A stretch of DNA of 64,000 bases from Myxococcales bacterium. Its GTDB lineage: Bacteria > Myxococcota_A > UBA9042 > UBA3505. The notes under the pieces were generated by a model. It was not told the origin of the DNA. It ran no database searches and saw only the letters and a list, made by a program, of their open reading frames with translations. The stretch spans positions 114,226 to 178,225 of the forward strand of contig PBVT01000085.1 of NCBI GenBank assembly GCA_002728755.1, read 5' to 3'. A program made the translations under genes and the position numbers. This document shows, one piece after another, positions 1 through 64,000 of the stretch; positions within the stretch are counted from its first letter, which is position 1, and each line of letters opens with the position of its first letter.

Positions 1-3000
1 CTGCGTACTCCAGAACGAAGTCAGCGATCTTATTGAGAGTGGAGTAGTCCTGTAGACTCAGATCTTCTACCGGAGCGATGCCGTAGGTCTCTCGCACGGT
101 GGCAAAGAGCTCGGCTTGCTTGACGGTGTCGATACCAAGATCGGCTTCGAGGTCCAGGTCTGGCTCCAGCATATCTACCGGATACCCAGTCTGCTCCGAG
201 ACGAGATCAAGGAGAGTCTTGAGAATGGCAGGCTTTTGAAGATCGGTCGCAGGGGCCGCCGCTTCTTTTTTCTCTGCAGGAGCTGGCGGTGTGGGAGCGG
301 TATCGGCCGCAGGGGTTCCCGAATATTCGATCACGAAATCTGTGATCCTATTCAGGGTTGAGTAGTCCTGCAGACGAAGATCTTCGACGGGCGCGATACC
401 GTATTTCTCGCGTACGGCGGCGAACAACTCGGCCTGTTTCACAGTGTCGATACCAAGGTCCGCTTCTAGATCGAGATCGGGTTCCAGCATATCGACGGGG
501 TACCCGGTCTGTTCTGCGACCATCTCGAGTAGGGCTTTAAGGATCGCGCCACGGTCCTCCGTAGCAGCCGGCGCGGGGGCCGTTGCGGCGGCCTTTGGAG
601 CGGCAGCCACAGGAGCCGTTTCCGCTGGGGTGGATGCTGCTGCAGAGTCGGTGCCACTTCGCTCAAGAACGAAGTCAGCGATCTTATTCAGAGTCGCGTA
701 GTCCGAGAGCTGAAGGTCTTCCACCGGGGCGATATTGTATTTCTCACGTACGGACGCGAAGAGCTCGGCCTGTTTGACGGTATCAATACCCAGGTCGGCT
801 TCGAGATCCAGATCGGGAGCTAGCATATCCACGGGATAACCAGACTGTTCCGCCACCATTGTGAGAAGGGATTTCAACACCTCGTCTCGATCGAGAGAAC
901 CCGTGGGAGCTGGCGCTACATGCGCCTTTACTTCGACCTTCGGGGCCGGAGTTTCCGTTGGTGTTTGTCCCGAACCGGTCCCCGAACGCTCTACGACGAA
1001 GTCGGCGATTTTGTTCAAGGTGGCGTAATCGGAGAGTTGAAGATCTTCGACCGGGGCGATGTTGAAGGCCTCTCGTACAGACGCGAAGAGCTCGGCCTGT
1101 TTCACGGTATCAATACCCAGATCGGCTTCGAGATCCAGATCAGGTGCGAGCATATCGACGGGGTAGCCAGTCTGTTCGGACACCATATTAAGGAGCGTTT
1201 TAACGATGCCGTCACGGTCCTGGGCGGCCGGTTTGGCCGTAGGTGCTGGGCTGGCCTTTGCCTTCGGGGGCTCCGTCGCTGCGGGTGCAGGTGCGGGTGC
1301 GGCTGCGCCATCACCCGAGTTGGCCCGCGCCATTACAAAGTCGGCGATTTTATCCAGGGTGGCGTAATCGGAGAGTTGGAGGTCTTCGACCGGAGCAATA
1401 TTGTACGCCTCACGTACGGACGCGAAGAGTTCGGCCTGCTTCACGGTGTCGATCCCCAGATCTGCTTCAAGGTCGAGGTCCGGTGCGAGCATGTCCACAG
1501 GGTAGCCTGTCTGCTCAGACACCAATTGAAGTAGAGCCTGTACTACGGCACCACGTTCCAGATCTGCTGTCGGTGCTTTGGTGGGGGCCGGGGTAGCTTT
1601 GGCCTCAGGCTGTACGGCAGGGGCCACCATCTCTGTCGCACCTTCTGCCACGCGAGCTTTAAGGATACGTCCATCAAGGAACACTTCGCCAGCTGTCGCA
1701 TCGACGCATTCGGCAAGGAAGCGTTGATAGAGTCCTGGGTTGGCGATGGTCTGCGGGCCGTCGGCGATCTTTTCGAAACCGACCAGGGCGATCTGGCTAC
1801 CAAAACCGGCACCAAGACGTACACCAAAACGGGCGTCGAAAGCACCCCCGCTGGAAAGGTTCAAATCGCTGAAGGCTGAATCCAGATCGTTGGCGTTCGC
1901 AAGTGGTGGAACGGTTCCGAACTGAAGAATCTTTACGAGGAGGCCGTCTTCAATACCAGCACCCATTGGATGACCCGTATAGCCCTTTACATTGGCAACA
2001 CAGACTCCACCGGACGCGTTCCCGAAGGCTCTACGTAGGCTTTGCGCTTCGGCTTCAGACGATCCGCCACGCGCTGGGGTATAGGTCTCATGGGACATGA
2101 AGACGGTGTTCGGGGCCATCTCTGCGATGGGGACACCGGCGCTCTGCGACATATCTTCGACCAGCTCTGTGAACAGCTCGGAGATATGCTCCACATCCAG
2201 GCGCGTTCCGTGGAAGGCACTATTACCAAACCGGTCTGCCAGAATGCGTACCAACGGTGTTACGCCACGAGATTCGGCGAGACCATCGGCTTCGAGTACG
2301 AGCCCTACGGCTCCCGCGCCGACGATCATACCATTGCGTTGGGTACCAAATGGGACGGCGGCCTGGGTGACATCGGATTCGATTGTTGCGGCACCTGCGG
2401 CCAGGAAGCCACTTCCGAACCATGGCATCAAGCGATCACTGGAGACATTATCTGCGCCGACTACGATGACTCGTTTACAGCGACCCAATCGAATCCAGTC
2501 GGAGGCGATACCCAGGGCCTGTGTCGTACTCGCGCAGGCGGCGTTCACATGTGTGGATGGCCCTTTCAATCCGAGGAACTGCGCCAGCTGGGTATGACCC
2601 ATCGCGAGAATTCGGAACAAGAAACGTCGATCAAAGGTGTACTCGGATTCTTTCGATGCTGCTTTCGCTGTCTCCAATTGGGAGCTCAATGCGTCGAGTG
2701 TTTCCTTGGAGGCTCCGGCCTTTTCTGCCGTTTCCAACGCGATTTGGAGGGATTCCACTCGGGCCTGGCTTTCGCGGTCCGCTACAATGGAGTCGTATTC
2801 TTCGGTGAAATTTTCAATGCCTGGGAATGCCGATGCGAAGATCACACCGGTGTCTTTACCGATGCTTTCTGGAATCTGGAAACCGCTCGGTAATTTTTTC
2901 CCAGTCGTCGTTACCTGGTACCGGGGCACAACAGGAATATGTGCGTCTTTCAACGCCTCCATCGCCGCAGCGATGACCATTCGAGTCGTGATGTCGAGAG

Positions 3001-6000
3001 CCTGGTTGAAGCTTTTTGGTACTTCATAATCTCCGACGACGTCGAGCTTACCCGGACGTCCACCCAGCTGGATGATACCTTCCGTCTTTGTAATTCGTTC
3101 GAAACTTCCCGCGCCAGACGCGTTCTTTACGAGCCGTTCGATGTTTTTACCGAGCATCTTTTCGATGAGCTGGCCGGGGAGGCTTTCGATTCGATTCTCA
3201 CCATTCAGAAGACGGCTGAAGTTGTCGTCTGCGAACATTTCGTAATCGGCGCCTGGTAGACCAATCGATGCACCCGTAATGCAAACGGGCGATACTGCGG
3301 ATGGTGTGTGTTCTACGGTAGCGGAGCTGGCTTTGCCGGGGCTGGCCTGCGCTTCTATGGCCTGTGCCACGGAAGGCGCGCCGAGACCTGCAGCGTACAG
3401 GCTCACCAGCGCATTTCGGAAACTAGCCAGATCCCCCTGTTTGGGGTGATTGGTCGAAACGGCCAGAACATTTTTCCCCAGGGTATCCAGAATAAGACGG
3501 CTTAGCGCGGACTTGGGTCCAACCTCGACAAAGGTGTCGTACCCATCTCGCTTCATATTCTGCACGATTCCGATCCAGTTTACGGAAGCAGCGACTTGTT
3601 TACCGAGGAGATCGCGAATGGTGTCTTCGGCGCCGTCGCCTGTTGGGTATTCTTCGGCGGTTACATCCGAATAGATGGGGAAGTTCGGTTTGCTGACGTC
3701 CAATTTTCCTAATAGAGCGCGCAGAGGCCGGGTCGCAGGTTCCACAATCGGGCTATGGAACGCATGGCTTACGGGTAGGGGAATCGCGCGAATGCCCAGC
3801 TCGTTGCACCGCTCCACAAGCTTGTCTACGGCCGCCGACTCACCGGCTGCTACGGTCTGATTCGGACTATTTCGATTTGCTGCGATCAACATGCCGTCGA
3901 TCTCGTCGATGAGCTTATCGACCTCTTTGGCGTCGGCGATGATCGAAGCCATTTTGCCTGGATCATCGATCTTTACATTGGCCATCTCACGGGCGCGGCT
4001 GGTTACAACTCGGACCGTATCCTTCAAGTCGAGAACGCCGGCTGCGGCGACAGCGCCGTATTCTCCAAGACTATGGCCGGCCACACCGTGAGGGCTAATA
4101 CCATAGGCCTTCACAAGCTCTGTAAGCGCCAGATCCATGGCGAGGACACCAGGCTGGGTATAGACCGTATAGCGTAGTTTCTTTTCGCAGAGGTCTTTGT
4201 CGAGTCGCCCAAACATAATGTCAGACAATCGCTCTTCAATTGTGTCTTCCATCAAGGTGTCGATGTCATCGATGACCTTCTGCGCTACAGAATACTTCTT
4301 ACACAGCTCGGCACCCATACCGACGTATTGCGAACCCTGGCCCGGATAGACGAACGCTACTTTTCCAGGGGCGCCATTCCATAGAGCGACATCTTGTCCC
4401 TGGAACCTTTCACCACGAGCCACGAGGGCTTTGGCGCGACGAAGGCGAGTAGCAGCTTCCGCGAGATCGTTACCACCAACGACGAGCCGCCATTCACCCA
4501 CCAGACTGCCAGGGGCTACTGGTGCCGGGTTTTTTGTTGGCGAAGTTTCTAGTTGCGCCAGCGCTGCGTCGACTTGTTTTTCGATCTCAGCGGTGGTTTT
4601 CCCTGCGAAGCCAAGCATGACACCGGGAATCGTATCCACGGAGAGCTGACTATTCGAAATTTCGATGGGAGCATCTTGGCTTGCTTTTGTAGCCATACGG
4701 CCATTCTCCTCAGACCATGCTGCGAGACCAACGGGCTCTAGAGCCTCAACGTCTCCTGCAAGGTCCTCTGGTGCTTCACCGAGGACCATGTGAAAGTTTG
4801 TTCCACCAAATCCAAAGGCGCTGAGACCAACGATCCGTGACTGATCTCCACGGTTCCAGGGTTCGGGCTCTAGTTGGAGTCGGAACGGAGTATTTTCGAA
4901 ACCAATCTTTGGATTGGGAGTCTGGACATTAATGGTGGGCAGCTTTGTATTATGTTCCAGACAAAGCAGTGCCTTAAACATACCTGCTGCGCCAGCACCG
5001 GCCTTCAAATGGCCGATATTGCTCTTCACGGATCCCAGAGACACGCTCTGTAGCGCCGCACCGGCCTCGGCGAAGGTCGCGGACAGAACACCTGCTTCCA
5101 CGGCGTCACCGACAGTTGTACCCGTACCATGGGCCTCTAAGAGTCCAACTTCCGATGGTGATACACCAGCATCTTTATAGGCTCGTTGTACGGCAAGGCG
5201 TTGTCCTTCTGGGTTCGGAGCCGTAATCCCTTTGCCCTTTCCATCCGAGCTGGCGCCAATGCCGAGAATGACACCGAGCACACGGTCGCCATCTCGACGT
5301 GCATCGCTAAGACGTTTAAGGACGAACGCTGCGCCACCTTCACCCATGACGAAGCCCGACGCTCGACTATCAAAGGGGAAGCTTCCATCTGCACTCAAGG
5401 CTCCAATGCGGCAGAATTTAGCGAACATTTCGGGGCCATTGCAGCGATCTACACCGCCAGCGATGGCCATGTCACAATCGTGATGTTGCAACATGCGTCT
5501 GGCTGTCATGAATGTAGCCAGACTTGAAGCGCAAGCGGCATCGCATGCGAAATTGGGCCCGCGTAGGTTTAATACGTTGGCGATTCGACCAGCGAACACG
5601 TTGGCCAACTCACCAGGCATACTGTCTTCGTTAATCGGAGCGTGGTGTGCATCACCAAAATTCTGGCGAGATTCATGGATAATCCGCTCTTGTATCTCCG
5701 GTGATAGTTCCCGGAACGAAGGACTCTCTCGAAGCGCATTACCGACAAAAGGCCAGTTCATCGTCATGGATGTTCGTACGTGTTGTTCGCCACCCATACT
5801 ATTTCCAATTACGACGCCTACGCGCGTGCGATCGAAATCGTTGTCGAGACCGTAGCCGGCATCTTCCAGGGCATCGGCGGCCGCCGTTACAATCCAGCGT
5901 TGACCGTGATCCATACGGTCCGCAACCTTGGGCGGAATACGAAATCGCAGGCTTTGAAACTCAAAGTCCCGTATGAAGCTACCAATTCGGCTATAGATAC

Positions 6001-6205
6001 CAAATGGGCTGGCAGGATCGGGATCATAGAAATCATCGATGCGCCAACGGTCCTCTGGGACTTCGGTGATTGCACTCTGACTTTGCAGCAGAAACTGTGC
6101 AAAGGTCTTCGTGTTCAACCCGCCTGGCAATACGCAGGCTTTACCTATAATCGCGATGGCCTGGTCGTCCCAATCAGCTACTTTTGTATTTGTATTGGTC
6201 TTCAT
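1..6205 (-). CDS. Giant PfaA-like type I polyketide/fatty-acid synthase, KS-AT-KS-ACPx5(+); 3' end lies beyond the left window edge
   Basis: Absent from the ORF track because the frame is open to the edge. Manual translation from ATG 6205 (in-frame stop upstream at 6233-6235) gives MKTNTNTKVADWDDQAIAIIGKACVLPGG. KS1 motifs: DAACASSL (Cys 5531-5533), EAHGTGT, KSNIGHLK, SAFGFGGTNFH. AT motifs: FVYPGQGSQ, GHSLG (4064-4078), HAFH. KS2 motifs: NAACAS (2528-2545), SHETYT, TGHPMG. Five ACP repeats follow in the same frame down to position 2. Confidence 0.95.
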   Translation of the reverse strand, partial: MKTNTNTKVADWDDQAIAIIGKACVLPGGLNTKTFAQFLLQSQSAITEVPEDRWRIDDFYDPDPASPFGIYSRIGSFIRDFEFQSLRFRIPPKVADRMDHGQRWIVTAAADALEDAGYGLDNDFDRTRVGVVIGNSMGGEQHVRTSMTMNWPFVGNALRESPSFRELSPEIQERIIHESRQNFGDAHHAPINEDSMPGELANVFAGRIANVLNLRGPNFACDAACASSLATFMTARRMLQHHDCDMAIAGGVDRCNGPEMFAKFCRIGALSADGSFPFDSRASGFVMGEGGAAFVLKRLSDARRDGDRVLGVILGIGASSDGKGKGITAPNPEGQRLAVQRAYKDAGVSPSEVGLLEAHGTGTTVGDAVEAGVLSATFAEAGAALQSVSLGSVKSNIGHLKAGAGAAGMFKALLCLEHNTKLPTINVQTPNPKIGFENTPFRLQLEPEPWNRGDQSRIVGLSAFGFGGTNFHMVLGEAPEDLAGDVEALEPVGLAAWSEENGRMATKASQDAPIEISNSQLSVDTIPGVMLGFAGKTTAEIEKQVDAALAQLETSPTKNPAPVAPGSLVGEWRLVVGGNDLAEAATRLRRAKALVARGERFQGQDVALWNGAPGKVAFVYPGQGSQYVGMGAELCKKYSVAQKVIDDIDTLMEDTIEERLSDIMFGRLDKDLCEKKLRYTVYTQPGVLAMDLALTELVKAYGISPHGVAGHSLGEYGAVAAAGVLDLKDTVRVVTSRAREMANVKIDDPGKMASIIADAKEVDKLIDEIDGMLIAANRNSPNQTVAAGESAAVDKLVERCNELGIRAIPLPVSHAFHSPIVEPATRPLRALLGKLDVSKPNFPIYSDVTAEEYPTGDGAEDTIRDLLGKQVAASVNWIGIVQNMKRDGYDTFVEVGPKSALSRLILDTLGKNVLAVSTNHPKQGDLASFRNALVSLYAAGLGAPSVAQAIEAQASPGKASSATVEHTPSAVSPVCITGASIGLPGADYEMFADDNFSRLLNGENRIESLPGQLIEKMLGKNIERLVKNASGAGSFERITKTEGIIQLGGRPGKLDVVGDYEVPKSFNQALDITTRMVIAAAMEALKDAHIPVVPRYQVTTTGKKLPSGFQIPESIGKDTGVIFASAFPGIENFTEEYDSIVADRESQARVESLQIALETAEKAGASKETLDALSSQLETAKAASKESEYTFDRRFLFRILAMGHTQLAQFLGLKGPSTHVNAACASTTQALGIASDWIRLGRCKRVIVVGADNVSSDRLMPWFGSGFLAAGAATIESDVTQAAVPFGTQRNGMIVGAGAVGLVLEADGLAESRGVTPLVRILADRFGNSAFHGTRLDVEHISELFTELVEDMSQSAGVPIAEMAPNTVFMSHETYTPARGGSSEAEAQSLRRAFGNASGGVCVANVKGYTGHPMGAGIEDGLLVKILQFGTVPPLANANDLDSAFSDLNLSSGGAFDARFGVRLGAGFGSQIALVGFEKIADGPQTIANPGLYQRFLAECVDATAGEVFLDGRILKARVAEGATEMVAPAVQPEAKATPAPTKAPTADLERGAVVQALLQLVSEQTGYPVDMLAPDLDLEADLGIDTVKQAELFASVREAYNIAPVEDLQLSDYATLDKIADFVMARANSGDGAAAPAPAPAATEPPKAKASPAPTAKPAAQDRDGIVKTLLNMVSEQTGYPVDMLAPDLDLEADLGIDTVKQAELFASVREAFNIAPVEDLQLSDYATLNKIADFVVERSGTGSGQTPTETPAPKVEVKAHVAPAPTGSLDRDEVLKSLLTMVAEQSGYPVDMLAPDLDLEADLGIDTVKQAELFASVREKYNIAPVEDLQLSDYATLNKIADFVLERSGTDSAAASTPAETAPVAAAPKAAATAPAPAATEDRGAILKALLEMVAEQTGYPVDMLEPDLDLEADLGIDTVKQAELFAAVREKYGIAPVEDLRLQDYSTLNRITDFVIEYSGTPAADTAPTPPAPAEKKEAAAPATDLQKPAILKTLLDLVSEQTGYPVDMLEPDLDLEADLGIDTVKQAELFATVRETYGIAPVEDLSLQDYSTLNKIADFVLEYA
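2..1560 (-). repeat. Five tandem ACP-domain repeats (~320-340 bp period) separated by Ala/Pro-rich linkers
   Basis: Recurring motif EQTGYPxDMLxPDLDLEADLGIDTVKQAELFAxVRE. The DT-motif Thr codons are at 1445-1447, 1106-1108, 779-781, 443-445 and 125-127. Copies differ at synonymous positions. Confidence 0.95.
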
Positions 6206-6280
6206 CAAAAATCTCGAATTGAATTCAAGGAATCAACGGAAGGTACGGATGTGCCGTTTTCGTGAGTCGGCCCGCGCATA

Positions 6281-6296
6281 TGCAATGCCCATGCCA
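6281..6296 (-). promoter_or_regulatory. sigma54 (-24/-12) promoter of the PKS
   Basis: Minus strand reads TGGCATG-GGCA-TTGCA against the consensus TGGCACG-N4-TTGCW, with exact GG-N10-GC spacing, ~76 nt upstream of the PKS ATG. Confidence 0.8.
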
Positions 6297-6394
6297 GAAC
6301 GCTTCCAAACTAATAGATAATGAGTTTTGACGGTTTTTTACTGGATTTAAACCGTGTGTTTTACAGCGCAGCGATACGTTTCTTAAATCTTGTT

Positions 6395-6416
6395 CGGATT
6401 ACGGCCGGTGAATCCG
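6395..6416. promoter_or_regulatory. Inverted repeat CGGATT-N10-AATCCG, candidate enhancer (UAS) for a sigma54 activator
   Basis: Perfect 6-bp arms ~100-120 bp upstream of the sigma54 site, separated from it by an AT-rich stretch (6300-6390). Confidence 0.35.
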
Positions 6417-6513
6417 CGGATCGCAGGATCCTTATGAATATTCGCCAAACCACCCCGGAGTGCGAAATCATTCACGCACTGGGTTGGTGGGGGTTACCTT
6501 GTGGCGATAGGGC

Positions 6514-7527
6514 CTAAATGAGCCGGATCAGGTTTACGGGCTGCGGAGCAACACGAAGATTGATCTCGTCACGGTTACCGGCGGCATCGCCAGCAACCTG
6601 GTACGGGGTTGGTTCCGAGAACTCGATTTTAACAGACTCGGCCACGAAATCGGTGACGGAGTTACCGTGGTAGGTCCCTTTCCATAGGGACGGCAGCATT
6701 GTAAGCGACTTAGCGACATTGGCCGTTCCGACACGGAGTTGGAACATGGAAGGATACTTGCGGGCGTGCGGAAGCATCTTCATGCCATAGCCGTAGTACG
6801 GGGTCGTTCCAGCGGCCACCAATGAGACCGGACCTTCGTAAACGACGTCACCATGATCCACAAACTCTTGTACGAGCCCATTTTCACCAAGAATGAACGC
6901 CTGGTCGCCGGTGTTTGTAATACGGGCGGACAATTTACTGCCCTTGAAGGCCTGACTACAACGACGAGGTATGGTGCGGGAGAAGGCGGCCAGAAAATAT
7001 CCGACGACATTCTTGACCAATGGGCCAGCGTATTGGCCTGCCAAACCATCTTTCATAGAATTATAATCGTGGAGTACCTGTGCATCTAGACCGGCTCCAG
7101 CGAAGGGAGACAAGACACCGTCATCGTCGCATAGGAGCGAGATGGGCATGTCGTCTCGTTGCTGCTGGGTCAGGAAGCTGCGCAGATCGTCTTCCGGCGA
7201 TGAGGAGGATACCAGATGCGCCAATGCATTACCGGTACCGAGCCGTAGCATGCCAATTCGTGGCCAGGGGCGTCCTTCCGCGATCTCTTCAAGGCTGTTG
7301 ATGAGACCCACAAAGGTGCCGTCACCACCGCCAGCAAATACGTTTTCATAGCCTTTATCCAGGATATCACGTACGGCCTCTTTGGATTCCTCCGGAGACT
7401 GGGTGGCGTATACCTGGTGCTCAGGAACCCATTCGTGGATCTGCTCCATGACGTGCTTGTTCACACGGCGAGCATTTTGGTTGATGAGCAGGGCGACTTG
7501 TTGTCGTTGGTGCATAGAAACATCCAT
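6514..7527 (-). CDS. Diacylglycerol/lipid kinase family protein (DgkB/YegS/BmrU-like)
   Basis: Motifs INQNA, AGGGDGT, LRLGTGNALA, GAGLDA, YYGYGM, YQVAGD. Start is uncertain (ATG 7527 or 7515). Confidence 0.9.
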   Translation of the reverse strand: MDVSMHQRQQVALLINQNARRVNKHVMEQIHEWVPEHQVYATQSPEESKEAVRDILDKGYENVFAGGGDGTFVGLINSLEEIAEGRPWPRIGMLRLGTGNALAHLVSSSSPEDDLRSFLTQQQRDDMPISLLCDDDGVLSPFAGAGLDAQVLHDYNSMKDGLAGQYAGPLVKNVVGYFLAAFSRTIPRRCSQAFKGSKLSARITNTGDQAFILGENGLVQEFVDHGDVVYEGPVSLVAAGTTPYYGYGMKMLPHARKYPSMFQLRVGTANVAKSLTMLPSLWKGTYHGNSVTDFVAESVKIEFSEPTPYQVAGDAAGNRDEINLRVAPQPVNLIRLI

Positions 7528-7575
7528 AAGCAAAAACAGAATCTACCGTAGACCGATAGATTTCCGCGCTATAGT

Positions 7576-7591
7576 AGCAAGATTCGTACCA
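7576..7591 (-). promoter_or_regulatory. sigma54 (-24/-12) promoter of the lipid kinase gene
   Basis: Minus strand reads TGGTACG-AATC-TTGCT, with exact GG-N10-GC spacing, 50-60 nt upstream of the start. Confidence 0.75.
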
Positions 7592-7691
7592 GAACATGTT
7601 CTGTGTAATTTCAAGGTCTTGCGTGTATGAGCGTCCCTCGTGGGCGCGTATTCTTTTTCGCACTGCGTCAAAAGGGTGGCAGTTTTGTAAC

Positions 7692-9920
7692 TTACGGGAT
7701 GCCGGCGCAGCCTACACGTATCGGGCAGGAGGAGCATGCATCGATACGGTTTCGAGCTCTTGTGTTTGCAAACCCGGTCTTGTCGATGGCGGTGACTGTA
7801 CGCCAGGCTCTTTCGTCCAAGTCGGTGGTTTCAGATTGCTGATCGATAGTACACGGGGGCAGTCCGTGGACTCGGACCGTGCAAGAGCTGGTGGCTGTGA
7901 GAGCGTCAAGATGACCAATGATGGTGTTTGGCGACCCATCCGTTGGAGTATGGGCCGGATCGTCGACCAGGATCTCCAGGGTTTGAATGGCTGGATTCTG
8001 TGCCCATTCCTGGAGGGTCATGCTCTGGTCGGCCGAATGAAAGACCGCGCTTGAAGCCATCACTGACGAGCGTATACCGGACCGGCCCAACCACTGTATG
8101 GCGCGGGCAATCATCGGTTTTCGCTGATCGAATTCTTCGTCGGGCTCCGATGGGAGTTCCAATACGACCCACTGCACCTTCATCTGGACAAGAAATTCCA
8201 GCACGGTCCTTCGCAATAACTGTGAGCCATCCGTGGACAGTCCGACAATCTGTGTATGGGTATTGTGTGTCGCTTCAAAAAGTTCTGGAAGCTCTGGGTA
8301 GTCCAGCACATTTTGTCCGTGTAGGAAGACACGGGACCGCGGCTTGGAGAGTTGATTGAGCTCGTCTACGAGATCGGAAAGCGCACGCATCCCTGTAGCA
8401 GAGGTGGAATCGTCCATATGGAGGATTGTAGGCATAGCGTCGAGGTCGCGCATGGCCTCTTCAAACGACTCGCGCATCAATTTGAGTATCTGCGGATCAA
8501 AATCGTCGCCACAGATGACGCTATCCCTATAAAAGAGTGAGGATACATCCCGCTCACGGTCATCGGGATCAGCCCACATACCCTCCTTGTCCACGACCCG
8601 GAACAGTCTCGTCCCACGAACCGGAGTAGCGTATTGAACCAGGGCGATGGCTCCGTGGTCCCGGCGCATACGTGCCGCGTGAAGTAGTGTGGTGTTGATG
8701 TTGGTGCGGGTCTCGCCGGGGAAGCCGATTACATAGTGAACCTGGCACGGGTAATCGAGAGCGTGCGCCGTCTCCGCTGTTCGATCGATGTCTTCAATAT
8801 TGAGACCTTTGCGTACGATGCGGTCCAAGACTTCCTGGTCGGCGCTTTCTGCGCTTACGGTAACCTTTCGGTTGCCGGCTTTTTTCATATTGGAAACGAC
8901 CTCTTCATTGAGTCTGTCCGCTCGAAAACCGTTCACAGCGTCCCAGGCCAGTTGAATTTCGGCCATATGTCGAGTGAAGGACCGGAAGCGTTCCCCGTCC
9001 AGATTCATAAGATCATCCAGAAATAGGATACGATCCACCTTATAGTCAGCCTGTAGCGACCCCATGATAGTCGCAAGGCGCTCCGCGGAGTATCCACGCC
9101 AGGACAGGTCAAGAACCTGTTGGGTACAGAAGATACAGGCGTAGGGGCAACCACGGCTGGACATGAAGGGGAGAATCCGCTCGCCGGCATGGTATTCTGG
9201 TACCAGGTTGTTCCGCTGTGCTTCGTCCATAATGTCGAAATAGCGGTCCATTGGAAGAAGGTGGAATGCGGGGTTCGGAAACGCATCGGGGTGGAGCGGA
9301 AACTGGCCGCTTGCTCGATCGCCTCGCTGGTAGATGTCCTGTTCGAGAGTCGAATTCTTACTTACGCTTTGTAGCGCAGCGGGTAGGATAGCGTCTGTTT
9401 CGCCCTGCAATACAACCTGCAGCCCCAGCTCTTTTGCCACCGGCTCCGGGTCGTAATCGAAATAATTCAACCCACCCAGGAACATATCTGCCAGAATACG
9501 TGGTGTATTGGGTGCCTTCTTGGCTAAATCTGACGATAACGAAGGCAAAAAGCTCTTTTCCAGATACCGGGGATTCGCAAAAAAGGAGGCGTGGAGGACG
9601 ATAATGTCGGGATTGGTGGCAAGAACCAGCTCGGTTAGACTTGGCACATCCATCCCCAGAATATCCTCGGTCTCACCCCGAACGAGCGGTAGGGATGGAG
9701 CGGAGAATACTGCGTCTACAACAGAAACATTCGCCCCCAGCTGTTCAGCGACGGCCGCGTTGAACAGTAACCCCAGGTTCATAAACGTGGGATAGTCGAT
9801 GAAATCATGGGGTAGACGGAATGGCGGCTCTACAAAGGTGACCCGGATACCAGACAGGTCGATGTCGGGTAGAGAACTGCCGCGTTTACGGTCATCGGAT
9901 GTGTGACGGAGCCCCTTCAT
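7692..9920 (-). CDS. Cobalamin-binding radical SAM protein with a degenerate second radical-SAM-like domain and Cys-rich C-terminus
   Basis: N-terminal B12-binding-like Rossmann segment; SRGCPYACIFC (CxxxCxxC), FLDDLM, SAESA and IGFPGET; C-terminal GLPPC...CSSC...C motif. Confidence 0.85.
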   Translation of the reverse strand: MKGLRHTSDDRKRGSSLPDIDLSGIRVTFVEPPFRLPHDFIDYPTFMNLGLLFNAAVAEQLGANVSVVDAVFSAPSLPLVRGETEDILGMDVPSLTELVLATNPDIIVLHASFFANPRYLEKSFLPSLSSDLAKKAPNTPRILADMFLGGLNYFDYDPEPVAKELGLQVVLQGETDAILPAALQSVSKNSTLEQDIYQRGDRASGQFPLHPDAFPNPAFHLLPMDRYFDIMDEAQRNNLVPEYHAGERILPFMSSRGCPYACIFCTQQVLDLSWRGYSAERLATIMGSLQADYKVDRILFLDDLMNLDGERFRSFTRHMAEIQLAWDAVNGFRADRLNEEVVSNMKKAGNRKVTVSAESADQEVLDRIVRKGLNIEDIDRTAETAHALDYPCQVHYVIGFPGETRTNINTTLLHAARMRRDHGAIALVQYATPVRGTRLFRVVDKEGMWADPDDRERDVSSLFYRDSVICGDDFDPQILKLMRESFEEAMRDLDAMPTILHMDDSTSATGMRALSDLVDELNQLSKPRSRVFLHGQNVLDYPELPELFEATHNTHTQIVGLSTDGSQLLRRTVLEFLVQMKVQWVVLELPSEPDEEFDQRKPMIARAIQWLGRSGIRSSVMASSAVFHSADQSMTLQEWAQNPAIQTLEILVDDPAHTPTDGSPNTIIGHLDALTATSSCTVRVHGLPPCTIDQQSETTDLDERAWRTVTAIDKTGFANTRARNRIDACSSCPIRVGCAGIP

Positions 9921-9968
9921 TATCCACAGGCTATCATATTGTGGGCGTAGTGAAAGGGACGAAAGCAG

Positions 9969-11057
9969 TTAGATTCTAGCAATTCGGGCTCCAAGCATCG
10001 CATCGGCCAGAACCAGGAGTAGCATAGATTCCACCATCGGAACGGCTCGAGGGAGGACACAGGGGTCATGTCGACCGGAAGCGGTGAACGTCGTCTCCTC
10101 ACCGTCTGTGGTCACAGTTGATTGCGGCTGAAAGTGTGTTGCAACGGGTTTGAAGCCTACTCGTGTGAGTATCGGCATGCCGTTGGTGATCCCTCCCTGT
10201 ATCCCGCCAGAGTGGTTGGTCTGCGTTCGAATCGCGTCGTTATCGTCCTTGATAAACGCGTCGTTGTTGGTCGAGCCTGTCGTGGTGCAGCTAGAAAAAC
10301 CACTGCCGATTTCTACACCTTTTGCTGCTGGTAGGGACATCATTGCGCCTGCGATGGTTGCATCGAGTTTTTCGAAGACCGGTGAACCGAGTCCAGCCGG
10401 TACATTGCGAGCCACAACTCCGATCACTCCGCCCACGGTGTCGCGTGCTTTTCGAGCTTCCTCGATCTGGTTCTCCATTGCTTGCGCTGTTTTTTCATCG
10501 GGGCAGCGAACTGGGAACCGATCTACGTCCTCTCGAAGGACCTTGTCGGTATCGACGGATGCCGTCAGTGTGCCGACCTGATCGACCCACGCGATCACCT
10601 CAATCTCGGACATCTGGGCCAACAGTTGCCGCGCTACGGCCCCTGCAGCGACACGTGCTACCGTCTCACGGGCGGATGCCCTCCCTCCACCGCGCGGATC
10701 GCGGTGTCCGTATCGAGCCGTATAGGTGTAGTCCGCGTGACTGGGTCGGAAGACCTTACTGATGTCTTTGTAGTCTCGGCTACGTGCATCCTTATTGTGA
10801 ACGATCATCGCGATCGGCGAACCAAGGGTTTGACCTTCGTATACTCCGGAAAGGATCTCGACCCGATCGGGCTCGTTTCGTTTTGTGCCGAGCGGAGTCG
10901 AGCCAGGACGTCGGCGATCGAGATCGGCTTGAATGATATCTGGATCGAAGTTTAGTCCGGCGGGACAGCCATCTACGATACATCCCATCGCGGGCCCGTG
11001 GGACTCTCCAAAGGACGTGATGCGAAACAGATTTCCGAATGTGTTACCGTAAAGCAT
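9969..11057 (-). CDS. aroC: Chorismate synthase
   Basis: Motifs FGESHG, RPSHAD, GGGRASARET, GGIQGGITNG, RHDPCV. Confidence 0.99.
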   Translation of the reverse strand: MLYGNTFGNLFRITSFGESHGPAMGCIVDGCPAGLNFDPDIIQADLDRRRPGSTPLGTKRNEPDRVEILSGVYEGQTLGSPIAMIVHNKDARSRDYKDISKVFRPSHADYTYTARYGHRDPRGGGRASARETVARVAAGAVARQLLAQMSEIEVIAWVDQVGTLTASVDTDKVLREDVDRFPVRCPDEKTAQAMENQIEEARKARDTVGGVIGVVARNVPAGLGSPVFEKLDATIAGAMMSLPAAKGVEIGSGFSSCTTTGSTNNDAFIKDDNDAIRTQTNHSGGIQGGITNGMPILTRVGFKPVATHFQPQSTVTTDGEETTFTASGRHDPCVLPRAVPMVESMLLLVLADAMLGARIARI

Positions 11058-11152
11058 GTCTGATTCTTAGCGTTACCGGGCAGAACCCTCAAGTGCCGTT
11101 TTTGTGTTTCAAAGGGTTTGTCTGATATTCCCTTTCGAAATCGGAAGCTTGA

Positions 11153-11180
11153 TTGACACGCTCAATGCGATATCTACGAT
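11153..11180 (+). promoter_or_regulatory. sigma70-type promoter for the lipoprotein gene at 11223
   Basis: TTGACA-N16-TACGAT, with a GAGGG RBS before the ATG. Confidence 0.6.
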
Positions 11181-11222
11181 AGTCAGGTACGAAAAAATTC
11201 GTCGGGAAGAATAGAGGGAATT

Positions 11223-12941
11223 ATGAAGAAAATGCGATCGCTTCTGCTGGTATTTGGCATTTGTATTGTTGTCGGAACGATGGCGTGCACAGGACCTTCG
11301 CCGACGCCACAGGCGTCTTGTTCGACCGCAGCGGACTGTATTGAGCCAACGGATCCTTGCGTGGCGGTATCCTGTGAGCAGGTCTATTATCCGAGTGCTG
11401 CTACATTTGTTGGCACCTGTGTTTACAATACAGTTGAGGAGTGTGGGTCTGTTCCCGACGTGACAGAAGACACCTTTGAGCCGGATGTCCCAACGCCGAA
11501 AGACGAGGGGAACGATATTCAGCCGAATGAGGTCGATGTTACAGAACCCGAGGTTACGGAGGATGTAACGACCGATGGAGAGATCATCGAAGATCCCTGC
11601 GATGGCTTGTCGGACGGAACGCTTTGTCAGGGACCAGATCAATGTTTCAACTGGTCCTGTCAGGCCGGTATCTGCGTGGCTGGTGATCCGATTATTTGTG
11701 AACCCCAGACTACAGAACCGTGCATGGATACGGTCTGTGATGCCAGCGCGGGTTGCATTGTAGCGCCACGTCCCGATGGAACGACCTGCGAGTTGGATAG
11801 TAACGCATGTACTGCGGACATCTGTGTGGAAGGAAGTTGCCAACACGTTGCTCGTGCCGGTGTATTGGCAGATGAGACCGCGGTACTTTTCTCGTCGATT
11901 ATTCGCGCCCCGGATGGTGGATTCTTCCTGGCGGGCTACCAGACAGGTGCCGACTTCAATTACGATGTCATCATACAGCGCACCAACCCGGTGGGTGAGG
12001 TCATCTGGCAAAATGTCTATGGTGGCGAGGAGATGGATCAGGCCCATAGCATTGTCGACCTTGGCACAGGCGTTTACGTCATTGCAGGTGATACCCGCTC
12101 CCAGGGAGCAGGGTTGAAAGATGCCTGGGTATTCGCGATCGACGAGAATGGAGAGATTCTCTGGGAGCGGGTCGATGGGGACAACCATAATGATTCAGCC
12201 TTCGATGTCGTTCCTCTACCGACGGGTGGAGTCGCTGTCGTCGGCGAGACTCGTATACCAGGTGGTGGTGTCATCAAGTCGGATGGCTGGTTGATGTTCT
12301 TAGGAACCGACGGTCTTCCCACGACTGACGATGTTACCTTCGGATCTCCGGACGGTAATGATGTGCTAAAGGCTGTTAAAGTAATGGAAAATGGCAATCT
12401 CGCTATGGTGGGAACACGGGATGATTCCCTTTGGTTGCTTGTGACGGATTCCGCAGGGAACGTACAAAACGAGAGCGTGTTCAGTAGTCCTGTTGAAGGA
12501 GAAACCCGAGGTGAAGATCTGTTGGTTTCGGGTTCTGACCGGGTGGTTCTATCGGGTCGTGCCGGTAGCTCTGGCTGGGTCTTCGAGACTCAGGTTGGAA
12601 CCACGGATCGTGACTGGGATTATTTGACCGGCGGTACCGACCAGGGGCTGCTGACCAGCCTCGCAGTGATGCCTTCGGGTGGATATGCGGTGGGCGGTTA
12701 TCTGCAAGCTGTGACGAATAGCAAGAATGGTCTCTTGTCGCGGTTGAATATCGCCGGGAATATCCAATGGGAACAGCAGCTCGATGAAGGCTTCCACGAT
12801 GAGATCCACGATGTGGTGGCTATCGGTGAAGGTGGAATCGCGGTGGCGGGACGGTTTGGCGATGGGCTGGCCGGATGGGCCATATTCGATGCCAATGGGC
12901 AGCGTTGCGAGTTGCCAATACCGAGTTCCGAAGATCCCTGA
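11223..12941 (+). CDS. Secreted lipoprotein with Cys-rich repeats, acidic linker and C-terminal beta-propeller
   Basis: Signal peptide ending TMAC; Cys-rich modules (DGTLC, DGTTC...NACTADIC); repeated G-x-I-x-W blade motifs. Confidence 0.75.
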   Translation: MKKMRSLLLVFGICIVVGTMACTGPSPTPQASCSTAADCIEPTDPCVAVSCEQVYYPSAATFVGTCVYNTVEECGSVPDVTEDTFEPDVPTPKDEGNDIQPNEVDVTEPEVTEDVTTDGEIIEDPCDGLSDGTLCQGPDQCFNWSCQAGICVAGDPIICEPQTTEPCMDTVCDASAGCIVAPRPDGTTCELDSNACTADICVEGSCQHVARAGVLADETAVLFSSIIRAPDGGFFLAGYQTGADFNYDVIIQRTNPVGEVIWQNVYGGEEMDQAHSIVDLGTGVYVIAGDTRSQGAGLKDAWVFAIDENGEILWERVDGDNHNDSAFDVVPLPTGGVAVVGETRIPGGGVIKSDGWLMFLGTDGLPTTDDVTFGSPDGNDVLKAVKVMENGNLAMVGTRDDSLWLLVTDSAGNVQNESVFSSPVEGETRGEDLLVSGSDRVVLSGRAGSSGWVFETQVGTTDRDWDYLTGGTDQGLLTSLAVMPSGGYAVGGYLQAVTNSKNGLLSRLNIAGNIQWEQQLDEGFHDEIHDVVAIGEGGIAVAGRFGDGLAGWAIFDANGQRCELPIPSSEDP

Positions 12942-12943
12942 TT

Positions 12944-15900
12944 CTAGGACGGCCTGTTTTTGTAGCGCCTGGAGTTGGTAGCACGGAATGCCAGCAGGGC
13001 GAGGATAACCCATACGAGATTTGTGGGGTGCGAGCCGGACTGGCTGCAGCCAGAGGGTATTGGTCCGGATCGGAAGGCCTGGCTAGTCTGGGTTGTTTCC
13101 GTTTCTTCTGGATCGTCTGGGGGAATACGGTTCCAGCGATAGGATTCGACCGAGGGTAATTCCAGTGGATCGGGAATATACGGAATCGACCAATCTCCCG
13201 AGGGGCCCTTCCAGCCAGCGGGGGAGTAGTTGTAGGGATGAGATAACCCCAAGGGCGCTCCATCCTGTAGGACGGTAAAGTGCATCAGCACCGCTTCGAC
13301 GGGGTGTGTATATTTGGAGGCGTACCATCCACGCCCAACATAGCGAAGCTGGTCGATGAGTAGAGGTTCGCCGCCAGAGATATCCAGGTTGAGGCCGGAG
13401 CCAATCAGATTTCCCGCGCTGTCTCTGGGTTGTACAATAAGATTAAGAACCGGACCCGCTCGGTAGATGAAGACCGTTGAGTGATCGAGAGATATCGCGG
13501 GGGGGATGGCCGGTTCGATGACCTGAACTATAGTGGAAATACCGGTTGGGGTTTCGCCGATCAGGAGCTCACAGGTGAAGTTACCGGTCTCCGTTCCCGC
13601 CTTTAATAGCGAACGGAAGATCCATGTGGCGGGAAGGTGGTATTCTCGGACGTCGACTTCGTGAATTCCTCCGCCACATTGGAGTGAGACGTCATACATA
13701 CCCGGATCACCGATCGTCACCCCGTTCTGGGTCTGGAGTAGCATAGCCACCGGAATCACATCAGAACCATCCCCTATCAATGAAGAGACTGGTACCAGCG
13801 AAGAAGTGGTGAGGTCGAGTTGGTCCAGCAGATCCTCGGGAGTCTCCGGAGGTTCCAACAGATGCTCGTCGACGTGAAAGATACCGAGCCCATTTTCGTT
13901 CAGATCTACGACAAACGGGACGGTAGGTGGGGAATTGAATCGAAATGCTAGTCGAGGGCCGACGACATCGAGATGGTAGAAGACAGGGCTGCCATTATCA
14001 GAAGCGATATGTTCGACAATGCCGCTCGCCTGGCTCGGACATCCTTCTCCCTCGAGGATGAGCTCCAGGTGGACCTCCCCCATGGCAAAGGGCATGAGAT
14101 CATTCCATCCGCTGACCATATGGGTGCGTTCGGAGATCACCGAACATCCTCTCTGGGTGATTCCCAGCGAAGCTTCCAAATCGGGTCCATCGCCTATCTC
14201 GATGGTTACCTCGGTACCTTCCTCACCAAACTCCACAGGAACTTGAATCAGGTCGTTCTCAAGGAGAAGAGACTCTCCCTGGCTTAAAACCCCGTGTACC
14301 GTGATATTGGGAAGTGGTGCCCCATCGACTCCGCTGCCCTGGATATACACAAACCCCTCAAAGCCTTGCGCGGGTCTGGGGGGCTCCAGCCACACATTGA
14401 GACTTGTATCTGCGCTGATACCGCGAGCACGGGGCCGGATTGGGAGTGGTGTACCACCAACGTCTATGCGCACGACAAAGTGTTGGTCCGGTCCGGTTCC
14501 AGGACGTTCAAACGTCGCAATATGGAATCCCGATGTCGCTTCGCAAGGAGCGTCAAAGGTCTGCGTTGATGATTCGGTGGTGAGTTCAATTGTGACCGAT
14601 TCCGATGAGCAACCCGGCTCACCAGAGGGGCCTTCGACCGGGGCAATCTGCAATGTGCTGGTCGTGGCGTCCGTTTCACTCAACATGAGCCACTCGGGTT
14701 CAACGATTTGGATCTGCTGATCCAGTTCGACGTTGGAGACGGATTGGATATATCCAGATGGCCAGTTCACTGTGATGTCTACGGGCTCGTCACATGTTCC
14801 TGTACCGACATGAACCCATCCCCGGAAGCATCCCTGTGCCATCGCGCAGTCCTTAAGAAAGCGGTTCCATTCTTGGTCTCCACAGCGAACTACGACGGAA
14901 CCTCCCGAGGCACGCGGGATGGCGACCGATGGCTTGAGTTCGATGCTCAGTCCATGACCTACGGGATCGAGTAGATTTGCAAGAAGGAAGGGATCTCCAT
15001 GGCGTGGCCAGGCGATGAAGTCGACACGGCCATCTCCATCGGGATCGATAGGTTCCAGTGCGCGTATCAGCTCAATCTTCAGGAAATTATGGCTGTCAGG
15101 ATGTAGGGTGTACTCACCTGCATCATTACCCCGGTAGACGAGTAGGCCCTCGGCCATAGCATCAGGGAGACCGATGACCTGCGAATTCACACCGAAGCCG
15201 GGCACGATCAGGTCGGTGATCCCATCAAGATCCAGATCGGCAAAGATGGGCGCCCATTTGGTTCGGTACGCATTTCTATCGAAGGGCGTCTCCGTTCCTG
15301 CGCCCCCGGGCACGACCGTGTACTGATTGGTGGTGACATCGTACTCGTGGACGATGCTGGGGCCGATGGACGTATGGTACACTCGAGGCGCATGTCCTGG
15401 AGCAGGTACGGTGATATCGAGACCCATGCCATGCCGATCGACATCGTCTGGGATCAACGTCGTAATGATATTCTCTATGGAGAAACCAGTCGTATCGCTG
15501 GTGGCTTTGAGAATGACATCTTTATATTCGTTATAACCGTAATCCTCCGATATCCACACTTCGGCTCCTAGCTCGTTGTCGGTGTCGAACAGGAATAATG
15601 TATTGGCGAACGGCGTCGTTGATGGGAGCGCCTGAATATCGAAAAAGCGACCCTCGCCATCATTTATATACAAGAGGAGGTCGTGCGGAGGGGTGGCGAG
15701 ATCAAAAGGTATACCGTCGGAAAGGACACGTTGTGGCGCAGCGAGGATATCCGGGTGGCCGTCGTGGTTCGCATCCCACATGACGATCCCGTATGCGTCG
15801 ACCGCTTGTGTTGTGGCGATCCGTGTCCGGGTTACGTCATCAAAGTCTCCATCGCTTCGTCCCTTCAGATAACGGAAAGGACGGCCAGGGGAAGGGGTTG

Positions 15901-16288
15901 GAACCAGCACATCGTCTAGTCCGTCGTTGTCCAGATCTGCGATGATTGCGGCGACTACATTGGGAATCATCTCGTGACTACCCGAGATGTGGGTACCACT
16001 GCTTACATGGATGGTGTGACTGGTTTCGAGCTGAAAGGCGGTGGCCGACATGGGGATAGGAACGACAGGTTTTAGGACGTCGATGGAGTTGGCCAGCACT
16101 CGGTAGAGGCGTAGATCGCCACCGGATGCCGACCCTTTTACTCCCAATTGCATGTCGAGGGAGGGCCAGTCCGAGATCTGGCGTTTTCCGAGAGGAGAGC
16201 CCCATCCAGCCTGTGCGGTTCCTCCATGCCAGACTAGCCCGAGAAGGATCCCGAGGACTGGTACCATGATCCGGCGACCGGGGATCAT
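12944..16288 (-). CDS. FG-GAP/ASPIC-UnbV (CRTAC1-like) surface protein with Ig-like domains and MYXO-CTERM-like tail (paralog 1)
   Basis: DLDNDGLDD, DANHDGHPD and DLDLDGITD Ca-binding repeats; UnbV-like VHVGTG...WPSG; PRDSAGN Ig-like motif; tail SGCSQSG-TM-RR. Start moved to ATG 16288 (signal peptide, directly after the upstream stop). Confidence 0.8.
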   Translation of the reverse strand: MIPGRRIMVPVLGILLGLVWHGGTAQAGWGSPLGKRQISDWPSLDMQLGVKGSASGGDLRLYRVLANSIDVLKPVVPIPMSATAFQLETSHTIHVSSGTHISGSHEMIPNVVAAIIADLDNDGLDDVLVPTPSPGRPFRYLKGRSDGDFDDVTRTRIATTQAVDAYGIVMWDANHDGHPDILAAPQRVLSDGIPFDLATPPHDLLLYINDGEGRFFDIQALPSTTPFANTLFLFDTDNELGAEVWISEDYGYNEYKDVILKATSDTTGFSIENIITTLIPDDVDRHGMGLDITVPAPGHAPRVYHTSIGPSIVHEYDVTTNQYTVVPGGAGTETPFDRNAYRTKWAPIFADLDLDGITDLIVPGFGVNSQVIGLPDAMAEGLLVYRGNDAGEYTLHPDSHNFLKIELIRALEPIDPDGDGRVDFIAWPRHGDPFLLANLLDPVGHGLSIELKPSVAIPRASGGSVVVRCGDQEWNRFLKDCAMAQGCFRGWVHVGTGTCDEPVDITVNWPSGYIQSVSNVELDQQIQIVEPEWLMLSETDATTSTLQIAPVEGPSGEPGCSSESVTIELTTESSTQTFDAPCEATSGFHIATFERPGTGPDQHFVVRIDVGGTPLPIRPRARGISADTSLNVWLEPPRPAQGFEGFVYIQGSGVDGAPLPNITVHGVLSQGESLLLENDLIQVPVEFGEEGTEVTIEIGDGPDLEASLGITQRGCSVISERTHMVSGWNDLMPFAMGEVHLELILEGEGCPSQASGIVEHIASDNGSPVFYHLDVVGPRLAFRFNSPPTVPFVVDLNENGLGIFHVDEHLLEPPETPEDLLDQLDLTTSSLVPVSSLIGDGSDVIPVAMLLQTQNGVTIGDPGMYDVSLQCGGGIHEVDVREYHLPATWIFRSLLKAGTETGNFTCELLIGETPTGISTIVQVIEPAIPPAISLDHSTVFIYRAGPVLNLIVQPRDSAGNLIGSGLNLDISGGEPLLIDQLRYVGRGWYASKYTHPVEAVLMHFTVLQDGAPLGLSHPYNYSPAGWKGPSGDWSIPYIPDPLELPSVESYRWNRIPPDDPEETETTQTSQAFRSGPIPSGCSQSGSHPTNLVWVILALLAFRATNSRRYKNRPS

Positions 16289-16289
16289 T

Positions 16290-17828
16290 CTACCAACCTG
16301 CGCCGTTGCAGAAGAGATCGGGGTGACAGATGAAGCCAGGAGAGGGGATCCCTGGAAGATCGGGTGGCGCAAGGCAACAGGCCTCTTCTCCGAAGTCAGC
16401 CAGGCATTCGGATGTTGCGTCAGGATCCACGTCCCCATTTGGCAATAGATCGGGTTCACAAATTCGGGTGCAGATCATATCGAACGCGAGGGATTCACAG
16501 GTATAGCCTTCGGTGCATGCCAGGCCTTCACAGAAGCCACCTGGCTCAACGATTTCGATGGGTCCCGGGTCTTCAACGATGTCTTCGGCGGTATCTGTTG
16601 TTTCTTCCGTATCGCTGGGATCGATATCGTCTTCCGTATCGCTAATGTCGATGAATCCACTATCCGTACCGTCCGACGTATCGGATACGTCCGTGGAGAC
16701 ACTATCGGAGATGTCCGAAGCGTCGGATCCAGCATCGGAACCGACGTCGGTGGGACCACTGTCGGTATGAGAGATTGGTCCCAGATCCAGTATGGGAAGC
16801 TCGGGTAGGCCATGGTGTGCAAGTACACCCGTGAGTTCATACTTTCCGGAAAGCAGGTTTCCTCCCAGGCCGAGCACGCTCTGTTGATGAACGGTAATGC
16901 CGTGAAACGCATCCAAGGTGGGAACATCTCCCTCGTCGAATGTGACACCAAAGTCAGAGCTTCTTGCAATGTAGCCGTTTCGGCCTGCGACCCAGAGTCC
17001 GCCTTCCGGATCAAAGGTAATGCCCATGAGCCCAGGAAGAGGCTCTGCGGTCTCGATTCGTTTCAACTCGGACCCGTCGTATCGGAAAATCGCGCCTTGT
17101 GCGGCACCACCGACCGCATAGACGTTACCGTCTGGCCCACCGACGACCGTAACGATATTGTCTGAGAACCCCGAAGGTTGGAAATTCGCACCGGACTCGT
17201 CGATCACAAGGAACTTTCCTTGTTGCCCCACGATGTAGATCGTCCCGTCGTCATCTCCCCATACTTTCAAGAAGGCTCCGCCTCCAGAATCTGGAAGCTC
17301 GACCTCCTGGGGTTCACCGTTGATAATTCGCCATGCCATAGGTGGCACATTCGGTAATTTGGGCCGACCACCAACGACCCATACATCATCCGATGATGCG
17401 CCCCAAACTCCAGCGAGCGCTGCTGTTGTTCCAAGGTCTACCCGGGTCCATTCTCCATTCAGATAATGAAGTGCTGCCCCACCTTCACCCACTGCCCAGA
17501 CGTCATCGGGTGTGATGCCATGCACCCACCAGAGCATGTGGTAGTGAGGGACATCGTCTCGAGTCCAGACGCCATCGCGTAGCCATAGGACGGCCGCATT
17601 ACCGGGCGTACCGCCCACGACGATAAGCTCATCACCAAACGACCAGGCGGCGTTCAGTGTACCATCAACGAGGTCTTCCGCTGTCAGGGTCCATGGGTTG
17701 ACTTCAAGAAATGGATTTGTCGTGGGGGGCGTCCCACCACCACATCCAAAACTCGCCAGGAGCCAGAGCAGTAGCAGATGAAAACGTCCCAGTTTTTTCG
17801 GGACTCTTGTGTGTCCAACCTCAGTCAT
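16290..17828 (-). CDS. Lipoprotein with beta-propeller (DDVWAVG repeats), Asp/Ser/Thr-rich linker and Cys-rich C-terminus
   Basis: Lipobox SFGC; repeats VHGITPDDVWAVG and VWGASSDDVWVVG; terminal Cys cluster. Confidence 0.75.
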   Translation of the reverse strand: MTEVGHTRVPKKLGRFHLLLLWLLASFGCGGGTPPTTNPFLEVNPWTLTAEDLVDGTLNAAWSFGDELIVVGGTPGNAAVLWLRDGVWTRDDVPHYHMLWWVHGITPDDVWAVGEGGAALHYLNGEWTRVDLGTTAALAGVWGASSDDVWVVGGRPKLPNVPPMAWRIINGEPQEVELPDSGGGAFLKVWGDDDGTIYIVGQQGKFLVIDESGANFQPSGFSDNIVTVVGGPDGNVYAVGGAAQGAIFRYDGSELKRIETAEPLPGLMGITFDPEGGLWVAGRNGYIARSSDFGVTFDEGDVPTLDAFHGITVHQQSVLGLGGNLLSGKYELTGVLAHHGLPELPILDLGPISHTDSGPTDVGSDAGSDASDISDSVSTDVSDTSDGTDSGFIDISDTEDDIDPSDTEETTDTAEDIVEDPGPIEIVEPGGFCEGLACTEGYTCESLAFDMICTRICEPDLLPNGDVDPDATSECLADFGEEACCLAPPDLPGIPSPGFICHPDLFCNGAGW

Positions 17829-17859
17829 CGGTACATTGTGGCGTGCCCCGAGCCAGACT

Positions 17860-20800
17860 TCAAGAAACCCGCTTTAGCGTGGGACGTAGTCGCGTCACTC
17901 CACACCAGAAAAGCAGTATAAAAAAGATGGTTCCGGTGGGAGACGGCCCTGTGGTGCAGCCAGAGGCCTGCTCCGGCATAGGGGCGAGCTTAATAGCCGA
18001 TGAGCCCTGGTGCGGCTCTTCCTCTTCCTCTGCTTCTGGAGGAATGGGGGGATAGGAGATCCCAATCGGGTTTAAGGCTTTGCCCTCAGGGAAAAAGATA
18101 TCCGGGACTTCATACTCCGGTTTTTCCACCGGCCAATATCGAAATCCTCCGGCGGGGTAGGTTAAGAAGTCGGTGCCGACCCCGGTATCTACACCATTCG
18201 CGTGAATCTGTATTTGGGCCTGTCCGAAGCCTTCCGGGGGCGTATACAAGCCAACGAAGAGACCGCGCCCCGCGTATGTCAGCGGCGTAGTGACTTCGCC
18301 AGTGACCGCAAAGATAGAGATATCGGTCGACGAACCAATCAGATTTCCCGCAGAGTCTCTGGGAAATACGATCACCGACATTGCACCTCCACCACTGGGG
18401 GACACCAATAGGAGTGTATTGTCTGCGTCCACCGTGGGGCTTTCGAGGGCCGCATCCACTTGAATATAGCCGGTGATACCGGTGGGTTGGCCTGCGATCA
18501 TGATTTCACAAAGATGATCGCCGGGCTCGGTTCCAGCCCGAACAAATAGTCGAGCCATGGTCAATGCCGGCAAGTGGTAGGAGTAGGGGTAGACCTGTTC
18601 AACGCCACCTTCGCATTCAACAGTAATGTTGTAGTTCTCCACCTGTGTAATCAACTTGTCGTCCATCGTTCGAACGACAAATCCCACAGGAGCGATGTCG
18701 CGACCGTCGGCCTGGATAAAGGCCATCGGATATAGCCACCCACCCTCGGGGTTCAATTCTTCGAGGAGCTGTTCGGGTGTTTCTGGGAACGGAAGAAGAT
18801 GTTGGTCGAAGGTCAAGACTCCCAGACCACCAGTTGTCATATCCAGGTGAAGTTCCTGCTCTTTGAGGCTCTCGACGAGGACCTTGATATAGGAATCGCG
18901 TAGCCGAATCTCCGGTGTGTCGGCGCCGCTACCATCGGTGTAGGAGCCGGTGGCTCCGAGTTCGAAGTCGTTGGTTGGGCAGCGTGGTCCCTCCATTATG
19001 AATTGGAAGATCAGCTGTTCCTCTACGTTGTCCGCCGCGGGGTCGCCTTCTGGGTCTTGCACCGACTGAATTCGGGTCTTTACGATTTCACAGGGGGTAA
19101 CGGTATTTCCGACGACGCTATCAAAATAATCCACATCGCCACGGTGAACTCGTACGTGCACCGGCGTGTCGATGGCGGGTAAGTCCACCGGCAGCATATA
19201 AACGTTGGGTTCCAGCTCTTGCAGGTCGCCCGTTGCGACAGCTCCCATCACTGTGATCTCGGGGGGATCTCCTTCGATGTCGTTATCCATTTTAAGCCAG
19301 ACATACCCAGGGGTTTCGGCTGGAAGGCCGGAGGGAGCGACTTGTATATTTGCTCGAGGAGCCTCCAGTGGAACCTGGAGACGAATTCGATGAGAAAAGA
19401 CAACTCCGCCGACCTCTGCAGCGATTCCAAAATAGGAACCGGGTTCAATGTCTGGCCACGGAACAGAACCAATATGGATATCCAACTCTGTGTCGCAGGG
19501 AGCCGGCAGTACGGTAGTCTCCGTCGCTGTGATCACATGTAAGTTTACGGGTTCCTCGCTGCAACCGGGTTCGTCATCGTTTTGTTGTATGGGAGCGATA
19601 TGAATCGTCAGGTCTTCGGTAGAGTGCGGTTCGGATACAACCTTGAACCAATCGGGTTCGGTGATCGTTACACCCTGGTCGACTGGTAGCTGGTACACAG
19701 TCTGTATGTACCCAGATGGCCACTCTACGACGGTGGTTAACGGGCCCTCACAATCGCCCACTCCCACATGAACCATGCCTCGAAAACAACCCTGGCTCAT
19801 GACGCAATCTTTAATATACCGCGTCCAGGTGGAATCCTGTGCGTTCTCACCGCCGGGTACCAGCTCGTTACCGCAAGTAACATGAACGGTACCTCCGGTG
19901 GCTCGGGGGGCGGATACGGTGCTATCGAGCGTGATGGATATACCGTGGCCGAGAGGAGGCAGGGTGTTCATCATAAGCAGCGGATCGCCGGCTACCGTCC
20001 AACCGATTACGTCCATTCGTCCGTCATTGTCCATGTCCAGAGGTTCCACAGCACGAATCCGCTTGGTCTTCAGATAGCCGTGGGTGTCTTCTCCTGCCCG
20101 AAATTTTCCATCTTCTTCAAAACGGAACATCAAAAGCCCTTCGGTCAGGGCATCGGGAAGACCAATAACTGCTGCGCCAACACCTCGACCCGCTTCCAAC
20201 AAGTCGGTACGGCCGTCGAGATCGAGATCTACAAATACGGGCCCCCATTTGGTTCGGTAGGCGTTTTTGTCAAAGGTGCTCTGGCTTCCGTACCCACCCG
20301 AGACGATATTGAATTTGCCAGTCTCAGGGTCACGCTCGTGTGCGACGCCGCTGCCGATGGATGTATGGTGAACGAAAAGCGGAGCGCCCGGATAGAGATG
20401 GGCGATGTCAAAGCCCATGCCCATTCGACCTAGATCCGAATTCATCATCCCCGGGTAGATATCTTCGATGATTGGTAGACCACCGGGGTTTCTGTCTATG
20501 GTCTTCAGGTTATTGTCCCGCTGGTCGCCAAAGCCCAGATCATTGGAGCTCCACGCCTCGGCCAGATTGTCGCCATCCATATCAAAGAATACGATCGCGT
20601 TTGGGTAATTCGAGACCGTGGGAAGGGTGACGAAGTCTCGAAAGAACCCATGTCCGTCGTTGATAAATAAGACGTAGGTCTGGGGCGGTGTGACAGTTCC
20701 AAAGGAGATGCCCGATTCCAAATCCCCCAGCCCCATAGCGACCACATCAGGGTGTCCGTCGGCGTTGGCGTCCCATAGGGCGATACCATGGTAATTACGT

Positions 20801-21312
20801 CGTGGAACGGAAGCTACCCGTGCGATCGTTACGTCCTTGAAGCCGCCTTCTGGCAGTCCTTTCAGGTATACTATCGGGATGCGGTTTTTCGGTCCCGGTA
20901 CTAGAAGATCCAGGATACCATCCCCGTCTATATCTTCCGCGATTACGGTCATGACCGTGTCATCGACAGCGTCGGAGGCGAGGGCCACTGGGTAATCCAT
21001 TGGGACTTCATGGATTGCGATCGTTTCAAACGCTTCGCCCGTAGCTGGTACCGGGAGGATCGGTGCCATTACCTCCACCTGGTTTGGTGTCATACGGTAC
21101 AGTCGAATCCCTTCGCCAGCTCGTTGAGGTCCGATACCCATTTGCCAATTCGGGTGACCGAACCAGATCGAAGGGGGAAGAGTTCGAATCGAGAAGGGGT
21201 CTTCCCATGTACCGGCTTCTACCCTTTGCGCTGGCAAGAAAAGGAGTAAGCCAGCAAGGATTGCAACGACGATGCGAGCAGAAATGGACTTGTGGGGATT
21301 CAGATCGCGCAT
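17860..21312 (-). CDS. FG-GAP/ASPIC-UnbV surface protein with Ig-like domains and MYXO-CTERM-like tail (paralog 2)
   Basis: DIDGDGILD, DANADGHPD, DLDLDGRTD, DMDNDGRMD; VHVGVG...WPSG; tail ASGCTTG-TM-basic. Start probably ATG 21312 (track uses 21363). Confidence 0.8.
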   Translation of the reverse strand: MRDLNPHKSISARIVVAILAGLLLFLPAQRVEAGTWEDPFSIRTLPPSIWFGHPNWQMGIGPQRAGEGIRLYRMTPNQVEVMAPILPVPATGEAFETIAIHEVPMDYPVALASDAVDDTVMTVIAEDIDGDGILDLLVPGPKNRIPIVYLKGLPEGGFKDVTIARVASVPRRNYHGIALWDANADGHPDVVAMGLGDLESGISFGTVTPPQTYVLFINDGHGFFRDFVTLPTVSNYPNAIVFFDMDGDNLAEAWSSNDLGFGDQRDNNLKTIDRNPGGLPIIEDIYPGMMNSDLGRMGMGFDIAHLYPGAPLFVHHTSIGSGVAHERDPETGKFNIVSGGYGSQSTFDKNAYRTKWGPVFVDLDLDGRTDLLEAGRGVGAAVIGLPDALTEGLLMFRFEEDGKFRAGEDTHGYLKTKRIRAVEPLDMDNDGRMDVIGWTVAGDPLLMMNTLPPLGHGISITLDSTVSAPRATGGTVHVTCGNELVPGGENAQDSTWTRYIKDCVMSQGCFRGMVHVGVGDCEGPLTTVVEWPSGYIQTVYQLPVDQGVTITEPDWFKVVSEPHSTEDLTIHIAPIQQNDDEPGCSEEPVNLHVITATETTVLPAPCDTELDIHIGSVPWPDIEPGSYFGIAAEVGGVVFSHRIRLQVPLEAPRANIQVAPSGLPAETPGYVWLKMDNDIEGDPPEITVMGAVATGDLQELEPNVYMLPVDLPAIDTPVHVRVHRGDVDYFDSVVGNTVTPCEIVKTRIQSVQDPEGDPAADNVEEQLIFQFIMEGPRCPTNDFELGATGSYTDGSGADTPEIRLRDSYIKVLVESLKEQELHLDMTTGGLGVLTFDQHLLPFPETPEQLLEELNPEGGWLYPMAFIQADGRDIAPVGFVVRTMDDKLITQVENYNITVECEGGVEQVYPYSYHLPALTMARLFVRAGTEPGDHLCEIMIAGQPTGITGYIQVDAALESPTVDADNTLLLVSPSGGGAMSVIVFPRDSAGNLIGSSTDISIFAVTGEVTTPLTYAGRGLFVGLYTPPEGFGQAQIQIHANGVDTGVGTDFLTYPAGGFRYWPVEKPEYEVPDIFFPEGKALNPIGISYPPIPPEAEEEEEPHQGSSAIKLAPMPEQASGCTTGPSPTGTIFFILLFWCGVTRLRPTLKRVS

Positions 21313-21372
21313 ATAGCCGTCATGGTTGCCGTGTTTGTGCCCAACAAAACCTACCAACTGCAACCGATAGAT

Positions 21373-21735
21373 TCAACCACCGGCATCCATCTTCATTTGC
21401 CTGACCGTCCCACCGAACCCTTGTTTCTCCAGGGCTGGTACCAGCTCGTTTTTGCCCGCCTCGGAACATAGATGACCGGAACCTCGAACATAGGCAACGC
21501 GCTCATTATAGATCACGTCGACAGCTCGCACTCCCCGAACAGAGCCCAGCGCGCGCTTTACTTTCGGTGGACAGGCCTGGTTACACATCATCTTTTCGAC
21601 CGTAACCATCACTTCACAATATGGGGTGTCGCTCATGCGCTTCGGTGTAGGGCCAGTACAGCCCAGGACCATAGCGGCGATGGCTACGATAGCTGGGAGG
21701 AATCCTTTTATGATCTGCTTCATGCGCATTGTCAT
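21373..21735 (-). CDS. Heavy-metal-associated (HMA/MerP-like) domain lipoprotein
   Basis: Lipobox VLGC; MMCNQACPPKVKRAL..VRGV pattern. Confidence 0.8.
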   Translation of the reverse strand: MTMRMKQIIKGFLPAIVAIAAMVLGCTGPTPKRMSDTPYCEVMVTVEKMMCNQACPPKVKRALGSVRGVRAVDVIYNERVAYVRGSGHLCSEAGKNELVPALEKQGFGGTVRQMKMDAGG

Positions 21736-21780
21736 ATCGCAGGAAGACCAAGGCGTCGATATCTACCGACAGTCTCTGCC

Positions 21781-24075
21781 CTAGAATCGAAGTTTTCCTT
21801 TGGGGGATGGTAATCGCTCGGGCATGAGGAGCTTGGATAATAGAGCGTCTCTGTCGGAATCCGAGGCATATAACGTTGTGAATCGAACGATATGGTCGGT
21901 GACCTTACGAACATAGTTTCGACTCTCGTGCGCCCCGATCTCCTCGATGAACATATCCATGGGGAGCTTCCTATTGGATGGCATCGTCAAGTACTCGGCA
22001 AATCGAAGCGGACCACCATTATAGGCGGCGATGGCTAGGGTAATATTGCCATTGAATTCTGTGCGTAATGCGTCCAGATACCAGGCCGCCTGGCGTAGGG
22101 CGATCCCTGGTTCAAAGAGTTGGCTGGTATAGAACTCTCCCATGGGAAATCCCAGCTGTTGGCTTATTCGCCGACCCGTCCTCGGCAGGATCTGCATAGG
22201 GCCGCGGGCACCAGCATGACTGGCGGCGAATTCTTTGTAGCGACTCTCTTGCAGCATATGTGAGATCAACCACCAGGGAGAAATGTCGTGTAACTCACCC
22301 GCGGCGGTTGCCAGGTCCAGATAGGCCGGTGGAAATACGACGCGCAAGGTGTCGTCGGCGAAACGGGTCATCTTCTGAACCCAGGCGATTTGCCGGAAAC
22401 GAGCCTTCTTGGCCCGTTGTTTCCAACGATAACCCCAGCGCTCCAGCCAGAAATCCAAACCAGAGACAATCGTATCGCGGTGACGCGAACCCATGTTTCG
22501 GATGAGTTTCTCCTCGACCTTATTCTGCTTTACAACATGCCGTGCAATGGATGGGAATCCAGCCGCAGCGACGCGTTGTACTTTGATGAGGGATCTACGC
22601 AGATTGTCATTTTTTGCGGTTCGGGCCCATACGGTCAGATCGGGTCGCTGAGGGAGCACTAAGGGGAAGCGGTTCGGATCGCGTGCTGGAATCGGTGAGC
22701 CACCAGAAAGCTGGGCTTGTAAAGTCGAACCCAGAAATCCGTAATAACTATAGGGGGCTGTCTGAAGCAGTCGTTTGAGGCTCTTTTGTGCTCGCGACTT
22801 CTTATTCTCCTTAAGGTAGGAGACAGCCATCCAGTACCGGGCTTTATCGGAAACAAGTAGCTTGGGGCTTTTCAGGAGGTCGGTCCAGATTGTTCGTGCC
22901 TGGGCATAATCGCCGCGGCGGAAATGAGACCAACCGTAGAACCAACGCCATTTCACGGCCTTGCCATAGGGGGCTTTGACGAATTTTTCCAGCTCTTTGG
23001 ATGCGCTATCAAAATCGCCGTTTTGATGTAGAAGCCGTCCGATTTGATAGGTCGCACGCACCCGGTGATCACCGCGTGGCCATTTCTTTCGGTATCGTCG
23101 CATATGCCGGGAGCCTCGACGAAAGTTCCCAAGGTTTCCTTCCATAAGGCCTCGTCGATAGTAGGCTTCGGCGGCGAACTTTGTATTGGGACCTTTCTCT
23201 GCGGCTTCCAATTCCTTGTAGGCCACCGGATACTCTTTACGAAGTCGCATACGCATGGTGGCCATACGCAGTTGAGCCTCCTGACGGAGTTTACGGCCGG
23301 GGCCTTTGGCAATGCTCGCATAGGCGTCACTGGCAAGGTCGTAGGCTCGGTCTTCGTAGAGTTTACGAGCCCGCTTAAGCTGTTGTTTCGGGTTCAGTTG
23401 ATTCAGATCGAACCGTTTGAGTGCGCGCCGCCCTTGAAACGTTCCTCCGTAGTGGATGATCAGGTGTCGTAATACGGTCCCTTGCCGTCTCTTTGGTAGA
23501 TAGGTGGCGAGAAGCTCTAAAACCGCGGGTTTGAATGCGATTGCCCCTTTCGAACCCTGACCTCTGAGATCATTCAATATGGAGATTCCTTCTGCGACAC
23601 GACCAGGCGTCATACATAGACTCCTGGCTCTCTGAAACAGTGTCTCGTCGCGAAGAAGATCCGGCAGGTCTTTGGATGTGAGTAATAGCTCTGTGGAGCG
23701 TAAGACCTGCTCGTGATCGTTTAAGGCGGCAGCACTACGCAACCACACCAGACGCACAACCTCCGAAAGATAGAGGGGAGGATTTTTTAGCAATGGACCG
23801 AGTGTCTCCAACGCTCTATCTGGTTGGCTTTTAGCAAGCAGTGCCCGCGCATGAAGAATACGAATCACGGGAGCAGTACCCTCGATACCCGTTGGATGCT
23901 GGATAAGAGGTCTGAGGATCTTTAATGCGCCGTCAGCATGCCCCACTCGTACATTTGCCGCAGCTTTGGCAAGGGTATCCCAAATATGGGTGGGTGCTGC
24001 ACGACGAGGGCCGGCGATGACGGCCGATGTGGTGACGCTCAGAATAATGGTCAGTATGAGAACAGATTTTTTCAT
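21781..24075 (-). CDS. Soluble lytic murein transglycosylase (Slt70-like) with TPR repeats
   Basis: Signal peptide, TPR-like helices, and SLT motifs QESRY, GPMQILP, AAYNGGP, ESRNYVRKV. Confidence 0.92.
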   Translation of the reverse strand: MKKSVLILTIILSVTTSAVIAGPRRAAPTHIWDTLAKAAANVRVGHADGALKILRPLIQHPTGIEGTAPVIRILHARALLAKSQPDRALETLGPLLKNPPLYLSEVVRLVWLRSAAALNDHEQVLRSTELLLTSKDLPDLLRDETLFQRARSLCMTPGRVAEGISILNDLRGQGSKGAIAFKPAVLELLATYLPKRRQGTVLRHLIIHYGGTFQGRRALKRFDLNQLNPKQQLKRARKLYEDRAYDLASDAYASIAKGPGRKLRQEAQLRMATMRMRLRKEYPVAYKELEAAEKGPNTKFAAEAYYRRGLMEGNLGNFRRGSRHMRRYRKKWPRGDHRVRATYQIGRLLHQNGDFDSASKELEKFVKAPYGKAVKWRWFYGWSHFRRGDYAQARTIWTDLLKSPKLLVSDKARYWMAVSYLKENKKSRAQKSLKRLLQTAPYSYYGFLGSTLQAQLSGGSPIPARDPNRFPLVLPQRPDLTVWARTAKNDNLRRSLIKVQRVAAAGFPSIARHVVKQNKVEEKLIRNMGSRHRDTIVSGLDFWLERWGYRWKQRAKKARFRQIAWVQKMTRFADDTLRVVFPPAYLDLATAAGELHDISPWWLISHMLQESRYKEFAASHAGARGPMQILPRTGRRISQQLGFPMGEFYTSQLFEPGIALRQAAWYLDALRTEFNGNITLAIAAYNGGPLRFAEYLTMPSNRKLPMDMFIEEIGAHESRNYVRKVTDHIVRFTTLYASDSDRDALLSKLLMPERLPSPKGKLRF

Positions 24076-24137
24076 TGAGAAAGGGCGGGGCTATGGTTGC
24101 TCAGTCAAGAAGTTCAGGGCAATCTTGTAATTAGGGG

Positions 24138-24165
24138 CTCGACCTTTTGAGGTTTGAACCTATAT
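24138..24165 (+). promoter_or_regulatory. Possible sigma32-like heat-shock promoter of the J-domain gene
   Basis: CTCG-N17-CCTATAT against the RpoH-type pattern CTTG-N17-CYTATNT (one mismatch), upstream of a chaperone gene. Confidence 0.35.
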
Positions 24166-24228
24166 TGAAACACATCGGCTCAAAAGACTGTTCCCGTAGC
24201 GTGTAGTGGCACAAAATTCAGGCGACAA

Positions 24229-25125
24229 ATGTCGAACGACTATTATGAAACTCTGGGGGTCTCCAAATCGGCGGACGCGGCCGAGATAAAGAAGGCCTAT
24301 CGAGGCTTAGCCCGGAAGCTTCATCCCGACAAAAATCCTGACGATCCTACGGCTGCAGAGCGCTTTAAATCGGTGAACGAGGCGTACGCCGTATTGTCTG
24401 ATCCGGCCCAGCGGCAGAAATATGATGCGATGGGTAGCGCTGCATTTCATGACCAGTTCAACGCCGATGAAGTGTTCCAGAACATGGATTTTAGCCAGAT
24501 CTTTGCGGATCTTGGCTTGCACGGCTTTTCTCCAAACGTTGGTTTTGGAGGCAGAGGCTTCTCCGGTGGTCCACGTGGCCCACGTCGAAGGCAGCCCCCC
24601 CGGGGTCGTGATGTACAGCACACCCTTGAGATAGGATTCGAAGAGGCCATCCATGGAGCGTCACGATCGGTTCGCATATCCCTGCCCGATGGCTCGTCTG
24701 ATTCTGTCGATGTCCAGGTTCCTGCCGGGGTCGATAGTGGCCAGAAATTGCGCATTCGTGGGAGGGGGTATCCGGCGGGGCCGGGTGGTCCACGTGGCGA
24801 TTTGTATCTCAAGGTGAAAGTTGCAGATCACCCTAGATTGAAGCGCCGGGGCCAGCAGATCGAGGTGGAAGCTCTTGTGCCGATTACGACGATGCTGCTC
24901 GGTGGAGAAGTCACCGTAGAAGGGCTGAGCGGACGCCATACTGTAAAGGTACCCGAGGGGACATCTCCGAACGCTCGTCTACGGCTTCGAGGTCATGGAG
25001 TGCCGGGTACGAAGAAGGGAGAGAAAGCAGGCGATCTCCACATCATCTTGAATGTAGATGTCCCAGCCGAACTCACAGCGGAACAGAGAGAGGCGATAGA
25101 AGCCCTTCGTGAGACCGGCTTGTAG
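24229..25125 (+). CDS. Class B J-domain co-chaperone (CbpA-like, no Zn finger)
   Basis: J domain with HPD, G/F region, two DnaJ C-terminal repeats (GDLY, GDLH), and no CxxCxGxG. Confidence 0.93.
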
Positions 25126-25130
25126 GCCGT

Positions 25131-26510
25131 CTAGACTGCTTGAAGTCCGATTCGCTTGGCGGTGCTTACCACACGTGCACGAACATCTTGTTCGCGGATA
25201 CGGGTCAGGCCACCATTTTGAACAACCGGTTTTGCACCGACAAAGACTTCTCGAATAGCCGTCGGTTGAAGAGCGTACACGATGTTCCGAAGCAGGTGGA
25301 CGTCCGGCTGTAGGGAAAGGTCGGCGAGATCGAGTGACACGAAATCCGCCAGGCGGCCCACCGCGATTTGTCCCGCATCGACGCCACATAGGTCGGCTCC
25401 ACCTTCCGTCCCCAATCGAAACGCTGTGGGGGCGTCAAAAGCGCCACCATCCGTGGCGATCACCTTTTGCAGAAGGGCCGCCATACGCATCTCTTCAAAG
25501 ACGCTCACCCGATTGTTGGAGCACCCACCATCACTACCAAGAGCTCCTCGCATACCCTTGGCGAGCATTGTACGTAATGGGGCGGCCCCATCACCAAGGA
25601 ACATATTGCTACTGGGACAATGAAGGACTCCGGCCCCCACCTCCCCTAAGGCCGCAATATCTTCGTCGGGTAGATATACGCCGTGCACAATACATAGGTT
25701 TCCATTGAGGCATTCGATTTGTTGGAGGTACCCCACTGGCGTGGTCCCGGAATGCTCTCGGATTTCGTCGACTTCAAAAAGTTCCTCTGCAAGATGGAGG
25801 TGCCATGGAAGATCGAGCTCCGACGCAATACCTGCACCCCGTTGAATCATCTCCGCAGATGCTCCGTGTGGGGAATGTGGTGCCGGAAGAACGGAGACAT
25901 CCGCTGCAGATGAGAACATTGTATGGAGCTCTCGAAATGCCCTCTCGGCTTCATCAGGGCTTTCCTGAAAGCATTCTGGAGCGCCGTCCCAATCGTAGAA
26001 GGTTCGGGCTAGTACCAGTCGAATTCCTACGTCCCGAGCCGCTTGTACGACTGCCAGGTCTGTTTCGATCCCTTCACCATGGACATAGAAGAAATCACAG
26101 ACCGTTGTCACGCCCATGCGAGCCATTTCCGCAAAGGCGAGGAGGGCGCCCGTGTAGACTCCCTCTTTTCCGAGGTGTGGGGCGTATCGATACAGGGCTT
26201 CATCACGCCAGACGAGAAATGGGCGGTCGTCAGCCACACCGCGTAATAGAGACTGAAAGCTGTGATTGTGGGCGTTGATAGTTCCGGGAACCAGAATTCG
26301 GTCTCGTAGCCGAACCGTTCGGGCGTTCTTTGCTTCCTCTATCGTGTCACGGGGGCCGATTTGTTCAATACGGTCGTTATGGCAGAGAACTCCGTCCCCC
26401 CATACGATCTTCAGCCCTTCCTCCGAGTCCGGATCCGGAAGCAGCAAGGCGTCCGGTTCGAAGAAGACCTTCTCTTGTTCACCAGGCTCTACAGTGTTCG
26501 GACCGTCCAT
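25131..26510 (-). CDS. Metal-dependent amidohydrolase (MtaD/HutF-like deaminase family)
   Basis: Motifs NAHNH (HxH), APHS, HLAE, VHGV, HCPSSN, GSDG. Confidence 0.88.
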   Translation of the reverse strand: MDGPNTVEPGEQEKVFFEPDALLLPDPDSEEGLKIVWGDGVLCHNDRIEQIGPRDTIEEAKNARTVRLRDRILVPGTINAHNHSFQSLLRGVADDRPFLVWRDEALYRYAPHLGKEGVYTGALLAFAEMARMGVTTVCDFFYVHGEGIETDLAVVQAARDVGIRLVLARTFYDWDGAPECFQESPDEAERAFRELHTMFSSAADVSVLPAPHSPHGASAEMIQRGAGIASELDLPWHLHLAEELFEVDEIREHSGTTPVGYLQQIECLNGNLCIVHGVYLPDEDIAALGEVGAGVLHCPSSNMFLGDGAAPLRTMLAKGMRGALGSDGGCSNNRVSVFEEMRMAALLQKVIATDGGAFDAPTAFRLGTEGGADLCGVDAGQIAVGRLADFVSLDLADLSLQPDVHLLRNIVYALQPTAIREVFVGAKPVVQNGGLTRIREQDVRARVVSTAKRIGLQAV

Positions 26511-26601
26511 TTATTTGTCTCCAACTACTTGCTATCCGTACACTACGTCGTATCGTGAAGATTATGTGCAAGACAAGCAACCCTCGGTTAGGATCGTACC
26601 T

Positions 26602-27720
26602 ATGACCACGACAGATCGACCCGATACCCCGGTACTCCTTCGAGGAGATGTTCTCAACTGGTTGCGTCCAGAGTGCGTCTTACGGCCGACCACTAGTGCG
26701 ATTAGTCGACGTGCACGAGTTGCGTTGCAAGCGGTTGACCTTGGTCGAGTTACCCTGTCGGAATCTTTTCTTCGAAATGTATTGGAGCGATTGGTGGAGC
26801 ACCCCGCGCCATCGGAGTTGGATCAAATTGTTATGAGCTTGAAGGGAACGGGGCATCAAGAGGTCCCGTCCTGGCCTTATACGAACGCTGGAGAGTTTCT
26901 TGTACCGTTGCCACAAGAACGCCCAATCGTAAGTTGTACTGCGGCCGGGGTTCCCGGTGGTGCCCTGGCTGTATTGGCCGTAGAGGCTGGTGCGGAAGAC
27001 GATGAGGATGGAGAGAGCCATCAGTGGAAACTGATCTGGTTTGATCGAACCTCGGCGATGGTCGAATCTGTGGTGACCCTCGAGCGAGGCGTGAAGGGGC
27101 CTACACTGATGGCCCTTGGCTGTGAGGAAGAGGCACCGTTAGCCGTCATACATGGTGATCGTCTGATACGGTTTGATGCGGCGGGACGACCGGATGTACG
27201 TGAAGTACCACTATTCGGTGGAGACAGTGGCATTGAAGTGACAGCGGCATGTCTGCACCCAGATACGGCAGAGCTGATTATCGCCTTATACGAGGATGAT
27301 ATTACCCATGTGTTGCGGGTTCGAGACGATGGGGTCCCTGTTCCGTTGATTCGGTATCCAGGTCAGATCAACAATTTTGCAGTGGGCCCTGGGTTGATTG
27401 TTGGTCTGGGTTTGCGTGACATCATTACGGTGAATCTGGAAGCCGGACAGACCGCATTACGCGATCTACATCCATATTTTGCCGATCACCCATTCCAGGC
27501 GCGAAGTACTGCAATCGTCTGCCCCGATGGGGCAGTACTGGTGCAAGAAGGACGAAAGGTCTTACGACTTTCCTCTGATCTCCGACTGGTTGAGACCGAA
27601 TTTCTTATGGACCGGAGCGAAGAAAGTCTCAGTATTGATGACTTCACCCTTATCCGTACGACGTTTTTCGCGGGCTCGTCCTATCTTCGAGTGACTACAG
27701 ACGAATATCCCGTACCCTGA
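26602..27720 (+). CDS. Hypothetical protein (beta-rich C-terminal half)
   Basis: Long ORF. Start moved to ATG 26602 (AGGA upstream) to avoid overlap with the divergent amidohydrolase. Confidence 0.7.
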   Translation: MTTTDRPDTPVLLRGDVLNWLRPECVLRPTTSAISRRARVALQAVDLGRVTLSESFLRNVLERLVEHPAPSELDQIVMSLKGTGHQEVPSWPYTNAGEFLVPLPQERPIVSCTAAGVPGGALAVLAVEAGAEDDEDGESHQWKLIWFDRTSAMVESVVTLERGVKGPTLMALGCEEEAPLAVIHGDRLIRFDAAGRPDVREVPLFGGDSGIEVTAACLHPDTAELIIALYEDDITHVLRVRDDGVPVPLIRYPGQINNFAVGPGLIVGLGLRDIITVNLEAGQTALRDLHPYFADHPFQARSTAIVCPDGAVLVQEGRKVLRLSSDLRLVETEFLMDRSEESLSIDDFTLIRTTFFAGSSYLRVTTDEYPVP

Positions 27721-27729
27721 CGACGAGTC

Positions 27730-28650
27730 TCAGCTCTCCGGATCGTCCAGAGGGTCATTGTCGAATAGGCCCTGAATGTCTTCATTCCCATCCCCGAGCT
27801 CCAGGGCGTCGAGGAATCTATCTTCGATATCTGGGATGACTTCTTCAAAGATGGCGTCAGGCATCATTTCGTGGACCGCATTTTGAAGGTCGCGAGCTTT
27901 CTCCGGCGGAGGATCACATTGCATATATGCTTCAAGAGCAAACCCACGATTGGGATTTTCCTTATCCAGGACAATCTTTCGTAGGAAGGGAAGCGCTGCA
28001 CGAAGCTTCCACCATTCGACAGCTTTGATCGCTTCAAATTGGACGGCCAGCCGCGCGTCATCAAGGTGCTTGATAAGACGTTTACGGTAGAGTTTATCAA
28101 GACCACTGCGACCCATGGCGAATAGCGCACTCACCTGTGCGCTCTCTTCTGGGCGCTGGTACATTTTTTCCACCAACTCGGCCACTTCGGGTCGGTAGGC
28201 GAACGATCCCAGAGCCTCAAGCCCTCGCCTTCGCACTTCCAGGTCCGTATCGTCAGAGCGGACGAGGGAGAAGATACGATCGTAGACATGGCGGGCAAGA
28301 GTGATGTCCTGGAGCTCCTCGGGAGTATAGGGGTCGGGCCGAAAATCGGCTTCCAGAACCCCTTCTTCACTCGCGGTATCAAGGAACCGTCCGAGTCCAA
28401 TACAGACAAGGCCACGAGCATGGGAATCGGGCTCGTGCTCAAGAGTACGTTGAAGGAACGGAAGAACCCGCTTGTCTTGCCAGAATTCGACCAGGGCTCG
28501 GTATGCCTGTCCTCGGACGGTCGCAGAATCATCACGGCATAAGAACAGAAGTTCCCCTACCGGATCTTCGGATTCGGACAAGTACGCCTCAATCTCTTCA
28601 ATTCGCGTGAGATTTTGCGATTCAGTTCGTTCGTTTCGTCGACTAACCAA
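27730..28650 (-). CDS. HEAT-repeat protein
   Basis: Repeats VRGQAYRAL, VRRRGLEALG, AQVSALFAMG, VQFEAIKAV. Probable TTG start at 28650 after AAGGA. Confidence 0.8.
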   Translation of the reverse strand: MVSRRNERTESQNLTRIEEIEAYLSESEDPVGELLFLCRDDSATVRGQAYRALVEFWQDKRVLPFLQRTLEHEPDSHARGLVCIGLGRFLDTASEEGVLEADFRPDPYTPEELQDITLARHVYDRIFSLVRSDDTDLEVRRRGLEALGSFAYRPEVAELVEKMYQRPEESAQVSALFAMGRSGLDKLYRKRLIKHLDDARLAVQFEAIKAVEWWKLRAALPFLRKIVLDKENPNRGFALEAYMQCDPPPEKARDLQNAVHEMMPDAIFEEVIPDIEDRFLDALELGDGNEDIQGLFDNDPLDDPES

Positions 28651-28801
28651 GAAATAGGTCCTTATGCAACGTTTGGGCGTTGTATCCAATGGGCTGATGG
28701 TGTCAATCAAAGCATGAGTAGCCCCTTTTATTTGGGTTCATCCTTGAGTAGACACAATTTTCCCCAGGGGACCTTTTTGGGCTATTTGCGGGTGCTACCG
28801 C

Positions 28802-30346
28802 TCATTTTCCGGTTCGGCCAAGGCGAGCCATGAGAGGCCTGGTAACGAGTGGACCGAAGCTCAAGACCACCAGAAGTCCGAAAACCAGATACAAGAATAG
28901 ATTCCCGAATCGGAGATACGGACTGCCTCCCGTATAGGGGCGAAAGGTGAAAACCTGCGCGGCAGCTTGAAAGACTGGGCTTCGATTGGAAATGGTTCCT
29001 CGCGGATCGACAAGGGCGCTGATTCCTGTGTTCGTCACACGAACAAGGGGACGCCGAGTTTCGACTGCTCGCACCGCTTGTGCCATCAGGTGGAGTTCGA
29101 GGGCCGCAGTGTTGCCAAACCAGACATCATTGGTGAGATTTACGATGAAGTCTGGATTCGTTCTCTGGACATCAGCACGTGTGCTACCGGGGAAGATGGT
29201 TTCGTAGCAGATCTGCGCGATAAACCGATGGGCACCCACCTGAAAGATCCCTGGGTTCTTTCCTGGTTGCATTCTTGTGAGCGATGGGAACCGTCGAGTA
29301 GCGCCGGGTATGAGGAACTGCAGCGGCAGCGTTTCACCAAATGGGACCAGGCGTTGTTTATGGTAGACCGCAGTCGAACCGTCTGCAGCGATCAAGATCG
29401 CGCTATTATGTTGGCCTTCGGTAGGGGATTGTGTGAGGGCACCAACGAAGAGAGGAATACCACCCCGATGGACGTCGGCCACAAAGCGAGTCGTCGCTCG
29501 ATGAGAGACGGGGAGTTCCTTCGAAGGGGTCTGCTGAAAGAAAAAGGGGAAACCGCCTTCTGGCCAGATCGTAAGATCTACATCCATTGGTAACCGTCGA
29601 TGCTGGTCCCATGTCTGTGCCAGGATATACCGCCGAGTGGGCTCGTCGGCGTTAATCTTGTCGATCGCCTTTATCATCGGTTGGACTACGCCAATTCGTA
29701 TCTCCTCTCCTTTTGACGGTGGAGCAAATTGAATCCAGCGAACCGTACCGTAGATCAGGACTACTCCCAGGATCAGACCGAGAACCAGGCCGGTCTTCTT
29801 CATGGTTTTTCGGTCGCGCGTGCCGTGTGGGGGGAGCCGCCTGGCGAGATAGGCCGCCGTAAATACGGCGAGAAAAGATAGTGTATGTACGCCGCCGATG
29901 TCGGCCATTTGAAGGAGGAACGGGCTTTTATAGAGGGCGTTTCCCAGATACCAGGGGAACACCGACGGCCAGATGGCTTCCAATAGGCAGAAGAGGCTGG
30001 CTGCAATAAGTGAGAAACGCAATGCGCCGCAGCCGTGTCCCAAACGACCGAGCAGCCATAGAAAGACACCTCCCAATGCGCCGTGGAAGAGAGCGTAGGC
30101 GAGGAGCACCAGTAGGCTGATGCCTTTGCCCACACCGCCCATCCGCTGGACCGTTCCCGCGATCCAATAAAACACCATGAGGTGTACCAGAGTGAAGTGA
30201 AGCCAGCCGACCAGAAAGCGTTTCCACCCTTTCAGGTCTGGAGCCTGGTTTAGTAGTGGTGCCAGGGCCACGAATACCAGTGGGAATAAGCCCACAGGTG
30301 GGAACGCAGCCCAATAGAGGCATGCCGATATAATTGCGGCCCACAT
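28802..30346 (-). CDS. lnt: Apolipoprotein N-acyltransferase
   Basis: TM N-terminus and nitrilase triad motifs WPEG, YHKQRLVPFGE, ICYE, plus NLTNDVWFG and RAVE. Start probably ATG 30346. Confidence 0.95.
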   Translation of the reverse strand: MWAAIISACLYWAAFPPVGLFPLVFVALAPLLNQAPDLKGWKRFLVGWLHFTLVHLMVFYWIAGTVQRMGGVGKGISLLVLLAYALFHGALGGVFLWLLGRLGHGCGALRFSLIAASLFCLLEAIWPSVFPWYLGNALYKSPFLLQMADIGGVHTLSFLAVFTAAYLARRLPPHGTRDRKTMKKTGLVLGLILGVVLIYGTVRWIQFAPPSKGEEIRIGVVQPMIKAIDKINADEPTRRYILAQTWDQHRRLPMDVDLTIWPEGGFPFFFQQTPSKELPVSHRATTRFVADVHRGGIPLFVGALTQSPTEGQHNSAILIAADGSTAVYHKQRLVPFGETLPLQFLIPGATRRFPSLTRMQPGKNPGIFQVGAHRFIAQICYETIFPGSTRADVQRTNPDFIVNLTNDVWFGNTAALELHLMAQAVRAVETRRPLVRVTNTGISALVDPRGTISNRSPVFQAAAQVFTFRPYTGGSPYLRFGNLFLYLVFGLLVVLSFGPLVTRPLMARLGRTGK

Positions 30347-30395
30347 GGATACGCGTCCGGAGGGCTGCTGGATTGATTTGGCTGGAGACCGTCCC

Positions 30396-31580
30396 TTAGT
30401 GTTCGGGGCCAAAGAGATCTCGTATCGCTGCCGGGAGTTCGTTTTCGGCACCACGGCTGCTTTTGCGGGTACGTTTGCGTGTTGCAGAGTTGGCTTTCGC
30501 GGGCGGTGGTTCTGGGTTGTCCTCGGGCAGTACCGGAGACACAAAGACGGACTCTACATGCGGGGCCTTAATCTCTACCGTGTCGTGTAGGTTTATCTGC
30601 GGGGTCCAGAACTTGGAGGGCCCTGGATGTTCGGTCGTTAGCGGATTATGAAGCCGCCCCCCAAAAACAAGCTCAAACTGGGTCCATGCGCTGGACACAT
30701 CTTTTTGGCAGACACCGAAGAATTGGCCGAGATAGGCATCGATTCGAGTTACGTCGTGAACGAGCAATGCCTCGATCGTATGGGATGCGTCGCCCCAGTT
30801 GGTGGTAGCACCTTTCTGTGCTGCGACCAGATGTTGGAGCCTCTCCAATTTTGCAGGTGGGAATCCGGTGATCTGGGCCGCGAGTTTGTCGAGCATTACG
30901 ACGCTCTTGATCCGGTGACCAATCACTTGCGTGTCATTTTGCATGGTATTCGGGCCGGACCAATGAAGCGCAAATAATCGACCGATATTATGGAGAAAGC
31001 CTCCGGCCAGCAGATAGTTTCTATCGACGAGTCCGGGGTAATAGCGTTGGTAGTGCTTTTCCATATCGTCGAGGATATGAAGTACGGAGAGCACATGCTC
31101 CATGAGCCCGCCCGAATAGTTGTGGTGGCCGGTTAAGGAAGCGGGTGCGTTTCGAAATCTGGACGACAGCTCTGGATCATCAAGAAAGTGGGTCAGTAGG
31201 GACCGAATATCCTGATCCTCGATCGTGGATATCGTATGTCTCAGAGCCCCAAACATGGTCTCCGAATCAAGGTTCGAGCTGGACAGATAATCGGTTGGAT
31301 CCAGGTCGGAACCAAGAATGGGTTCGACCATGTCGATATGGATCTGGAATTCATCCCCTTCGCGAGTAACGTGACCCTGGATGGAGACCAGTTGTCCTTC
31401 GGCAAGATTGAGTTCCGATTGATTCTCAACCCAGAGGGTTCCGGTGATCTGGTCCGATCCGTGGGCCAGAGTCAGCTCTGCGTACGTACCCCCAGACCGC
31501 GTCTTCTTGAAGTCGAGGGCGTGTAATAAAAATGTTTCTTGAAAGGAGGCGCCCGCCGTAAGCACCAGGGGTTTGAGCAT
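30396..31580 (-). CDS. OB-fold + HD-domain protein, YhaM/Cbf1-like, with degenerate active site
   Basis: N-terminal OB fold (KTRSGGTYAELTL..GQLVSIQGHV), APAS..HHNYSGGLMEH, LHNIGR. Confidence 0.85.
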   Translation of the reverse strand: MLKPLVLTAGASFQETFLLHALDFKKTRSGGTYAELTLAHGSDQITGTLWVENQSELNLAEGQLVSIQGHVTREGDEFQIHIDMVEPILGSDLDPTDYLSSSNLDSETMFGALRHTISTIEDQDIRSLLTHFLDDPELSSRFRNAPASLTGHHNYSGGLMEHVLSVLHILDDMEKHYQRYYPGLVDRNYLLAGGFLHNIGRLFALHWSGPNTMQNDTQVIGHRIKSVVMLDKLAAQITGFPPAKLERLQHLVAAQKGATTNWGDASHTIEALLVHDVTRIDAYLGQFFGVCQKDVSSAWTQFELVFGGRLHNPLTTEHPGPSKFWTPQINLHDTVEIKAPHVESVFVSPVLPEDNPEPPPAKANSATRKRTRKSSRGAENELPAAIRDLFGPEH

Positions 31581-31693
31581 CGATGAACCTCCATTCGTTC
31601 ACGAACCCACTGTATTAATCGGCACGGCTTCCAAAAGATGGAATCTGACGCTCGAATTTCTATTGGCTACGGCAAAAATTCTTGAAGAACCCG

Positions 31694-33256
31694 TCAGGAT
31701 TCACCGGAATCGACAAGGTTTTCGGCCCAAACGACCTGGTTTCTACCTGCGTTTTTCGCTGTGTAGAGCGCCGCATCTGCGGTGTCCATAAGCTTCTTCA
31801 GCAGCTTGCCCGCCTCTCGTGGATTGGCCACATTACCGTTCCAGGTGACCCCTCCGATGGATGCGGTCACCTTAACCGGATGCGTTGGTGTGGAGAGATC
31901 CTGATTTTCGAGAGCTACACGTAGGCGTTCGGCACCTCTCTTACCCTGGTCCATATCGGTTTCAGGGAAAAGGACGCACATTTCTTCACCACCAATACGG
32001 GCTTTGATGTCGATGGTACGATGAACTCGTTGCATCGTACGTGCCACGGCTTGAAGGACCGCGTCTCCAAAGGGGTGTCCAAAAGAGTCGTTAATTCGTT
32101 TGAAGTGATCCAGGTCCAATACGATAAGGGAGAGCGCCTTCCCCGATCGACTATGACGTAATATTTCCGAGAGCGAAGCCTCCAGGAATCGTCGTCGATT
32201 CGCCAGGTTTGTCAGGGGGTCGTAATAGGCCAGTTGCTCAAGGCGTGAATTCGCTTCTCGCAGTTCCTGCGCAAGACGTTCCTTTTCGCCCAATGCCTGT
32301 TCCAGGGCCCAGGTAAGCTCCTGATAACTCATCGTCTCCTGCGCTAACTTTCGGTTTGCGTCCTGAAGTACTTCCTGGAATGTAGCCTGCTCCTCCACTC
32401 GTAGACCGAGTGTTGTTGCGACCTCCTCGACCGCTGGGGGAATGCTGGTGAGTAGATCGTCTACGCGCTTAAGGGACATGGAGAAGGGTGGTTTGACGAG
32501 ATAGGCGCGTACCCGATCCAGGGCCTTTCGCTTATCTGGGCTTCCAAATACGGAGCATACCCAGTCGGCCGCAGTGGCTATTTTACACATCTGTCGCAGG
32601 TATAAGGGTACCTTCGCGAGTGATGATGCATGGTGATACGCGATAGGTACGGCGATCTCTTCGGGTAATGCCCAGGTACGGGCGAGGAGTAGGCCGATGC
32701 GGTCATGGGTTACGCCAAAGATCTCCCGTTCTCGTTCCCGCCGTTCTTCCGGGTACATGGAGCGCATTGTCTTCCAGTGGGACGCCTTCTCGGGTTTGGC
32801 GAAGAACATGGCCAGAACCCCGAAGTCTTGTAGCAGTCCAACCGTAAAGGCTTCTTCGGGGTCCAACTTGAGCTTTTGTCCGAGGAGTCGTGCGGCGACA
32901 CCTCGCCGCAGGGCGTCTTCCCAATAGCTCACCATGTCCAAGCCTGGAATAGCGTTTGGGCGTACCGAGTCTCGAACAGCGAAACATAAGGCGATACTTC
33001 GTAGGGAGCGGTTACCTAGTACTGTAACGGCGTCCTGGGCAGAAGTGACCTTCCGTTTGAATCCGAAGAACGCTGAGTTTACCGTACGGAGAATTTCCGC
33101 TGTAAGGACCGGATCTGCGGCGACGATTTTGGCGAGACGGGTAGAGCCTACTTCCGGATCACCACACGCTTGGACAATTCTGGCCGCGGTCTGGGGTGGG
33201 GCAGGAAGATCCGCAGGCTTGATCTGAGAAATGTCCTTTTGAGCATCAGAAGTCAT
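31694..33256 (-). CDS. HDOD-domain diguanylate cyclase
   Basis: HDOD (DPVLTAEILRTVNSAFFG), coiled coil, DPLTNLANRR, DLDHFKRINDSFGH, RxxD I-site (RTID) and GGEEM. Confidence 0.93.
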   Translation of the reverse strand: MTSDAQKDISQIKPADLPAPPQTAARIVQACGDPEVGSTRLAKIVAADPVLTAEILRTVNSAFFGFKRKVTSAQDAVTVLGNRSLRSIALCFAVRDSVRPNAIPGLDMVSYWEDALRRGVAARLLGQKLKLDPEEAFTVGLLQDFGVLAMFFAKPEKASHWKTMRSMYPEERREREREIFGVTHDRIGLLLARTWALPEEIAVPIAYHHASSLAKVPLYLRQMCKIATAADWVCSVFGSPDKRKALDRVRAYLVKPPFSMSLKRVDDLLTSIPPAVEEVATTLGLRVEEQATFQEVLQDANRKLAQETMSYQELTWALEQALGEKERLAQELREANSRLEQLAYYDPLTNLANRRRFLEASLSEILRHSRSGKALSLIVLDLDHFKRINDSFGHPFGDAVLQAVARTMQRVHRTIDIKARIGGEEMCVLFPETDMDQGKRGAERLRVALENQDLSTPTHPVKVTASIGGVTWNGNVANPREAGKLLKKLMDTADAALYTAKNAGRNQVVWAENLVDSGES

Positions 33257-33382
33257 AAATTAAAGGGTCCTGATCGTCGAGACCACTCGACGACTTAACG
33301 AAAATCACCACTCTCCCGTCCAAGTCCGGTGGTTTGATCCATATATCTTATCAGGTTCCGGAGAAGTCTTCATCCGGTGACA

Positions 33383-34879
33383 TCAACTCTTTTCCGCACC
33401 AAAATTTTCGCCGTCATGGGACCAGACGACCGTCTTCCCTCGATGGTCCACGGTGCGAATATGAACCGGTCGCTGCCAGAGTGCGAGCACGTTCTGGAGC
33501 GTTCGTTTGGCGTAGGTCTTATCCAGGCCGGTCTGATCGGTTCGATGGGCTAGCAGTAGTTCCCCTCGATTTCGATAGTTCGCATCTTCAACCACTACAA
33601 CGGGTTGCCCTGAGTTTGTGAGCTGGAACAGAAGTCGCTCTCGCACCTTATCTGGGTCGCGGCTATCGATAATCCACTGCCCCCGTTTGGGATCGAACCG
33701 ATAGTTGTAGAGATCCAACCGCTCGATCATTGCCGGGGTCAAAAACTCATCAATAAAAGTGACGTCGTTATGTAGTTTACGGACCTCAAAGATTTTCTCT
33801 CGACCCATACCGAGATGACGGTTCCAATTACTGCGTTGTCGGAAATCGTCGCATGCGTTCCACTCTTCTCCGAATTGCCCCTTATCCCAACGTTCCTCAA
33901 TATCCCGAAACAGCTCAAGGCCGATTTTATAGGGGTTGGTTTGTCCTGGGGCTGTGGCCATTGTGGCGGAATGGGTTTCAGCAAAGTCGACAATCTCTCC
34001 GGCGTCGGCGAGACCTGACGTCATCATCTTACTGTGCCAATAGCTCGCCCAACCTTCATTCATGATCTTGGTCTGGCGTTGTGGTGTGAAATACAGCGCC
34101 TCTTCACGCAACATCCCCAGTATATGTCGTTGCCAGCGCTCCAGGGGGGCGTGCTCCATCAGAAATCCCATGATGTCCCGTTCGGGTTGTTCCGGGAACC
34201 GCACTCGCCCCTGCTGTTTTTCTTCCTTAATCTTTCGCTGCTCCGCAATATATTCGGGCGGATTGATCCAGTTCTCCATATAGGACTTATCGACTTTGAG
34301 GCGGGGCACCGTCTGGCGTTCACGGGGATCGTGTTCTTCCTCGGCCAGGGGCTCGTCGATACGGTTTTCTGGGCGGGCCGCTGGTGCGAAAGGATCGATG
34401 AGATTGTCTATGGATAGACAGGAGTCCACGAACTGTTCCACGAGGTCGATACCGTACTGATCCATATACCGCCGAATGCGAACCCCATGGTTCGCTGTGG
34501 TGTCGATCATTTTACGGTTGGTACGTGCGAAGTAGTAGTTGTTCTTAAAGAAATCGCAATGGCCATACACATGGGCCATCACCATCTTCTGCTCCATATC
34601 GCTATTGCCTTCCAGAAGGTAGGCGTAGCAGGGATCATTATTGACCACGAGCTCGTAGATTTTCGCCAGGCCGTAGCCGTGCAATTTGTAGTTTCTTTCG
34701 AACTCCATTCCAAAACGCCAATGTGGATATCGTTTTGGAAATCCTTCGAATGAAGCCACCTCGCACATTCGTTTGTAGTCCACCAGAACGAAAACGGTCT
34801 CAAAGAAGTCCAAGCCCTGCTCTAGAGATAGGTCTCGGATATGATCACGATATTGGGCGAGTGGTTCTGGAAGCCCCAT
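33383..34879 (-). CDS. spoVR: SpoVR family protein
   Basis: Motifs RYPHWRFG, IYELVVNNDPC, AHVYGHCDFFKNN, TKIMNEGWASYWH, NPYKIG. Start moved to ATG 34879, just after the yeaH stop. Confidence 0.96.
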   Translation of the reverse strand: MGLPEPLAQYRDHIRDLSLEQGLDFFETVFVLVDYKRMCEVASFEGFPKRYPHWRFGMEFERNYKLHGYGLAKIYELVVNNDPCYAYLLEGNSDMEQKMVMAHVYGHCDFFKNNYYFARTNRKMIDTTANHGVRIRRYMDQYGIDLVEQFVDSCLSIDNLIDPFAPAARPENRIDEPLAEEEHDPRERQTVPRLKVDKSYMENWINPPEYIAEQRKIKEEKQQGRVRFPEQPERDIMGFLMEHAPLERWQRHILGMLREEALYFTPQRQTKIMNEGWASYWHSKMMTSGLADAGEIVDFAETHSATMATAPGQTNPYKIGLELFRDIEERWDKGQFGEEWNACDDFRQRSNWNRHLGMGREKIFEVRKLHNDVTFIDEFLTPAMIERLDLYNYRFDPKRGQWIIDSRDPDKVRERLLFQLTNSGQPVVVVEDANYRNRGELLLAHRTDQTGLDKTYAKRTLQNVLALWQRPVHIRTVDHRGKTVVWSHDGENFGAEKS

Positions 34880-34883
34880 ATGA

Positions 34884-36008
34884 CTATTTCCCCGTTCCAA
34901 GAAAGTCTTTAATGGACTGCATAATGGCGTCTCTTCCGGGGATTTCGGAGAGAACCACCTGATCGTTTTTTGAGAAATGCTCGCGCAAATCCTTGATAAA
35001 CTGACCGCTTCCGTATGCGGAAACGACCTGCCCATAACAGAAGATATTACTGTGGGGCAGGATGTGTTCGCGCAGAAGAGCCATGCAGACATCGGTGTCG
35101 TCTAGCGACCAATTATCTCCATCGCTGAAATGGAATGGATAGATATTCCAGTCCGACGCTGGGTATTCGTTGGATATGATGTCTGACGCGAGCTTGTAGG
35201 CACTACTGATCATCGTGCCGCCAGATTCGCGAGTATGAAAGAACGTCTCTCGGTCTACTTCGCGGGCGACGGCGTCATGGATAATGTAACGAGTCTCCAG
35301 ACCTTCGTATTGCGAGCGTAGCCAGGTATCGATCCAGAAGGACTCGATACGAACGATTTCTTTCTGCTCGTCACCCATGGAGCCGGAAACATCCATCATA
35401 TAGATGATCACCGCATTGGTTTCCGGTTGCTTTTCCTCTTTCCAGGAACGGAAACGCATATCATCACGAATTGGGACAACGATGGGGTTGTCCGGGTTGT
35501 AGTTTCCTACGGTTACCTGCCGACGTAGAGCTTCCCGATAGGTTCGCTTGAAGTGTCGTAGGGAATGCGGCCCAGTACTTCGGATCGAGTTATATCGTTC
35601 CTTTGTGCTGGCAATGTTTTTTCTACCCTTGGGCTCGATGCGGGGCAACTGTAGCTCTTCCCCCAGGATTTCCGCCAACTCATGAATTTTGATGTCGACT
35701 TCGAGCTCATGCTCACCCGGAGCTTGACCGGCCTTACCGCCACCTTCACCTTCACCGGGTTCTCCACCCAGGGAGTCACCGGGCTCGCCCTCTCCCTGAC
35801 CAACGCCCCCACTGTTCTTCTTGCCATAGCGGAATCGAGGTGTGTCGATCTGTGGGATGTTGATCGAGACTTTATCTTTTCCTCTACGCCCCAGGATCGA
35901 CCCGTTGCTGATGAATTCTTTCAGATTGTCACGGATATTTCCCTTAACGATCTCTTTGAATCGCCAATGGTCCCGTTCAATATTGAGAATATCTGACTCT
36001 GTTGGCAT
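34884..36008 (-). CDS. yeaH: YeaH/YhbH (DUF444) vWA-like protein
   Basis: Motifs [27 protein letters not shown]; located between prkA and spoVR. Confidence 0.95.
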
Positions 36009-36043
36009 GGCAGTGATGGGTTAAATCAGGATGTGAAGCCGCT

Positions 36044-38098
36044 CTAGTCTCCCTCTTTGGCGTCGCCGCGGGCAAAGATACTGGCCACATAATTGAGAAC
36101 ATCGGTGGCGCTCTCTTCGTTGTAGCCGTAGTCCCGAATCAATCGCTGTTTTACGACATCGATTTTACTCTGGGTTTCGCGGTCCACGACGTTGGAGACC
36201 AGGGTCGACAATTTGATGGTGTCTTTTTGATCTTCAAACAGCTTCAGCTCGAGAGCTTTACGAAGGCGTTCGTTGCTTCGGTAATCGAAGGTCTTTCCTT
36301 CGACGGCGAGAGCACCAATATAGTTCATGATCTCACGACGGAAATCGTCTTTGCGCGCCTCTGGTACGCCGATCTTTTCTTCGATGGCGCGCATGAGACG
36401 CTCATCTGGATCTTCCGATTGACCGGTATACTGATTCTGAACGCGTTCACGTTGCGTATATGCCTTCACATTATCTACGTAGTTACTACATAGGTGCTCG
36501 ATGGCTTCTTCATCCGCACTGATGGCGCGCTGCACTTCGTTCTTGATGATGTCTTCGTATTCCTGTTTCACCAGACTCATCAGCTCGCGATAGCGTTTCT
36601 TAGTCTCCTCATCGTTGATGAGGCTATGGGTTTTGAGTCCTGAAATTAATGCGTTCATCACCATGAAGGGGTTGATGCTGCCATGCCCTTCTCTTGCAAC
36701 AAGTGCATTGGAGATCTTGTCCTGGACATAACGAGCACTGATACCGAGCATACCTTCTCGCCGGGCTTCTTTACGAAGCTCTTTGATATTGTCTGCTGTG
36801 TAACCCGGAAGAGATTTGCCGTTATATAGTTTCATCTTCTGGATGATCGACAGGTTCGGCCGGTTGGGCTCTTCGAGTCGAGAGAGGACCGCCCACATAG
36901 CCGCGACTTCGAGGGTATGGGGCGCAATATGAACGCCCTTTACCGATTCGTTGTTAAAGTCTTTGTCGTAGATGCGAACTTCTTCGTCGACGCGCGTGAT
37001 ATAGGGAATATCAATCTTGATCGTACGATCGCGGAGGGCTTCCATGAACTCGTTATTCAAGAGGCGCCGATACTCCGCCTCATTGGTGTGCCCAATAATC
37101 ACTTCGTCAATATCCGTCTGCGCGAATTTCTTCGGTTTAATCTTATGTTCCTGGGTGGCCCCCAGAAGATCGTAGAGGAACGCTACGTCCAACTTCAGAA
37201 TTTCGACGAACTCGATGATTCCACGATTTGCGATGCAGAATTCTCCATCGAAATTGAACGCCCGTGGGTCGGAGTCCGACCCATATTCCGCGATCTTACG
37301 GTAGTTGATGTCTCCAGTAAGCTCGGTGCTATCCTGATTCTTCTCGTCTTTGGGCTGGAAGGTACCGATACCGACACGGTCCTTTTCGCTAAAGGCAAGA
37401 CGACGGACACGGATATGTTTACTTATCATCTGCTCCCAATCACCCTCGTACCGACCCAGTAGCTCCTGGAAGTAGAAGCGGCTGGGCGGACATAGGTCCT
37501 GGTTCAAGAGGTGATGGAGCGGGTATTCGTAATTCAACAGGCCGAGCTCTTCCATGGCGGTATGGCGCCATTCATGGGGAATCAGAAGAAGCGGCTCTTC
37601 ATGGACAGGGCTTACGAAGGTTTCATCACTGTGTTCGCTCGGCAGTACCCATTCAAACGAATAGAGGGCGCCTTCCGGTGAGCGCGTGTATTTTTCCAAT
37701 CCCTTTTTCAGGAGCCGAACTACGGTTGATTTCGCCGAGCCGACCGGTCCGTGAAGGAGAAGGATTCGCTTTTCTGGTCCGAAGCCCTGGGCGGCCGCCT
37801 TGAATACATCCATCAATTTCATGACGGGAATTTCAAGACCGAAGATTGCGTCCTTTCCGTCGGCGCCTTCATCCGAGAAGAAGTTATACCGAATAATCTT
37901 CTTCTTATTATCTACGTATTCCTCCATGCCGTGTGCGACAACCATGTCGTAAAGACGTTGCCAGGCATTGCGCAGTACACGCGGATTATCTGCCACAATA
38001 TCTAGATAATCTTCAAAGCTTCCTGTCCAGGAAAGCTCTTTGAATTCCTTAATACTGTGGTGCTGTGCCAGTGATGATAGGCGATTCTCGGAACTCAT
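36044..38098 (-). CDS. prkA: PrkA/YeaG AAA+ serine protein kinase
   Basis: Walker [38 protein letters not shown]. Confidence 0.97.
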
Positions 38099-38294
38099 GA
38101 GACGGCTACCTCATATGAGGGGTGAAAGAACCAGGAGCAAATCGTTCGGAACATTGGAAACCAACGAAAATTGATCCCCCTTATTCAGCATGCTATCAGG
38201 CCCGCGCGAGGATTGCCATCCTGAGTTTTTGCTCCCTAACACACTGAATTCAGTCATGTTTATCACCACCGTTCGTGATCGGCGATATGTAAAA

Positions 38295-38395
38295 GGGGGG
38301 CTTGTGGAGCGGACATGGGGTCCGCGGGATCGGGGTAGCGGGTCGTGCCCAAGAGAGGTGGCGATTTCGGGCACTGGGTGCAACACAAGCCCCCC
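38295..38395. ncRNA. Candidate structured RNA/element: 12-bp closing stem enclosing internal hairpins
   Basis: GGGGGGCTTGTG (38295-38306) pairs with CACAAGCCCCCC (38384-38395). Internal stems: GCGGAC/GTCCGC (38309-38325) and GTGCCC/GGGCAC (38345-38374). On the minus strand the structure is followed by TTTT. Confidence 0.5.
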
Positions 38396-38444
38396 ACAGA
38401 TAACCATTCGGACCGAAATTTCGAATCTGTAGAGCCCGCTGTAA

Positions 38445-39404
38445 TTATTGATGTCGTTTTTTGTGCCAGGCGATGGTTTTGGCGAGTCCTTCCGCGAGGG
38501 GCACCTGTGGTTTATAGCCAAGAGTGCGAAGCTTCTGGGTAGACGGACAACGACGTATAGGGCTACCGGTTCGGCGCTCGGAAGGGATCGTTTTTAATTT
38601 GAGTTCGAGTGCCCCGGCGAGGAGCTCATTGAGCTGGTCGATAGTCACTTCATCTTCTGTACCGAGATGGTAAATCGTACCGGCTTCCCCCTCCATGCCG
38701 GCCAGGGCCAGTCCACGGACACAATCATCGATATAGCAGAACGCGCGGGTCTCCTTACCGGTTCCTTCGATTGGAATAGACACGTCATCAGCGTCGGATT
38801 CGGAGGCAGCCGTCATCATCTTTTCAATAAGTTGCGGGATAACGTGGTCGCCTCCCATATCCGGTCCGTAGATATTATGTGGTCGGACGATAACCGTCTC
38901 GAGTCCACGTGCGGGTCCCATATGGAGGCATAGAAGTTCACCTGCGATCTTACTACCCGCGTACGAGAATCGGGGGTTGGTCGGGTCGGCGATTACCAGA
39001 GGATGTGTTTCGGGCGTAGGGATCTGCTGGGCATCTCCATACACCTCACTGCTGCTGACGAAGACAAGTCGTTGAAGCTGATGGGCGAAGGCCGCCTGGA
39101 GCACATTCAATGTACCCCCGATGCCAACATCAATGACTGTATCTGGTACGGCGTAGAAGTTCTTCGTGCCGTTAACCGCTGCCAGGTGCCAGACCATCTG
39201 GCAGCCACTGGTAGCCTCGAGCACCTCCTGGGGATTACGAATATCACCGCGTATATAGTCGATTCTATCCGCCAGGTCCGCGAGCCGGTGGGGGTCACCA
39301 CGAGATACATCATCGAATATACGAACCGTATGACCAGCTTCGACAAGGTGCCTGGTAAGGGCGGCTCCAATGAAGCCCATCCCCCCGGTGATCAACATCT
39401 TCAT
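38445..39404 (-). CDS. NAD-dependent nucleotide-sugar epimerase/dehydratase (extended SDR)
   Basis: Motifs TGGMGFIG, HLAA, SSSEVYG, YAGSK, RPHNIYGP. Overlaps the upstream stop (ATGA). Confidence 0.93.
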   Translation of the reverse strand: MKMLITGGMGFIGAALTRHLVEAGHTVRIFDDVSRGDPHRLADLADRIDYIRGDIRNPQEVLEATSGCQMVWHLAAVNGTKNFYAVPDTVIDVGIGGTLNVLQAAFAHQLQRLVFVSSSEVYGDAQQIPTPETHPLVIADPTNPRFSYAGSKIAGELLCLHMGPARGLETVIVRPHNIYGPDMGGDHVIPQLIEKMMTAASESDADDVSIPIEGTGKETRAFCYIDDCVRGLALAGMEGEAGTIYHLGTEDEVTIDQLNELLAGALELKLKTIPSERRTGSPIRRCPSTQKLRTLGYKPQVPLAEGLAKTIAWHKKRHQ

Positions 39405-40672
39405 CCGTCGCTACCCAGATCGGCGATAGCCTGCGCCTGATAAAAGATCTGACCCGTCCCCCCGACATTCCAGATGTCTACGATCCAGCAGTCGGGACGC
39501 GTGGTACTCAATGTCTTCAATACCTCGTCATAGCCGTTATGGTTTGTTGCGACGAAGACCACATCGGCGTCTTCCGTGGCCTCTTCCCACGATGTGTTGG
39601 TGAGAGTTCCATTCACCGGATCCAGAATCTCGGCGGTCAGATTATGATCGCTTACCTTGATGGAATGTGGGCATTCCCGTTGAAGGTATCGATACAGCTT
39701 CGGCACCAGGCTATCCCGGATATCATCGCTGTCCTGCTTGAAGGTGTAGCCGAGAATCGCCACTCGTTGGTCGATAAGAGTTGTTCGCCTACGTAGATGA
39801 TCCACCAGGAATAATGGGATGGATTCGTTCATCTTCCAGGCGGAGAGCAATATATCCGGATAGGGATTCCATTCATTGATCATGCCGAAGTCTTTTCGAA
39901 GACAGGCTCCTGCTGTCAGACCCGGGGATGCCAATTGGTTTCGGGGATATTCGTAATTGGCCAGTGACTGGATTTCGTAGATGTTTCCATCGAGGGTGTC
40001 GGCGACCAGAGCGAATTGGTTTGCGAGGGCGAAATGCACATATCGCTCGGCGTTGGTGAACAGCTTCACGAGTTCAGCATTCAGAAAGCTGGTATGCAGA
40101 ACCTTGGGACTGATCGTCTCGAATAGCTGACTGGAAGCCTCTTTGCTGAGGGTGTCTTCGCAGCCAACCACCTGTGGAAGTGTCTTTAATTCTTCGTAAG
40201 CACATCCTTCCGCGATGCGTTCTGGGCAGAAAGCCAGGCCGAGATCGACTCCCACACGTAGGGAAGATTTTTTTTCGATGAATCGCTTTACGAATGTTGT
40301 TGTTCGTGGAGCAACTGTACTTCGCAGGCCAAGAAAATGACCTGGTCGCAAGACAGGCGTGAGCTCTTCAATGACGCGCTGAAGCTGCCGTAGATCGCTC
40401 TCGATATGCTCGTGAAGAGGTGTGCCGACCGTGATGATAATGTTCTTTGCCCGAGCCGCGACCGCGATGTTGTCGGACACCTCAAACTGCTTCTTCGCGA
40501 TGATGGCGTCAAAGCCAGGCTCGCGAAAGGGCATGGTTCCCTGGTTGATCTGGCTGCGCAGATCCGCGTTGATGTCATAGCCGATTGCTTTGAGACCAGC
40601 GTCGACAAAAGCCAACCCGAGAGGTAGGCCAACCCGGCCAGTTCCGATAATGCAAACGTCAAAGTCGAACAT
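39401..40672 (-). CDS. UDP-sugar 6-dehydrogenase (WecC/Ugd family)
   Basis: Motifs GTGRVG, VGTP, RSTV, CPER, AELVKL, GACLRKD, LGYTFK..DDIRDS. Confidence 0.93.
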   Translation of the reverse strand: MFDFDVCIIGTGRVGLPLGLAFVDAGLKAIGYDINADLRSQINQGTMPFREPGFDAIIAKKQFEVSDNIAVAARAKNIIITVGTPLHEHIESDLRQLQRVIEELTPVLRPGHFLGLRSTVAPRTTTFVKRFIEKKSSLRVGVDLGLAFCPERIAEGCAYEELKTLPQVVGCEDTLSKEASSQLFETISPKVLHTSFLNAELVKLFTNAERYVHFALANQFALVADTLDGNIYEIQSLANYEYPRNQLASPGLTAGACLRKDFGMINEWNPYPDILLSAWKMNESIPLFLVDHLRRRTTLIDQRVAILGYTFKQDSDDIRDSLVPKLYRYLQRECPHSIKVSDHNLTAEILDPVNGTLTNTSWEEATEDADVVFVATNHNGYDEVLKTLSTTRPDCWIVDIWNVGGTGQIFYQAQAIADLGSDG

Positions 40673-40698
40673 ACGATGCTCCTGCGCTACCTACTAGC

Positions 40699-41469
40699 CT
40701 AGCGCGATTTGGGCCCTCGTCGCCACCCTGACCGTTTCCATTCCCGAAATAGAACCCTGGCTGTGGCCAATCCGTCGGTCCAGGCGTTCAATTTTGCCTC
40801 TCCTCCAATTCGAGGATGTTCGACGGACGAAAGCTCGGCCATCTTGAATCCTGCATGGTGGACACGAAGTTTAAATTCGGCCTCGAACGCTTGACTCTCT
40901 TCTTCGAGTTGGATCACGTCAAAGATGGAGCGTCGCCACATCTGCAGACCCATCATTACATCGCTTAAGGGGTAGCCATGAAGGAGTTTGGCCAGGAAAA
41001 CGATCGACAGGTTACCGAACTCGTGCAGTAGGGTGTCGTCGTTCGAGGTCGACCACGGCCAACGGCCGATTCCGCGATATTTGAATTGCCCGCAATAGCG
41101 GCTGGCGAGCACATAATCATACCCATCGTTGATGGTTGCCCGCATACGAGGCAGGTCCTGCCAATTATGAGAACCGTCGGCGTCGACGATACAGAGCAGG
41201 TCGCCGGTCGCGGTTTCAAAAGCCTCATATAAGCCCGGCCCGAAACCTGGACGACTTTGTCGTAGGAGCTGTACCCCACGCTCCTCTACAATGGCCTGGG
41301 TACCGTCATCGGACCCTCCATCTACGACCAGAAGCTCTTCAAATCCACCGGTCTCCAATAACCCATCGAGGACGGTACCAATGCAGGCCGCTTCATTGAG
41401 AGTTGGAACGATCACGCTCAGGCGATGGCCGTCGGGGCCTGTTTTCAGCGGTTTTGAATCTTTGGTCAT
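40699..41469 (-). CDS. GT2 glycosyltransferase (DPM1/ArnC-like polyprenyl-phosphate type)
   Basis: Motifs VIVPTLNE, VDGGSDDGT, DADGSH, ASR, R..GEAKL. Confidence 0.9.
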   Translation of the reverse strand: MTKDSKPLKTGPDGHRLSVIVPTLNEAACIGTVLDGLLETGGFEELLVVDGGSDDGTQAIVEERGVQLLRQSRPGFGPGLYEAFETATGDLLCIVDADGSHNWQDLPRMRATINDGYDYVLASRYCGQFKYRGIGRWPWSTSNDDTLLHEFGNLSIVFLAKLLHGYPLSDVMMGLQMWRRSIFDVIQLEEESQAFEAEFKLRVHHAGFKMAELSSVEHPRIGGEAKLNAWTDGLATARVLFREWKRSGWRRGPKSR

Positions 41470-41487
41470 CGTAAAAGGGGGTCTGGT

Positions 41488-42696
41488 TTATGCGTTGGAA
41501 ATGGAACGACGAATTACAGTACAGATTGCTTTGATCTGATCTGCACTGAGCCCATAGGAGCTTGGTAGGTTGATACCCGTTTGCGCTGCCCATTCGCTGG
41601 CAGGGAAGGGACCTTGCGGCTTGGCGGATGTCTGTAAAATAGGCTGTACATGCAGTGGCGTGAAAACGGGACGTGTTTCGATGCCGTTTTCGGCCAAAAT
41701 AGCACGCAGCGTGCTGGCATCCAGCCCGGCCTCTTCGGGGTCGACGTGAATGGTATACATCCAATAGGCATGCCGACCAGAGGAGCAGTCTGTCGGGAGA
41801 GTGATGCCGGGCAGATCCGATAGATGGAGTTGATATTGTATGGCTAGCCACTGCCGCTGGGTCACGATCTCTTCCAGTTTCTGGAGTTGAACGGTCCCGA
41901 CGGCAGCCTGGAGGGCGCTCATGCGAATATTAAATGGCATATGTTCATGCCAGAAGAAGCGGCCCGGACTATAACTATAACCACGAAGCTCTCGGAGTAA
42001 CTTGGCCAGCTCCGCGTGATTTGTTGTCAGAGCCCCACCGTTTCCTGTGGTGATCATCTTGTTGGCGTAGAAGCTATGTACACCGACATCGCCCAGGCCA
42101 CCGACCGGTGCCTCTTCTGTACGAGCACCAAGGGCCTCACAGGCATCTTCCAATACAAACAGACCGTGGTCATTTGCGAGGGCATTGAGTTCGTTCATAG
42201 CGCAGGGGTGACCGTAGGTGTGGACAGGTATCATTCCGACGGTTTTGTCTGTTATTGCGTTCCGCACGGTGTCTGCCGACATCACAAGGCTGTCCTTGTC
42301 TACATCCACAAAGATCGGTTGGGCACCCGCACGAACGACGCAGGCTCCGACGGATATAAAGGTAAGAGCGGGTACGATCACCTCGTCGCCCGGGCCCACA
42401 CCAAGGGCGTACATAAGAAGGTCAAGACCGTGCGTACCGCTGGAGACGGCGATTGCATGATCGGTCTCGCACTGTGCAGCCAGGGCGGCCTCGAATTCTT
42501 CTACCGCTGGGCCAGCGCTAGAAATAAAGCCGGTCTCGACGGCGCGTTGAATAGAGGCCATCTCCTCGGGCCCCAACCAGGGCTCCGTAACCGATATGGT
42601 GGAGTCGGTTCGATCCAGCGGAGGATTTTCAGCCGGGTAAAGGGCTGTTCTCTGGGGGTGGGTCGAGAGATTGGGTTGGGCCAGTTTTTTTATCAT
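41488..42696 (-). CDS. DegT/DnrJ/EryC1/StrS PLP aminotransferase (perosamine-synthase-like)
   Basis: Motifs SSGT, GPGDEVIVP, EDACEALG, SFYANKMITTG, GINLPS. Confidence 0.93.
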   Translation of the reverse strand: MIKKLAQPNLSTHPQRTALYPAENPPLDRTDSTISVTEPWLGPEEMASIQRAVETGFISSAGPAVEEFEAALAAQCETDHAIAVSSGTHGLDLLMYALGVGPGDEVIVPALTFISVGACVVRAGAQPIFVDVDKDSLVMSADTVRNAITDKTVGMIPVHTYGHPCAMNELNALANDHGLFVLEDACEALGARTEEAPVGGLGDVGVHSFYANKMITTGNGGALTTNHAELAKLLRELRGYSYSPGRFFWHEHMPFNIRMSALQAAVGTVQLQKLEEIVTQRQWLAIQYQLHLSDLPGITLPTDCSSGRHAYWMYTIHVDPEEAGLDASTLRAILAENGIETRPVFTPLHVQPILQTSAKPQGPFPASEWAAQTGINLPSSYGLSADQIKAICTVIRRSISNA

Positions 42697-42756
42697 AGTA
42701 GCCGTTGCATACGCTGGGCTGGGAAAAGCGAGGTCCGTCGAAACAAAAGGATGCCG

Positions 42757-42796
42757 AACAAAAAGCGGCGTGGCAAGGCGTTCGACTCGCCACCGG
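42757..42796 (-). terminator. Probable intrinsic terminator after the lipoprotein-flippase-lipoprotein operon
   Basis: Minus-strand stem GTGGCGAG/CTTGCCAC (8 bp, one G-U) followed after 5 nt by TTTTTGTT, ~25 nt after the stop at 42822. Confidence 0.45.
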
Positions 42797-42821
42797 CCCG
42801 TACATTATCGGGAGATAGCCC

Positions 42822-43217
42822 TCATAGTCCATCCTCCGGGTCCCATTCGATCAACATCCAGACGTCGCCAACACGTTTCCAGGTTTGCTTTACGGTGACA
42901 GCCCGTACAATTGTACTTGCCCGATTGGTCCAACCAAAGTGGACCTGCGCTGTAGCGGTCTTTGGTCCGGTCAAAGCGACCCGAATGACCTCGTATCCGG
43001 TACACCGACGGGTTTTTGCCTTTTCCAGTTGGGAGTCTTCAAAGGCTGCGCGTTTCATGGGCAGAATATATCCGGCCGCTAGATCAAACTTTCCCCAGCG
43101 AACATGCGCGCTGAACATTTCTACGCGTCGCCCCAGATCATTGCCCCCGTCCGGAGGTGGACAGGCGGTAAGAAGCAGGAGTGAAACTAGCGCCAGGAGT
43201 TGTGTCAGTCGCTTCAA
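42822..43217 (-). CDS. Small lipoprotein, possibly NTF2-like fold
   Basis: Lipobox LTAC; TTG start overlaps the upstream TGA. Confidence 0.75.
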   Translation of the reverse strand: MKRLTQLLALVSLLLLTACPPPDGGNDLGRRVEMFSAHVRWGKFDLAAGYILPMKRAAFEDSQLEKAKTRRCTGYEVIRVALTGPKTATAQVHFGWTNRASTIVRAVTVKQTWKRVGDVWMLIEWDPEDGL

Positions 43218-44845
43218 CGGTTGCCTCTTCGTCCTAGAAGTCGGGCGATGCTTCGGGCGTCGTCACCCGTGAGCTCGCGAGATACAAACCATGCAATCAA
43301 TACGCAGGCAAAGAAAACCAGTACGCGGAGTAGAGCTGTAAGGATGCTGGTCACAGGCATAAGATGAAGTAGAGCAAAGGCGATGCCCCCTGCGCCGACG
43401 ACACCACGAATTAAGCTCAACCATGGTAATCGGACGGAGAGAATGCGGGCCAGTAGGATACTCGACAAGATAAAGCCAAGAAGGGGGCCAGCCATACTCA
43501 GCCACGCGGCAACAGTTGCACGATCGAATGGAGTCGTGGCGTTCCGTGTGCCGATCATAAGGAGTACAACGTAGGTTACGGCACATACGAGCCCAACGAA
43601 GAATGTCTTCCCCGGATGTCCCGCAGCGGTCAATATGCTGGTGAGAAGAAAATATAGGGCAAAGGCGAGTGTGCCGAAGACCATCGGGATAAGGAAAATG
43701 GCGCCGGCTGCGTAGGGAGCTCCGAATAGAATTCGAAGGAGGATATCTTCGGTCAAAACAAGAGCACCACAGAGACTGGCCACCAGGAGGATTGCGAAAC
43801 GTAGGGCGCCAGTAATGGTCCGTTCTGTCTTTTTCTGATCCTCTTGAAATGTTGCCGCAGAGAGTAGCGGAAAGATCACGAAGGTCAGGGAGATTATGGC
43901 CTGATAGGGGAGCATGGTGATGATACGAACCGCCCCATAGATCCCCGTAACGGAGCTCGCACCGTCCCGAGCAAGATGGTCTGTCGATAAGGTGGCATTT
44001 TCCATTGTACCGTGCAGAAGGTTCATCCCCAGACCGGCGCCTGCAGCTTCCAATGTGTTTGCACCCGCGCCGTGCACCAGACCCTTCAGGAGTACGACAT
44101 CACCCTGCAGGATAAAATAAAGCGTTAGATTGAAGCCCATGACGCCCGCCATAAAACGGATCATCCGCCGGGTATCCATCACATTGGCGTCTGGGTTGGG
44201 GCGAGCGGGGGTCTTCCTTGCGATGACGAGAAAAGCCACACAGGTCATAAGCAGCGTCACGGTTGTAAACATTGCGAATACACCGATAACGCCCAGGCCC
44301 AGGATCACAGCAGTGACAATGCCAGCTGTTTTTAGAGTCGCAAAGCCGATATCAAACATGGCCTGGGTACGATAATTTTCGAGGCCGTTCGCGATACCGA
44401 TCCACGTTGCGTATAGCCCATACCCGAGCAGCACACCCGTTGCGATGCGTAGAGGTAAGGCCAGGGATCCATCGTGCCACAGCCAGCCGGCGATCAAATC
44501 GGCACCCAGAAATACGACCAGAGCCAGGCTACCCGAGACCGTTAACGCAAGGCTTTGTGCGCGTCGGCGTACAAGTCCCGCATCCGCTGGAGATTCGGAC
44601 GCGCCCTTACTCGAGGTTTGGAGTGAACCTGTCAGAATGACCATGCTCAATACAGCCAGAAATCGCGCAAGGGTCTGGTAATCACCGTATAGCTGGGTAT
44701 CCCCAAACAGCCTTGGCAGGGCAATGTTGAGAAGGGTGGCCGTCACCAGGAACCAAAGCTTGGCTCCCGTAATCCAGAGGAATCCCCGGCCTATATGGCC
44801 ATCAGAAACGTCTGATTCGGGTTTGGGCTCCTCCCCCGACTCCAT
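43214..44845 (-). CDS. MOP-superfamily (Wzx/MurJ-like) oligosaccharide flippase
   Basis: About 14 hydrophobic segments; G.Y.A..., IFPLLS and LFGAPY patterns; translationally coupled on both sides. Confidence 0.8.
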   Translation of the reverse strand: MESGEEPKPESDVSDGHIGRGFLWITGAKLWFLVTATLLNIALPRLFGDTQLYGDYQTLARFLAVLSMVILTGSLQTSSKGASESPADAGLVRRRAQSLALTVSGSLALVVFLGADLIAGWLWHDGSLALPLRIATGVLLGYGLYATWIGIANGLENYRTQAMFDIGFATLKTAGIVTAVILGLGVIGVFAMFTTVTLLMTCVAFLVIARKTPARPNPDANVMDTRRMIRFMAGVMGFNLTLYFILQGDVVLLKGLVHGAGANTLEAAGAGLGMNLLHGTMENATLSTDHLARDGASSVTGIYGAVRIITMLPYQAIISLTFVIFPLLSAATFQEDQKKTERTITGALRFAILLVASLCGALVLTEDILLRILFGAPYAAGAIFLIPMVFGTLAFALYFLLTSILTAAGHPGKTFFVGLVCAVTYVVLLMIGTRNATTPFDRATVAAWLSMAGPLLGFILSSILLARILSVRLPWLSLIRGVVGAGGIAFALLHLMPVTSILTALLRVLVFFACVLIAWFVSRELTGDDARSIARLLGRRGNR

Positions 44846-46374
44846 CAGTTGCGACCCTCATCTTTTGTCTTTGTAGAGCCTGGTCCTTTGGCTCGTAGAC
44901 AAGCTTGGATTGTCTGACGGTATGCATCACCCGTTTGCGTGAGGATTTCCTTCACACGGATTTCACATTCTGCGGCGCGTTCCGGCGTGATCTTTTTTGA
45001 TTTCTTCTGTTGGTCAATCAGCGCAAGCAGCTCCATGCCGTCGAGTGCGTTTTGTGCGAGTGCTGAGGCGTTCGACACCTTATCGAATACAGTTGCCAGG
45101 CTACGACGACGTCCTTTGCGAACGACGTTCTTGAGACTCCGTGTCGCGGAGGTGGAGTTCCACACCTTTGAACATACGATACCGAGTGCCATTTGAACCG
45201 GGACTCGAGAGCTGATGAGCTTCAGAACCTTATCCTTGCTGTCTTTGGCCTTGTTATGAAGATTGTCAGCACAGAATTCTACCATGGTCATATCGGTAGA
45301 ACGCTCTTCCGCGTCGGCGAAGTTGATATCAGGGCCGAGGGCTTCCAGAGCAAGGTCGAAGCCAGCGTCTCCCATATTGTTCACCAGCATACGAATGGCC
45401 GTCCAACGGTCATCGATCGAATCGCCGGTGAGGATAGGGTTCAAAGCGATGAGAGCGTCTTCGACCAGCTTACGGTCCGTTAGAGCGCTGGAGGCGCACG
45501 AGGTCGCTGCGTTGAGGGCGTGCAGGCGAAGAGAGGGGTCTTTATCGGGATCAAGATAGATCTTCATCATTGGGACGAACCCTCGCCCTGCACCACTGGC
45601 CTCCATCAAACGGAGCTCTTCCTCGTTCCACGGCCAGTCTCCCTTCTGCTTTAGATGAAGTGATACGAGGGAGTTTCCGAGAACAGCTTTGGCGTGTGCT
45701 TTGGACTTTTCGTCTATATCGGAATCGGAACTCAGCGCGATTCGAATCAAATAGGTTTTCATCAACTTCAGGTCGAAGCCGTGTTGGATCAAGAGACCGG
45801 CTCCGTCCACACCGTGGATTCCAAGCTCAGAAATCTGGCTTTTTTTGATGCGGCGTTCGATTTGCGTCTGGATCTGCTTTTGTGTGGAATTTTGATCCAG
45901 GCCTGCGAATGCCCAGGTTGCGATTTCCTTTTGGATAGAGCTGCGAAGATCCGGAGGTAGGAAAAACCCTCTGCCTTTCCGTATCGAAACCAGCTGGACG
46001 AGGGTATCTCGAGTGACCGCAGCTTCGTCACTGGCTCCCTTCAAGCGTGGACGAATCTTCTCAATCAGTCGTTTTGCGATCTCAATTCCGTCTGGGGCTG
46101 CATCTACCATGCGGGGGAGCTCGAAGGTGAGTCCTTTCTCGACCATGATCTCCAGGGCTTGTAAACGTTTAGCAGGGCTTACAGAAGGATTACGCATCAC
46201 TTTGCGTTCCACCTGGTCCAGGCCTGCTGCGTTCTTGGTCCATCGCCGTAAATCCGATTCATCCACAGAGCTGCCGCATCCGATGAATATAAGGGATGCC
46301 AACATGACGATAATAAGAAGCGCCGACCCGAAGGGTCTGAACGTCTTATTTTTGTATGTGGTGTGATTAGCCAT
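44845..46374 (-). CDS. Hypothetical alpha-helical (HEAT-like) lipoprotein
   Basis: Lipobox FIGC after a hydrophobic stretch. Start moved to ATG 46374. Stop overlaps the flippase ATG (TGATG). Confidence 0.75.
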   Translation of the reverse strand: MANHTTYKNKTFRPFGSALLIIVMLASLIFIGCGSSVDESDLRRWTKNAAGLDQVERKVMRNPSVSPAKRLQALEIMVEKGLTFELPRMVDAAPDGIEIAKRLIEKIRPRLKGASDEAAVTRDTLVQLVSIRKGRGFFLPPDLRSSIQKEIATWAFAGLDQNSTQKQIQTQIERRIKKSQISELGIHGVDGAGLLIQHGFDLKLMKTYLIRIALSSDSDIDEKSKAHAKAVLGNSLVSLHLKQKGDWPWNEEELRLMEASGAGRGFVPMMKIYLDPDKDPSLRLHALNAATSCASSALTDRKLVEDALIALNPILTGDSIDDRWTAIRMLVNNMGDAGFDLALEALGPDINFADAEERSTDMTMVEFCADNLHNKAKDSKDKVLKLISSRVPVQMALGIVCSKVWNSTSATRSLKNVVRKGRRRSLATVFDKVSNASALAQNALDGMELLALIDQQKKSKKITPERAAECEIRVKEILTQTGDAYRQTIQACLRAKGPGSTKTKDEGRN

Positions 46375-46468
46375 GAGCCCTATATCTAAACACCCCTTTG
46401 GGTTCGATGCAATGTCCATGAATTGTGTTGGATTGGCAGATTTGTTGGAGTGGATTAGAGTTCTGTAT

Positions 46469-48322
46469 ATGAGATCCGGATCAAACACGTATTACGTTAA
46501 GATTTCGGCGGCCTGGACTCTTGCTTTAATTGTATTGTTCACTCAAGGGCGCGCGAATGCGAGAGAGGCCTACGTCTGGGAAGATGTTTCCCTGGGCCTG
46601 GTAACAAAAGATTTAACGGCTGTCTCTATTCTTCCCAATGATCCGAATGTGGTGTTGGTTGGTGGCTCGGGAGCGGTCTTTCGTACCAACGATGCAGGAG
46701 ATAGTTGGCGGCTTGTTCTTCGAGTCGGGCGGGGTGTGACGGAGGCTGATGATTCGACACAGCCGGAAGAGAAATCCACAGAAGAAGAGGACTTTGAGGA
46801 GGCGGCGGAACGTATCTTCAATCAATTACGACAGGAGATTGAAGATCGCTACGGCTCGTCCTACGCGGAGTCTATTGAGTCGGAACTTCGAAGTGATGCG
46901 GAGCAGCAGGCCCGTGAAGAAGTACGGGCCATCGGGGCGGACTCCAAGGAAAAGGCACGTCAGCGACAGGGGCTCACCGCGGAAGCTTCGGACCGTCGTA
47001 TTCGTCGAATACGGACCTTTGCGGACCTGGCTGGAGTGGTGTTGATCTGTACGGAGGGAGGGCTTTTCCATTCCATCGATGCGGGGCATACATTCCGTCG
47101 AGTGTCTCTAGGGCTTGGAGCTGGGCGACGCGTTGTGAATGACGTATTGGCTCTAGGGGACGGCACATTGGTTGTTGGAACGGCAATAGGTGTTGTCATA
47201 CGGTCGCCGGATGGCCGAACCCAGCGAAGTCGACTTCCCCGGAGCGCGGGCGCGGTGCGAGTGGTGCAATACCACCAACCGTCGGGACGTGTCCTGATCG
47301 GTACGGATGACGGTATCTGGGCGAGTGAAGATGCGGGATTATCGTTTCGGCGCATGGTCGCCCCGACGGGAAAAAAGGTCCGCCAAATCAATGATCTTAT
47401 TTTCTTGCCCCATTTGCCCGATATGGTGTTGGGAGCTACCGACGATGGCTTATTGCGCAGCCGTGATGGAGGCCGAAGCTTTCAGCAGACCTGGTTGCCG
47501 GCTCTTGGCCAAGGAGCAATTCGACAATTTGGGGCTGTGGCGCAGCGTCAGGAGATCCACCTGGTGACACCTCTTGGGGTGTTTCAGAGCCAAGATGGCG
47601 GGATCTCGCTCGTGGAAATCGAAGCCGGATTGACCGACCGTGATGTGCGGGCCGTGAGTGCGGCATTACACGGTGAGAGACTGCTCCTATGGATAGCGAC
47701 CCATAGCGGTGTTTTCCGTTACGTACCACGTTCGGAAGTGAAGATGTCGCGACGCATCTGGCGTGTCTTTGAGGCGTTCCAGATGGAGGAGCCTTCGTTA
47801 AACGAGGTTTTGGAGTTGGCGACCGATCGAGCCCATATGAATTCGTCTGCACCAGAGGACTTTGCTCGAAAGATTCGACTGGCCAGCCTTGGCCCACGGG
47901 TTCGATTCGAGCATGATCGAGCCTACGAGAGAAATGTAAACCAGTTGACCCCATTTGATCCTTTCAACCCAGCGTTGGGTCAGACGATAACGGTGGTTCC
48001 TGGAGTTACCGACACTCGTTTCACGGTGTACATCGACCTGGAAAACTATCTCTTCTCCCATCAGGAGATGCTGGTGCAGGAATATAACGATCGCCTTATC
48101 AAGCGTCGCCGGCGCTACCGCACACGAGTGATTCGGCTATTCCTCTCTCGTCGTGCATTGATGCTGAATCTTCTGGGCGGCCGCCCTAGAGGTAAGGCTA
48201 TGAATAGGCGTATTCAACGCCTGGCTGCGATAACGGCGATCCTGGACGGATTGACCGGATACAAACTGGATTGGGCGGATCCGGTAAAACTTCTTTCGAC
48301 CCTGCACGGAGGTAAAAGCTGA
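46469..48322 (+). CDS. Secreted BNR/Asp-box (YCF48-like) beta-propeller protein with C-terminal single OEP/TolC-like repeat
   Basis: Signal peptide (ANA-R); Asp-boxes RTNDAGDSW, SIDAGHTF, SEDAGLSF, SRDGGRSF, SQDGGISL; C-terminal ~175 aa similar to the next gene. Start probably ATG 46469. Confidence 0.8.
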   Translation: MRSGSNTYYVKISAAWTLALIVLFTQGRANAREAYVWEDVSLGLVTKDLTAVSILPNDPNVVLVGGSGAVFRTNDAGDSWRLVLRVGRGVTEADDSTQPEEKSTEEEDFEEAAERIFNQLRQEIEDRYGSSYAESIESELRSDAEQQAREEVRAIGADSKEKARQRQGLTAEASDRRIRRIRTFADLAGVVLICTEGGLFHSIDAGHTFRRVSLGLGAGRRVVNDVLALGDGTLVVGTAIGVVIRSPDGRTQRSRLPRSAGAVRVVQYHQPSGRVLIGTDDGIWASEDAGLSFRRMVAPTGKKVRQINDLIFLPHLPDMVLGATDDGLLRSRDGGRSFQQTWLPALGQGAIRQFGAVAQRQEIHLVTPLGVFQSQDGGISLVEIEAGLTDRDVRAVSAALHGERLLLWIATHSGVFRYVPRSEVKMSRRIWRVFEAFQMEEPSLNEVLELATDRAHMNSSAPEDFARKIRLASLGPRVRFEHDRAYERNVNQLTPFDPFNPALGQTITVVPGVTDTRFTVYIDLENYLFSHQEMLVQEYNDRLIKRRRRYRTRVIRLFLSRRALMLNLLGGRPRGKAMNRRIQRLAAITAILDGLTGYKLDWADPVKLLSTLHGGKS

Positions 48323-48392
48323 TCGGGTCCCATTGCAAGGGACCGTTGATTGGTGAATACTGCTCATGTGCAAAATGAACTTCAGGTGTTTC

Positions 48393-49076
48393 ATGTTTCA
48401 TCCTCGCATAATTTCGTCTCTTTCAGGTTCGTTTCGATGGACGAGTGTACTTGTTCTCGCTGCGACTTTTGTTCTGAGTGGTTTCAGCATTGGTTTGGCA
48501 CAAGATGCCGACCTTGAGAGCCAGTACCGAGGACTGATGGCTGATCAGTTTGGGCATGAACCCGATATTCGTACCGTGCAGCAGGATGCAATTCGTTACG
48601 CTGCTGCGGAGCCAGATCGTGCGCAATCATGGTTGAGCCGTTCGCGTATGGCCTATTTGGCACCCCGCCGGATTCAACTCCGCCTGGATAGGGACTTTCG
48701 TGATAACCGGAACGCGACGATGAAAGACCAGGAGGAGGTCAGCGGTCGAACCGATCTGGATGATGACGCCCTATGGCAGTTTCTGGTGGAGTGGGATCTA
48801 AGCCGACTGATATTCAACCCGGATAGTGTCCGTGCTGCAGCACAAGCGATGGATCTCGCGGAGCTCCGAGAGGATGTCCTTAACGCGGTGACCAAAATCT
48901 ATTTTGAGCGTCGTATCTTGCGTATGGAGCTTGCTACAAAGCCACCCAAAGACTTCTCTGTATTCGCGCGTAAACGTCTTCGTGTGGATGAGTTGACGGC
49001 CGATCTCGACGCGTTGACCGGTGGTATGTTCAGTCAGCGAACCAAAAAGGCACCTGCCGCATCAAAGACGAAGTAG
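48393..49076 (+). CDS. Secreted single-repeat OEP/TolC-like protein
   Basis: Signal peptide (GLA-Q); helix-helix-P-beta-loop-beta(WDL..LIF)-helix(VTKIYF)-helix(LDALTG). Start probably ATG 48393 (AGGTG RBS). Confidence 0.65.
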   Translation: MFHPRIISSLSGSFRWTSVLVLAATFVLSGFSIGLAQDADLESQYRGLMADQFGHEPDIRTVQQDAIRYAAAEPDRAQSWLSRSRMAYLAPRRIQLRLDRDFRDNRNATMKDQEEVSGRTDLDDDALWQFLVEWDLSRLIFNPDSVRAAAQAMDLAELREDVLNAVTKIYFERRILRMELATKPPKDFSVFARKRLRVDELTADLDALTGGMFSQRTKKAPAASKTK

Positions 49077-49078
49077 AA

Positions 49079-50164
49079 TCAGCCTTCTTCTTCTGTTTCC
49101 GTGAGTCGACGGTTGCGCTCTTCCTGCTTCAAGCCGTCAAATACCTCGCTAAGGTCCCCCTCGATAATCGAATCAAGACTGCGTAGCGTGAGTCCAATTC
49201 GATGGTCAGTGACACGGTTTTGAGGGAAATTGTAGGTGCGAATACGCTCGGATCGGTCGCCCGTTCCTACCTGCGTTTTTCTTTCGGCAGCCCGCGCCTC
49301 AGCGACCTCTTCCTGGGCGTGCACCAATAGACGCGCACGAAGAATCTGCATTGCTCGGGCGCGGTTCTGGATCTGGCTTCGCTCGTCCTGACAGGAGACC
49401 ACGATATTACTGGGCAGGTGTGTGATTCGAACGGCGGAATCGGTTGTATTGACGTGCTGTCCACCGGCCCCGGAGGAACGATAGACATCGATTCGTAGGT
49501 CCTTGTCGTGAACCTCAACGTCGACCTCTTCCGCCTCAGGTAGGACGGCCACGGTCACGGTGGATGTATGAATACGTCCCTGTCGTTCCGTAACAGGGAT
49601 ACGTTGCACGCGATGAACGCCCGATTCGTATTTGAGATTACTGTAGACCTGGCTACCTTTGATCTCTGCGATCACCTCTTTGAACCCCCCAAGCTCCGAC
49701 GGGCTGGAGGAGAGGATCTGCGTCTTCCAGTTCTGGCCCTCTGCAAAGCGGAGGTACATTCGTAGCAAGTCGCCAGCGAATAACGAGGCTTCGTTTCCAC
49801 CCGCACCCGCACGGATCTCCAAGATGATGTTCTTGTCGTCCAAGGGATCCCGCGGGAGCAATAGTTCCTCGAATTCTTCTTTGAGCGATTCCCGTTGTTG
49901 CTCCAGTTCTTCCAACTCTTCCTGGATCAATTCGCGCATCTCTTCTGACTCAGCGTCCTGAATCAGGCCGCGTGTGTCTTCAATTTCCTGGAGGGTCTTG
50001 GTGAGGCTACGCGCCAGGGTCAGCTTTGCTTGCAAGTCTCGATGTTCGCGGCCGATCTCTGCCATGCGCTTGGGGTCGCCCAATACGCTGGGGTTGGCCA
50101 GCATTTCATTCACTTCAGCAGAGCGATGCTCCAACTCCGCGAGACGTTGCGAGAGTTCTGTCAT
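49079..50164 (-). CDS. prfA: Peptide chain release factor 1
   Basis: GGQ motif, RF1-specific PxT (RIPVTE), [16 protein letters not shown]. Confidence 0.98.
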
Positions 50165-50253
50165 TTCGTTGCCACCTCGTATCGGCGCATTCTACGCCGT
50201 CAAGCGGCAGTGGTTCAACCGGGTTGCTGGAAAGAAACGCGTTGGAGCGTAAC

Positions 50254-50511
50254 TTATGCCTGCTTGTCGAACTTGGCGTACTTTTTCTTGAACCGCTCGA
50301 TACGGCCTTCGGTATCAACGAGACGCGCTCCACCACCCGTAAATATGGGATGACTGAACGACGTGATATCGCATTTGATCACGAAGTGAGGCACACCGTC
50401 GATGTCGCGAGTCTCCTCGCTCTTGAGCGTAGATCGGGTAACGATCTCGTCTTGCGTGGATACGTCGACAAAGACAACATGGTTATATTCGGGGTGTATT
50501 CCGTCCTTCAT
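50254..50511 (-). CDS. rpmE: 50S ribosomal protein L31, type B (Zn-free)
   Basis: MKDGIHPEY..., SHPIFTG, GRIERF; 85 aa with no Cys Zn ribbon. Confidence 0.96.
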   Translation of the reverse strand: MKDGIHPEYNHVVFVDVSTQDEIVTRSTLKSEETRDIDGVPHFVIKCDITSFSHPIFTGGGARLVDTEGRIERFKKKYAKFDKQA

Positions 50512-50662
50512 GAGGCGCTCCTACAGTACTCAACAGGCGCGGTGATCTACCTGATGAACGCACGCTTGGCAAGCCTTTACGTCAATTTCCCCCGAAATAT
50601 GGGAGTGTAGGGAAGCTTCAACGACGAATAGGCAACCCATTCCTTGCCCCGAATTTCTGAAG

Positions 50663-52228
50663 TTAACTGCCCTGTCCCGACCGCGTTCGGCTGTTCTTTC
50701 CTCGTTTTCGTCGGGTCGATTGCACGGGGGCATTCGCTTCCATTTCTTCGTCGGTTCGAACGGAATCTGCGATCAAAGACAAACCGGTGGGAGGAGAGAT
50801 TCGACGCTCCAATGCAAGAAGCGGGGGGCTGATTCGTTCGTAGATTCGGAGCATACCGGCGGAAAGATGATCGCGCTTAAGCAACCTGGCGTTCACCCAC
50901 CAGCCGGGGACACCGAGGGTGTTGAAGTAGAATGTCCTGCGTGTGTCGAACCCTTCTTCGACGAGAAGCGCTTCCAATTCTGTTTTTGTGTACCGACGGA
51001 AATGACCAATCTTTTTGTCGAAGGGGCCGTACAGCCACATCCCCTGGGGAACCAGTAGAATGAGCCGTCCTCCCGGTTTCAGATGCTTCCGCATATTCTG
51101 GAGGGCAGCTCTATGGTCCTCTACGTGCTCCAACACGTTGACACATACGATGGTGTCGAAGGTCTGCTCGCCCGGGTACGGATCTTCCAGGTTCCAGGTA
51201 TGAACGTCTAGATTTCCCCGATCTCCGAATCGCGCCTTCAGGCGTTCAAGGGCGGCTTCGTTTATATCTGTAGCTACCACATCTCCATGTCGGAGGAGAA
51301 AGGCGGTCATATTGCCAGTGCCTGATCCGACTTCCAGTATCGATTCGCCCAGCATGGGCTTAAACACCTGGTACATATGATTCGTCAGACTGGTGACTCC
51401 GGCGAGATCTTCCAACGCTTCATGTTGCTCGTTGCCTTCTTTTAAGGCTCGGCCTGGGAGCAAGCCGTATCGGAGAATCTGCCCAACAGCGATGATGCCA
51501 TGCCACCACCGAACCTTTTTTCCATCTACGTAGGAGCGCCCGGAATAGGAGATGGGGACTTCGTACATTCGTAGATTCAGTCGTGCCAGTTTCGCGGTCA
51601 CTTCCACTTCGAAGCCAAACCCGTCGGCCTGCAGGTTGAGTGCGGTGATGATCTCTGACCGGAAGGCTTTATAGCCAGTCTCTACATCGGTCAGGTTCAC
51701 ATTGGTGATCAGATTGGACAAGGTCGATAACAGGCGGTTTCCCACGGAATGCCAGTAGTAGAGAACTCGCCGCGTAGAACCCTGAAAACGGCTCCCATAG
51801 ACCACATCGGCTTGCCCTTGTGTGATGGGTGAGAGAAGCCCCATATAGTCGTTTGGATCGTATTCAAGATCGGCATCCTGAATCAATGTGACGGCACCCG
51901 TTACATGTTCGAGTGCGGTTCGAATCGCGGCGGATTTACCCAGATTCCGGGGATGCTGAAGGACGCGAACCGATACCGTTTTCAAAAGTGATGGCGCAGG
52001 GAACTGCCCCATATGCTCGAATTCTGGCCGTAATGCACTGCTAAGATCGGCAGCGATGCTCTCGAGCAATGAACCCGTTCCATCATCGGACCCGTCGTCT
52101 ACCACAATGATCTCCCGGTCCTGCATGGGGATCGGGGCAAGCACTACACGAGCGAGCAGGGTTCGGATCGTTCCTCGTTCATTGAAGACGGGGACGATGA
52201 TTGAGAGCCGGTTGGAATCGAACGTCAT
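50663..52228 (-). CDS. GT2 (DPM1-like) glycosyltransferase fused to class I SAM methyltransferase
   Basis: VPVFNE, VDDGSDDGT, QDADLEYDP, DVETGYK; C-terminal LEVGSGTG, NVLEH, GHFRRY. Confidence 0.93.
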   Translation of the reverse strand: MTFDSNRLSIIVPVFNERGTIRTLLARVVLAPIPMQDREIIVVDDGSDDGTGSLLESIAADLSSALRPEFEHMGQFPAPSLLKTVSVRVLQHPRNLGKSAAIRTALEHVTGAVTLIQDADLEYDPNDYMGLLSPITQGQADVVYGSRFQGSTRRVLYYWHSVGNRLLSTLSNLITNVNLTDVETGYKAFRSEIITALNLQADGFGFEVEVTAKLARLNLRMYEVPISYSGRSYVDGKKVRWWHGIIAVGQILRYGLLPGRALKEGNEQHEALEDLAGVTSLTNHMYQVFKPMLGESILEVGSGTGNMTAFLLRHGDVVATDINEAALERLKARFGDRGNLDVHTWNLEDPYPGEQTFDTIVCVNVLEHVEDHRAALQNMRKHLKPGGRLILLVPQGMWLYGPFDKKIGHFRRYTKTELEALLVEEGFDTRRTFYFNTLGVPGWWVNARLLKRDHLSAGMLRIYERISPPLLALERRISPPTGLSLIADSVRTDEEMEANAPVQSTRRKRGKNSRTRSGQGS

Positions 52229-52336
52229 ACTTTGGGTCCGTTGTGTATCTTTGTTCGGATCAACAGTAGAAAGCTATAGCTGTTTCCTGGGGGTGGTGCC
52301 AAAGGGAAAGTCATTCGGGGCAGGCGATACAAAGGG

Positions 52337-53818
52337 TTATCGGCAGCTGGTGAGTTCAACCATTATAACCTGGTTATGTGCGTTCGGTTGCTCCTTGGCA
52401 ATTTCTTGGAGCACACAACGCTTATCGAGTAAGTCGATCAGCTCCAGATTCCGTTCTGAGATCTGCCGCCAGAATGCAGACTCTGTTCGCTGTAATACGA
52501 CGAGAACGATGCGAGGGCAGGTTCTTGGAAGTTCGTTTACAATAGCCTGTAAGGCCTGGTCCCTTCCGTTCTCTGTCCGAGGGTCCAGAGACACCGAACG
52601 GCCAAGATCATCCACATATTGAGGGATAACCCCTTTGGTGCCGACGACACAGCTGTCGGCTGGAACCGCCTGCTCGATCAGATGACGAATCTTCAGGCGC
52701 TTGTCTGCCCAGGATGCGTGCACTGGATGTACTGCGAATACGACAGTGAGTATACCGGCGACAAGAATTCCGGGGAGGACACGCCCGGATTGAACCATGC
52801 TCCATAGACGAGGGAACGTCCTTGGAACGGTCTCTGCCATGGCTAAAGCGAAAAGAGGTAAAAGGATTATCAGAAAGCGGGGCGTCACGATCAGTCGGGT
52901 AACGCCGGAGCTTTCGGTGCCGGCATATTCATAGAATGTGAAGAACAGCAGGACTCCGAATACGGTGGCGAGCACTTCAGGTCGTCGGGGACCTCGGTAG
53001 CGCAATGCGAACCAGAGGCCGCCGGGAACCATGACGAGTAGCGCGAGTAGATACATCATCAAGTTGTCAGCTATGGAGCCTACTCCGAAGCCGTAGATGA
53101 ACCCGGTCTCACGCATATTGATGGGATCACCAAAGACGAGATCCACGGCCCACATTCGTATGCCGGTCCCAATCAGACCCCCAAGGATGAGCCAGATCAC
53201 CGTTCGATCGCGTCGAACCAGACTCCCGAGGAAGAGTGGAATGAAGACGAGCGCGTTGGTTTCTCGCAACAACAGAGAGAGCCCGGCCAGGAATCCAGCG
53301 AGCAGGCTCCTTGTCCGACAGTTTCCTGCACCGGAGAAAAAGGCCCATAGACCCACGGCAGCGAATGCCATGGACGGCACATCACTCATGGCTGCTCGAC
53401 CGAGGACGAGACTGGGTGGGTAACATAGGAGTACCAGCGACCAAAGAGGGGCATAGCCGAGATGACGCAATAGAAGGCTCGTAAAGCCCACCGCCAGCCA
53501 AAGGCATAGAAGAGGTAGAAGAAAGGCCGCATGAGGACCGCCGGCCTGTACGAATGGTGCCATGAGCGCGGCCGTACCCGGCGGCTTATCCGCCGGCCGG
53601 GCTTTATAGGTGCTCCCTTCGGGGCTTAAGGTCTGTACGTGAGTGTTCCCTTCAGCAAAAGATGCTGCCTGGCGGAGATATTTGGCTTCATCCCGTATTC
53701 CTGGACCGGCCGGAAACCATACAAAAAATGCGCATGTGTAGGTCAGAAGGGCCACGATCACGAGGCCGAACTTTGAGAAAGAATACCAGGGCCCGGAATC
53801 TTGGTGTGAAAAACTCAA
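52337..53818 (-). CDS. GT-C fold membrane glycosyltransferase (PMT/ArnT-like)
   Basis: TM1 followed by DE (RDEAKY), KPPG, MSD, multiple TMs, PRF. TTG start overlaps the ruvB stop. Confidence 0.75.
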
Positions 53819-54909
53819 TCCTCGAAGAGCGGATTCTGTTTTTGGATATATTGGCTGGGCGGAGAAACACCCAGGTGCTCGAAGGCGGCAGGGGTTGCCA
53901 TTCGACCGCGTGCCGTTCGTTGAATGAAGCCCTGCTGGAGCAGATAGGGTTCGTGTACGTCTTCTAGCGTATTCGATTCTTCGCTCAAGGAGGCTGCCAG
54001 GGTATCGACTCCCACTGGCCCTCCATTAAACTTATGGCAAAGGGCTTCCATATATCGTCGGTCCATTGTGTCGAGACCAGCCTTGTCGACATCCATCCGA
54101 TCGAGCGCATCTTCGGCTAATTTCAGGGTGATCTCAGCGGTTCCGGATACCTGTGCGAAATCTCGAACCCGTCGAAGAAGCCTGTTTACGATACGAGGGG
54201 TTCCTCGACCGCGCTGTGCAAGGGCCATGGCACCATCGGGAGTGATCGCAATACCCAGGATTCCAGCGGATCGAGTCAAGATATGAACCAGCTCTTCCAC
54301 GCTATAATAATCCAGATGAAAGACCATTCCGAAGCGATCTCGTAATGGGGATGTTAACAGCCCTGCCCGGGTTGTTGCTCCGACGAGTGTGAATGGATTG
54401 AGCCCCAGTGTGACGGTTCGTGCGTGGGGACCGTCTCCGAGCACAATGTCGTAGCGATAGTCTTCCATCGCGGGATATAGATTTTCTTCTATTACCGATT
54501 GAAGGCGATGGATCTCGTCTATGAAGAGGATATCGCCTTCTGCCAGACCTGTAAGGATGCCAGCAAGATCACCCTTACGCTCCATGGCCGGCCCGCTGGT
54601 GGCGTGGATTCCTGACGACATTTCGGTGGCCAGGATTCGTGCCAGAGTCGTCTTTCCAAGGCCGGGCGGTCCTGTAAGCAGTATGTGGTCGAGGGACTCG
54701 TTTCGTTGCCGAGCCGCTTCTACATACACCTTCAGATTATCTGTCACGCGACTTTGGCCGACATATTCATCGAACTGTCGAGGGCGAACCCCGACTTCGA
54801 TGGCGTCATCTTCAAACATTCCCTCAGGATCGAGAGCTGGATTTCGAATGTCGTCGACCATGCACTGAATCTCGCACTCCCGGTGCGGACGGTCAACTGT
54901 TCCAATCAT
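53815..54909 (-). CDS. ruvB: Holliday junction branch migration helicase RuvB
   Basis: Motifs [40 protein letters not shown]. The true start may be ATG 54861. Confidence 0.98.
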
Positions 54910-54943
54910 TCTCGAGGGCTATTTGACCTCTACGCCGGATTGG

Positions 54944-55387
54944 TCAGGGCCCGAGGTCGTCGGGTCCGAACCGATCGGGAAGAAGCTCTGTCAGGAAAAC
55001 TACTCGGTAATCTCCTTTGGAGTTTTTGAGAATAATCGGTAGTTCGTCTGCGAACTCCGCGAGTAGTTGTCGGCACGCACCGCATGGGGCGACCAATCGG
55101 TCCGAACCGGTCACAATCACGATCGCCCGAAACTGCCGGTGCCCTGCTGTTATGGCTTTTCCTATTGCGGTTCGTTCCGCGCACGACCCCAGGGGAAAGC
55201 TGGCATTCTCAACATTTATACCCGTGTTGATATGGTCCGGATCACAGAGGATCGCGGCGGCTACAGGAAATTGCGAATACGGCGCATAGGCGTTTGGAAA
55301 GACCGCGTTTGCAGCTCGCACCAGGGCTTCAACATCGTCCGAACTGAGTCCCGGTACGGTCGGTGTTTTCGTGATGTCATCAGACAT
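54944..55387 (-). CDS. cdd: Cytidine deaminase (homotetrameric type)
   Basis: Motifs AYAPYS, NVENAS, CAERTA, PCGACRQ. Confidence 0.97.
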   Translation of the reverse strand: MSDDITKTPTVPGLSSDDVEALVRAANAVFPNAYAPYSQFPVAAAILCDPDHINTGINVENASFPLGSCAERTAIGKAITAGHRQFRAIVIVTGSDRLVAPCGACRQLLAEFADELPIILKNSKGDYRVVFLTELLPDRFGPDDLGP

Positions 55388-56231
55388 GTGGAATTACCTC
55401 GACAAGGAGAGTCGCCAGATTTCGCGCCGCAGGTCCTGCTACCGCCTGGACTTCTTCATGGGTTAGCGGTGTCGCGGACAGTCCGGCTGCCAGGTTCGAG
55501 ATGCAGGTCAATCCGAGAATTCGCATGCCGCTTTGTCTGGCGACGATCGCTTCTGGGGCCGTCGACATTCCAACCGCGTCTACTCCGAGGGTCTGTGCCA
55601 TTCGTACTTCGGCCGGCGTCTCATAAGACGGTCCCAGGTTCCAGGCGTAGACTCCCTCATGCAGAGTCATATTCATTCGCTCTGCCGCGCTGTGGGCTAC
55701 GTTCCGTAATTCCGGAGTGTAGGCGTTGGTCATATCGGGAAAGCGTGGACCAAATCGTTCGTCGTGGCTTCCGATCAATGGGTTTCGGCCCGATAGGTTG
55801 ACGTGATCTGCCATGACCATCAGTTCGCCGGGGTTGAAGTCGGGATTACAGGAGCCTGCGCTATTTGTGAGTACAGCGATCTGTCCCTTGAGATGGTGTA
55901 CGGCCCGGATGATGAGCGTGGATTGCCAGGGCGGGATCCCCTCGTACGTGTGTACACGGCCTTGTAACATCAAGACGGAACGACCGCCGATGAAGCCATG
56001 GTGGAGAACTCCGTTATGACCCTCGACAGTGCTTTTGGGGAGGTGGGGGATCTCCGATGTAGCCACCGACCGTCGGTTCTCAAGGGCGTCTACAGCTCCG
56101 CCGAGACCCGACCCCAGGACACAGATAATTTCGACGGAATCGATATTCAGCTTTGCCTTGATTCCATCCGCTACCTCACAGACCCGGTCGTAAAGATCAA
56201 CAGGGGCCGAGTTGTGGTCTGATTCACTCAT
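55380..56231 (-). CDS. punA: Purine nucleoside phosphorylase (trimeric, PNP I)
   Basis: Motifs LGSGLG, GRVHTYEG, GPSYETPAE, VGMST.PE, SNLA. Confidence 0.95.
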   Translation of the reverse strand: MSESDHNSAPVDLYDRVCEVADGIKAKLNIDSVEIICVLGSGLGGAVDALENRRSVATSEIPHLPKSTVEGHNGVLHHGFIGGRSVLMLQGRVHTYEGIPPWQSTLIIRAVHHLKGQIAVLTNSAGSCNPDFNPGELMVMADHVNLSGRNPLIGSHDERFGPRFPDMTNAYTPELRNVAHSAAERMNMTLHEGVYAWNLGPSYETPAEVRMAQTLGVDAVGMSTAPEAIVARQSGMRILGLTCISNLAAGLSATPLTHEEVQAVAGPAARNLATLLVEVIPHV

Positions 56232-56250
56232 ATTTCATTCCAGGCGAGGG

Positions 56251-57549
56251 TTAACGGATCGTTTTGAGGATTCGCGACGGCACAGCGCTCTTCTCGGATG
56301 CGATGGTGATCGTATCAAGGAGTCGTTGGCGAATGGAATCATCGATTGCATCTCGATGGTGGACACGAAAGAGGGGTTGGCCTTTTACCAGGGGCTCTCC
56401 TCTTGCAGATAGAACCTCGACCCCAACGGCGGGATCGACGGTGTCCGTTTTTTGTTTGCGGCCTGCTCCCAGATCCAGCGCGACCCAGGCAAGGTTTAAG
56501 GAGTCAATCGAGTGAAGATAGCCATCTTCTGTACACTCGATAACCGTAGACAGAGGGCTCGCAGGGAGAAGTTCATTGGGGGAATCGACCACGCGCGGAT
56601 CTCCGCCAACCGCCTCCACCATTTGTCGGAACCGTTCCAGGGCCGAACCATCTGTAAGGGTCTTGCGGATGGTGGCGGTTCCACTCTCAAAATCGGGGGC
56701 CTCACCGGTTAACGTCAGCAGCTCACCACCAAGGGCGGCGACCAATTCAATCAGATCTTCGTTTCCAGTCCCTTGCAGGCATTCAATGGTTTCATGGATC
56801 TCAAGGCTGTTCCCAATGGTGCGCCCGATCGGGTGGTCCATTTCGGTCAGAATGGCTGCCGTATGCATTCCGAGGCCTTTACCGACGGCGACCAGGCTCT
56901 CGGCTAACCCCTGGCCAGACTCCTGGTCTGCCATGAAGGCACCACGTCCCACCTTTACGTCGAGAATGAGCGCCGAAAGTCCGGCAGCCGCCTTTTTCGA
57001 CAGGATGGAGCCGGTGATGAGAGGTATAGAGTCTACGGTCTCAGTGACGTCTCGTATGGAGTAGAGACGTCGATCTGCTGGAGCGATCCGGTCCGTCTGA
57101 CCGCAGATGACGCATCCGACCTTCTGTACAACGGCGTGGATCTCTTCGGCCGGGAGTCGAACCTGGTAGCCTGGGATGGATTCGAGTTTATCCAGGGTCC
57201 CGCCGGTATGACCCAGCCCACGTCCTGACACCATGGGAACCAGCAGACCACATGCAGCCAGGGCTGGCGCGAGGGGAAGACTGATTTTATCTCCCACCCC
57301 TCCCGTGGAGTGTTTATCTACTACGCGAGCATGGTCTGCGCCCCAGTCGAGTTGATCTCCGGAATTGAGCATGGCGCGCGTCAATTCGACTGTCTCTTCT
57401 GGGATCAGCCCGTTAAGGAATATGGCCATCAGCATGGCTCCGACCTGCTCGTCACTGATCGTCTGGTCGGTAACGCCCGCAACGAACTGATGGAGCTCAT
57501 CGGCGCTCAGACGTTGTCCATTTCGTTTCTTTCGGAGTATTTCACGCAT
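56251..57549 (-). CDS. deoA: Thymidine/pyrimidine-nucleoside phosphorylase
   Basis: Motifs DKHSTGGVGDK, SGRGLGHTGGTLDKLESIPG, APAD...RDV, SILSKK. Confidence 0.97.
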   Translation of the reverse strand: MREILRKKRNGQRLSADELHQFVAGVTDQTISDEQVGAMLMAIFLNGLIPEETVELTRAMLNSGDQLDWGADHARVVDKHSTGGVGDKISLPLAPALAACGLLVPMVSGRGLGHTGGTLDKLESIPGYQVRLPAEEIHAVVQKVGCVICGQTDRIAPADRRLYSIRDVTETVDSIPLITGSILSKKAAAGLSALILDVKVGRGAFMADQESGQGLAESLVAVGKGLGMHTAAILTEMDHPIGRTIGNSLEIHETIECLQGTGNEDLIELVAALGGELLTLTGEAPDFESGTATIRKTLTDGSALERFRQMVEAVGGDPRVVDSPNELLPASPLSTVIECTEDGYLHSIDSLNLAWVALDLGAGRKQKTDTVDPAVGVEVLSARGEPLVKGQPLFRVHHRDAIDDSIRQRLLDTITIASEKSAVPSRILKTIR

Positions 57550-57600
57550 GAATAGTCGCTCGACCCGTTTTTGACGACCTGCTGCCGTAACCGCAAGTGG

Positions 57601-58776
57601 TCAGAGGACTTGCCGCAGGTCATTCAGGAAGGAAGTGCCAGTGGGGACACTGACTCCAAAATTGGCAGCTACGGTCTGTCCTAGATCGGCAAAGGTCTCA
57701 CGGGTTCCCAGGTCCACTCCACCTTTGAAAGCACGGCTTCCACATAAAATCGGGACGTATTCCCTGGTATGGTCGGTATGGGCCATATGGGTGGGATCAC
57801 AACCGTGGTCTGCGCTCAAAAGAAGCAGCCCGTTATCGCCGAGGGCATCGACCAGCTCTGGGATCGCTGCATCCAATTCTAGCAGAGCTGTCGCGTAGCC
57901 AGTGGGATTACGGCGGTGGCCGTACACCATGTCGAAGTCCACCAGATTGCAGAACACAACCCCATGGTCGAGAGATTTAGTCTCGGCAATGGTTTTGGCA
58001 ATGCCGTCAGTATTTCCTTCTGTATGTACGTTCTGTTCGACACCTTGATGGGCAAAGATGTCTGCTATTTTTCCGATACCGATCAGGGGGATACCAGCCT
58101 TGGTGAGCTCGTCACATAGGGTGGGTTGATGGGGCAGCATCGAATAATCGTGGCGATTATACGTTCGCTGAAAACTACCGGCCTCACCGATAAACGGGCG
58201 GGCGATAATGCGTGCGATTTGGTGTTTGTCACAGATGTCTCGGGCAATTTTACACGCCGCGTAGAGCTCTTCTAGAGGGATGACGTCTTCATGGGCAGCG
58301 ATTTGAAAAACAGAATCCGCGCTTGTGTAGACGATCCACTTTCCGGTGCGTATATGTTCCGGGCCGAGCTCCTCAATAATGACCGTTCCGGAAGCTGCAT
58401 GATTTCCGAGGATCCCGCGTCCAGTAGCCTGTACGAAGGGCTCGATGATCTCTGCCGGAAAGCCTTCAGAGAAGACAGTGAATGCAGTGAACGTCGGGAC
58501 ACCGGCCATCTCCCAATGACCCGTTATGGTGTCTTTGCCCGCCGACGCTTCATTCATTTTTCCGTGGGCTCCCCGCACCTCGGTCGCCGGGTCTGTTCCT
58601 TTGATGGGCGTCAGATGCCCCAACCCGAGGCGAGCCAGGTTCGGAAGATGAATACCTCCGACTGCATCCGCCACATGAGCGATCGTGTTGCTACCTTCGT
58701 CTCCGAAGGACGGGGCGTCCGGCATAGCGCCCACGCCCACGGAATCCATAACTAATATACAGACTTTATCGAACAA
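57601..58776 (-). CDS. deoB: Phosphopentomutase
   Basis: Motifs DSVGVG, GKDT..GHWE, YTSADSVFQIAAHE, YGHRR, ADHG.DP, DHTREYVP. Probable TTG start at 58776 after GGGGAG. Confidence 0.97.
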   Translation of the reverse strand: MFDKVCILVMDSVGVGAMPDAPSFGDEGSNTIAHVADAVGGIHLPNLARLGLGHLTPIKGTDPATEVRGAHGKMNEASAGKDTITGHWEMAGVPTFTAFTVFSEGFPAEIIEPFVQATGRGILGNHAASGTVIIEELGPEHIRTGKWIVYTSADSVFQIAAHEDVIPLEELYAACKIARDICDKHQIARIIARPFIGEAGSFQRTYNRHDYSMLPHQPTLCDELTKAGIPLIGIGKIADIFAHQGVEQNVHTEGNTDGIAKTIAETKSLDHGVVFCNLVDFDMVYGHRRNPTGYATALLELDAAIPELVDALGDNGLLLLSADHGCDPTHMAHTDHTREYVPILCGSRAFKGGVDLGTRETFADLGQTVAANFGVSVPTGTSFLNDLRQVL

Positions 58777-58879
58777 TGTTCCGACTCCCCGATTGCATGA
58801 ATTATAGCCCATCATGCAATCCCGAACGTACCAATCCTACCCAATAGTGTAAACCGATGCGGTTATAACCTGTAGTCAA

Positions 58880-60427
58880 TTAAAAGGATCCCAACACCCA
58901 GAGCAGCCCAATTATGGCCAAAATCATGACCAGAATGCTCAAGATAGCCATCTTTGTAGACCCCGGGCGCCCTAAAGGATCATTGGCTTCAGCTCTATCC
59001 ACGATGTCCGCCAAGAGTGTCGGATCCGCCTCTCCCAATTCCCGCATGGTCTTAAGGCGCGTTTCCCGCTGAAGATGAAGCGCTACCAGGACAATCGCCA
59101 GCCAGGTCACAAGAATCCCAGCCATCATCATAAGGAGATTTCGACGACGGTTGGCGAGGTTCGTGGAGCGCAGCTGATATTCGGTGTCGTATGTGGACGT
59201 ATCCGCAATAGGGTCCGGCTCCACTGGACTTACAATTCTTCGGAACAAGGTTAACGCCCGGGCCCGCTCCACCATGGTCTCACTCTCTGCCCAGGCTCCC
59301 ATGGTAAGGGCAAGCTCCTCGGGAAGATTTGAGCGGGAGACGTCTTTGATGAGTCGCACTGTCGTCTCTGGTAAGGGACCATCGGGAGATGCCGTCAACC
59401 AGCTGGTTACAGAGCTGGAATCGGGCCCAGTAGCGGTCTCCGAGCAGCTGATCGCCGTGGGGCTATTTGGTGCGAACGAAAGACTGGTGCGTACTTCTAC
59501 CGGGCTACCATCGGCCGGAAGCTCTATATGGCGAACCCCGATTGCGGCCTGACCGATGAAGAGGGTGCAATATAATGTCTTCGCTGTGCTTATTGGCGAA
59601 CCGGGGAGTGGATATCGGTGTACAAGCAGTTCCAGATCTCGGCCATCCAGATGACCATTGATTTGGAATGCGTTGGCATCCTGTCGTGTAAAATTAAATG
59701 TGTGGGCGTATTTTTCCCCCTCGGATTCGATCAATATTTCGGTGGATCCGGATAGAACTTCACTCTTGATCGGTGCGCGATAGAGTCCCAGCGGAGTGGG
59801 TTTCAACTCCTGTAGATTTGAATCCCGATCACGAATGAAGACGGCATCCACCGGTATGGTTTCTACATCGATACCATCTCGATGAATCCAGATGATGAGG
59901 TGCGGGTCGGGTGCTCTTGGGTTGTAGGTGCCATGTTCCGGTATGGCGACCACTCGGAAGGGAAAGAACTCATTCTTGGAAGACTTATGTATATCGCCGG
60001 AGGCCACATTCCAGTGCTTATGTTCGCTCGTGATCGGATACGCGGGCTGTGAGTTCAGAGAAACAAAATGTCGCCCCCAACCTTTCGCTTCGATACAAAT
60101 CGAATTGGGTAGGGATCCTTTTGGTGCGGTTAATTCAAGAACCGTGCTCTCAGCAGGAATATGTGGGTTCTGCGCTGTAGTCGTTGGTTCACAGCCGGAC
60201 AACTGTATGGATTCCCCCGTCTTCGTTTGCCAGCCAAGAATACGGACAGGGTGGGTCTGGTCCGTGATCCGGTGGGGCCATTGCAGAATATGGACTTTGT
60301 ACGGTGGAGGGCTCAGAGATAGGCCCAGGATGTTTGCGCCGATGAAAAAGGCGATGAGACCCGTGCATACAAGAAAAATCTTGAAGAACGATATGGAGGC
60401 GAAGCGCCTTTGTCGTGGTTCGACCAT
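58880..60427 (-). CDS. Hypothetical membrane protein (N-terminal TM, large extracytoplasmic domain, two C-terminal TMs)
   Basis: 515-aa ORF with three clear hydrophobic segments and no recognisable motif. Confidence 0.7.
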   Translation of the reverse strand: MVEPRQRRFASISFFKIFLVCTGLIAFFIGANILGLSLSPPPYKVHILQWPHRITDQTHPVRILGWQTKTGESIQLSGCEPTTTAQNPHIPAESTVLELTAPKGSLPNSICIEAKGWGRHFVSLNSQPAYPITSEHKHWNVASGDIHKSSKNEFFPFRVVAIPEHGTYNPRAPDPHLIIWIHRDGIDVETIPVDAVFIRDRDSNLQELKPTPLGLYRAPIKSEVLSGSTEILIESEGEKYAHTFNFTRQDANAFQINGHLDGRDLELLVHRYPLPGSPISTAKTLYCTLFIGQAAIGVRHIELPADGSPVEVRTSLSFAPNSPTAISCSETATGPDSSSVTSWLTASPDGPLPETTVRLIKDVSRSNLPEELALTMGAWAESETMVERARALTLFRRIVSPVEPDPIADTSTYDTEYQLRSTNLANRRRNLLMMMAGILVTWLAIVLVALHLQRETRLKTMRELGEADPTLLADIVDRAEANDPLGRPGSTKMAILSILVMILAIIGLLWVLGSF

Positions 60428-60494
60428 ACCCTCAATTTGTCAGGCTATGGGCGACTCACGCAAGTCGCGGGTTCGGCTTCGTTCTCGGCGGGTT

Positions 60495-61856
60495 CTATAA
60501 ACTACGATTAACCGGGGTAACAGCGGTAATCTTTTGTAGCTCATCCATTAGCTGGAGGATGGCCATATCAAACGCGTCTCGATCCTGTTTCGGGACTTGA
60601 GCGATCGCGCGGCCGTCGTACTCAAGAGGATTCAGAGTTCGGTTTCCCTTCTTCAGGGCAAAGTGGAGGTGGGGGCCTGTGGCACGACCCGTTGCTCCTA
60701 CGAAACCGATGATCTGACCTTGTTTCACCTTTTGGCCCACGCGCAGACGCGAGGCGTATCGGTGGAGATGCGCGTAGTAGGTTTTGTAACCCGAGGAATG
60801 ACGGACAACCACAAGGTTTCCGCTCGGTCCTCGACGACGTTTCCAGACGACTTCGCCATCGCCAACGGTCCAGACGGGTGTTCCAAGGGGTGCAGCATAA
60901 TCGATAGCAAGATGTTGCTTATATTTGTGAAGCACCGGGTGGTAGCGTCGCTCCTGATAGCCAGAGCTTACCCGGGTAAACTGGAGTGGGCTACGAAGGA
61001 AATCTCGTTGTACCGAGGACCCATCCGCCTTGTAGTAGTTGGAAATATCGTTGCCGGTACCATGGTGGAATAATTGCAGAGTGTTGAACTTACCCTGGTA
61101 TTCCAATGCTTTGATCGGACCATATCGGAAGAAGCGTCCATCTACGAGCTCTTTGGTACCGATAAAACGAACGACATCCCCCGTACGGACATCTTCATAG
61201 AAGCGCAGGTCGAAGGACAAGAGTTTGATCAGATGAGAAGCCAACTTGGGATCCTCGACACAACGAGCCAGCGACTCATAGAGGGTCCCATCGACCAGGC
61301 ATCCGATGCGCAGAGGTTGCTTTTCGATCGGCACATCGACTTTTTCTGCGAGATAGCGCGTCCCATCTTTGGATAGCTTCGCTTCGTATAGCTCAATCGG
61401 GCTTCGCTTATATTGTAATCGTAGGATCTTGCCTTCCTGGTTCAGGTCGACGCGGTACGTGTCACCAATAAGACTGCGTCGAAAATCAACCAGAGGATCG
61501 AGGGCCGCAATCACGGGTCGATACTGTTCCGGGATAATCTTCGCGTCGGCCAGTTTACGTCCAAGAATCTCCCCACTCTGGATAGAACCCTTCAGAACGC
61601 GGGCGGCAATGCGGTCGAGTTTCTTACGTTGGGGGGATTCTTCTTCTGGTTGCGTGGTTGGCGTAGTTGGTTGGTTCTCTAATGGGCTGAGGCTGCGTTC
61701 GGGTACATATTCCACAACCTCTGGTGCGGAGTCGTATACAAAGACCCAATAATTCGTTGCCAGGATTGCTCCGATGAACAACGGCATCAGAATTTTTTGA
61801 CCGATCCCTTTTCTGCGGGACTTTCGGCTATTCAAATAGGAATTGCGGTACGCCAC
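60495..61856 (-). CDS. M23 family peptidoglycan DD-endopeptidase (MepM-like)
   Basis: N-terminal TM, FLRSPL, HLAIDY (HxxxD), YAHL, ATGPHLH (HxH); GAGGTGG RBS before GTG. Confidence 0.95.
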   Translation of the reverse strand: MAYRNSYLNSRKSRRKGIGQKILMPLFIGAILATNYWVFVYDSAPEVVEYVPERSLSPLENQPTTPTTQPEEESPQRKKLDRIAARVLKGSIQSGEILGRKLADAKIIPEQYRPVIAALDPLVDFRRSLIGDTYRVDLNQEGKILRLQYKRSPIELYEAKLSKDGTRYLAEKVDVPIEKQPLRIGCLVDGTLYESLARCVEDPKLASHLIKLLSFDLRFYEDVRTGDVVRFIGTKELVDGRFFRYGPIKALEYQGKFNTLQLFHHGTGNDISNYYKADGSSVQRDFLRSPLQFTRVSSGYQERRYHPVLHKYKQHLAIDYAAPLGTPVWTVGDGEVVWKRRRGPSGNLVVVRHSSGYKTYYAHLHRYASRLRVGQKVKQGQIIGFVGATGRATGPHLHFALKKGNRTLNPLEYDGRAIAQVPKQDRDAFDMAILQLMDELQKITAVTPVNRSL

Positions 61857-62181
61857 GGAGCCACCTCGTATTTGTTTCCCCCGGTCTTATCTCGCGCCAT
61901 TGCACGAAGATCGCCACGACCAGGGCGAATCCTGTACCACGCGTGTAGTTACCTGGTCAACGTGATGCACCAGTATCCTTCTATTTTTAAGGCGGAATCC
62001 TAATTCTGAGCTTCGAGGTTTGGCCAGATCGGCTGGTCAAAAAGGAGGCTTTGTAAAATTGTAATCCCAACCCGAAGACCCATGGGAATCATGCATTTGT
62101 TGCAACGATACGCTGGCTCTTGGTAAGTGAACCATTCCAGATCCATGGTGCGCTGGAGAAGTGTGCCTTGCAGGGGTCCGA

Positions 62182-64000
62182 ATGAGCGAAGCGATAGTCC
62201 AAGAAAACCTGATGCCGGAGACGCAACCGATTCCTATTATGAATCGTGGTCTCCTGGAAGGCCCAGAAGTGTCGAAGCGAAAGCAGGCACCCTGGCTATA
62301 TGTCCTGGTCGCTCTACTTGGTTTTGGAATATTTTTTCCGTCACTGGGCTCCTTTGGTCTCTGGGATCCATGGGAAACCCATTATGGGGAAGTGACACGA
62401 AATATTGTTGAGACCCGTGATTGGATCGCACTGAAGTGGGGTTATACAGCGACGAGGAACACCAAGACAGACCCACATGTGAAGTGGGCACACCATAATG
62501 AAACCTGGAAGTTTATGAGTAAACCGATACTCATCTTCTGGTCGCAGGCGTTGAGTGTGAAGCTGTTCGGGTATTCGGAATGGTCCTTCCGGTTCCCTAT
62601 GGCGCTCCTGGCCTGGCTGGTGATGATCACCGGCTTTCATGTGCTCCGAACCGTGACCCAGGATAACCGTCTTGCGTTCCTGGGGTCGGTCGTCGTTGCA
62701 ACCTGCCCGCAATTTTATTTTATATCGCGCCAGGCACAGACAGATATGCCCTTTGTCGGGACGATGTCTCTGGGGATGTTTATGTTCCTATTGGCCCTGT
62801 TCAGACCCAGGGAGCGTATATCCGATCGAAGATTTGTTTGGCGGGCCATTACAACGGTTCTACTACTCAGTCTTATGATTTTCCCGCAGGTCGCGGTGCT
62901 GGTGTCGGATGTTCCGAATGGCGGGGCTACGACCGCCTTTATTGTTGGCCTGATGGGTGGGGGCGTGATCTTGAGCATTGTGGCTCCCATCCTTACCCAT
63001 TCCAAGATTCACGGTCGCTTCGAGGATAACTTCAAGGACCGATGGTATCGACAGCTCAACCTCTATCTCTTCTACGCCTTTATCGGCTTGGCGACCCTGG
63101 CGAAAGGTCTGTTGGGTTTCGCGCTCCCGGGAGCCATTATCTTTACGTTCATTCTGATTACGTGGAATTGGCGCTTGCTTATGAACGTCGCGCTCATTCG
63201 CGGTACGTTGATCTTCCTCGCCGTCGCCTCGCCCTGGTACGCAGGCATGTTCCTGGTCTACGGCAACGACTTCTTCAAACGCTTTATTATTCACGACCAC
63301 ATCAACCGCTTCTCGAGCGGAGTGCACCAGGTTGATACCGGACTTTTCGAGCATTTCATCAAATGGCTCGGAATCGGCATGTTCCCCTGGTCGATCTTTA
63401 TCCCGGTTGTTCTGATATCGCTGTTCACGTTGCGCCGTATCCCCAAGGACGCCGAAGGTCAGTTCAAGTTATTCCTCTTTATTTGGACCTTTGTGGCGTA
63501 CATCTTGTTCACGAAGGCGAGTACGAAGTTTCACCATTATATCTTCCCGGCCCTCGTTCCCCTGGCGTTATTGGTGGGGCTATGGCTTCGAGACGTACCG
63601 AATATGTCATCCCGCGCGGTACGCCTTGCGGCGATCGTTGGTCTTGGGTTTACCGTTTCAATGGGGTGGACCATCTATGAGGACAAGCAGGTCTTGCGAA
63701 ACCTTATGACCTACAAATACGATCGCAAGCTGCCCAACAGTCTACCGGTGGATCCGGATGCGCCGGTGACATGTAAGAAGTGGGCACCAAAAGATAAAGA
63801 CGGGCATACCTTCTGTCAGGACACGGATACAGCAAAAGTTACGTGGAAAGAGAGTCTCTTCTTCCACAAAACACCCCCCTTGACCCGAACCTTATTGACC
63901 ACCCATTGGGGTCATTATCCGAATGTGGTCCTACGGGTTGTTATTGGGGTTTTGGCCGGGCTGTTGTTGTGGCTCATTATCGCAAATAGTGGAGTTTTGA
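62182..64000 (+). CDS. ArnT/GT39-like GT-C membrane glycosyltransferase; runs off the right edge
   Basis: Absent from the ORF track because the frame is open to the edge. Manual translation gives MSEAIVQEN...LWDPWETHYGEVTRNIVETRDW...SKPILIFW...EWSFRFP...TDMP...LAKG...PWY...TKFHHYIFP. Confidence 0.92.
   Translation, partial: MSEAIVQENLMPETQPIPIMNRGLLEGPEVSKRKQAPWLYVLVALLGFGIFFPSLGSFGLWDPWETHYGEVTRNIVETRDWIALKWGYTATRNTKTDPHVKWAHHNETWKFMSKPILIFWSQALSVKLFGYSEWSFRFPMALLAWLVMITGFHVLRTVTQDNRLAFLGSVVVATCPQFYFISRQAQTDMPFVGTMSLGMFMFLLALFRPRERISDRRFVWRAITTVLLLSLMIFPQVAVLVSDVPNGGATTAFIVGLMGGGVILSIVAPILTHSKIHGRFEDNFKDRWYRQLNLYLFYAFIGLATLAKGLLGFALPGAIIFTFILITWNWRLLMNVALIRGTLIFLAVASPWYAGMFLVYGNDFFKRFIIHDHINRFSSGVHQVDTGLFEHFIKWLGIGMFPWSIFIPVVLISLFTLRRIPKDAEGQFKLFLFIWTFVAYILFTKASTKFHHYIFPALVPLALLVGLWLRDVPNMSSRAVRLAAIVGLGFTVSMGWTIYEDKQVLRNLMTYKYDRKLPNSLPVDPDAPVTCKKWAPKDKDGHTFCQDTDTAKVTWKESLFFHKTPPLTRTLLTTHWGHYPNVVLRVVIGVLAGLLLWLIIANSGVL

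What the first reader, a model, noticed from the sequence alone, without database searches (positions are those of the whole stretch)
1780..6205. Unusual KS-AT-KS-ACPn architecture with two apparently catalytic KS domains
Seen: a second KS lies between the AT and the ACP array. It keeps Cys (NAACAS) and both His positions (SHETYT, TGHPMG), so it is not a Cys-less chain-length factor. It is highly diverged from KS1 and has a long helical insertion (about 2640-2810). Established: PfaA is KS-AT-ACPn-KR, and the second KS/CLF pair normally sits on PfaC. Inference: KS2 may perform a special condensation (chain joining, branching, or starter loading) giving an unusual long-chain lipid.
Basis: partly seen in the sequence, partly recalled or inferred. 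Interest (0 to 1): 0.7.

Follow-up and report, generated by a model that had tools for sequence, protein, structure and literature searches.

The report
Two-ketosynthase lipid synthase with threonine carriers
This is a giant fatty-acid/polyketide-type enzyme of a widespread but never characterised family that carries two working chain-building domains and, oddly, threonine instead of the usual serine on all its carrier domains, and in this bacterium it seems to be the only such machinery present.

Summary
The gene (minus strand, ATG at 6205) runs off the window. The full ORF is 2842-2843 aa: KS1-AT-KS2-ACPx5-KR-DH, followed by a PPTase gene and an acyl-CoA carboxylase.

KS2 keeps Cys/His/Lys/His, invariant in 70 of 70 homologues, so it is not a Cys-less CLF. 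Its model has a FabF (KAS II) fold plus a helical hairpin.

The architecture is not new. It matches the "Type R" secondary-lipid synthase of Shulse & Allen 2011 (KS-MAT-"CLF"-ACP3-6-KR plus PPTase, product unknown). It is widespread: at least 600 matching stretches in the species-genome collection, in many bacterial phyla and some archaeal MAGs.

I found no paper describing these points:
- KS2 is FabF-like and catalytic.
- The carrier attachment residue is Thr, not Ser (634 of 636 motifs in 120 homologues).
- An acyl-CoA-dehydrogenase gene sits directly upstream in 38 of 65 loci, often with ETF genes. It is absent here.

In this 93%-complete Myxococcota genome the gene holds the only KS, AT and ACP domains found, and its neighbour is the only PPTase.

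Best reading: an iterative malonyl-fed synthase whose two KSs divide the elongation cycles. Product unknown.

The parts
2..6205 (-). N-terminal 2068 codons of the 2842-aa Type R synthase gene. The rest lies before the window at G000:C81:111902-114226: linker, KR and DH.
   Evidence: ORF list and translation. Full ORF on L004:7903-16434. The database copy P0003 is 100% identical and 2842 aa.
4757..6163 (-). KS1, a PfaA-type ketosynthase with DAACASS, EAHGTGT and KSNIGH.
   Evidence: Pfam PF00109, PF02801 and PF16197 at residues 16-484. Best NCBIfam match is TIGR02813 PfaA. Groups with Pfa2/Pfa3 KS domains in the tree.
3410..4354 (-). Acyltransferase domain (GHSLGE, HAFH), the only AT domain found in the genome.
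   Evidence: PF00698 E 7e-49. FabD model TIGR00128 E 3.5e-61. The whole-genome PF00698 search found this match alone. Reading HAFH as a sign of malonyl specificity is recalled knowledge.
1769..3286 (-). KS2, a deeply diverged FabF-like ketosynthase with a complete catalytic set: Cys 2534-2536, His 2090-2092, Lys 1985-1987, His 1970-1972. The FabF gate Phe is replaced by Ala (1808-1810).
   Evidence: Pfam N-domain only, E 6.5e-16. Best models and structures are FabF. Catalytic residues are invariant in 70 of 70 sequences. AF2 model pLDDT 93.5. Foldseek top hits are FabF, TM 0.85-0.89 on the target. Codons checked.
2648..2818 (-). Helical hairpin inserted in KS2 (two helices, KS2 residues 172-204 and 209-228). 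Variable across the family.
   Evidence: DSSP on the AF2 model. Absent in the G030 homologue in alignment A1. Coordinates.
2..1555 (-). Five tandem carrier (ACP) domains (about 1319-1555, 980-1216, 653-889, 317-553, 2-235), each with DLGIDTVKQAE. The attachment position is Thr (codons 1445-1447, 1106-1108, 779-781, 443-445, 125-127).
   Evidence: PF00550, five stretches. The Thr aligns with the phosphopantetheine Ser of solved ACPs. Thr in 634 of 636 motifs of 120 homologues. Codons checked.
6514..7533 (-). YegS/DAG-kinase-like lipid kinase gene directly upstream on the same strand. Its link to the synthase is unproven.
   Evidence: PF00781 and PF19279. TIGR00147 E 8.8e-15, below cut-off. It was not among the neighbours that recur in the 81 loci compared.
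7692..9920 (-). 742-aa B12-binding-type radical SAM gene upstream on the same strand. Its link to the synthase is unproven.
   Evidence: PF04055. Weak, below-cut-off NCBIfam matches to HpnJ, P-methyltransferases and TIGR04072 'lipid biosynthesis B12/rSAM'.

Best explanation
The gene encodes a complete member of the uncharacterised 'Type R' PfaA-like iterative synthase family: KS1-AT-KS2-ACPx5-KR-DH. Its dedicated Sfp-type PPTase gene overlaps its end. A biotin carboxylase and a carboxyltransferase/BCCP fusion follow on the same strand.

Proposed mechanism, with shown and inferred steps marked:
1. The adjacent carboxylase makes malonyl-CoA (inferred from gene linkage).
2. The single AT loads malonyl units on the five tandem carriers (inferred from domain content).
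3. Both ketosynthases are active decarboxylative condensing enzymes. Shown: both have complete, conserved catalytic sets. Activity itself is inferred.
4. The two KSs share the same carriers and divide the elongation rounds by chain length or by type of intermediate. This is by analogy with the PfaA-KS and PfaC-KS of PUFA synthases (inferred).
5. KR and DH process each beta-keto group. No ER lies in the protein or within 10 kb. The product is therefore either an unsaturated or hydroxylated long acyl chain, or a saturated one if an enoyl reductase acts in trans (inferred).
6. The carriers bear Thr where all known carriers bear the phosphopantetheinylated Ser. The cognate PPTase is presumed to modify that Thr (inferred).

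In this genome the system is the only KS/AT/ACP/PPTase set found.
For: Architecture and neighbours.

Match to Type R: the same domain order, a PPTase downstream, and an ACC gene linked in one published member (PMC3098273, passages).

The family is coherent:
- All 120 listed homologues carry KS2 at the same place, at 41-100% identity.
- At least 600 genome stretches match KS2-specific peptides, and all 600 were confirmed.
- 69 of 251 genomes of the phylum have it.

KS2 looks active:
- Cys, His, Lys and His are invariant in 70 of 70 sequences.
- FabF fold, pLDDT 93.5, TM 0.85-0.89.
- Best sequence models are FabF.
- The KS1 and KS2 subtrees are largely congruent, so the pair has evolved together.

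A reductase or dehydrogenase partner exists elsewhere in the family:
- An ACAD gene lies directly upstream in 38 of 65 loci with enough flank. ETF genes are present in 16 of 65 and an Fe-S/CCG oxidoreductase in 14 of 65.
- That ACAD's best NCBIfam match is the ETF-dependent acryloyl-CoA reductase AcrC, though below cut-off.

Sole system in this genome: whole-genome searches found KS, AT, PP-binding and PPTase domains only in or next to this gene.
Against: - No product, activity or modification has been observed. Everything about mechanism is inference.
- No ER, ACAD/ETF neighbour, thioesterase or release enzyme is linked here. The genome's ACADs are only about 30% identical to the family-linked ACAD.
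- Thr at the attachment site could mean the carriers are modified poorly, differently or not at all.
- The gate Phe of FabF is Ala in KS2, invariant. KS2 chemistry may therefore differ from FabF's.
- The five named Type R genomes were not themselves aligned.
- The genome is a 93%-complete, 133-contig assembly, so a missing fab operon cannot be excluded. A same-genus genome (G001) has an extra FabF-like/FabZ-like/FabG cluster that G000 lacks.
Confidence: 0.55

Rival explanations
1. KS2 is a non-condensing, CLF-like structural partner of KS1, as its published label 'CLF' implies. It would control chain length without catalysing condensation.
For: Shulse & Allen call this domain CLF. The AU test does not reject a clade of KS2 with PfaC-type CLF domains (p-AU 0.10). 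Both are long branches.
Against: The Pfa3 CLF domains used as controls lack the Cys motif. KS2 keeps Cys, both His and Lys in 70 of 70 sequences. The best tree and all profile searches put KS2 with FabF-type enzymes.
Confidence: 0.08
2. KS2 carries out one special step rather than routine elongation. Candidates are priming (decarboxylating malonyl-carrier to make the acetyl starter and doing the first condensation, since the genome has no convincing FabH) or a terminal chain-joining or branching condensation.
For: - KS2 has family-specific, invariant departures from FabF: HETYTPARGGS in place of HGTGT, Ala at the gate-Phe position, and extra N-terminal strands and a hairpin.
- No separate loading domain exists.
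- The only FabH-like ORF in the genome scores far below cut-off and sits next to an acetolactate-synthase-like gene.
Against: Nothing points to a specific alternative reaction. The catalytic set is that of decarboxylative elongating KSs. No second acyl-donor-activating enzyme is linked.
Confidence: 0.2
3. In this organism the system is not a 'secondary' lipid synthase. It is the primary, or only, de novo fatty-acid synthase, with an enoyl reductase acting in trans, and it also supplies 3-hydroxyacyl-carrier for lipid A. This does not exclude the best explanation.
For: - No FabD, FabF/B, free ACP, AcpS or PlsX was found in G000.
- LpxA, LpxB, FabZ and BamA are present.
- A carboxylase is co-located.
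- In a Thermoplasmatota MAG the homologue is likewise the only KS found.
- Many homologues have an ACAD/ETF set that could serve as a reductase.
Against: - 9 of 31 related genomes of the class have no KS at all and still exist. One (G003) has no PP-binding domain. The lineage therefore seems to live on scavenged fatty acids, as reported for Bradymonabacteria (PMC7460792, passages).
- Only 4 of 31 relatives carry the synthase.
- No ER candidate is linked here.
- In 4 of 5 other Type R genomes checked, separate FabF-size ORFs coexist with the synthase.
Confidence: 0.2

Closest known systems
'Type R' secondary lipid synthase gene cluster (Shulse & Allen 2011, PLoS One 6:e20146; Koribacter, Solibacter, Elusimicrobium, Roseiflexus)
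   Same: One pfaA-like gene with KS-MAT-second KS ('CLF')-tandem ACPs-KR, and a PPTase gene downstream. An acetyl-CoA carboxylase gene is linked in Koribacter. The product is unknown (searches compared).
   Different: - Here a PKS-type DH follows the KR. The passages I read do not list a DH.
- Both carboxylase genes are linked here.
- I show that the 'CLF' is catalytically complete and FabF-like, and that the carriers have Thr.
- The host is a Myxococcota lineage without FAS II. The paper does not list that phylum for Type R.
Canonical PUFA synthase PfaA / myxobacterial Pfa2 (KS-AT-ACPn-KR-DH) with PfaC/Pfa3 (KS-CLF-AT-DH-DH) and PfaD/Pfa1 (ER)
   Same: KS1, AT, tandem ACPs, KR and DH come in the same order. 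KS1 groups with Pfa2/Pfa3 KS domains. Using two different KSs in one iterative system is the likely functional parallel.
   Different: - The TIGR02813 score is below cut-off.
- No PfaB, PfaC or PfaD partners were found.
- The second KS is in cis between AT and the ACPs. It has no CLF partner and is not of PfaC type (p-AU 0.009).
- The carriers have Thr, while the Pfa2 controls have Ser.
FabF (KAS II, TIGR03150; e.g. PDB 1KAS, 2GQD, 4LS8)
   Same: KS2 has the whole KAS II fold (TM 0.85-0.89 on the target) and the Cys-His-Lys-His set.
   Different: - 18-21% identity.
- 106.6 bits against a cut-off of 493.75.
- About 100 extra residues, including a 57-residue helical hairpin.
- HETYTPARGGS motif.
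- Gate Phe replaced by Ala.
- Embedded in a megasynthase.
Enediyne PKSE (KS-AT-ACP-KR-DH-PPTase; recalled from the literature, not tested here)
   Same: An iterative KS-AT-ACP-KR-DH enzyme without ER that owns its PPTase. In 4 of 120 listed homologues a PPTase domain is fused at the C-terminus (confirmed for P0042).
   Different: PKSE has one KS and one Ser-type ACP. No phylogenetic comparison was made.

Membership tests
Type R secondary lipid synthase (Shulse & Allen 2011) | Single pfaA homologue with KS-MAT-second KS ('CLF')-ACP(3-6)-KR | tested here: met
   KS1-AT-KS2-ACPx5-KR(-DH) in one 2843-aa ORF.
Type R secondary lipid synthase (Shulse & Allen 2011) | PPTase gene directly downstream | tested here: met
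   268-aa protein with 4PPT_N and ACPS domains, overlapping the synthase stop. It is the only PPTase in the genome.
Type R secondary lipid synthase (Shulse & Allen 2011) | KS1 clusters with the KS of the five named Type R genomes | tested here: inconclusive
   KS1 forms one group (SH-aLRT 94) with the KS1 of 25 same-architecture genes from Acidobacteriota, Chloroflexota and other phyla. The named reference strains themselves were not in my data.
Canonical PfaA (NCBIfam TIGR02813) | Score above the curated cut-off, plus PfaB/C/D partners | tested here: not met
   861.6 bits against a cut-off of 1010.1. No NMO/PfaD match over cut-off. No PfaD by tblastn. No other KS in the genome.
Chain length factor (CLF / KS-beta) | Loss of the active-site Cys (and usually the His pair) | tested here: not met
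   Cys266, His414, Lys449 and His454 are present and invariant in 70 of 70 sequences. The Pfa3 CLF controls lack the Cys motif. Common ancestry with CLF is not excluded (p-AU 0.10).
FabF / KAS II (TIGR03150) | Equivalog score; KAS II fold; Cys-His-His triad | tested here: inconclusive
   The fold and triad are met. The score of 106.6 is far below the cut-off of 493.75. KS2 is FabF-like, not a FabF.
Phosphopantetheine carrier domain (PF00550) | Ser at the start of helix II as the attachment site | tested here: not met
   The domain model matches, but the aligned position is Thr in all five copies.
Enediyne PKSE | KS-AT-ACP-KR-DH-PPTase with a PKSE-clade KS | not tested
   The resemblance in domain order is recalled only. 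No PKSE sequences were available to me.

The most novel reading that the evidence does not exclude
The whole Type R family uses threonine-linked phosphopantetheine carriers served by their own PPTase. This would make a lipid synthase that is biochemically insulated from the host's ordinary ACP/AcpS system.

Its second ketosynthase is an active FabF-derived enzyme, not a chain-length factor. In many lineages an acyl-CoA-dehydrogenase/ETF module acts as the missing enoyl reductase or desaturase on carrier-bound chains.

In this FAS-II-less predatory-type myxobacterium, the self-contained carboxylase-synthase-PPTase module would then be the cell's only way to build acyl chains.
Probability: 0.35. 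Interest if true: 0.8.

Novelty: new member of a known kind. Interest (0 to 1): 0.6.

Why it matters
Type R synthases are among the most widespread iterative PKS/FAS-like enzymes in soil and sediment bacteria. They also occur in some archaeal MAGs. No product or mechanism is known for them.

Three points turn a vague 'PUFA-like' annotation into testable biochemistry:
- The 'CLF' is a conserved, catalytically complete FabF-like KS.
- Every carrier has Thr at the attachment site.
- An ACAD/ETF set is the commonest neighbour.

A Thr-linked prosthetic group would be a new variant of a textbook modification.

This genome appears to hold no other KS, AT, ACP or PPTase. That makes it a clean natural background for asking what the synthase makes.

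Tried and rejected
- The organism's class could not be named. GluRS homologues give only 'Myxococcota bacterium' (59%) and 'Deltaproteobacteria bacterium' (58%) as the nearest named sources. The link to Bradymonadales fatty-acid auxotrophy is therefore a resemblance, not an identification.
- My count of C-terminally fused PPTases is unreliable, because the query cluster contained DH-bearing fragments. I dropped it and use only the precomputed Pfam lists (4 of 120).
- A search for an orthologue of the family-linked ACAD in G000 found only generic ACADs at 28-37% identity. No PfaD, WS/DGAT or ETF-alpha hit was found there.
- Literature searches found no paper on the architecture other than Shulse & Allen 2011, and none on Thr-linked carriers. 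The searches were: 'KS-AT-KS-ACP'; KS-AT-KS / KS-MAT-CLF variants; Type R / secondary lipid; Thr-carrier phrases. These are exact-phrase searches of open-access text only.
- PMC13291983 only cites Shulse & Allen. PMC2681670 (the Elusimicrobium genome paper) is not held.
- The AU test failed to reject KS2+CLF, so I do not claim a FabF origin as proven.
- A KS2 homodimer or KS1-KS2 complex prediction was not run. Two KS2 cores exceed the 1000-residue limit, and any two KS domains are likely to pass by likeness to solved dimers.
- PF27202.1 appears in the precomputed Pfam lists of many homologues but is not in the local Pfam copy. I could not learn what it is.
- Short KS2-only proteins are mostly contig-end fragments. 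A few lie on long contigs and may be split genes or frameshifts. I did not resolve this.


Full report
WHAT IS THERE

The finding lies in one long ORF on the minus strand that runs off the low end of the window (2..6208). The translation and the contig around it show a 2843-aa ORF. The window is G000:C81:114226-178225, and the ORF is L004:7903-16434. It is 2842 aa from the ATG at window 6205, which is the length of the identical database protein P0003.

Pfam and NCBIfam give these domains:
- KS1, residues 16-484.
- AT, residues 619-933.
- A second ketosynthase-like region, about 975-1480.
- Five PP-binding domains.
- A KR.
- A PKS-type dehydratase (PKS_DH_N plus PS-DH).

Three genes follow on the same strand:
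- A 268-aa Sfp-type PPTase gene that overlaps the synthase stop.
- A 504-aa biotin carboxylase.
- A 687-aa carboxyltransferase with an N-terminal biotinyl domain.

No enoyl reductase, thioesterase or PfaB/C/D-like gene lies within 10 kb on either side. Upstream in the window are a YegS-like lipid kinase, a 742-aa B12-type radical SAM protein and chorismate synthase.

CHECK OF THE OBSERVATION

- Cys of NAACAST at 2534-2536.
- His of SHETYT at 2090-2092.
- Lys and His of VKGYTGHPM at 1985-1987 and 1970-1972.

HMMER aligns them onto the catalytic Cys, His, Lys and His of FabF structures. In an alignment of 70 KS2 domains from many phyla, all four are invariant.

The AlphaFold2 model built on that alignment is confident (mean pLDDT 93.5, pTM 0.92). 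Its best Foldseek matches are all FabF/KAS II structures, with TM 0.85-0.89 normalised on the target and 18-21% identity.

The 'helical insertion' is a hairpin of two long helices, KS2 residues 172-204 and 209-228, which is window 2648-2818. It is variable. It is absent from the G030 homologue, and in many phylum relatives the matches skip that stretch.

One further departure from FabF is invariant. The Phe of the FabF GFGG gate loop aligns with Ala508. That this Phe is a gatekeeper is recalled knowledge.

IS THE ARCHITECTURE UNUSUAL?

Relative to canonical PfaA, yes. As a kind, no.

Shulse & Allen 2011 (PMC3098273; I read passages only) define a 'Type R' cluster in Koribacter, Solibacter, Elusimicrobium and Roseiflexus:
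- One pfaA homologue, KS-MAT-CLF-ACP(3-6)-KR.
- A PPTase gene downstream.
- In Koribacter, an acetyl-CoA carboxylase gene in between.
- Product unknown.

That description fits this locus. My four text searches for the architecture found no other paper.

The family is large:
- A search restricted to the KS2 region returned 3854 proteins at E<=0.001 among 7999 scored candidates.
- All 120 listed carry a KS2 homologue at the same place, 41-100% identical over about 500 residues or more.
All 600 were confirmed.
- The hits are labelled Myxococcota, Chloroflexota, Acidobacteriota, Actinomycetota, Gemmatimonadales, Verrucomicrobiia and Dormiibacterota, and archaeal Thermoplasmatota, Heimdallarchaeota and Methanobacteriota MAGs.
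- In a sample of the window's own phylum, 69 of 251 genomes have it.
- Among the 31 closest genomes, only 4 have it: G000, G001, G018 and G030.

WHAT KIND OF KS IS KS2?

Profile searches rank FabF first:
- TIGR03150, 106.6 bits, far below its cut-off of 493.75.
- The PDB profile search's top 60 hits are all FabF, FabB, KasA or type II KS. No PKS or PfaC chain is listed.

I built a 64-row tree (quick search, LG+G4, SH-aLRT only). It holds 26 KS1, 26 KS2, six FabF-like ORFs from relatives, and KS/CLF domains from two myxobacterial pfa1-pfa2-pfa3 clusters. I recognised those clusters by their architecture. They are not characterised enzymes.

Results of the tree:
- KS2 is one clade (support 100) on a very long stem (2.22).
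- It lies on the FabF-like side of a split with support 98.
- KS1 groups with Pfa2-KS, Pfa3-KS and Pfa3-CLF.
- The KS1 and KS2 subtrees share most of their subgroups, so the two domains have travelled together.

AU tests:
- KS2 with Pfa3-KS is rejected (p 0.009).
- KS2 with Pfa3-CLF is not rejected (p 0.10, lnL 18.9 worse).

Long branches are involved, so a shared origin with CLF stays open. What is clear is that KS2 does not meet the definition of a CLF. The control CLFs lack the Cys motif, and KS2 never does.

TWO THINGS I DID NOT EXPECT

First, the carriers. All five ACPs read DLGIDTVKQAE. HMMER aligns the Thr onto the phosphopantetheine Ser of solved carriers. In one of these chains (8xqw_J) that position is printed as X.

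- In the 120 homologues, 634 of 636 such motifs have Thr.
- In the main ORFs of 81 loci the counts are 214 Thr, 3 Ser, 1 Asp and 1 Ala. Nine truncated ORFs showed no motif.
- The canonical Pfa2 controls have DLGIDSIKRVE.
- Three phrase searches found no paper on Thr-linked phosphopantetheine. These are exact-word searches of open-access text, so this is weak evidence of novelty.

Second, the neighbours. I compared 80 loci from named MAGs plus the own locus.

- An acyl-CoA-dehydrogenase-family gene of about 560 aa lies directly upstream on the same strand in 38 of 65 loci with at least 2.5 kb of upstream flank.
- By phylum label: Acidobacteriota 15 of 16, Chloroflexota 9 of 15, Actinomycetota 4 of 9, Myxococcota 2 of 7, Thermoplasmatota 0 of 3.
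- ETF genes appear in 16 of 65 and an Fe-S/CCG oxidoreductase in 14 of 65.
- A separate PPTase gene follows in 33 of 59 loci with at least 1.5 kb downstream. Carboxylase genes follow in 18 of 59.
- Rarer neighbours are WS/DGAT (6 loci), a PfaD-type ER (5) and a GNAT (4).
- The ACAD's best NCBIfam match is the ETF-dependent acryloyl-CoA reductase AcrC, at 222.7 bits against a cut-off of 640.

This makes an ACAD/ETF pair a candidate for the missing enoyl reductase, or for a desaturase. The own locus has none of this. The genome's ACADs are only 28-37% identical to the family-linked ACAD.

THE GENOME CONTEXT

Whole-genome six-frame searches of G000 (93.4% complete, 133 contigs) gave these results:
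- PF00109 above noise only in this gene, plus three weak hits in ORFs of about 400 aa.
- PF02801 only here.
- PF00550 only in the five copies here.
- PF00698 only here.
- PF01648 only in the neighbouring PPTase.
- No PlsX.
- No PfaD/FabK-type NMO above cut-off.
- One weak FabH-like ORF next to an acetolactate-synthase-like gene, and one FabZ inside a BamA-Skp-FabZ-LpxA-LpxB cluster.

The cell is therefore a diderm with lipid A enzymes but no free ACP that I could find.

This pattern goes beyond the one assembly:
- 9 of 31 related genomes of the class, several of them 95-99% complete, have no PF02801 match at all.
- G003 has no PP-binding match.
- None of five genomes tested has PlsX.

The pattern resembles the reported loss of FabB/F and FabI/L in Bradymonabacteria, which are thought to scavenge prey fatty acids (PMC7460792, passages). 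I could not name the class. Earlier notes of this scan call the genome marine Myxococcota. GluRS homologues give 'Myxococcota bacterium' (59%) as the nearest named source.

The same-genus genome G001 has the synthase (KS2 91% identical). It also has a small FabF-like/FabZ-like/FabG cluster with a weak ACP hit, which has no counterpart in G000.

Elsewhere the synthase usually coexists with ordinary FabF-size ORFs, in 4 of 5 genomes checked. The exception is a Thermoplasmatota MAG, where it is again the only KS.

HOW IT MOST LIKELY WORKS

Shown:
- The domain set.
- The conserved catalytic residues of both KSs.
- The Thr carriers.
- The linked PPTase and carboxylase.

Inferred: an iterative synthase fed with malonyl-CoA from its own carboxylase. 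One AT loads five carriers, and two active KSs share them. Each KS would take different rounds of elongation, as the PfaA and PfaC KSs are believed to do in PUFA synthases (recalled knowledge). KR and DH then process each unit.

Without an ER, the chain stays unsaturated or hydroxylated, unless a reductase acts in trans. In much of the family the ACAD/ETF set is the obvious candidate for that reductase. How the chain is released is unknown.

Rivals:
- KS2 is a silent CLF-like partner. This is unlikely given its invariant catalytic residues.
- KS2 has a special priming or terminating role. This is possible but untested.
- The system is the organism's primary fatty-acid source. This is compatible with the genome's content, but many relatives do without any KS.

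VERDICT

The 'unusual' architecture is a published but uncharacterised family, so the gene is a new member of a known kind.

Its interest lies in three things: the family-wide Thr carriers, the active FabF-like second KS that the literature labels CLF, and the clean genetic background of this genome.

Noticed in passing
window 125-127, 443-445, 779-781, 1106-1108, 1445-1447 (minus strand): All five carrier domains have Thr at the position of the phosphopantetheinylated Ser (DLGIDTVKQAE). The same holds for 634 of 636 motifs in 120 homologues. Canonical Pfa2 controls have Ser.
   Followed up: yes
L055-L134 (80 loci from named MAGs), e.g. L094:5206-6885: An acyl-CoA-dehydrogenase-family gene sits directly upstream of Type R synthase genes in 38 of 65 loci with enough flank, often preceded by ETF-beta, ETF-alpha and an Fe-S/CCG oxidoreductase. 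It is absent from the window's own locus.
   Followed up: partly
G000 whole genome; L036 (G000:C123:1-6672): The genome has BamA-Skp-FabZ-LpxA-LpxB but no FabD, FabF/B, free ACP, AcpS or PlsX that I could find. How acyl-ACP-dependent LpxA is supplied is unexplained.
   Followed up: partly
G003, G005, G006, G012, G014, G015, G024, G026, G027 (relatives of the class): Nine of 31 related genomes, several 95-99% complete, have no ketosynthase C-terminal domain at all. G003 also has no PP-binding domain. This is a class-wide loss of FAS II resembling the one reported for Bradymonabacteria.
   Followed up: partly
L034 (G001:C57:9000-14000): The same-genus genome has a FabF-like (437 aa, below the FabF cut-off), FabZ-like and FabG cluster, with a weak ACP hit on the same contig. 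It has no counterpart in G000 at DNA or protein level.
   Followed up: partly
L061 (Thermoplasmatota MAG, 143-kb contig), L129 (Heimdallarchaeota MAG): Full-length Type R synthase genes occur on long contigs of archaeal MAGs. In the Thermoplasmatota genome it is the only KS-bearing gene found.
   Followed up: partly
window 7692-9920 and 6514-7533 (minus strand): A 742-aa B12-binding-type radical SAM protein and a YegS-like lipid kinase lie just upstream of the synthase on the same strand. The radical SAM protein has weak matches to HpnJ, P-methyltransferases and a 'lipid biosynthesis' rSAM model. I could not test whether the pairing is conserved.
   Followed up: no
window 12944-16459 and 17860-21363 (minus strand): Two paralogous proteins of about 1170 aa with FG-GAP/ASPIC-UnbV repeats, separated by a 512-aa ORF with no family match.
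   Followed up: no
L142 (G156:C70:7500-27499), L141 (G083:C4:31000-50999): Canonical myxobacterial pfa1-pfa2-pfa3 clusters (ER; KS-AT-ACP-KR-DH; KS-CLF-AT-DH-DH-AGPAT) exist in a genome of the same class (G156) and in another genome of the phylum (G083). PfaD_N matches were rare: 6 of 151 genomes, and only 1 over cut-off.
   Followed up: partly
table (precomputed Pfam lists of homologues): PF27202.1 is listed for many homologues but not for the window's protein. It is missing from the local Pfam copy, so its meaning is unknown to me.
   Followed up: no

Follow-up and report, generated by a model that had tools for sequence, protein, structure and literature searches.

A preliminary description of this DNA, made from the sequence itself, had placed two neighbouring genes on the forward strand, here called A and B, and open reading frames do lie at these positions, 46469..48322 (617 aa) and 48366..49076 (236 aa), within the window, that is the whole stretch of 64,000 nucleotides that was analysed. 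Gene A reads as a signal peptide, an Asp-box propeller with a helical insert and a C-terminal OMF-like repeat; its start at 46469 is backed by an orthologue of equal length (P0064) and its AF2 model has a pLDDT of 82.4. The signal peptide was predicted by eye from the sequence at residues 1-31 (46469..46561, forward strand, ending ...LFTQGRANA with RE following the site) and appears as a hydrophobic core followed by an A-x-A site, with an AF2 helix at residues 6-27. The Asp-box propeller proposed for gene A is borne out by sub-threshold matches of BNR, Sortilin and Ycf48 type and by a structure search. It occupies residues ~35-420 (46571..47728, forward strand), where the Pfam matches all fall under the cut-off (Sortilin-Vps10 2.3e-5, PSII_BNR 7.5e-4, BNR 5.6e-3), as does the NCBIfam match to F510_1955 (2.4e-20, 72.9 bits, cut-off 175), and Foldseek returns Ycf48 (5oj3_A, E=1.1e-11, TMt 0.67-0.70), GH74 (6p2k, 7.8e-11) and BT4663. 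We class this N-terminal domain as a seven-bladed Asp-box propeller and found no evidence of a photosystem or glycosidase function for it. The acidic insert, also described earlier, follows blade 1 at residues ~88-175 (46730..46993, forward strand), where AF2 predicts a disordered acidic stretch and then a helical hairpin between the blades (H104-128/H130-135/H137-174) with pLDDT values of 90+ in the helices and <50 at 88-103 and 165-175. An insert is present but variable at the equivalent position in 31 A-type proteins.

Gene B, for which we collected 60 homologues, encodes a signal peptide and one OMF-like repeat, and an alternative start at 48393 corresponds to the ESM Atlas record, which begins at residue 10. 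Its signal peptide, a hydrophobic VLVLAATFVLSGFSIGLA with QDA following (48366..48500, forward strand), was likewise predicted by eye and reads without a lipobox Cys, and all 49 of 49 aligned homologues have a hydrophobic N-terminus. The B-type repeat covers residues 62-224 (48549..49037, forward strand) and is predicted to be made up of H68-80, H83-96, a hairpin (E102-108/E136-142), H152-191 and H197-218 followed by an LDALTGG motif. The A-type repeat, located by AF2, BLASTP to B and hhalign at residues 437-603 (47777..48277, forward strand), is predicted by AF2 to comprise H444-454, H460-472, a hairpin (E477-492/E505-521), H531-570 and H576-596. The order helix-helix-Pro-beta-hairpin-helix-helix read from the sequence is thus the one that AF2 predicts for both proteins, namely two helices, a hairpin, a 40-residue helix and a 22-residue helix. 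According to section 6.2 of PMC8277102, the OMF repeat motif combines a long helix and two half helices with a pair of transmembrane strands, and the predicted order in A and B agrees with it with the helices being shorter. By AF2 and by one profile match each, A and B contain one OMF-like repeat per chain rather than the two tandem repeats of OEP protomers, and P0110 alone has two.

The C-terminal ~170 residues of A and mature B share one domain, which we regard as confirmed at the sequence level. BLASTP aligns residues 441-597 of A with 65-219 of B (32.7 bits, E=1e-5, 41/165 identical, 25%) in agreement with the likeness first seen by eye, and the alignment takes in the motif pairs EPSLNEV/EPDIRTV, LASLGPR/MAYLAPR, DLENYLF/WDLSRLIF, VIRLFLSRR/VTKIYFERR and LDGLTG/LDALTG. 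A profile built from B homologues only retrieves the A C-terminus in the genome at E=1.8e-12 and hhalign of A-type domains against the B-type family gives P=1.4e-36 over 164 columns. The domain has no match in Pfam, NCBIfam or the PDB sequences, and a search of the ESM Atlas returned only unnamed clusters of the same family. With 3,402 clusters (50% identity) at E<=1e-3 and no Pfam model, the domain is, on sequence grounds, the defining feature of a large unnamed protein family whose members are stand-alone or fused to a Ycf48-like propeller or a ComEA-like HHH domain.

Phylogenetic profiling of the pair, suggested in the preliminary description, shows that the two genes are inherited together. 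Of 80 related loci, 26 have an A-type gene immediately followed by a B-type gene, in several Myxococcota families and with short or overlapping spacing. A second A/B pair is found on another contig (C77) of the same genome, and in the natural fusion P0110 a single chain of 821 aa combines the A-type and B-type domains with no intervening signal peptide. In a quick unrooted tree that took in the 26 A/B pairs, the window pair and the first 22 of the 33 single fused proteins, but neither the remaining 11 nor loci whose ORFs had other lengths, the A-type domains fall on one side of a branch with SH-aLRT 99, and the groupings within the A subtree parallel those of the B partners. A further 33 of the 80 loci encode a single family member only, propeller-fused and of 450-600 aa, so homo-oligomers must be viable; propeller-fused proteins of the family occur in Omnitrophota, Nitrospirota and Planctomycetota, and the single ones of Omnitrophota and Nitrospirota must homo-oligomerise. 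These loci favour an alternative in which A and B each form homo-oligomers and no mixed ring, their adjacency reflecting a tandem duplication whose copies were retained for reasons of dosage or sub-functionalisation. Modelling of an A3B3 complex, as had been proposed, gave an ipSAE of 0.56 (0.52-0.57 across runs) against 0.00 for the best control, with at least 83% of contacts in common between runs and a partner pLDDT of at least 69, but yielded no barrel or channel geometry. In calibration 116 of 157 solved complexes attained the pass mark, as did 2 of 215 mismatched pairs; both of these mismatches, but only 18 of the 157 solved complexes, had scores of 0.60 or less, and this job of six chains with their own alignments is unlike the calibration set. 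We take the score as weak support for a hetero-complex, bearing in mind that mere resemblance may let a close paralogue pass, which also leaves ground for separate homo-oligomers. Against them stand the A-then-B order and spacing kept in 26 loci, the occurrence of the pair twice in one genome, the well-supported A branch with its parallel groupings and the P0110 fusion, and we consider separate homo-oligomers improbable.

The internal duplication of TolC-type proteins is textbook knowledge; the canonical OMF protomer has two repeats and its trimer six, with 12 strands and 12 helices. The preliminary description had matched the shared domain to one OEP repeat, and this likeness held at the level of profiles (P ~3e-5, collinear, with controls far lower) but not against the Pfam OEP model. 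Using hhalign, the B-type family and OEP repeats aligned over 109 collinear columns with P=2.8e-5, a score of 37.4 and a probability of 74%, the last being reached only after the family alignment had been enlarged (a 49-sequence alignment gave E=0.014). The inputs were a 209-sequence family alignment and 61 OEP repeats taken from 33 ORFs within the phylum, the latter aligned by iterated hmmsearch; earlier OEP alignments that were poorly built, from full-length ORFs or from centre-of-locus translations often in the wrong frame, gave E=0.21 and 0.68. The aligned columns cover the LP motif, the hairpin, W-D-L..LIF and the start of the long helix. A-type domains alone gave P=2.9e-5 over 120 columns, so that two largely separate sequence sets yield near-equal P values in the same register. 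The family aligned with OEP N-repeats at P=2.9e-5 and with C-repeats at 8.4e-4, and each half of the family alignment found the right place alone, the N-terminal half with the hairpin and without the long helix at P=6.4e-4 and the other half at P=0.013. Global hhalign of the family against OEP returned nothing, and the last helix with the LDALTGG motif, an ending which may resemble the OMF C-terminal 'ALGGGW' motif, gave no alignment to OEP alone.

Such a likeness could also arise by analogy or chance, the domain being a new fold unrelated to OMFs that resembles them through helix periodicity and a Pro-hairpin. In favour of this are the hhalign probability of just 74% and the failure of HMMER to connect the domain with OEP through either Pfam or the PDB. 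Pfam OEP (PF02321) has no match in A or B at E<=1 and none in 49 B homologues or 89 longer relatives (E<=1e-3), the genome searched for OEP in six frames (E<=0.01) gave only two proteins, both canonical two-repeat OMFs and neither of them A or B, and HMMER searches of the PDB sequences with B alone and two profiles returned no OMF among noise such as eL31 (E=0.29) and CbiX (E=0.57). The fold searches are not decisive either. Foldseek, put forward as a check against OMF structures, gave no hit for the domain at E<=1e-3 (CmeC ranked 13th, E=2.4, probability 0.08), Foldseek and VIA-align returned generic helical bundles without singling out OMFs, and in structural alignments the domain in its full length falls on a single repeat of TolC or OprN. 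Among the hhalign controls, however, reversing the OEP profile gave a score of 13.7, shuffling gave 8.2-10.8 by columns and 16.3-18.7 by blocks (ten of each), and 25 unrelated neighbour-gene profiles reached at most 20.9 against the family and 18.5 against OEP, so that all 46 comparisons stay at or below 20.9 compared with the real score of 37.4. Block shuffles leave the conserved helix block intact, and their scores of 16-19 have been counted in favour of chance. The agreement of the A-type and B-type sets in P and register and the ability of the hairpin half to align by itself argue in the other direction, and we consider a chance resemblance unlikely. Canonical OEP N- and C-repeats are far closer to one another (P=1.7e-30) than either is to the A/B family, and this accords as well with an ancient split as with rapid evolution. 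Remote homology of the A/B domain to the OEP repeat is suggestive and goes no further because the hhalign probability is 74% and not >95%.

The hairpin bears on whether the domain would enter a membrane. In gene B it lies at 48669..48791 (forward strand) and column statistics over 209 family members show alternating hydrophobic residues at 103/105/107 and 135-145, an aromatic residue at W143 in 98% and 33-84% charge at the positions in between. Strand 2 follows the pattern W-x-hydrophobic-x-hydrophobic-x-W-x-L and resembles OEP strand 2, including two conserved aromatic positions six residues apart. The hairpin is amphipathic and its strand 2, with the aromatics, finds a counterpart in OEP, but strand 1 offers only three clean hydrophobic positions, a belt of three alternating residues that is thin for a bilayer, with a highly charged outer part and a loop of 25 residues that is highly charged and acidic. 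In canonical OEP strands the inward positions are small or polar with 0-25% charge. This difference, together with the attachment of the module to unrelated periplasmic domains, the lack of transport genes nearby and the generic helical bundles in the structure searches, would suit a soluble periplasmic oligomerisation domain, perhaps OMF-derived, that multimerises propeller, HHH or other domains and has its hydrophobic stripe buried in a small protein barrel or against helices, with neither membrane insertion nor a channel. The mirroring of OEP strand 2 by the hairpin and the fact that the collinear OEP similarity takes in the hairpin itself tell against a soluble domain, which we consider a possible but less probable outcome; the module would then still define a large unnamed domain family with a clear testable oligomerisation role.

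OMFs have as partners an MFP and a transporter of RND, ABC or MFS type, whose genes are often close by. The reported absence of such partners from the window holds for the 53 ORFs scanned against Pfam, none of which is an MFP, RND or ABC protein, and the neighbour clusters of the 80 related loci yielded neither a conserved transporter or MFP nor any other partner that would be informative. Efflux partners may be encoded elsewhere. Conserved neighbours are housekeeping genes: prfA and rpmE recur in 10 loci, while polA, rho, coaE and a TPR gene are each other's company in none but are counted in 16-20 loci. Separately, the window carries adjacent polysaccharide genes (by Pfam a Wzx-like flippase, DegT, GT2, a UDP-sugar dehydrogenase and an epimerase); a link to them was rejected, as they are present beside the pair only in the nearest relative, L038.

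We favour a reading in which A and B are exported proteins sharing a single OMF-repeat-related module that assembles into a six-repeat ring with a small outer-membrane barrel and serves as an anchor or duct, and we give it a probability of roughly 50%. As each chain contributes one repeat and the canonical OMF trimer has six, a six-repeat ring would be most likely, here probably A3B3. The amphipathic hairpins would form the small beta-barrel in the outer membrane, the shortened helices (40 residues down, ~22+17 up) a periplasmic helical barrel ~60 Å long, and the A propellers with their acidic helical inserts would be placed around it in the periplasm. The varied periplasmic domains found on the module and the lack of MFP and transporter genes lead us to see in it chiefly an anchor or duct of the outer membrane that would oligomerise and display a binding domain in the periplasm, rather than the duct through which an efflux pump empties. 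Because the family runs to thousands of clusters with other N-terminal domains, an oligomerising anchor is as likely a role as an efflux channel. The hetero-oligomeric TolC-like channel originally envisaged for A and B is retained in part, with the single OEP-like repeat, the predicted order of its elements, the amphipathic hairpin, the co-inheritance and the fusion in its favour, the structure searches and Pfam OEP model failing to support it and its barrel still putative.

More tentatively, and with considerable doubt, the family may be a living single-repeat grade of the TolC architecture, in which six chains stand in for three two-repeat protomers. The homomeric single repeat of Omnitrophota, Nitrospirota and Planctomycetota, the co-evolving heteromeric A+B paralogue pair of Myxococcota and the fused two-repeat P0110 would represent three stages. 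The whole would be a transporter-independent outer-membrane duct or anchor bearing propellers or HHH domains that bind DNA, and thousands of uncultured lineages would have it. If so, these stages would mirror the presumed evolutionary route to the OMF protomer. If the assembly is as predicted, Myxococcota, Omnitrophota, Nitrospirota and relatives would have in this family an outer-membrane component new to science, and it would be an experimentally accessible model for the evolution and assembly of multi-chain outer-membrane barrels. Full-text literature searches found no description of a single-repeat TolC-type form and, among the papers retained by the filter of one search, no use of the term 'half-TolC'.

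Among known systems, Ycf48/HCF136 and the GH74-type BNR propellers have the fold and Asp-box motifs in common with the N-terminal domain of gene A, which differs from them in its ~90-residue acidic helical insert and C-terminal OMF-like module. The alpha-hairpins of MFPs, the periplasmic adaptor proteins (PAPs), are, by description, long antiparallel helical hairpins as in A and B, and the helical parts of OMFs and PAPs are similar in sequence according to a preprint (10.1101/268029). However PAPs lack the L-P motif and beta-hairpin that the match of A and B to OEP includes, and A and B lack the lipoyl and beta-barrel domains. TolC, OprM, CmeC and OprN (OEP) are exported, as A and B are predicted to be, and share with them the order of a short helix, a half helix leading to L-P, a two-strand amphipathic hairpin, a long descending helix and a shorter returning helix, the end of which can be likened to the OMF L-x-x-A-x-G-like motif although hhalign does not align this segment to OEP. 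TolC has helices of 67 and ~34 residues and a periplasmic part of 100 Å, whereas A and B have one repeat per chain, helices of ~40 and 22 residues and no equatorial domain, and the shorter helices lead to a predicted periplasmic part of ~60 Å instead. Compared with OEP, the lumen-side hairpin residues and the loop of A and B are far more charged, and in place of a nearby MFP or inner-membrane transporter their family carries N-terminal propeller or HHH domains.

Gene A (46469-48322, + strand, 617 aa) and gene B (48366-49076, + strand, 236 aa) are encoded on one strand with 43 bases between them and their products share a domain, with residues 441-597 of A aligning with residues 65-219 of B (BLASTP, 165 residues, 25% identity, E=1e-5). 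This one alignment holds every motif pair by which the preliminary description had likened the C-terminus of A to B, and bears the likeness out. Both N-termini, read by eye, carry a hydrophobic stretch and then an A-x-A site, which we read as putative signal peptides, and inspection of the two sequences found no lipobox cysteine. In the database gene A is recorded (P0063) as a 636 aa protein starting 19 codons upstream (window position 46412 rather than 46469); the start at 46469 is favoured because the orthologue P0064 is 617 aa long and because of where the signal peptide lies. The Atlas record of gene B begins at residue 10 (48393).

Matches of gene A to Sortilin-Vps10, PSII_BNR and BNR in Pfam and to F510_1955 in NCBIfam were all sub-threshold. 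The AF2 model of A (31-sequence alignment, pLDDT 82.4, pTM 0.63) predicts a propeller at residues ~35-420, an insert behind the first blade, where a disordered acidic stretch is joined by helices within 104-174, and a C-terminal domain made up of helices 444-454 and 460-472, a long hairpin (strands 477-492 and 505-521) and helices 531-570 and 576-596. By Foldseek the propeller groups with Ycf48 (5oj3, E=1.1e-11), GH74 enzymes and BT4663 sensor propellers.

The model of B (AF2, 49 sequences, pLDDT 81.2) places helices at 68-80 and 83-96, a hairpin of strands 102-108 and 136-142 and helices at 152-191 and 197-218, the same predicted order of elements as in section 6.2 of PMC8277102, where the outer-membrane factor (OMF) repeat is described as two strands, one long helix and two half helices. 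For comparison at the profile level a reference set was collected by iterated hmmsearch from the OEP proteins of 31 genomes of the phylum (61 distinct repeats, 33 ORFs). With hhalign the 49-sequence alignment of B matched these repeats at E=0.014 over 91 collinear columns, and a 209-sequence family alignment at a probability of 74% (P=2.8e-5, score 37.4) over 109 collinear columns, a span comprising the helix ahead of an invariant L-P, the hairpin, the W-D-L..L-I-F motif and part of the long helix. Against the score of 37.4 the reversed OEP profile gave 13.7, ten column shuffles 8.2-10.8, ten block shuffles 16.3-18.7 and 25 unrelated neighbour-gene profiles at most 20.9 versus the family and 18.5 versus OEP. 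A-type C-terminal domains alone also matched (P=2.9e-5, 120 columns), as did the two halves of the family aligned singly (P=6.4e-4 and 0.013), each at its expected position, and the final helix had no match in the OEP repeat. The family matched OEP N-repeats at P=2.9e-5 and C-repeats at P=8.4e-4; canonical N and C repeats match one another at P=1.7e-30, and the family therefore stands well outside the canonical pair. In VIA structural alignments, which do not single out OMFs from generic helical bundles, the longest aligned spans were with OMFs, each onto one repeat, with B 63-226 placed on TolC (model 9a2x, 20-215) over 143 residues at an rmsd of 4.6 Å and spans of 150 residues for OprN (5iuy_C) and 159 for 5azp_B.

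Gene B had no match in Pfam, NCBIfam or PDB sequence searches, and a word-indexed search returned 60 homologues, all unnamed and for the most part from Myxococcota MAGs. An exhaustive HMMER search of 1.84 billion cluster representatives, using a profile of 52 sequences that included the A C-terminus and a second pair, matched 3,402 clusters at E<=1e-3, 2,348 at 1e-10 and 683 at 1e-30. The domain was present in 213 of 247 proteins of the working set, with lengths of up to 260 aa (118), 261-345 (33), 346-450 (3), 451-600 (50) and above 600 aa (9). Among 89 members longer than 260 aa scanned with Pfam, none matched OEP; 42 matched a Sortilin-type propeller, 33 PSII_BNR and 18 a ComEA-type HHH_3. 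The last lies N-terminal to the module in 18 relatives of 261-450 aa, P0104 among them (best E=3.4e-24), which suggests a further role of the module in anchoring or oligomerising a periplasmic domain that binds DNA. A survey of one genome per species confirmed 87 relatives, and 80 loci were retained, spanning Myxococcota, Omnitrophota, Nitrospirota/Thermodesulfovibrionia, Planctomycetota and Thermodesulfobacteriota; in the window's phylum the profile had matches in 67 of the 121 genomes sampled, patchily by family.

In 26 of the 80 loci a family member of 200-290 aa has as its immediate upstream neighbour a protein of 600-860 aa whose match to the domain is weaker. The same genome has a second, paralogous pair of this kind (L004, contig C77:71622-74909), in which a BNR propeller protein with the domain (ORF 70-1812) is followed by a 227-aa member (1757-2440), the two ORFs sharing 56 bases; downstream, on the opposite strand, is a GGDEF gene. 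A quick, unrooted tree built from 76 domains has the A-type domains to one side of a branch with SH-aLRT 99, a placement that is uncertain because their branches are long, and B-type domains join single propeller-fused domains (SH-aLRT 99). Sub-groupings of A parallel those of their B partners (e.g. L041/L044/L048, L054/L062, L049/L086 and L038/L039/window). Both types occur in a single chain in the database protein P0110 (821 aa; A-type 392-560, i-E 0.0089; B-type 619-810, 6.8e-57), with no hydrophobic signal segment between the two; the N-terminal region of this two-repeat protomer is degenerate. Folding three copies of A(437-603) with three of B(62-224) gave an ipSAE of 0.56 (0.52-0.57) versus 0.00 in three controls, graded 'weak support' with no interface returned, at least 83% of contacts being common to runs and partner pLDDT at least 69. 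Of the 157 solved complexes used in calibration 116 reached the ipSAE mark, as did 2 of 215 mismatches; values of 0.60 or less came from only 18 of the solved complexes and from both of those mismatches. A job of six chains with its own alignments is unlike the calibration, and paralogues may pass the mark through likeness alone.

The absence of MFP, RND and ABC partners from the window, as previously proposed, held among the ORFs scanned, and neither these nor the 80 related loci gave a pointer to cargo. Two canonical two-repeat OMFs are encoded elsewhere in the genome. Upstream of the pair, a divergently transcribed 547-aa ORF without Pfam match (44845-46488, - strand) and polysaccharide genes accompany it only in the closest relative (L038, 76% identity for the ORF, the only one of the 80 loci to conserve it). 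There is a 20-base overlap between the longest start of this ORF and that of gene A, which makes a true start further downstream probable; an internal Met precedes ...LIFIGC, which has the look of a lipoprotein signal. In 10 loci the genes after the pair are prfA and rpmE, in convergent orientation. Conserved neighbours in single-gene lineages are a TPR protein (20 loci), polA (19), rho (18) and coaE (16), and more rarely AsmA-like (8) and DUF3187 (7) proteins. In L045-L098 (Omnitrophota, Nitrospirota) a ~370-aa TPR protein and then polA lie downstream of the propeller-fused member and the AsmA-like and DUF3187 proteins upstream, possibly an envelope-biogenesis neighbourhood. Elsewhere in the window, all on the - strand, are a PrkA (AAA plus kinase), DUF444 (YeaH-like) and SpoVR three-gene cluster (33383-38098), a polyketide synthase of more than 2,069 aa (2-6208; KS-AT, four ACP stretches) running off the window, and two ~1,170-aa FG-GAP/ASPIC-repeat proteins either side of a 512-aa ORF without Pfam match (12944-21363).

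Most economically, six single repeats would make up a ring, A3B3 in this genome and a homo-hexamer where the fused gene stands alone. One helix of 40 residues would run down, and one of 22 up, continued in the next chain by its helix 83-96/99 of 14-17 residues; these lengths fit OMF-like pseudo-continuous helix stacking and thus support the ring geometry, and by the same arithmetic the tunnel would be about 60 Å long. As the N-terminus of the OMF repeat is periplasmic, the propellers would sit on the periplasmic side. The variety of N-terminal domains and the absence of pump genes nearby suggest, in preference to an efflux exit, an anchor or duct presenting a binding domain. Full-text searches that did not extend to subscription-only papers returned no description of a single-repeat OMF, and the term 'half-TolC' occurred in none of the filtered full-text papers. 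Passages of PMC8277102 and of a preprint (10.1101/268029) trace the two halves of TolC to an early duplication, and the data fit equally a family predating that duplication and a reduced offshoot.

Column statistics over 209 members show hydrophobic alternation in the hairpin at 103/105/107 and at 135/137/139/141/143/145, with aromatic shares of 98% at W143 and 59% at position 137, intervening positions 33-84% charged and an acidic loop (108-134). Judged from these columns the hairpin has the amphipathic character that a barrel requires, with a thin belt on strand 1, and we put its insertion into the membrane at about 55-60%. Strand 2 of the family and of canonical OEP have in common a W-x-hydrophobic-x-hydrophobic-x-hydrophobic-x-W-x-L pattern; however, the inward positions of the canonical strand are small or polar with 0-25% charge, unlike those of the family, and the hydrophobic/aromatic stripe on canonical strand 1 is longer than that on strand 1 of the family.
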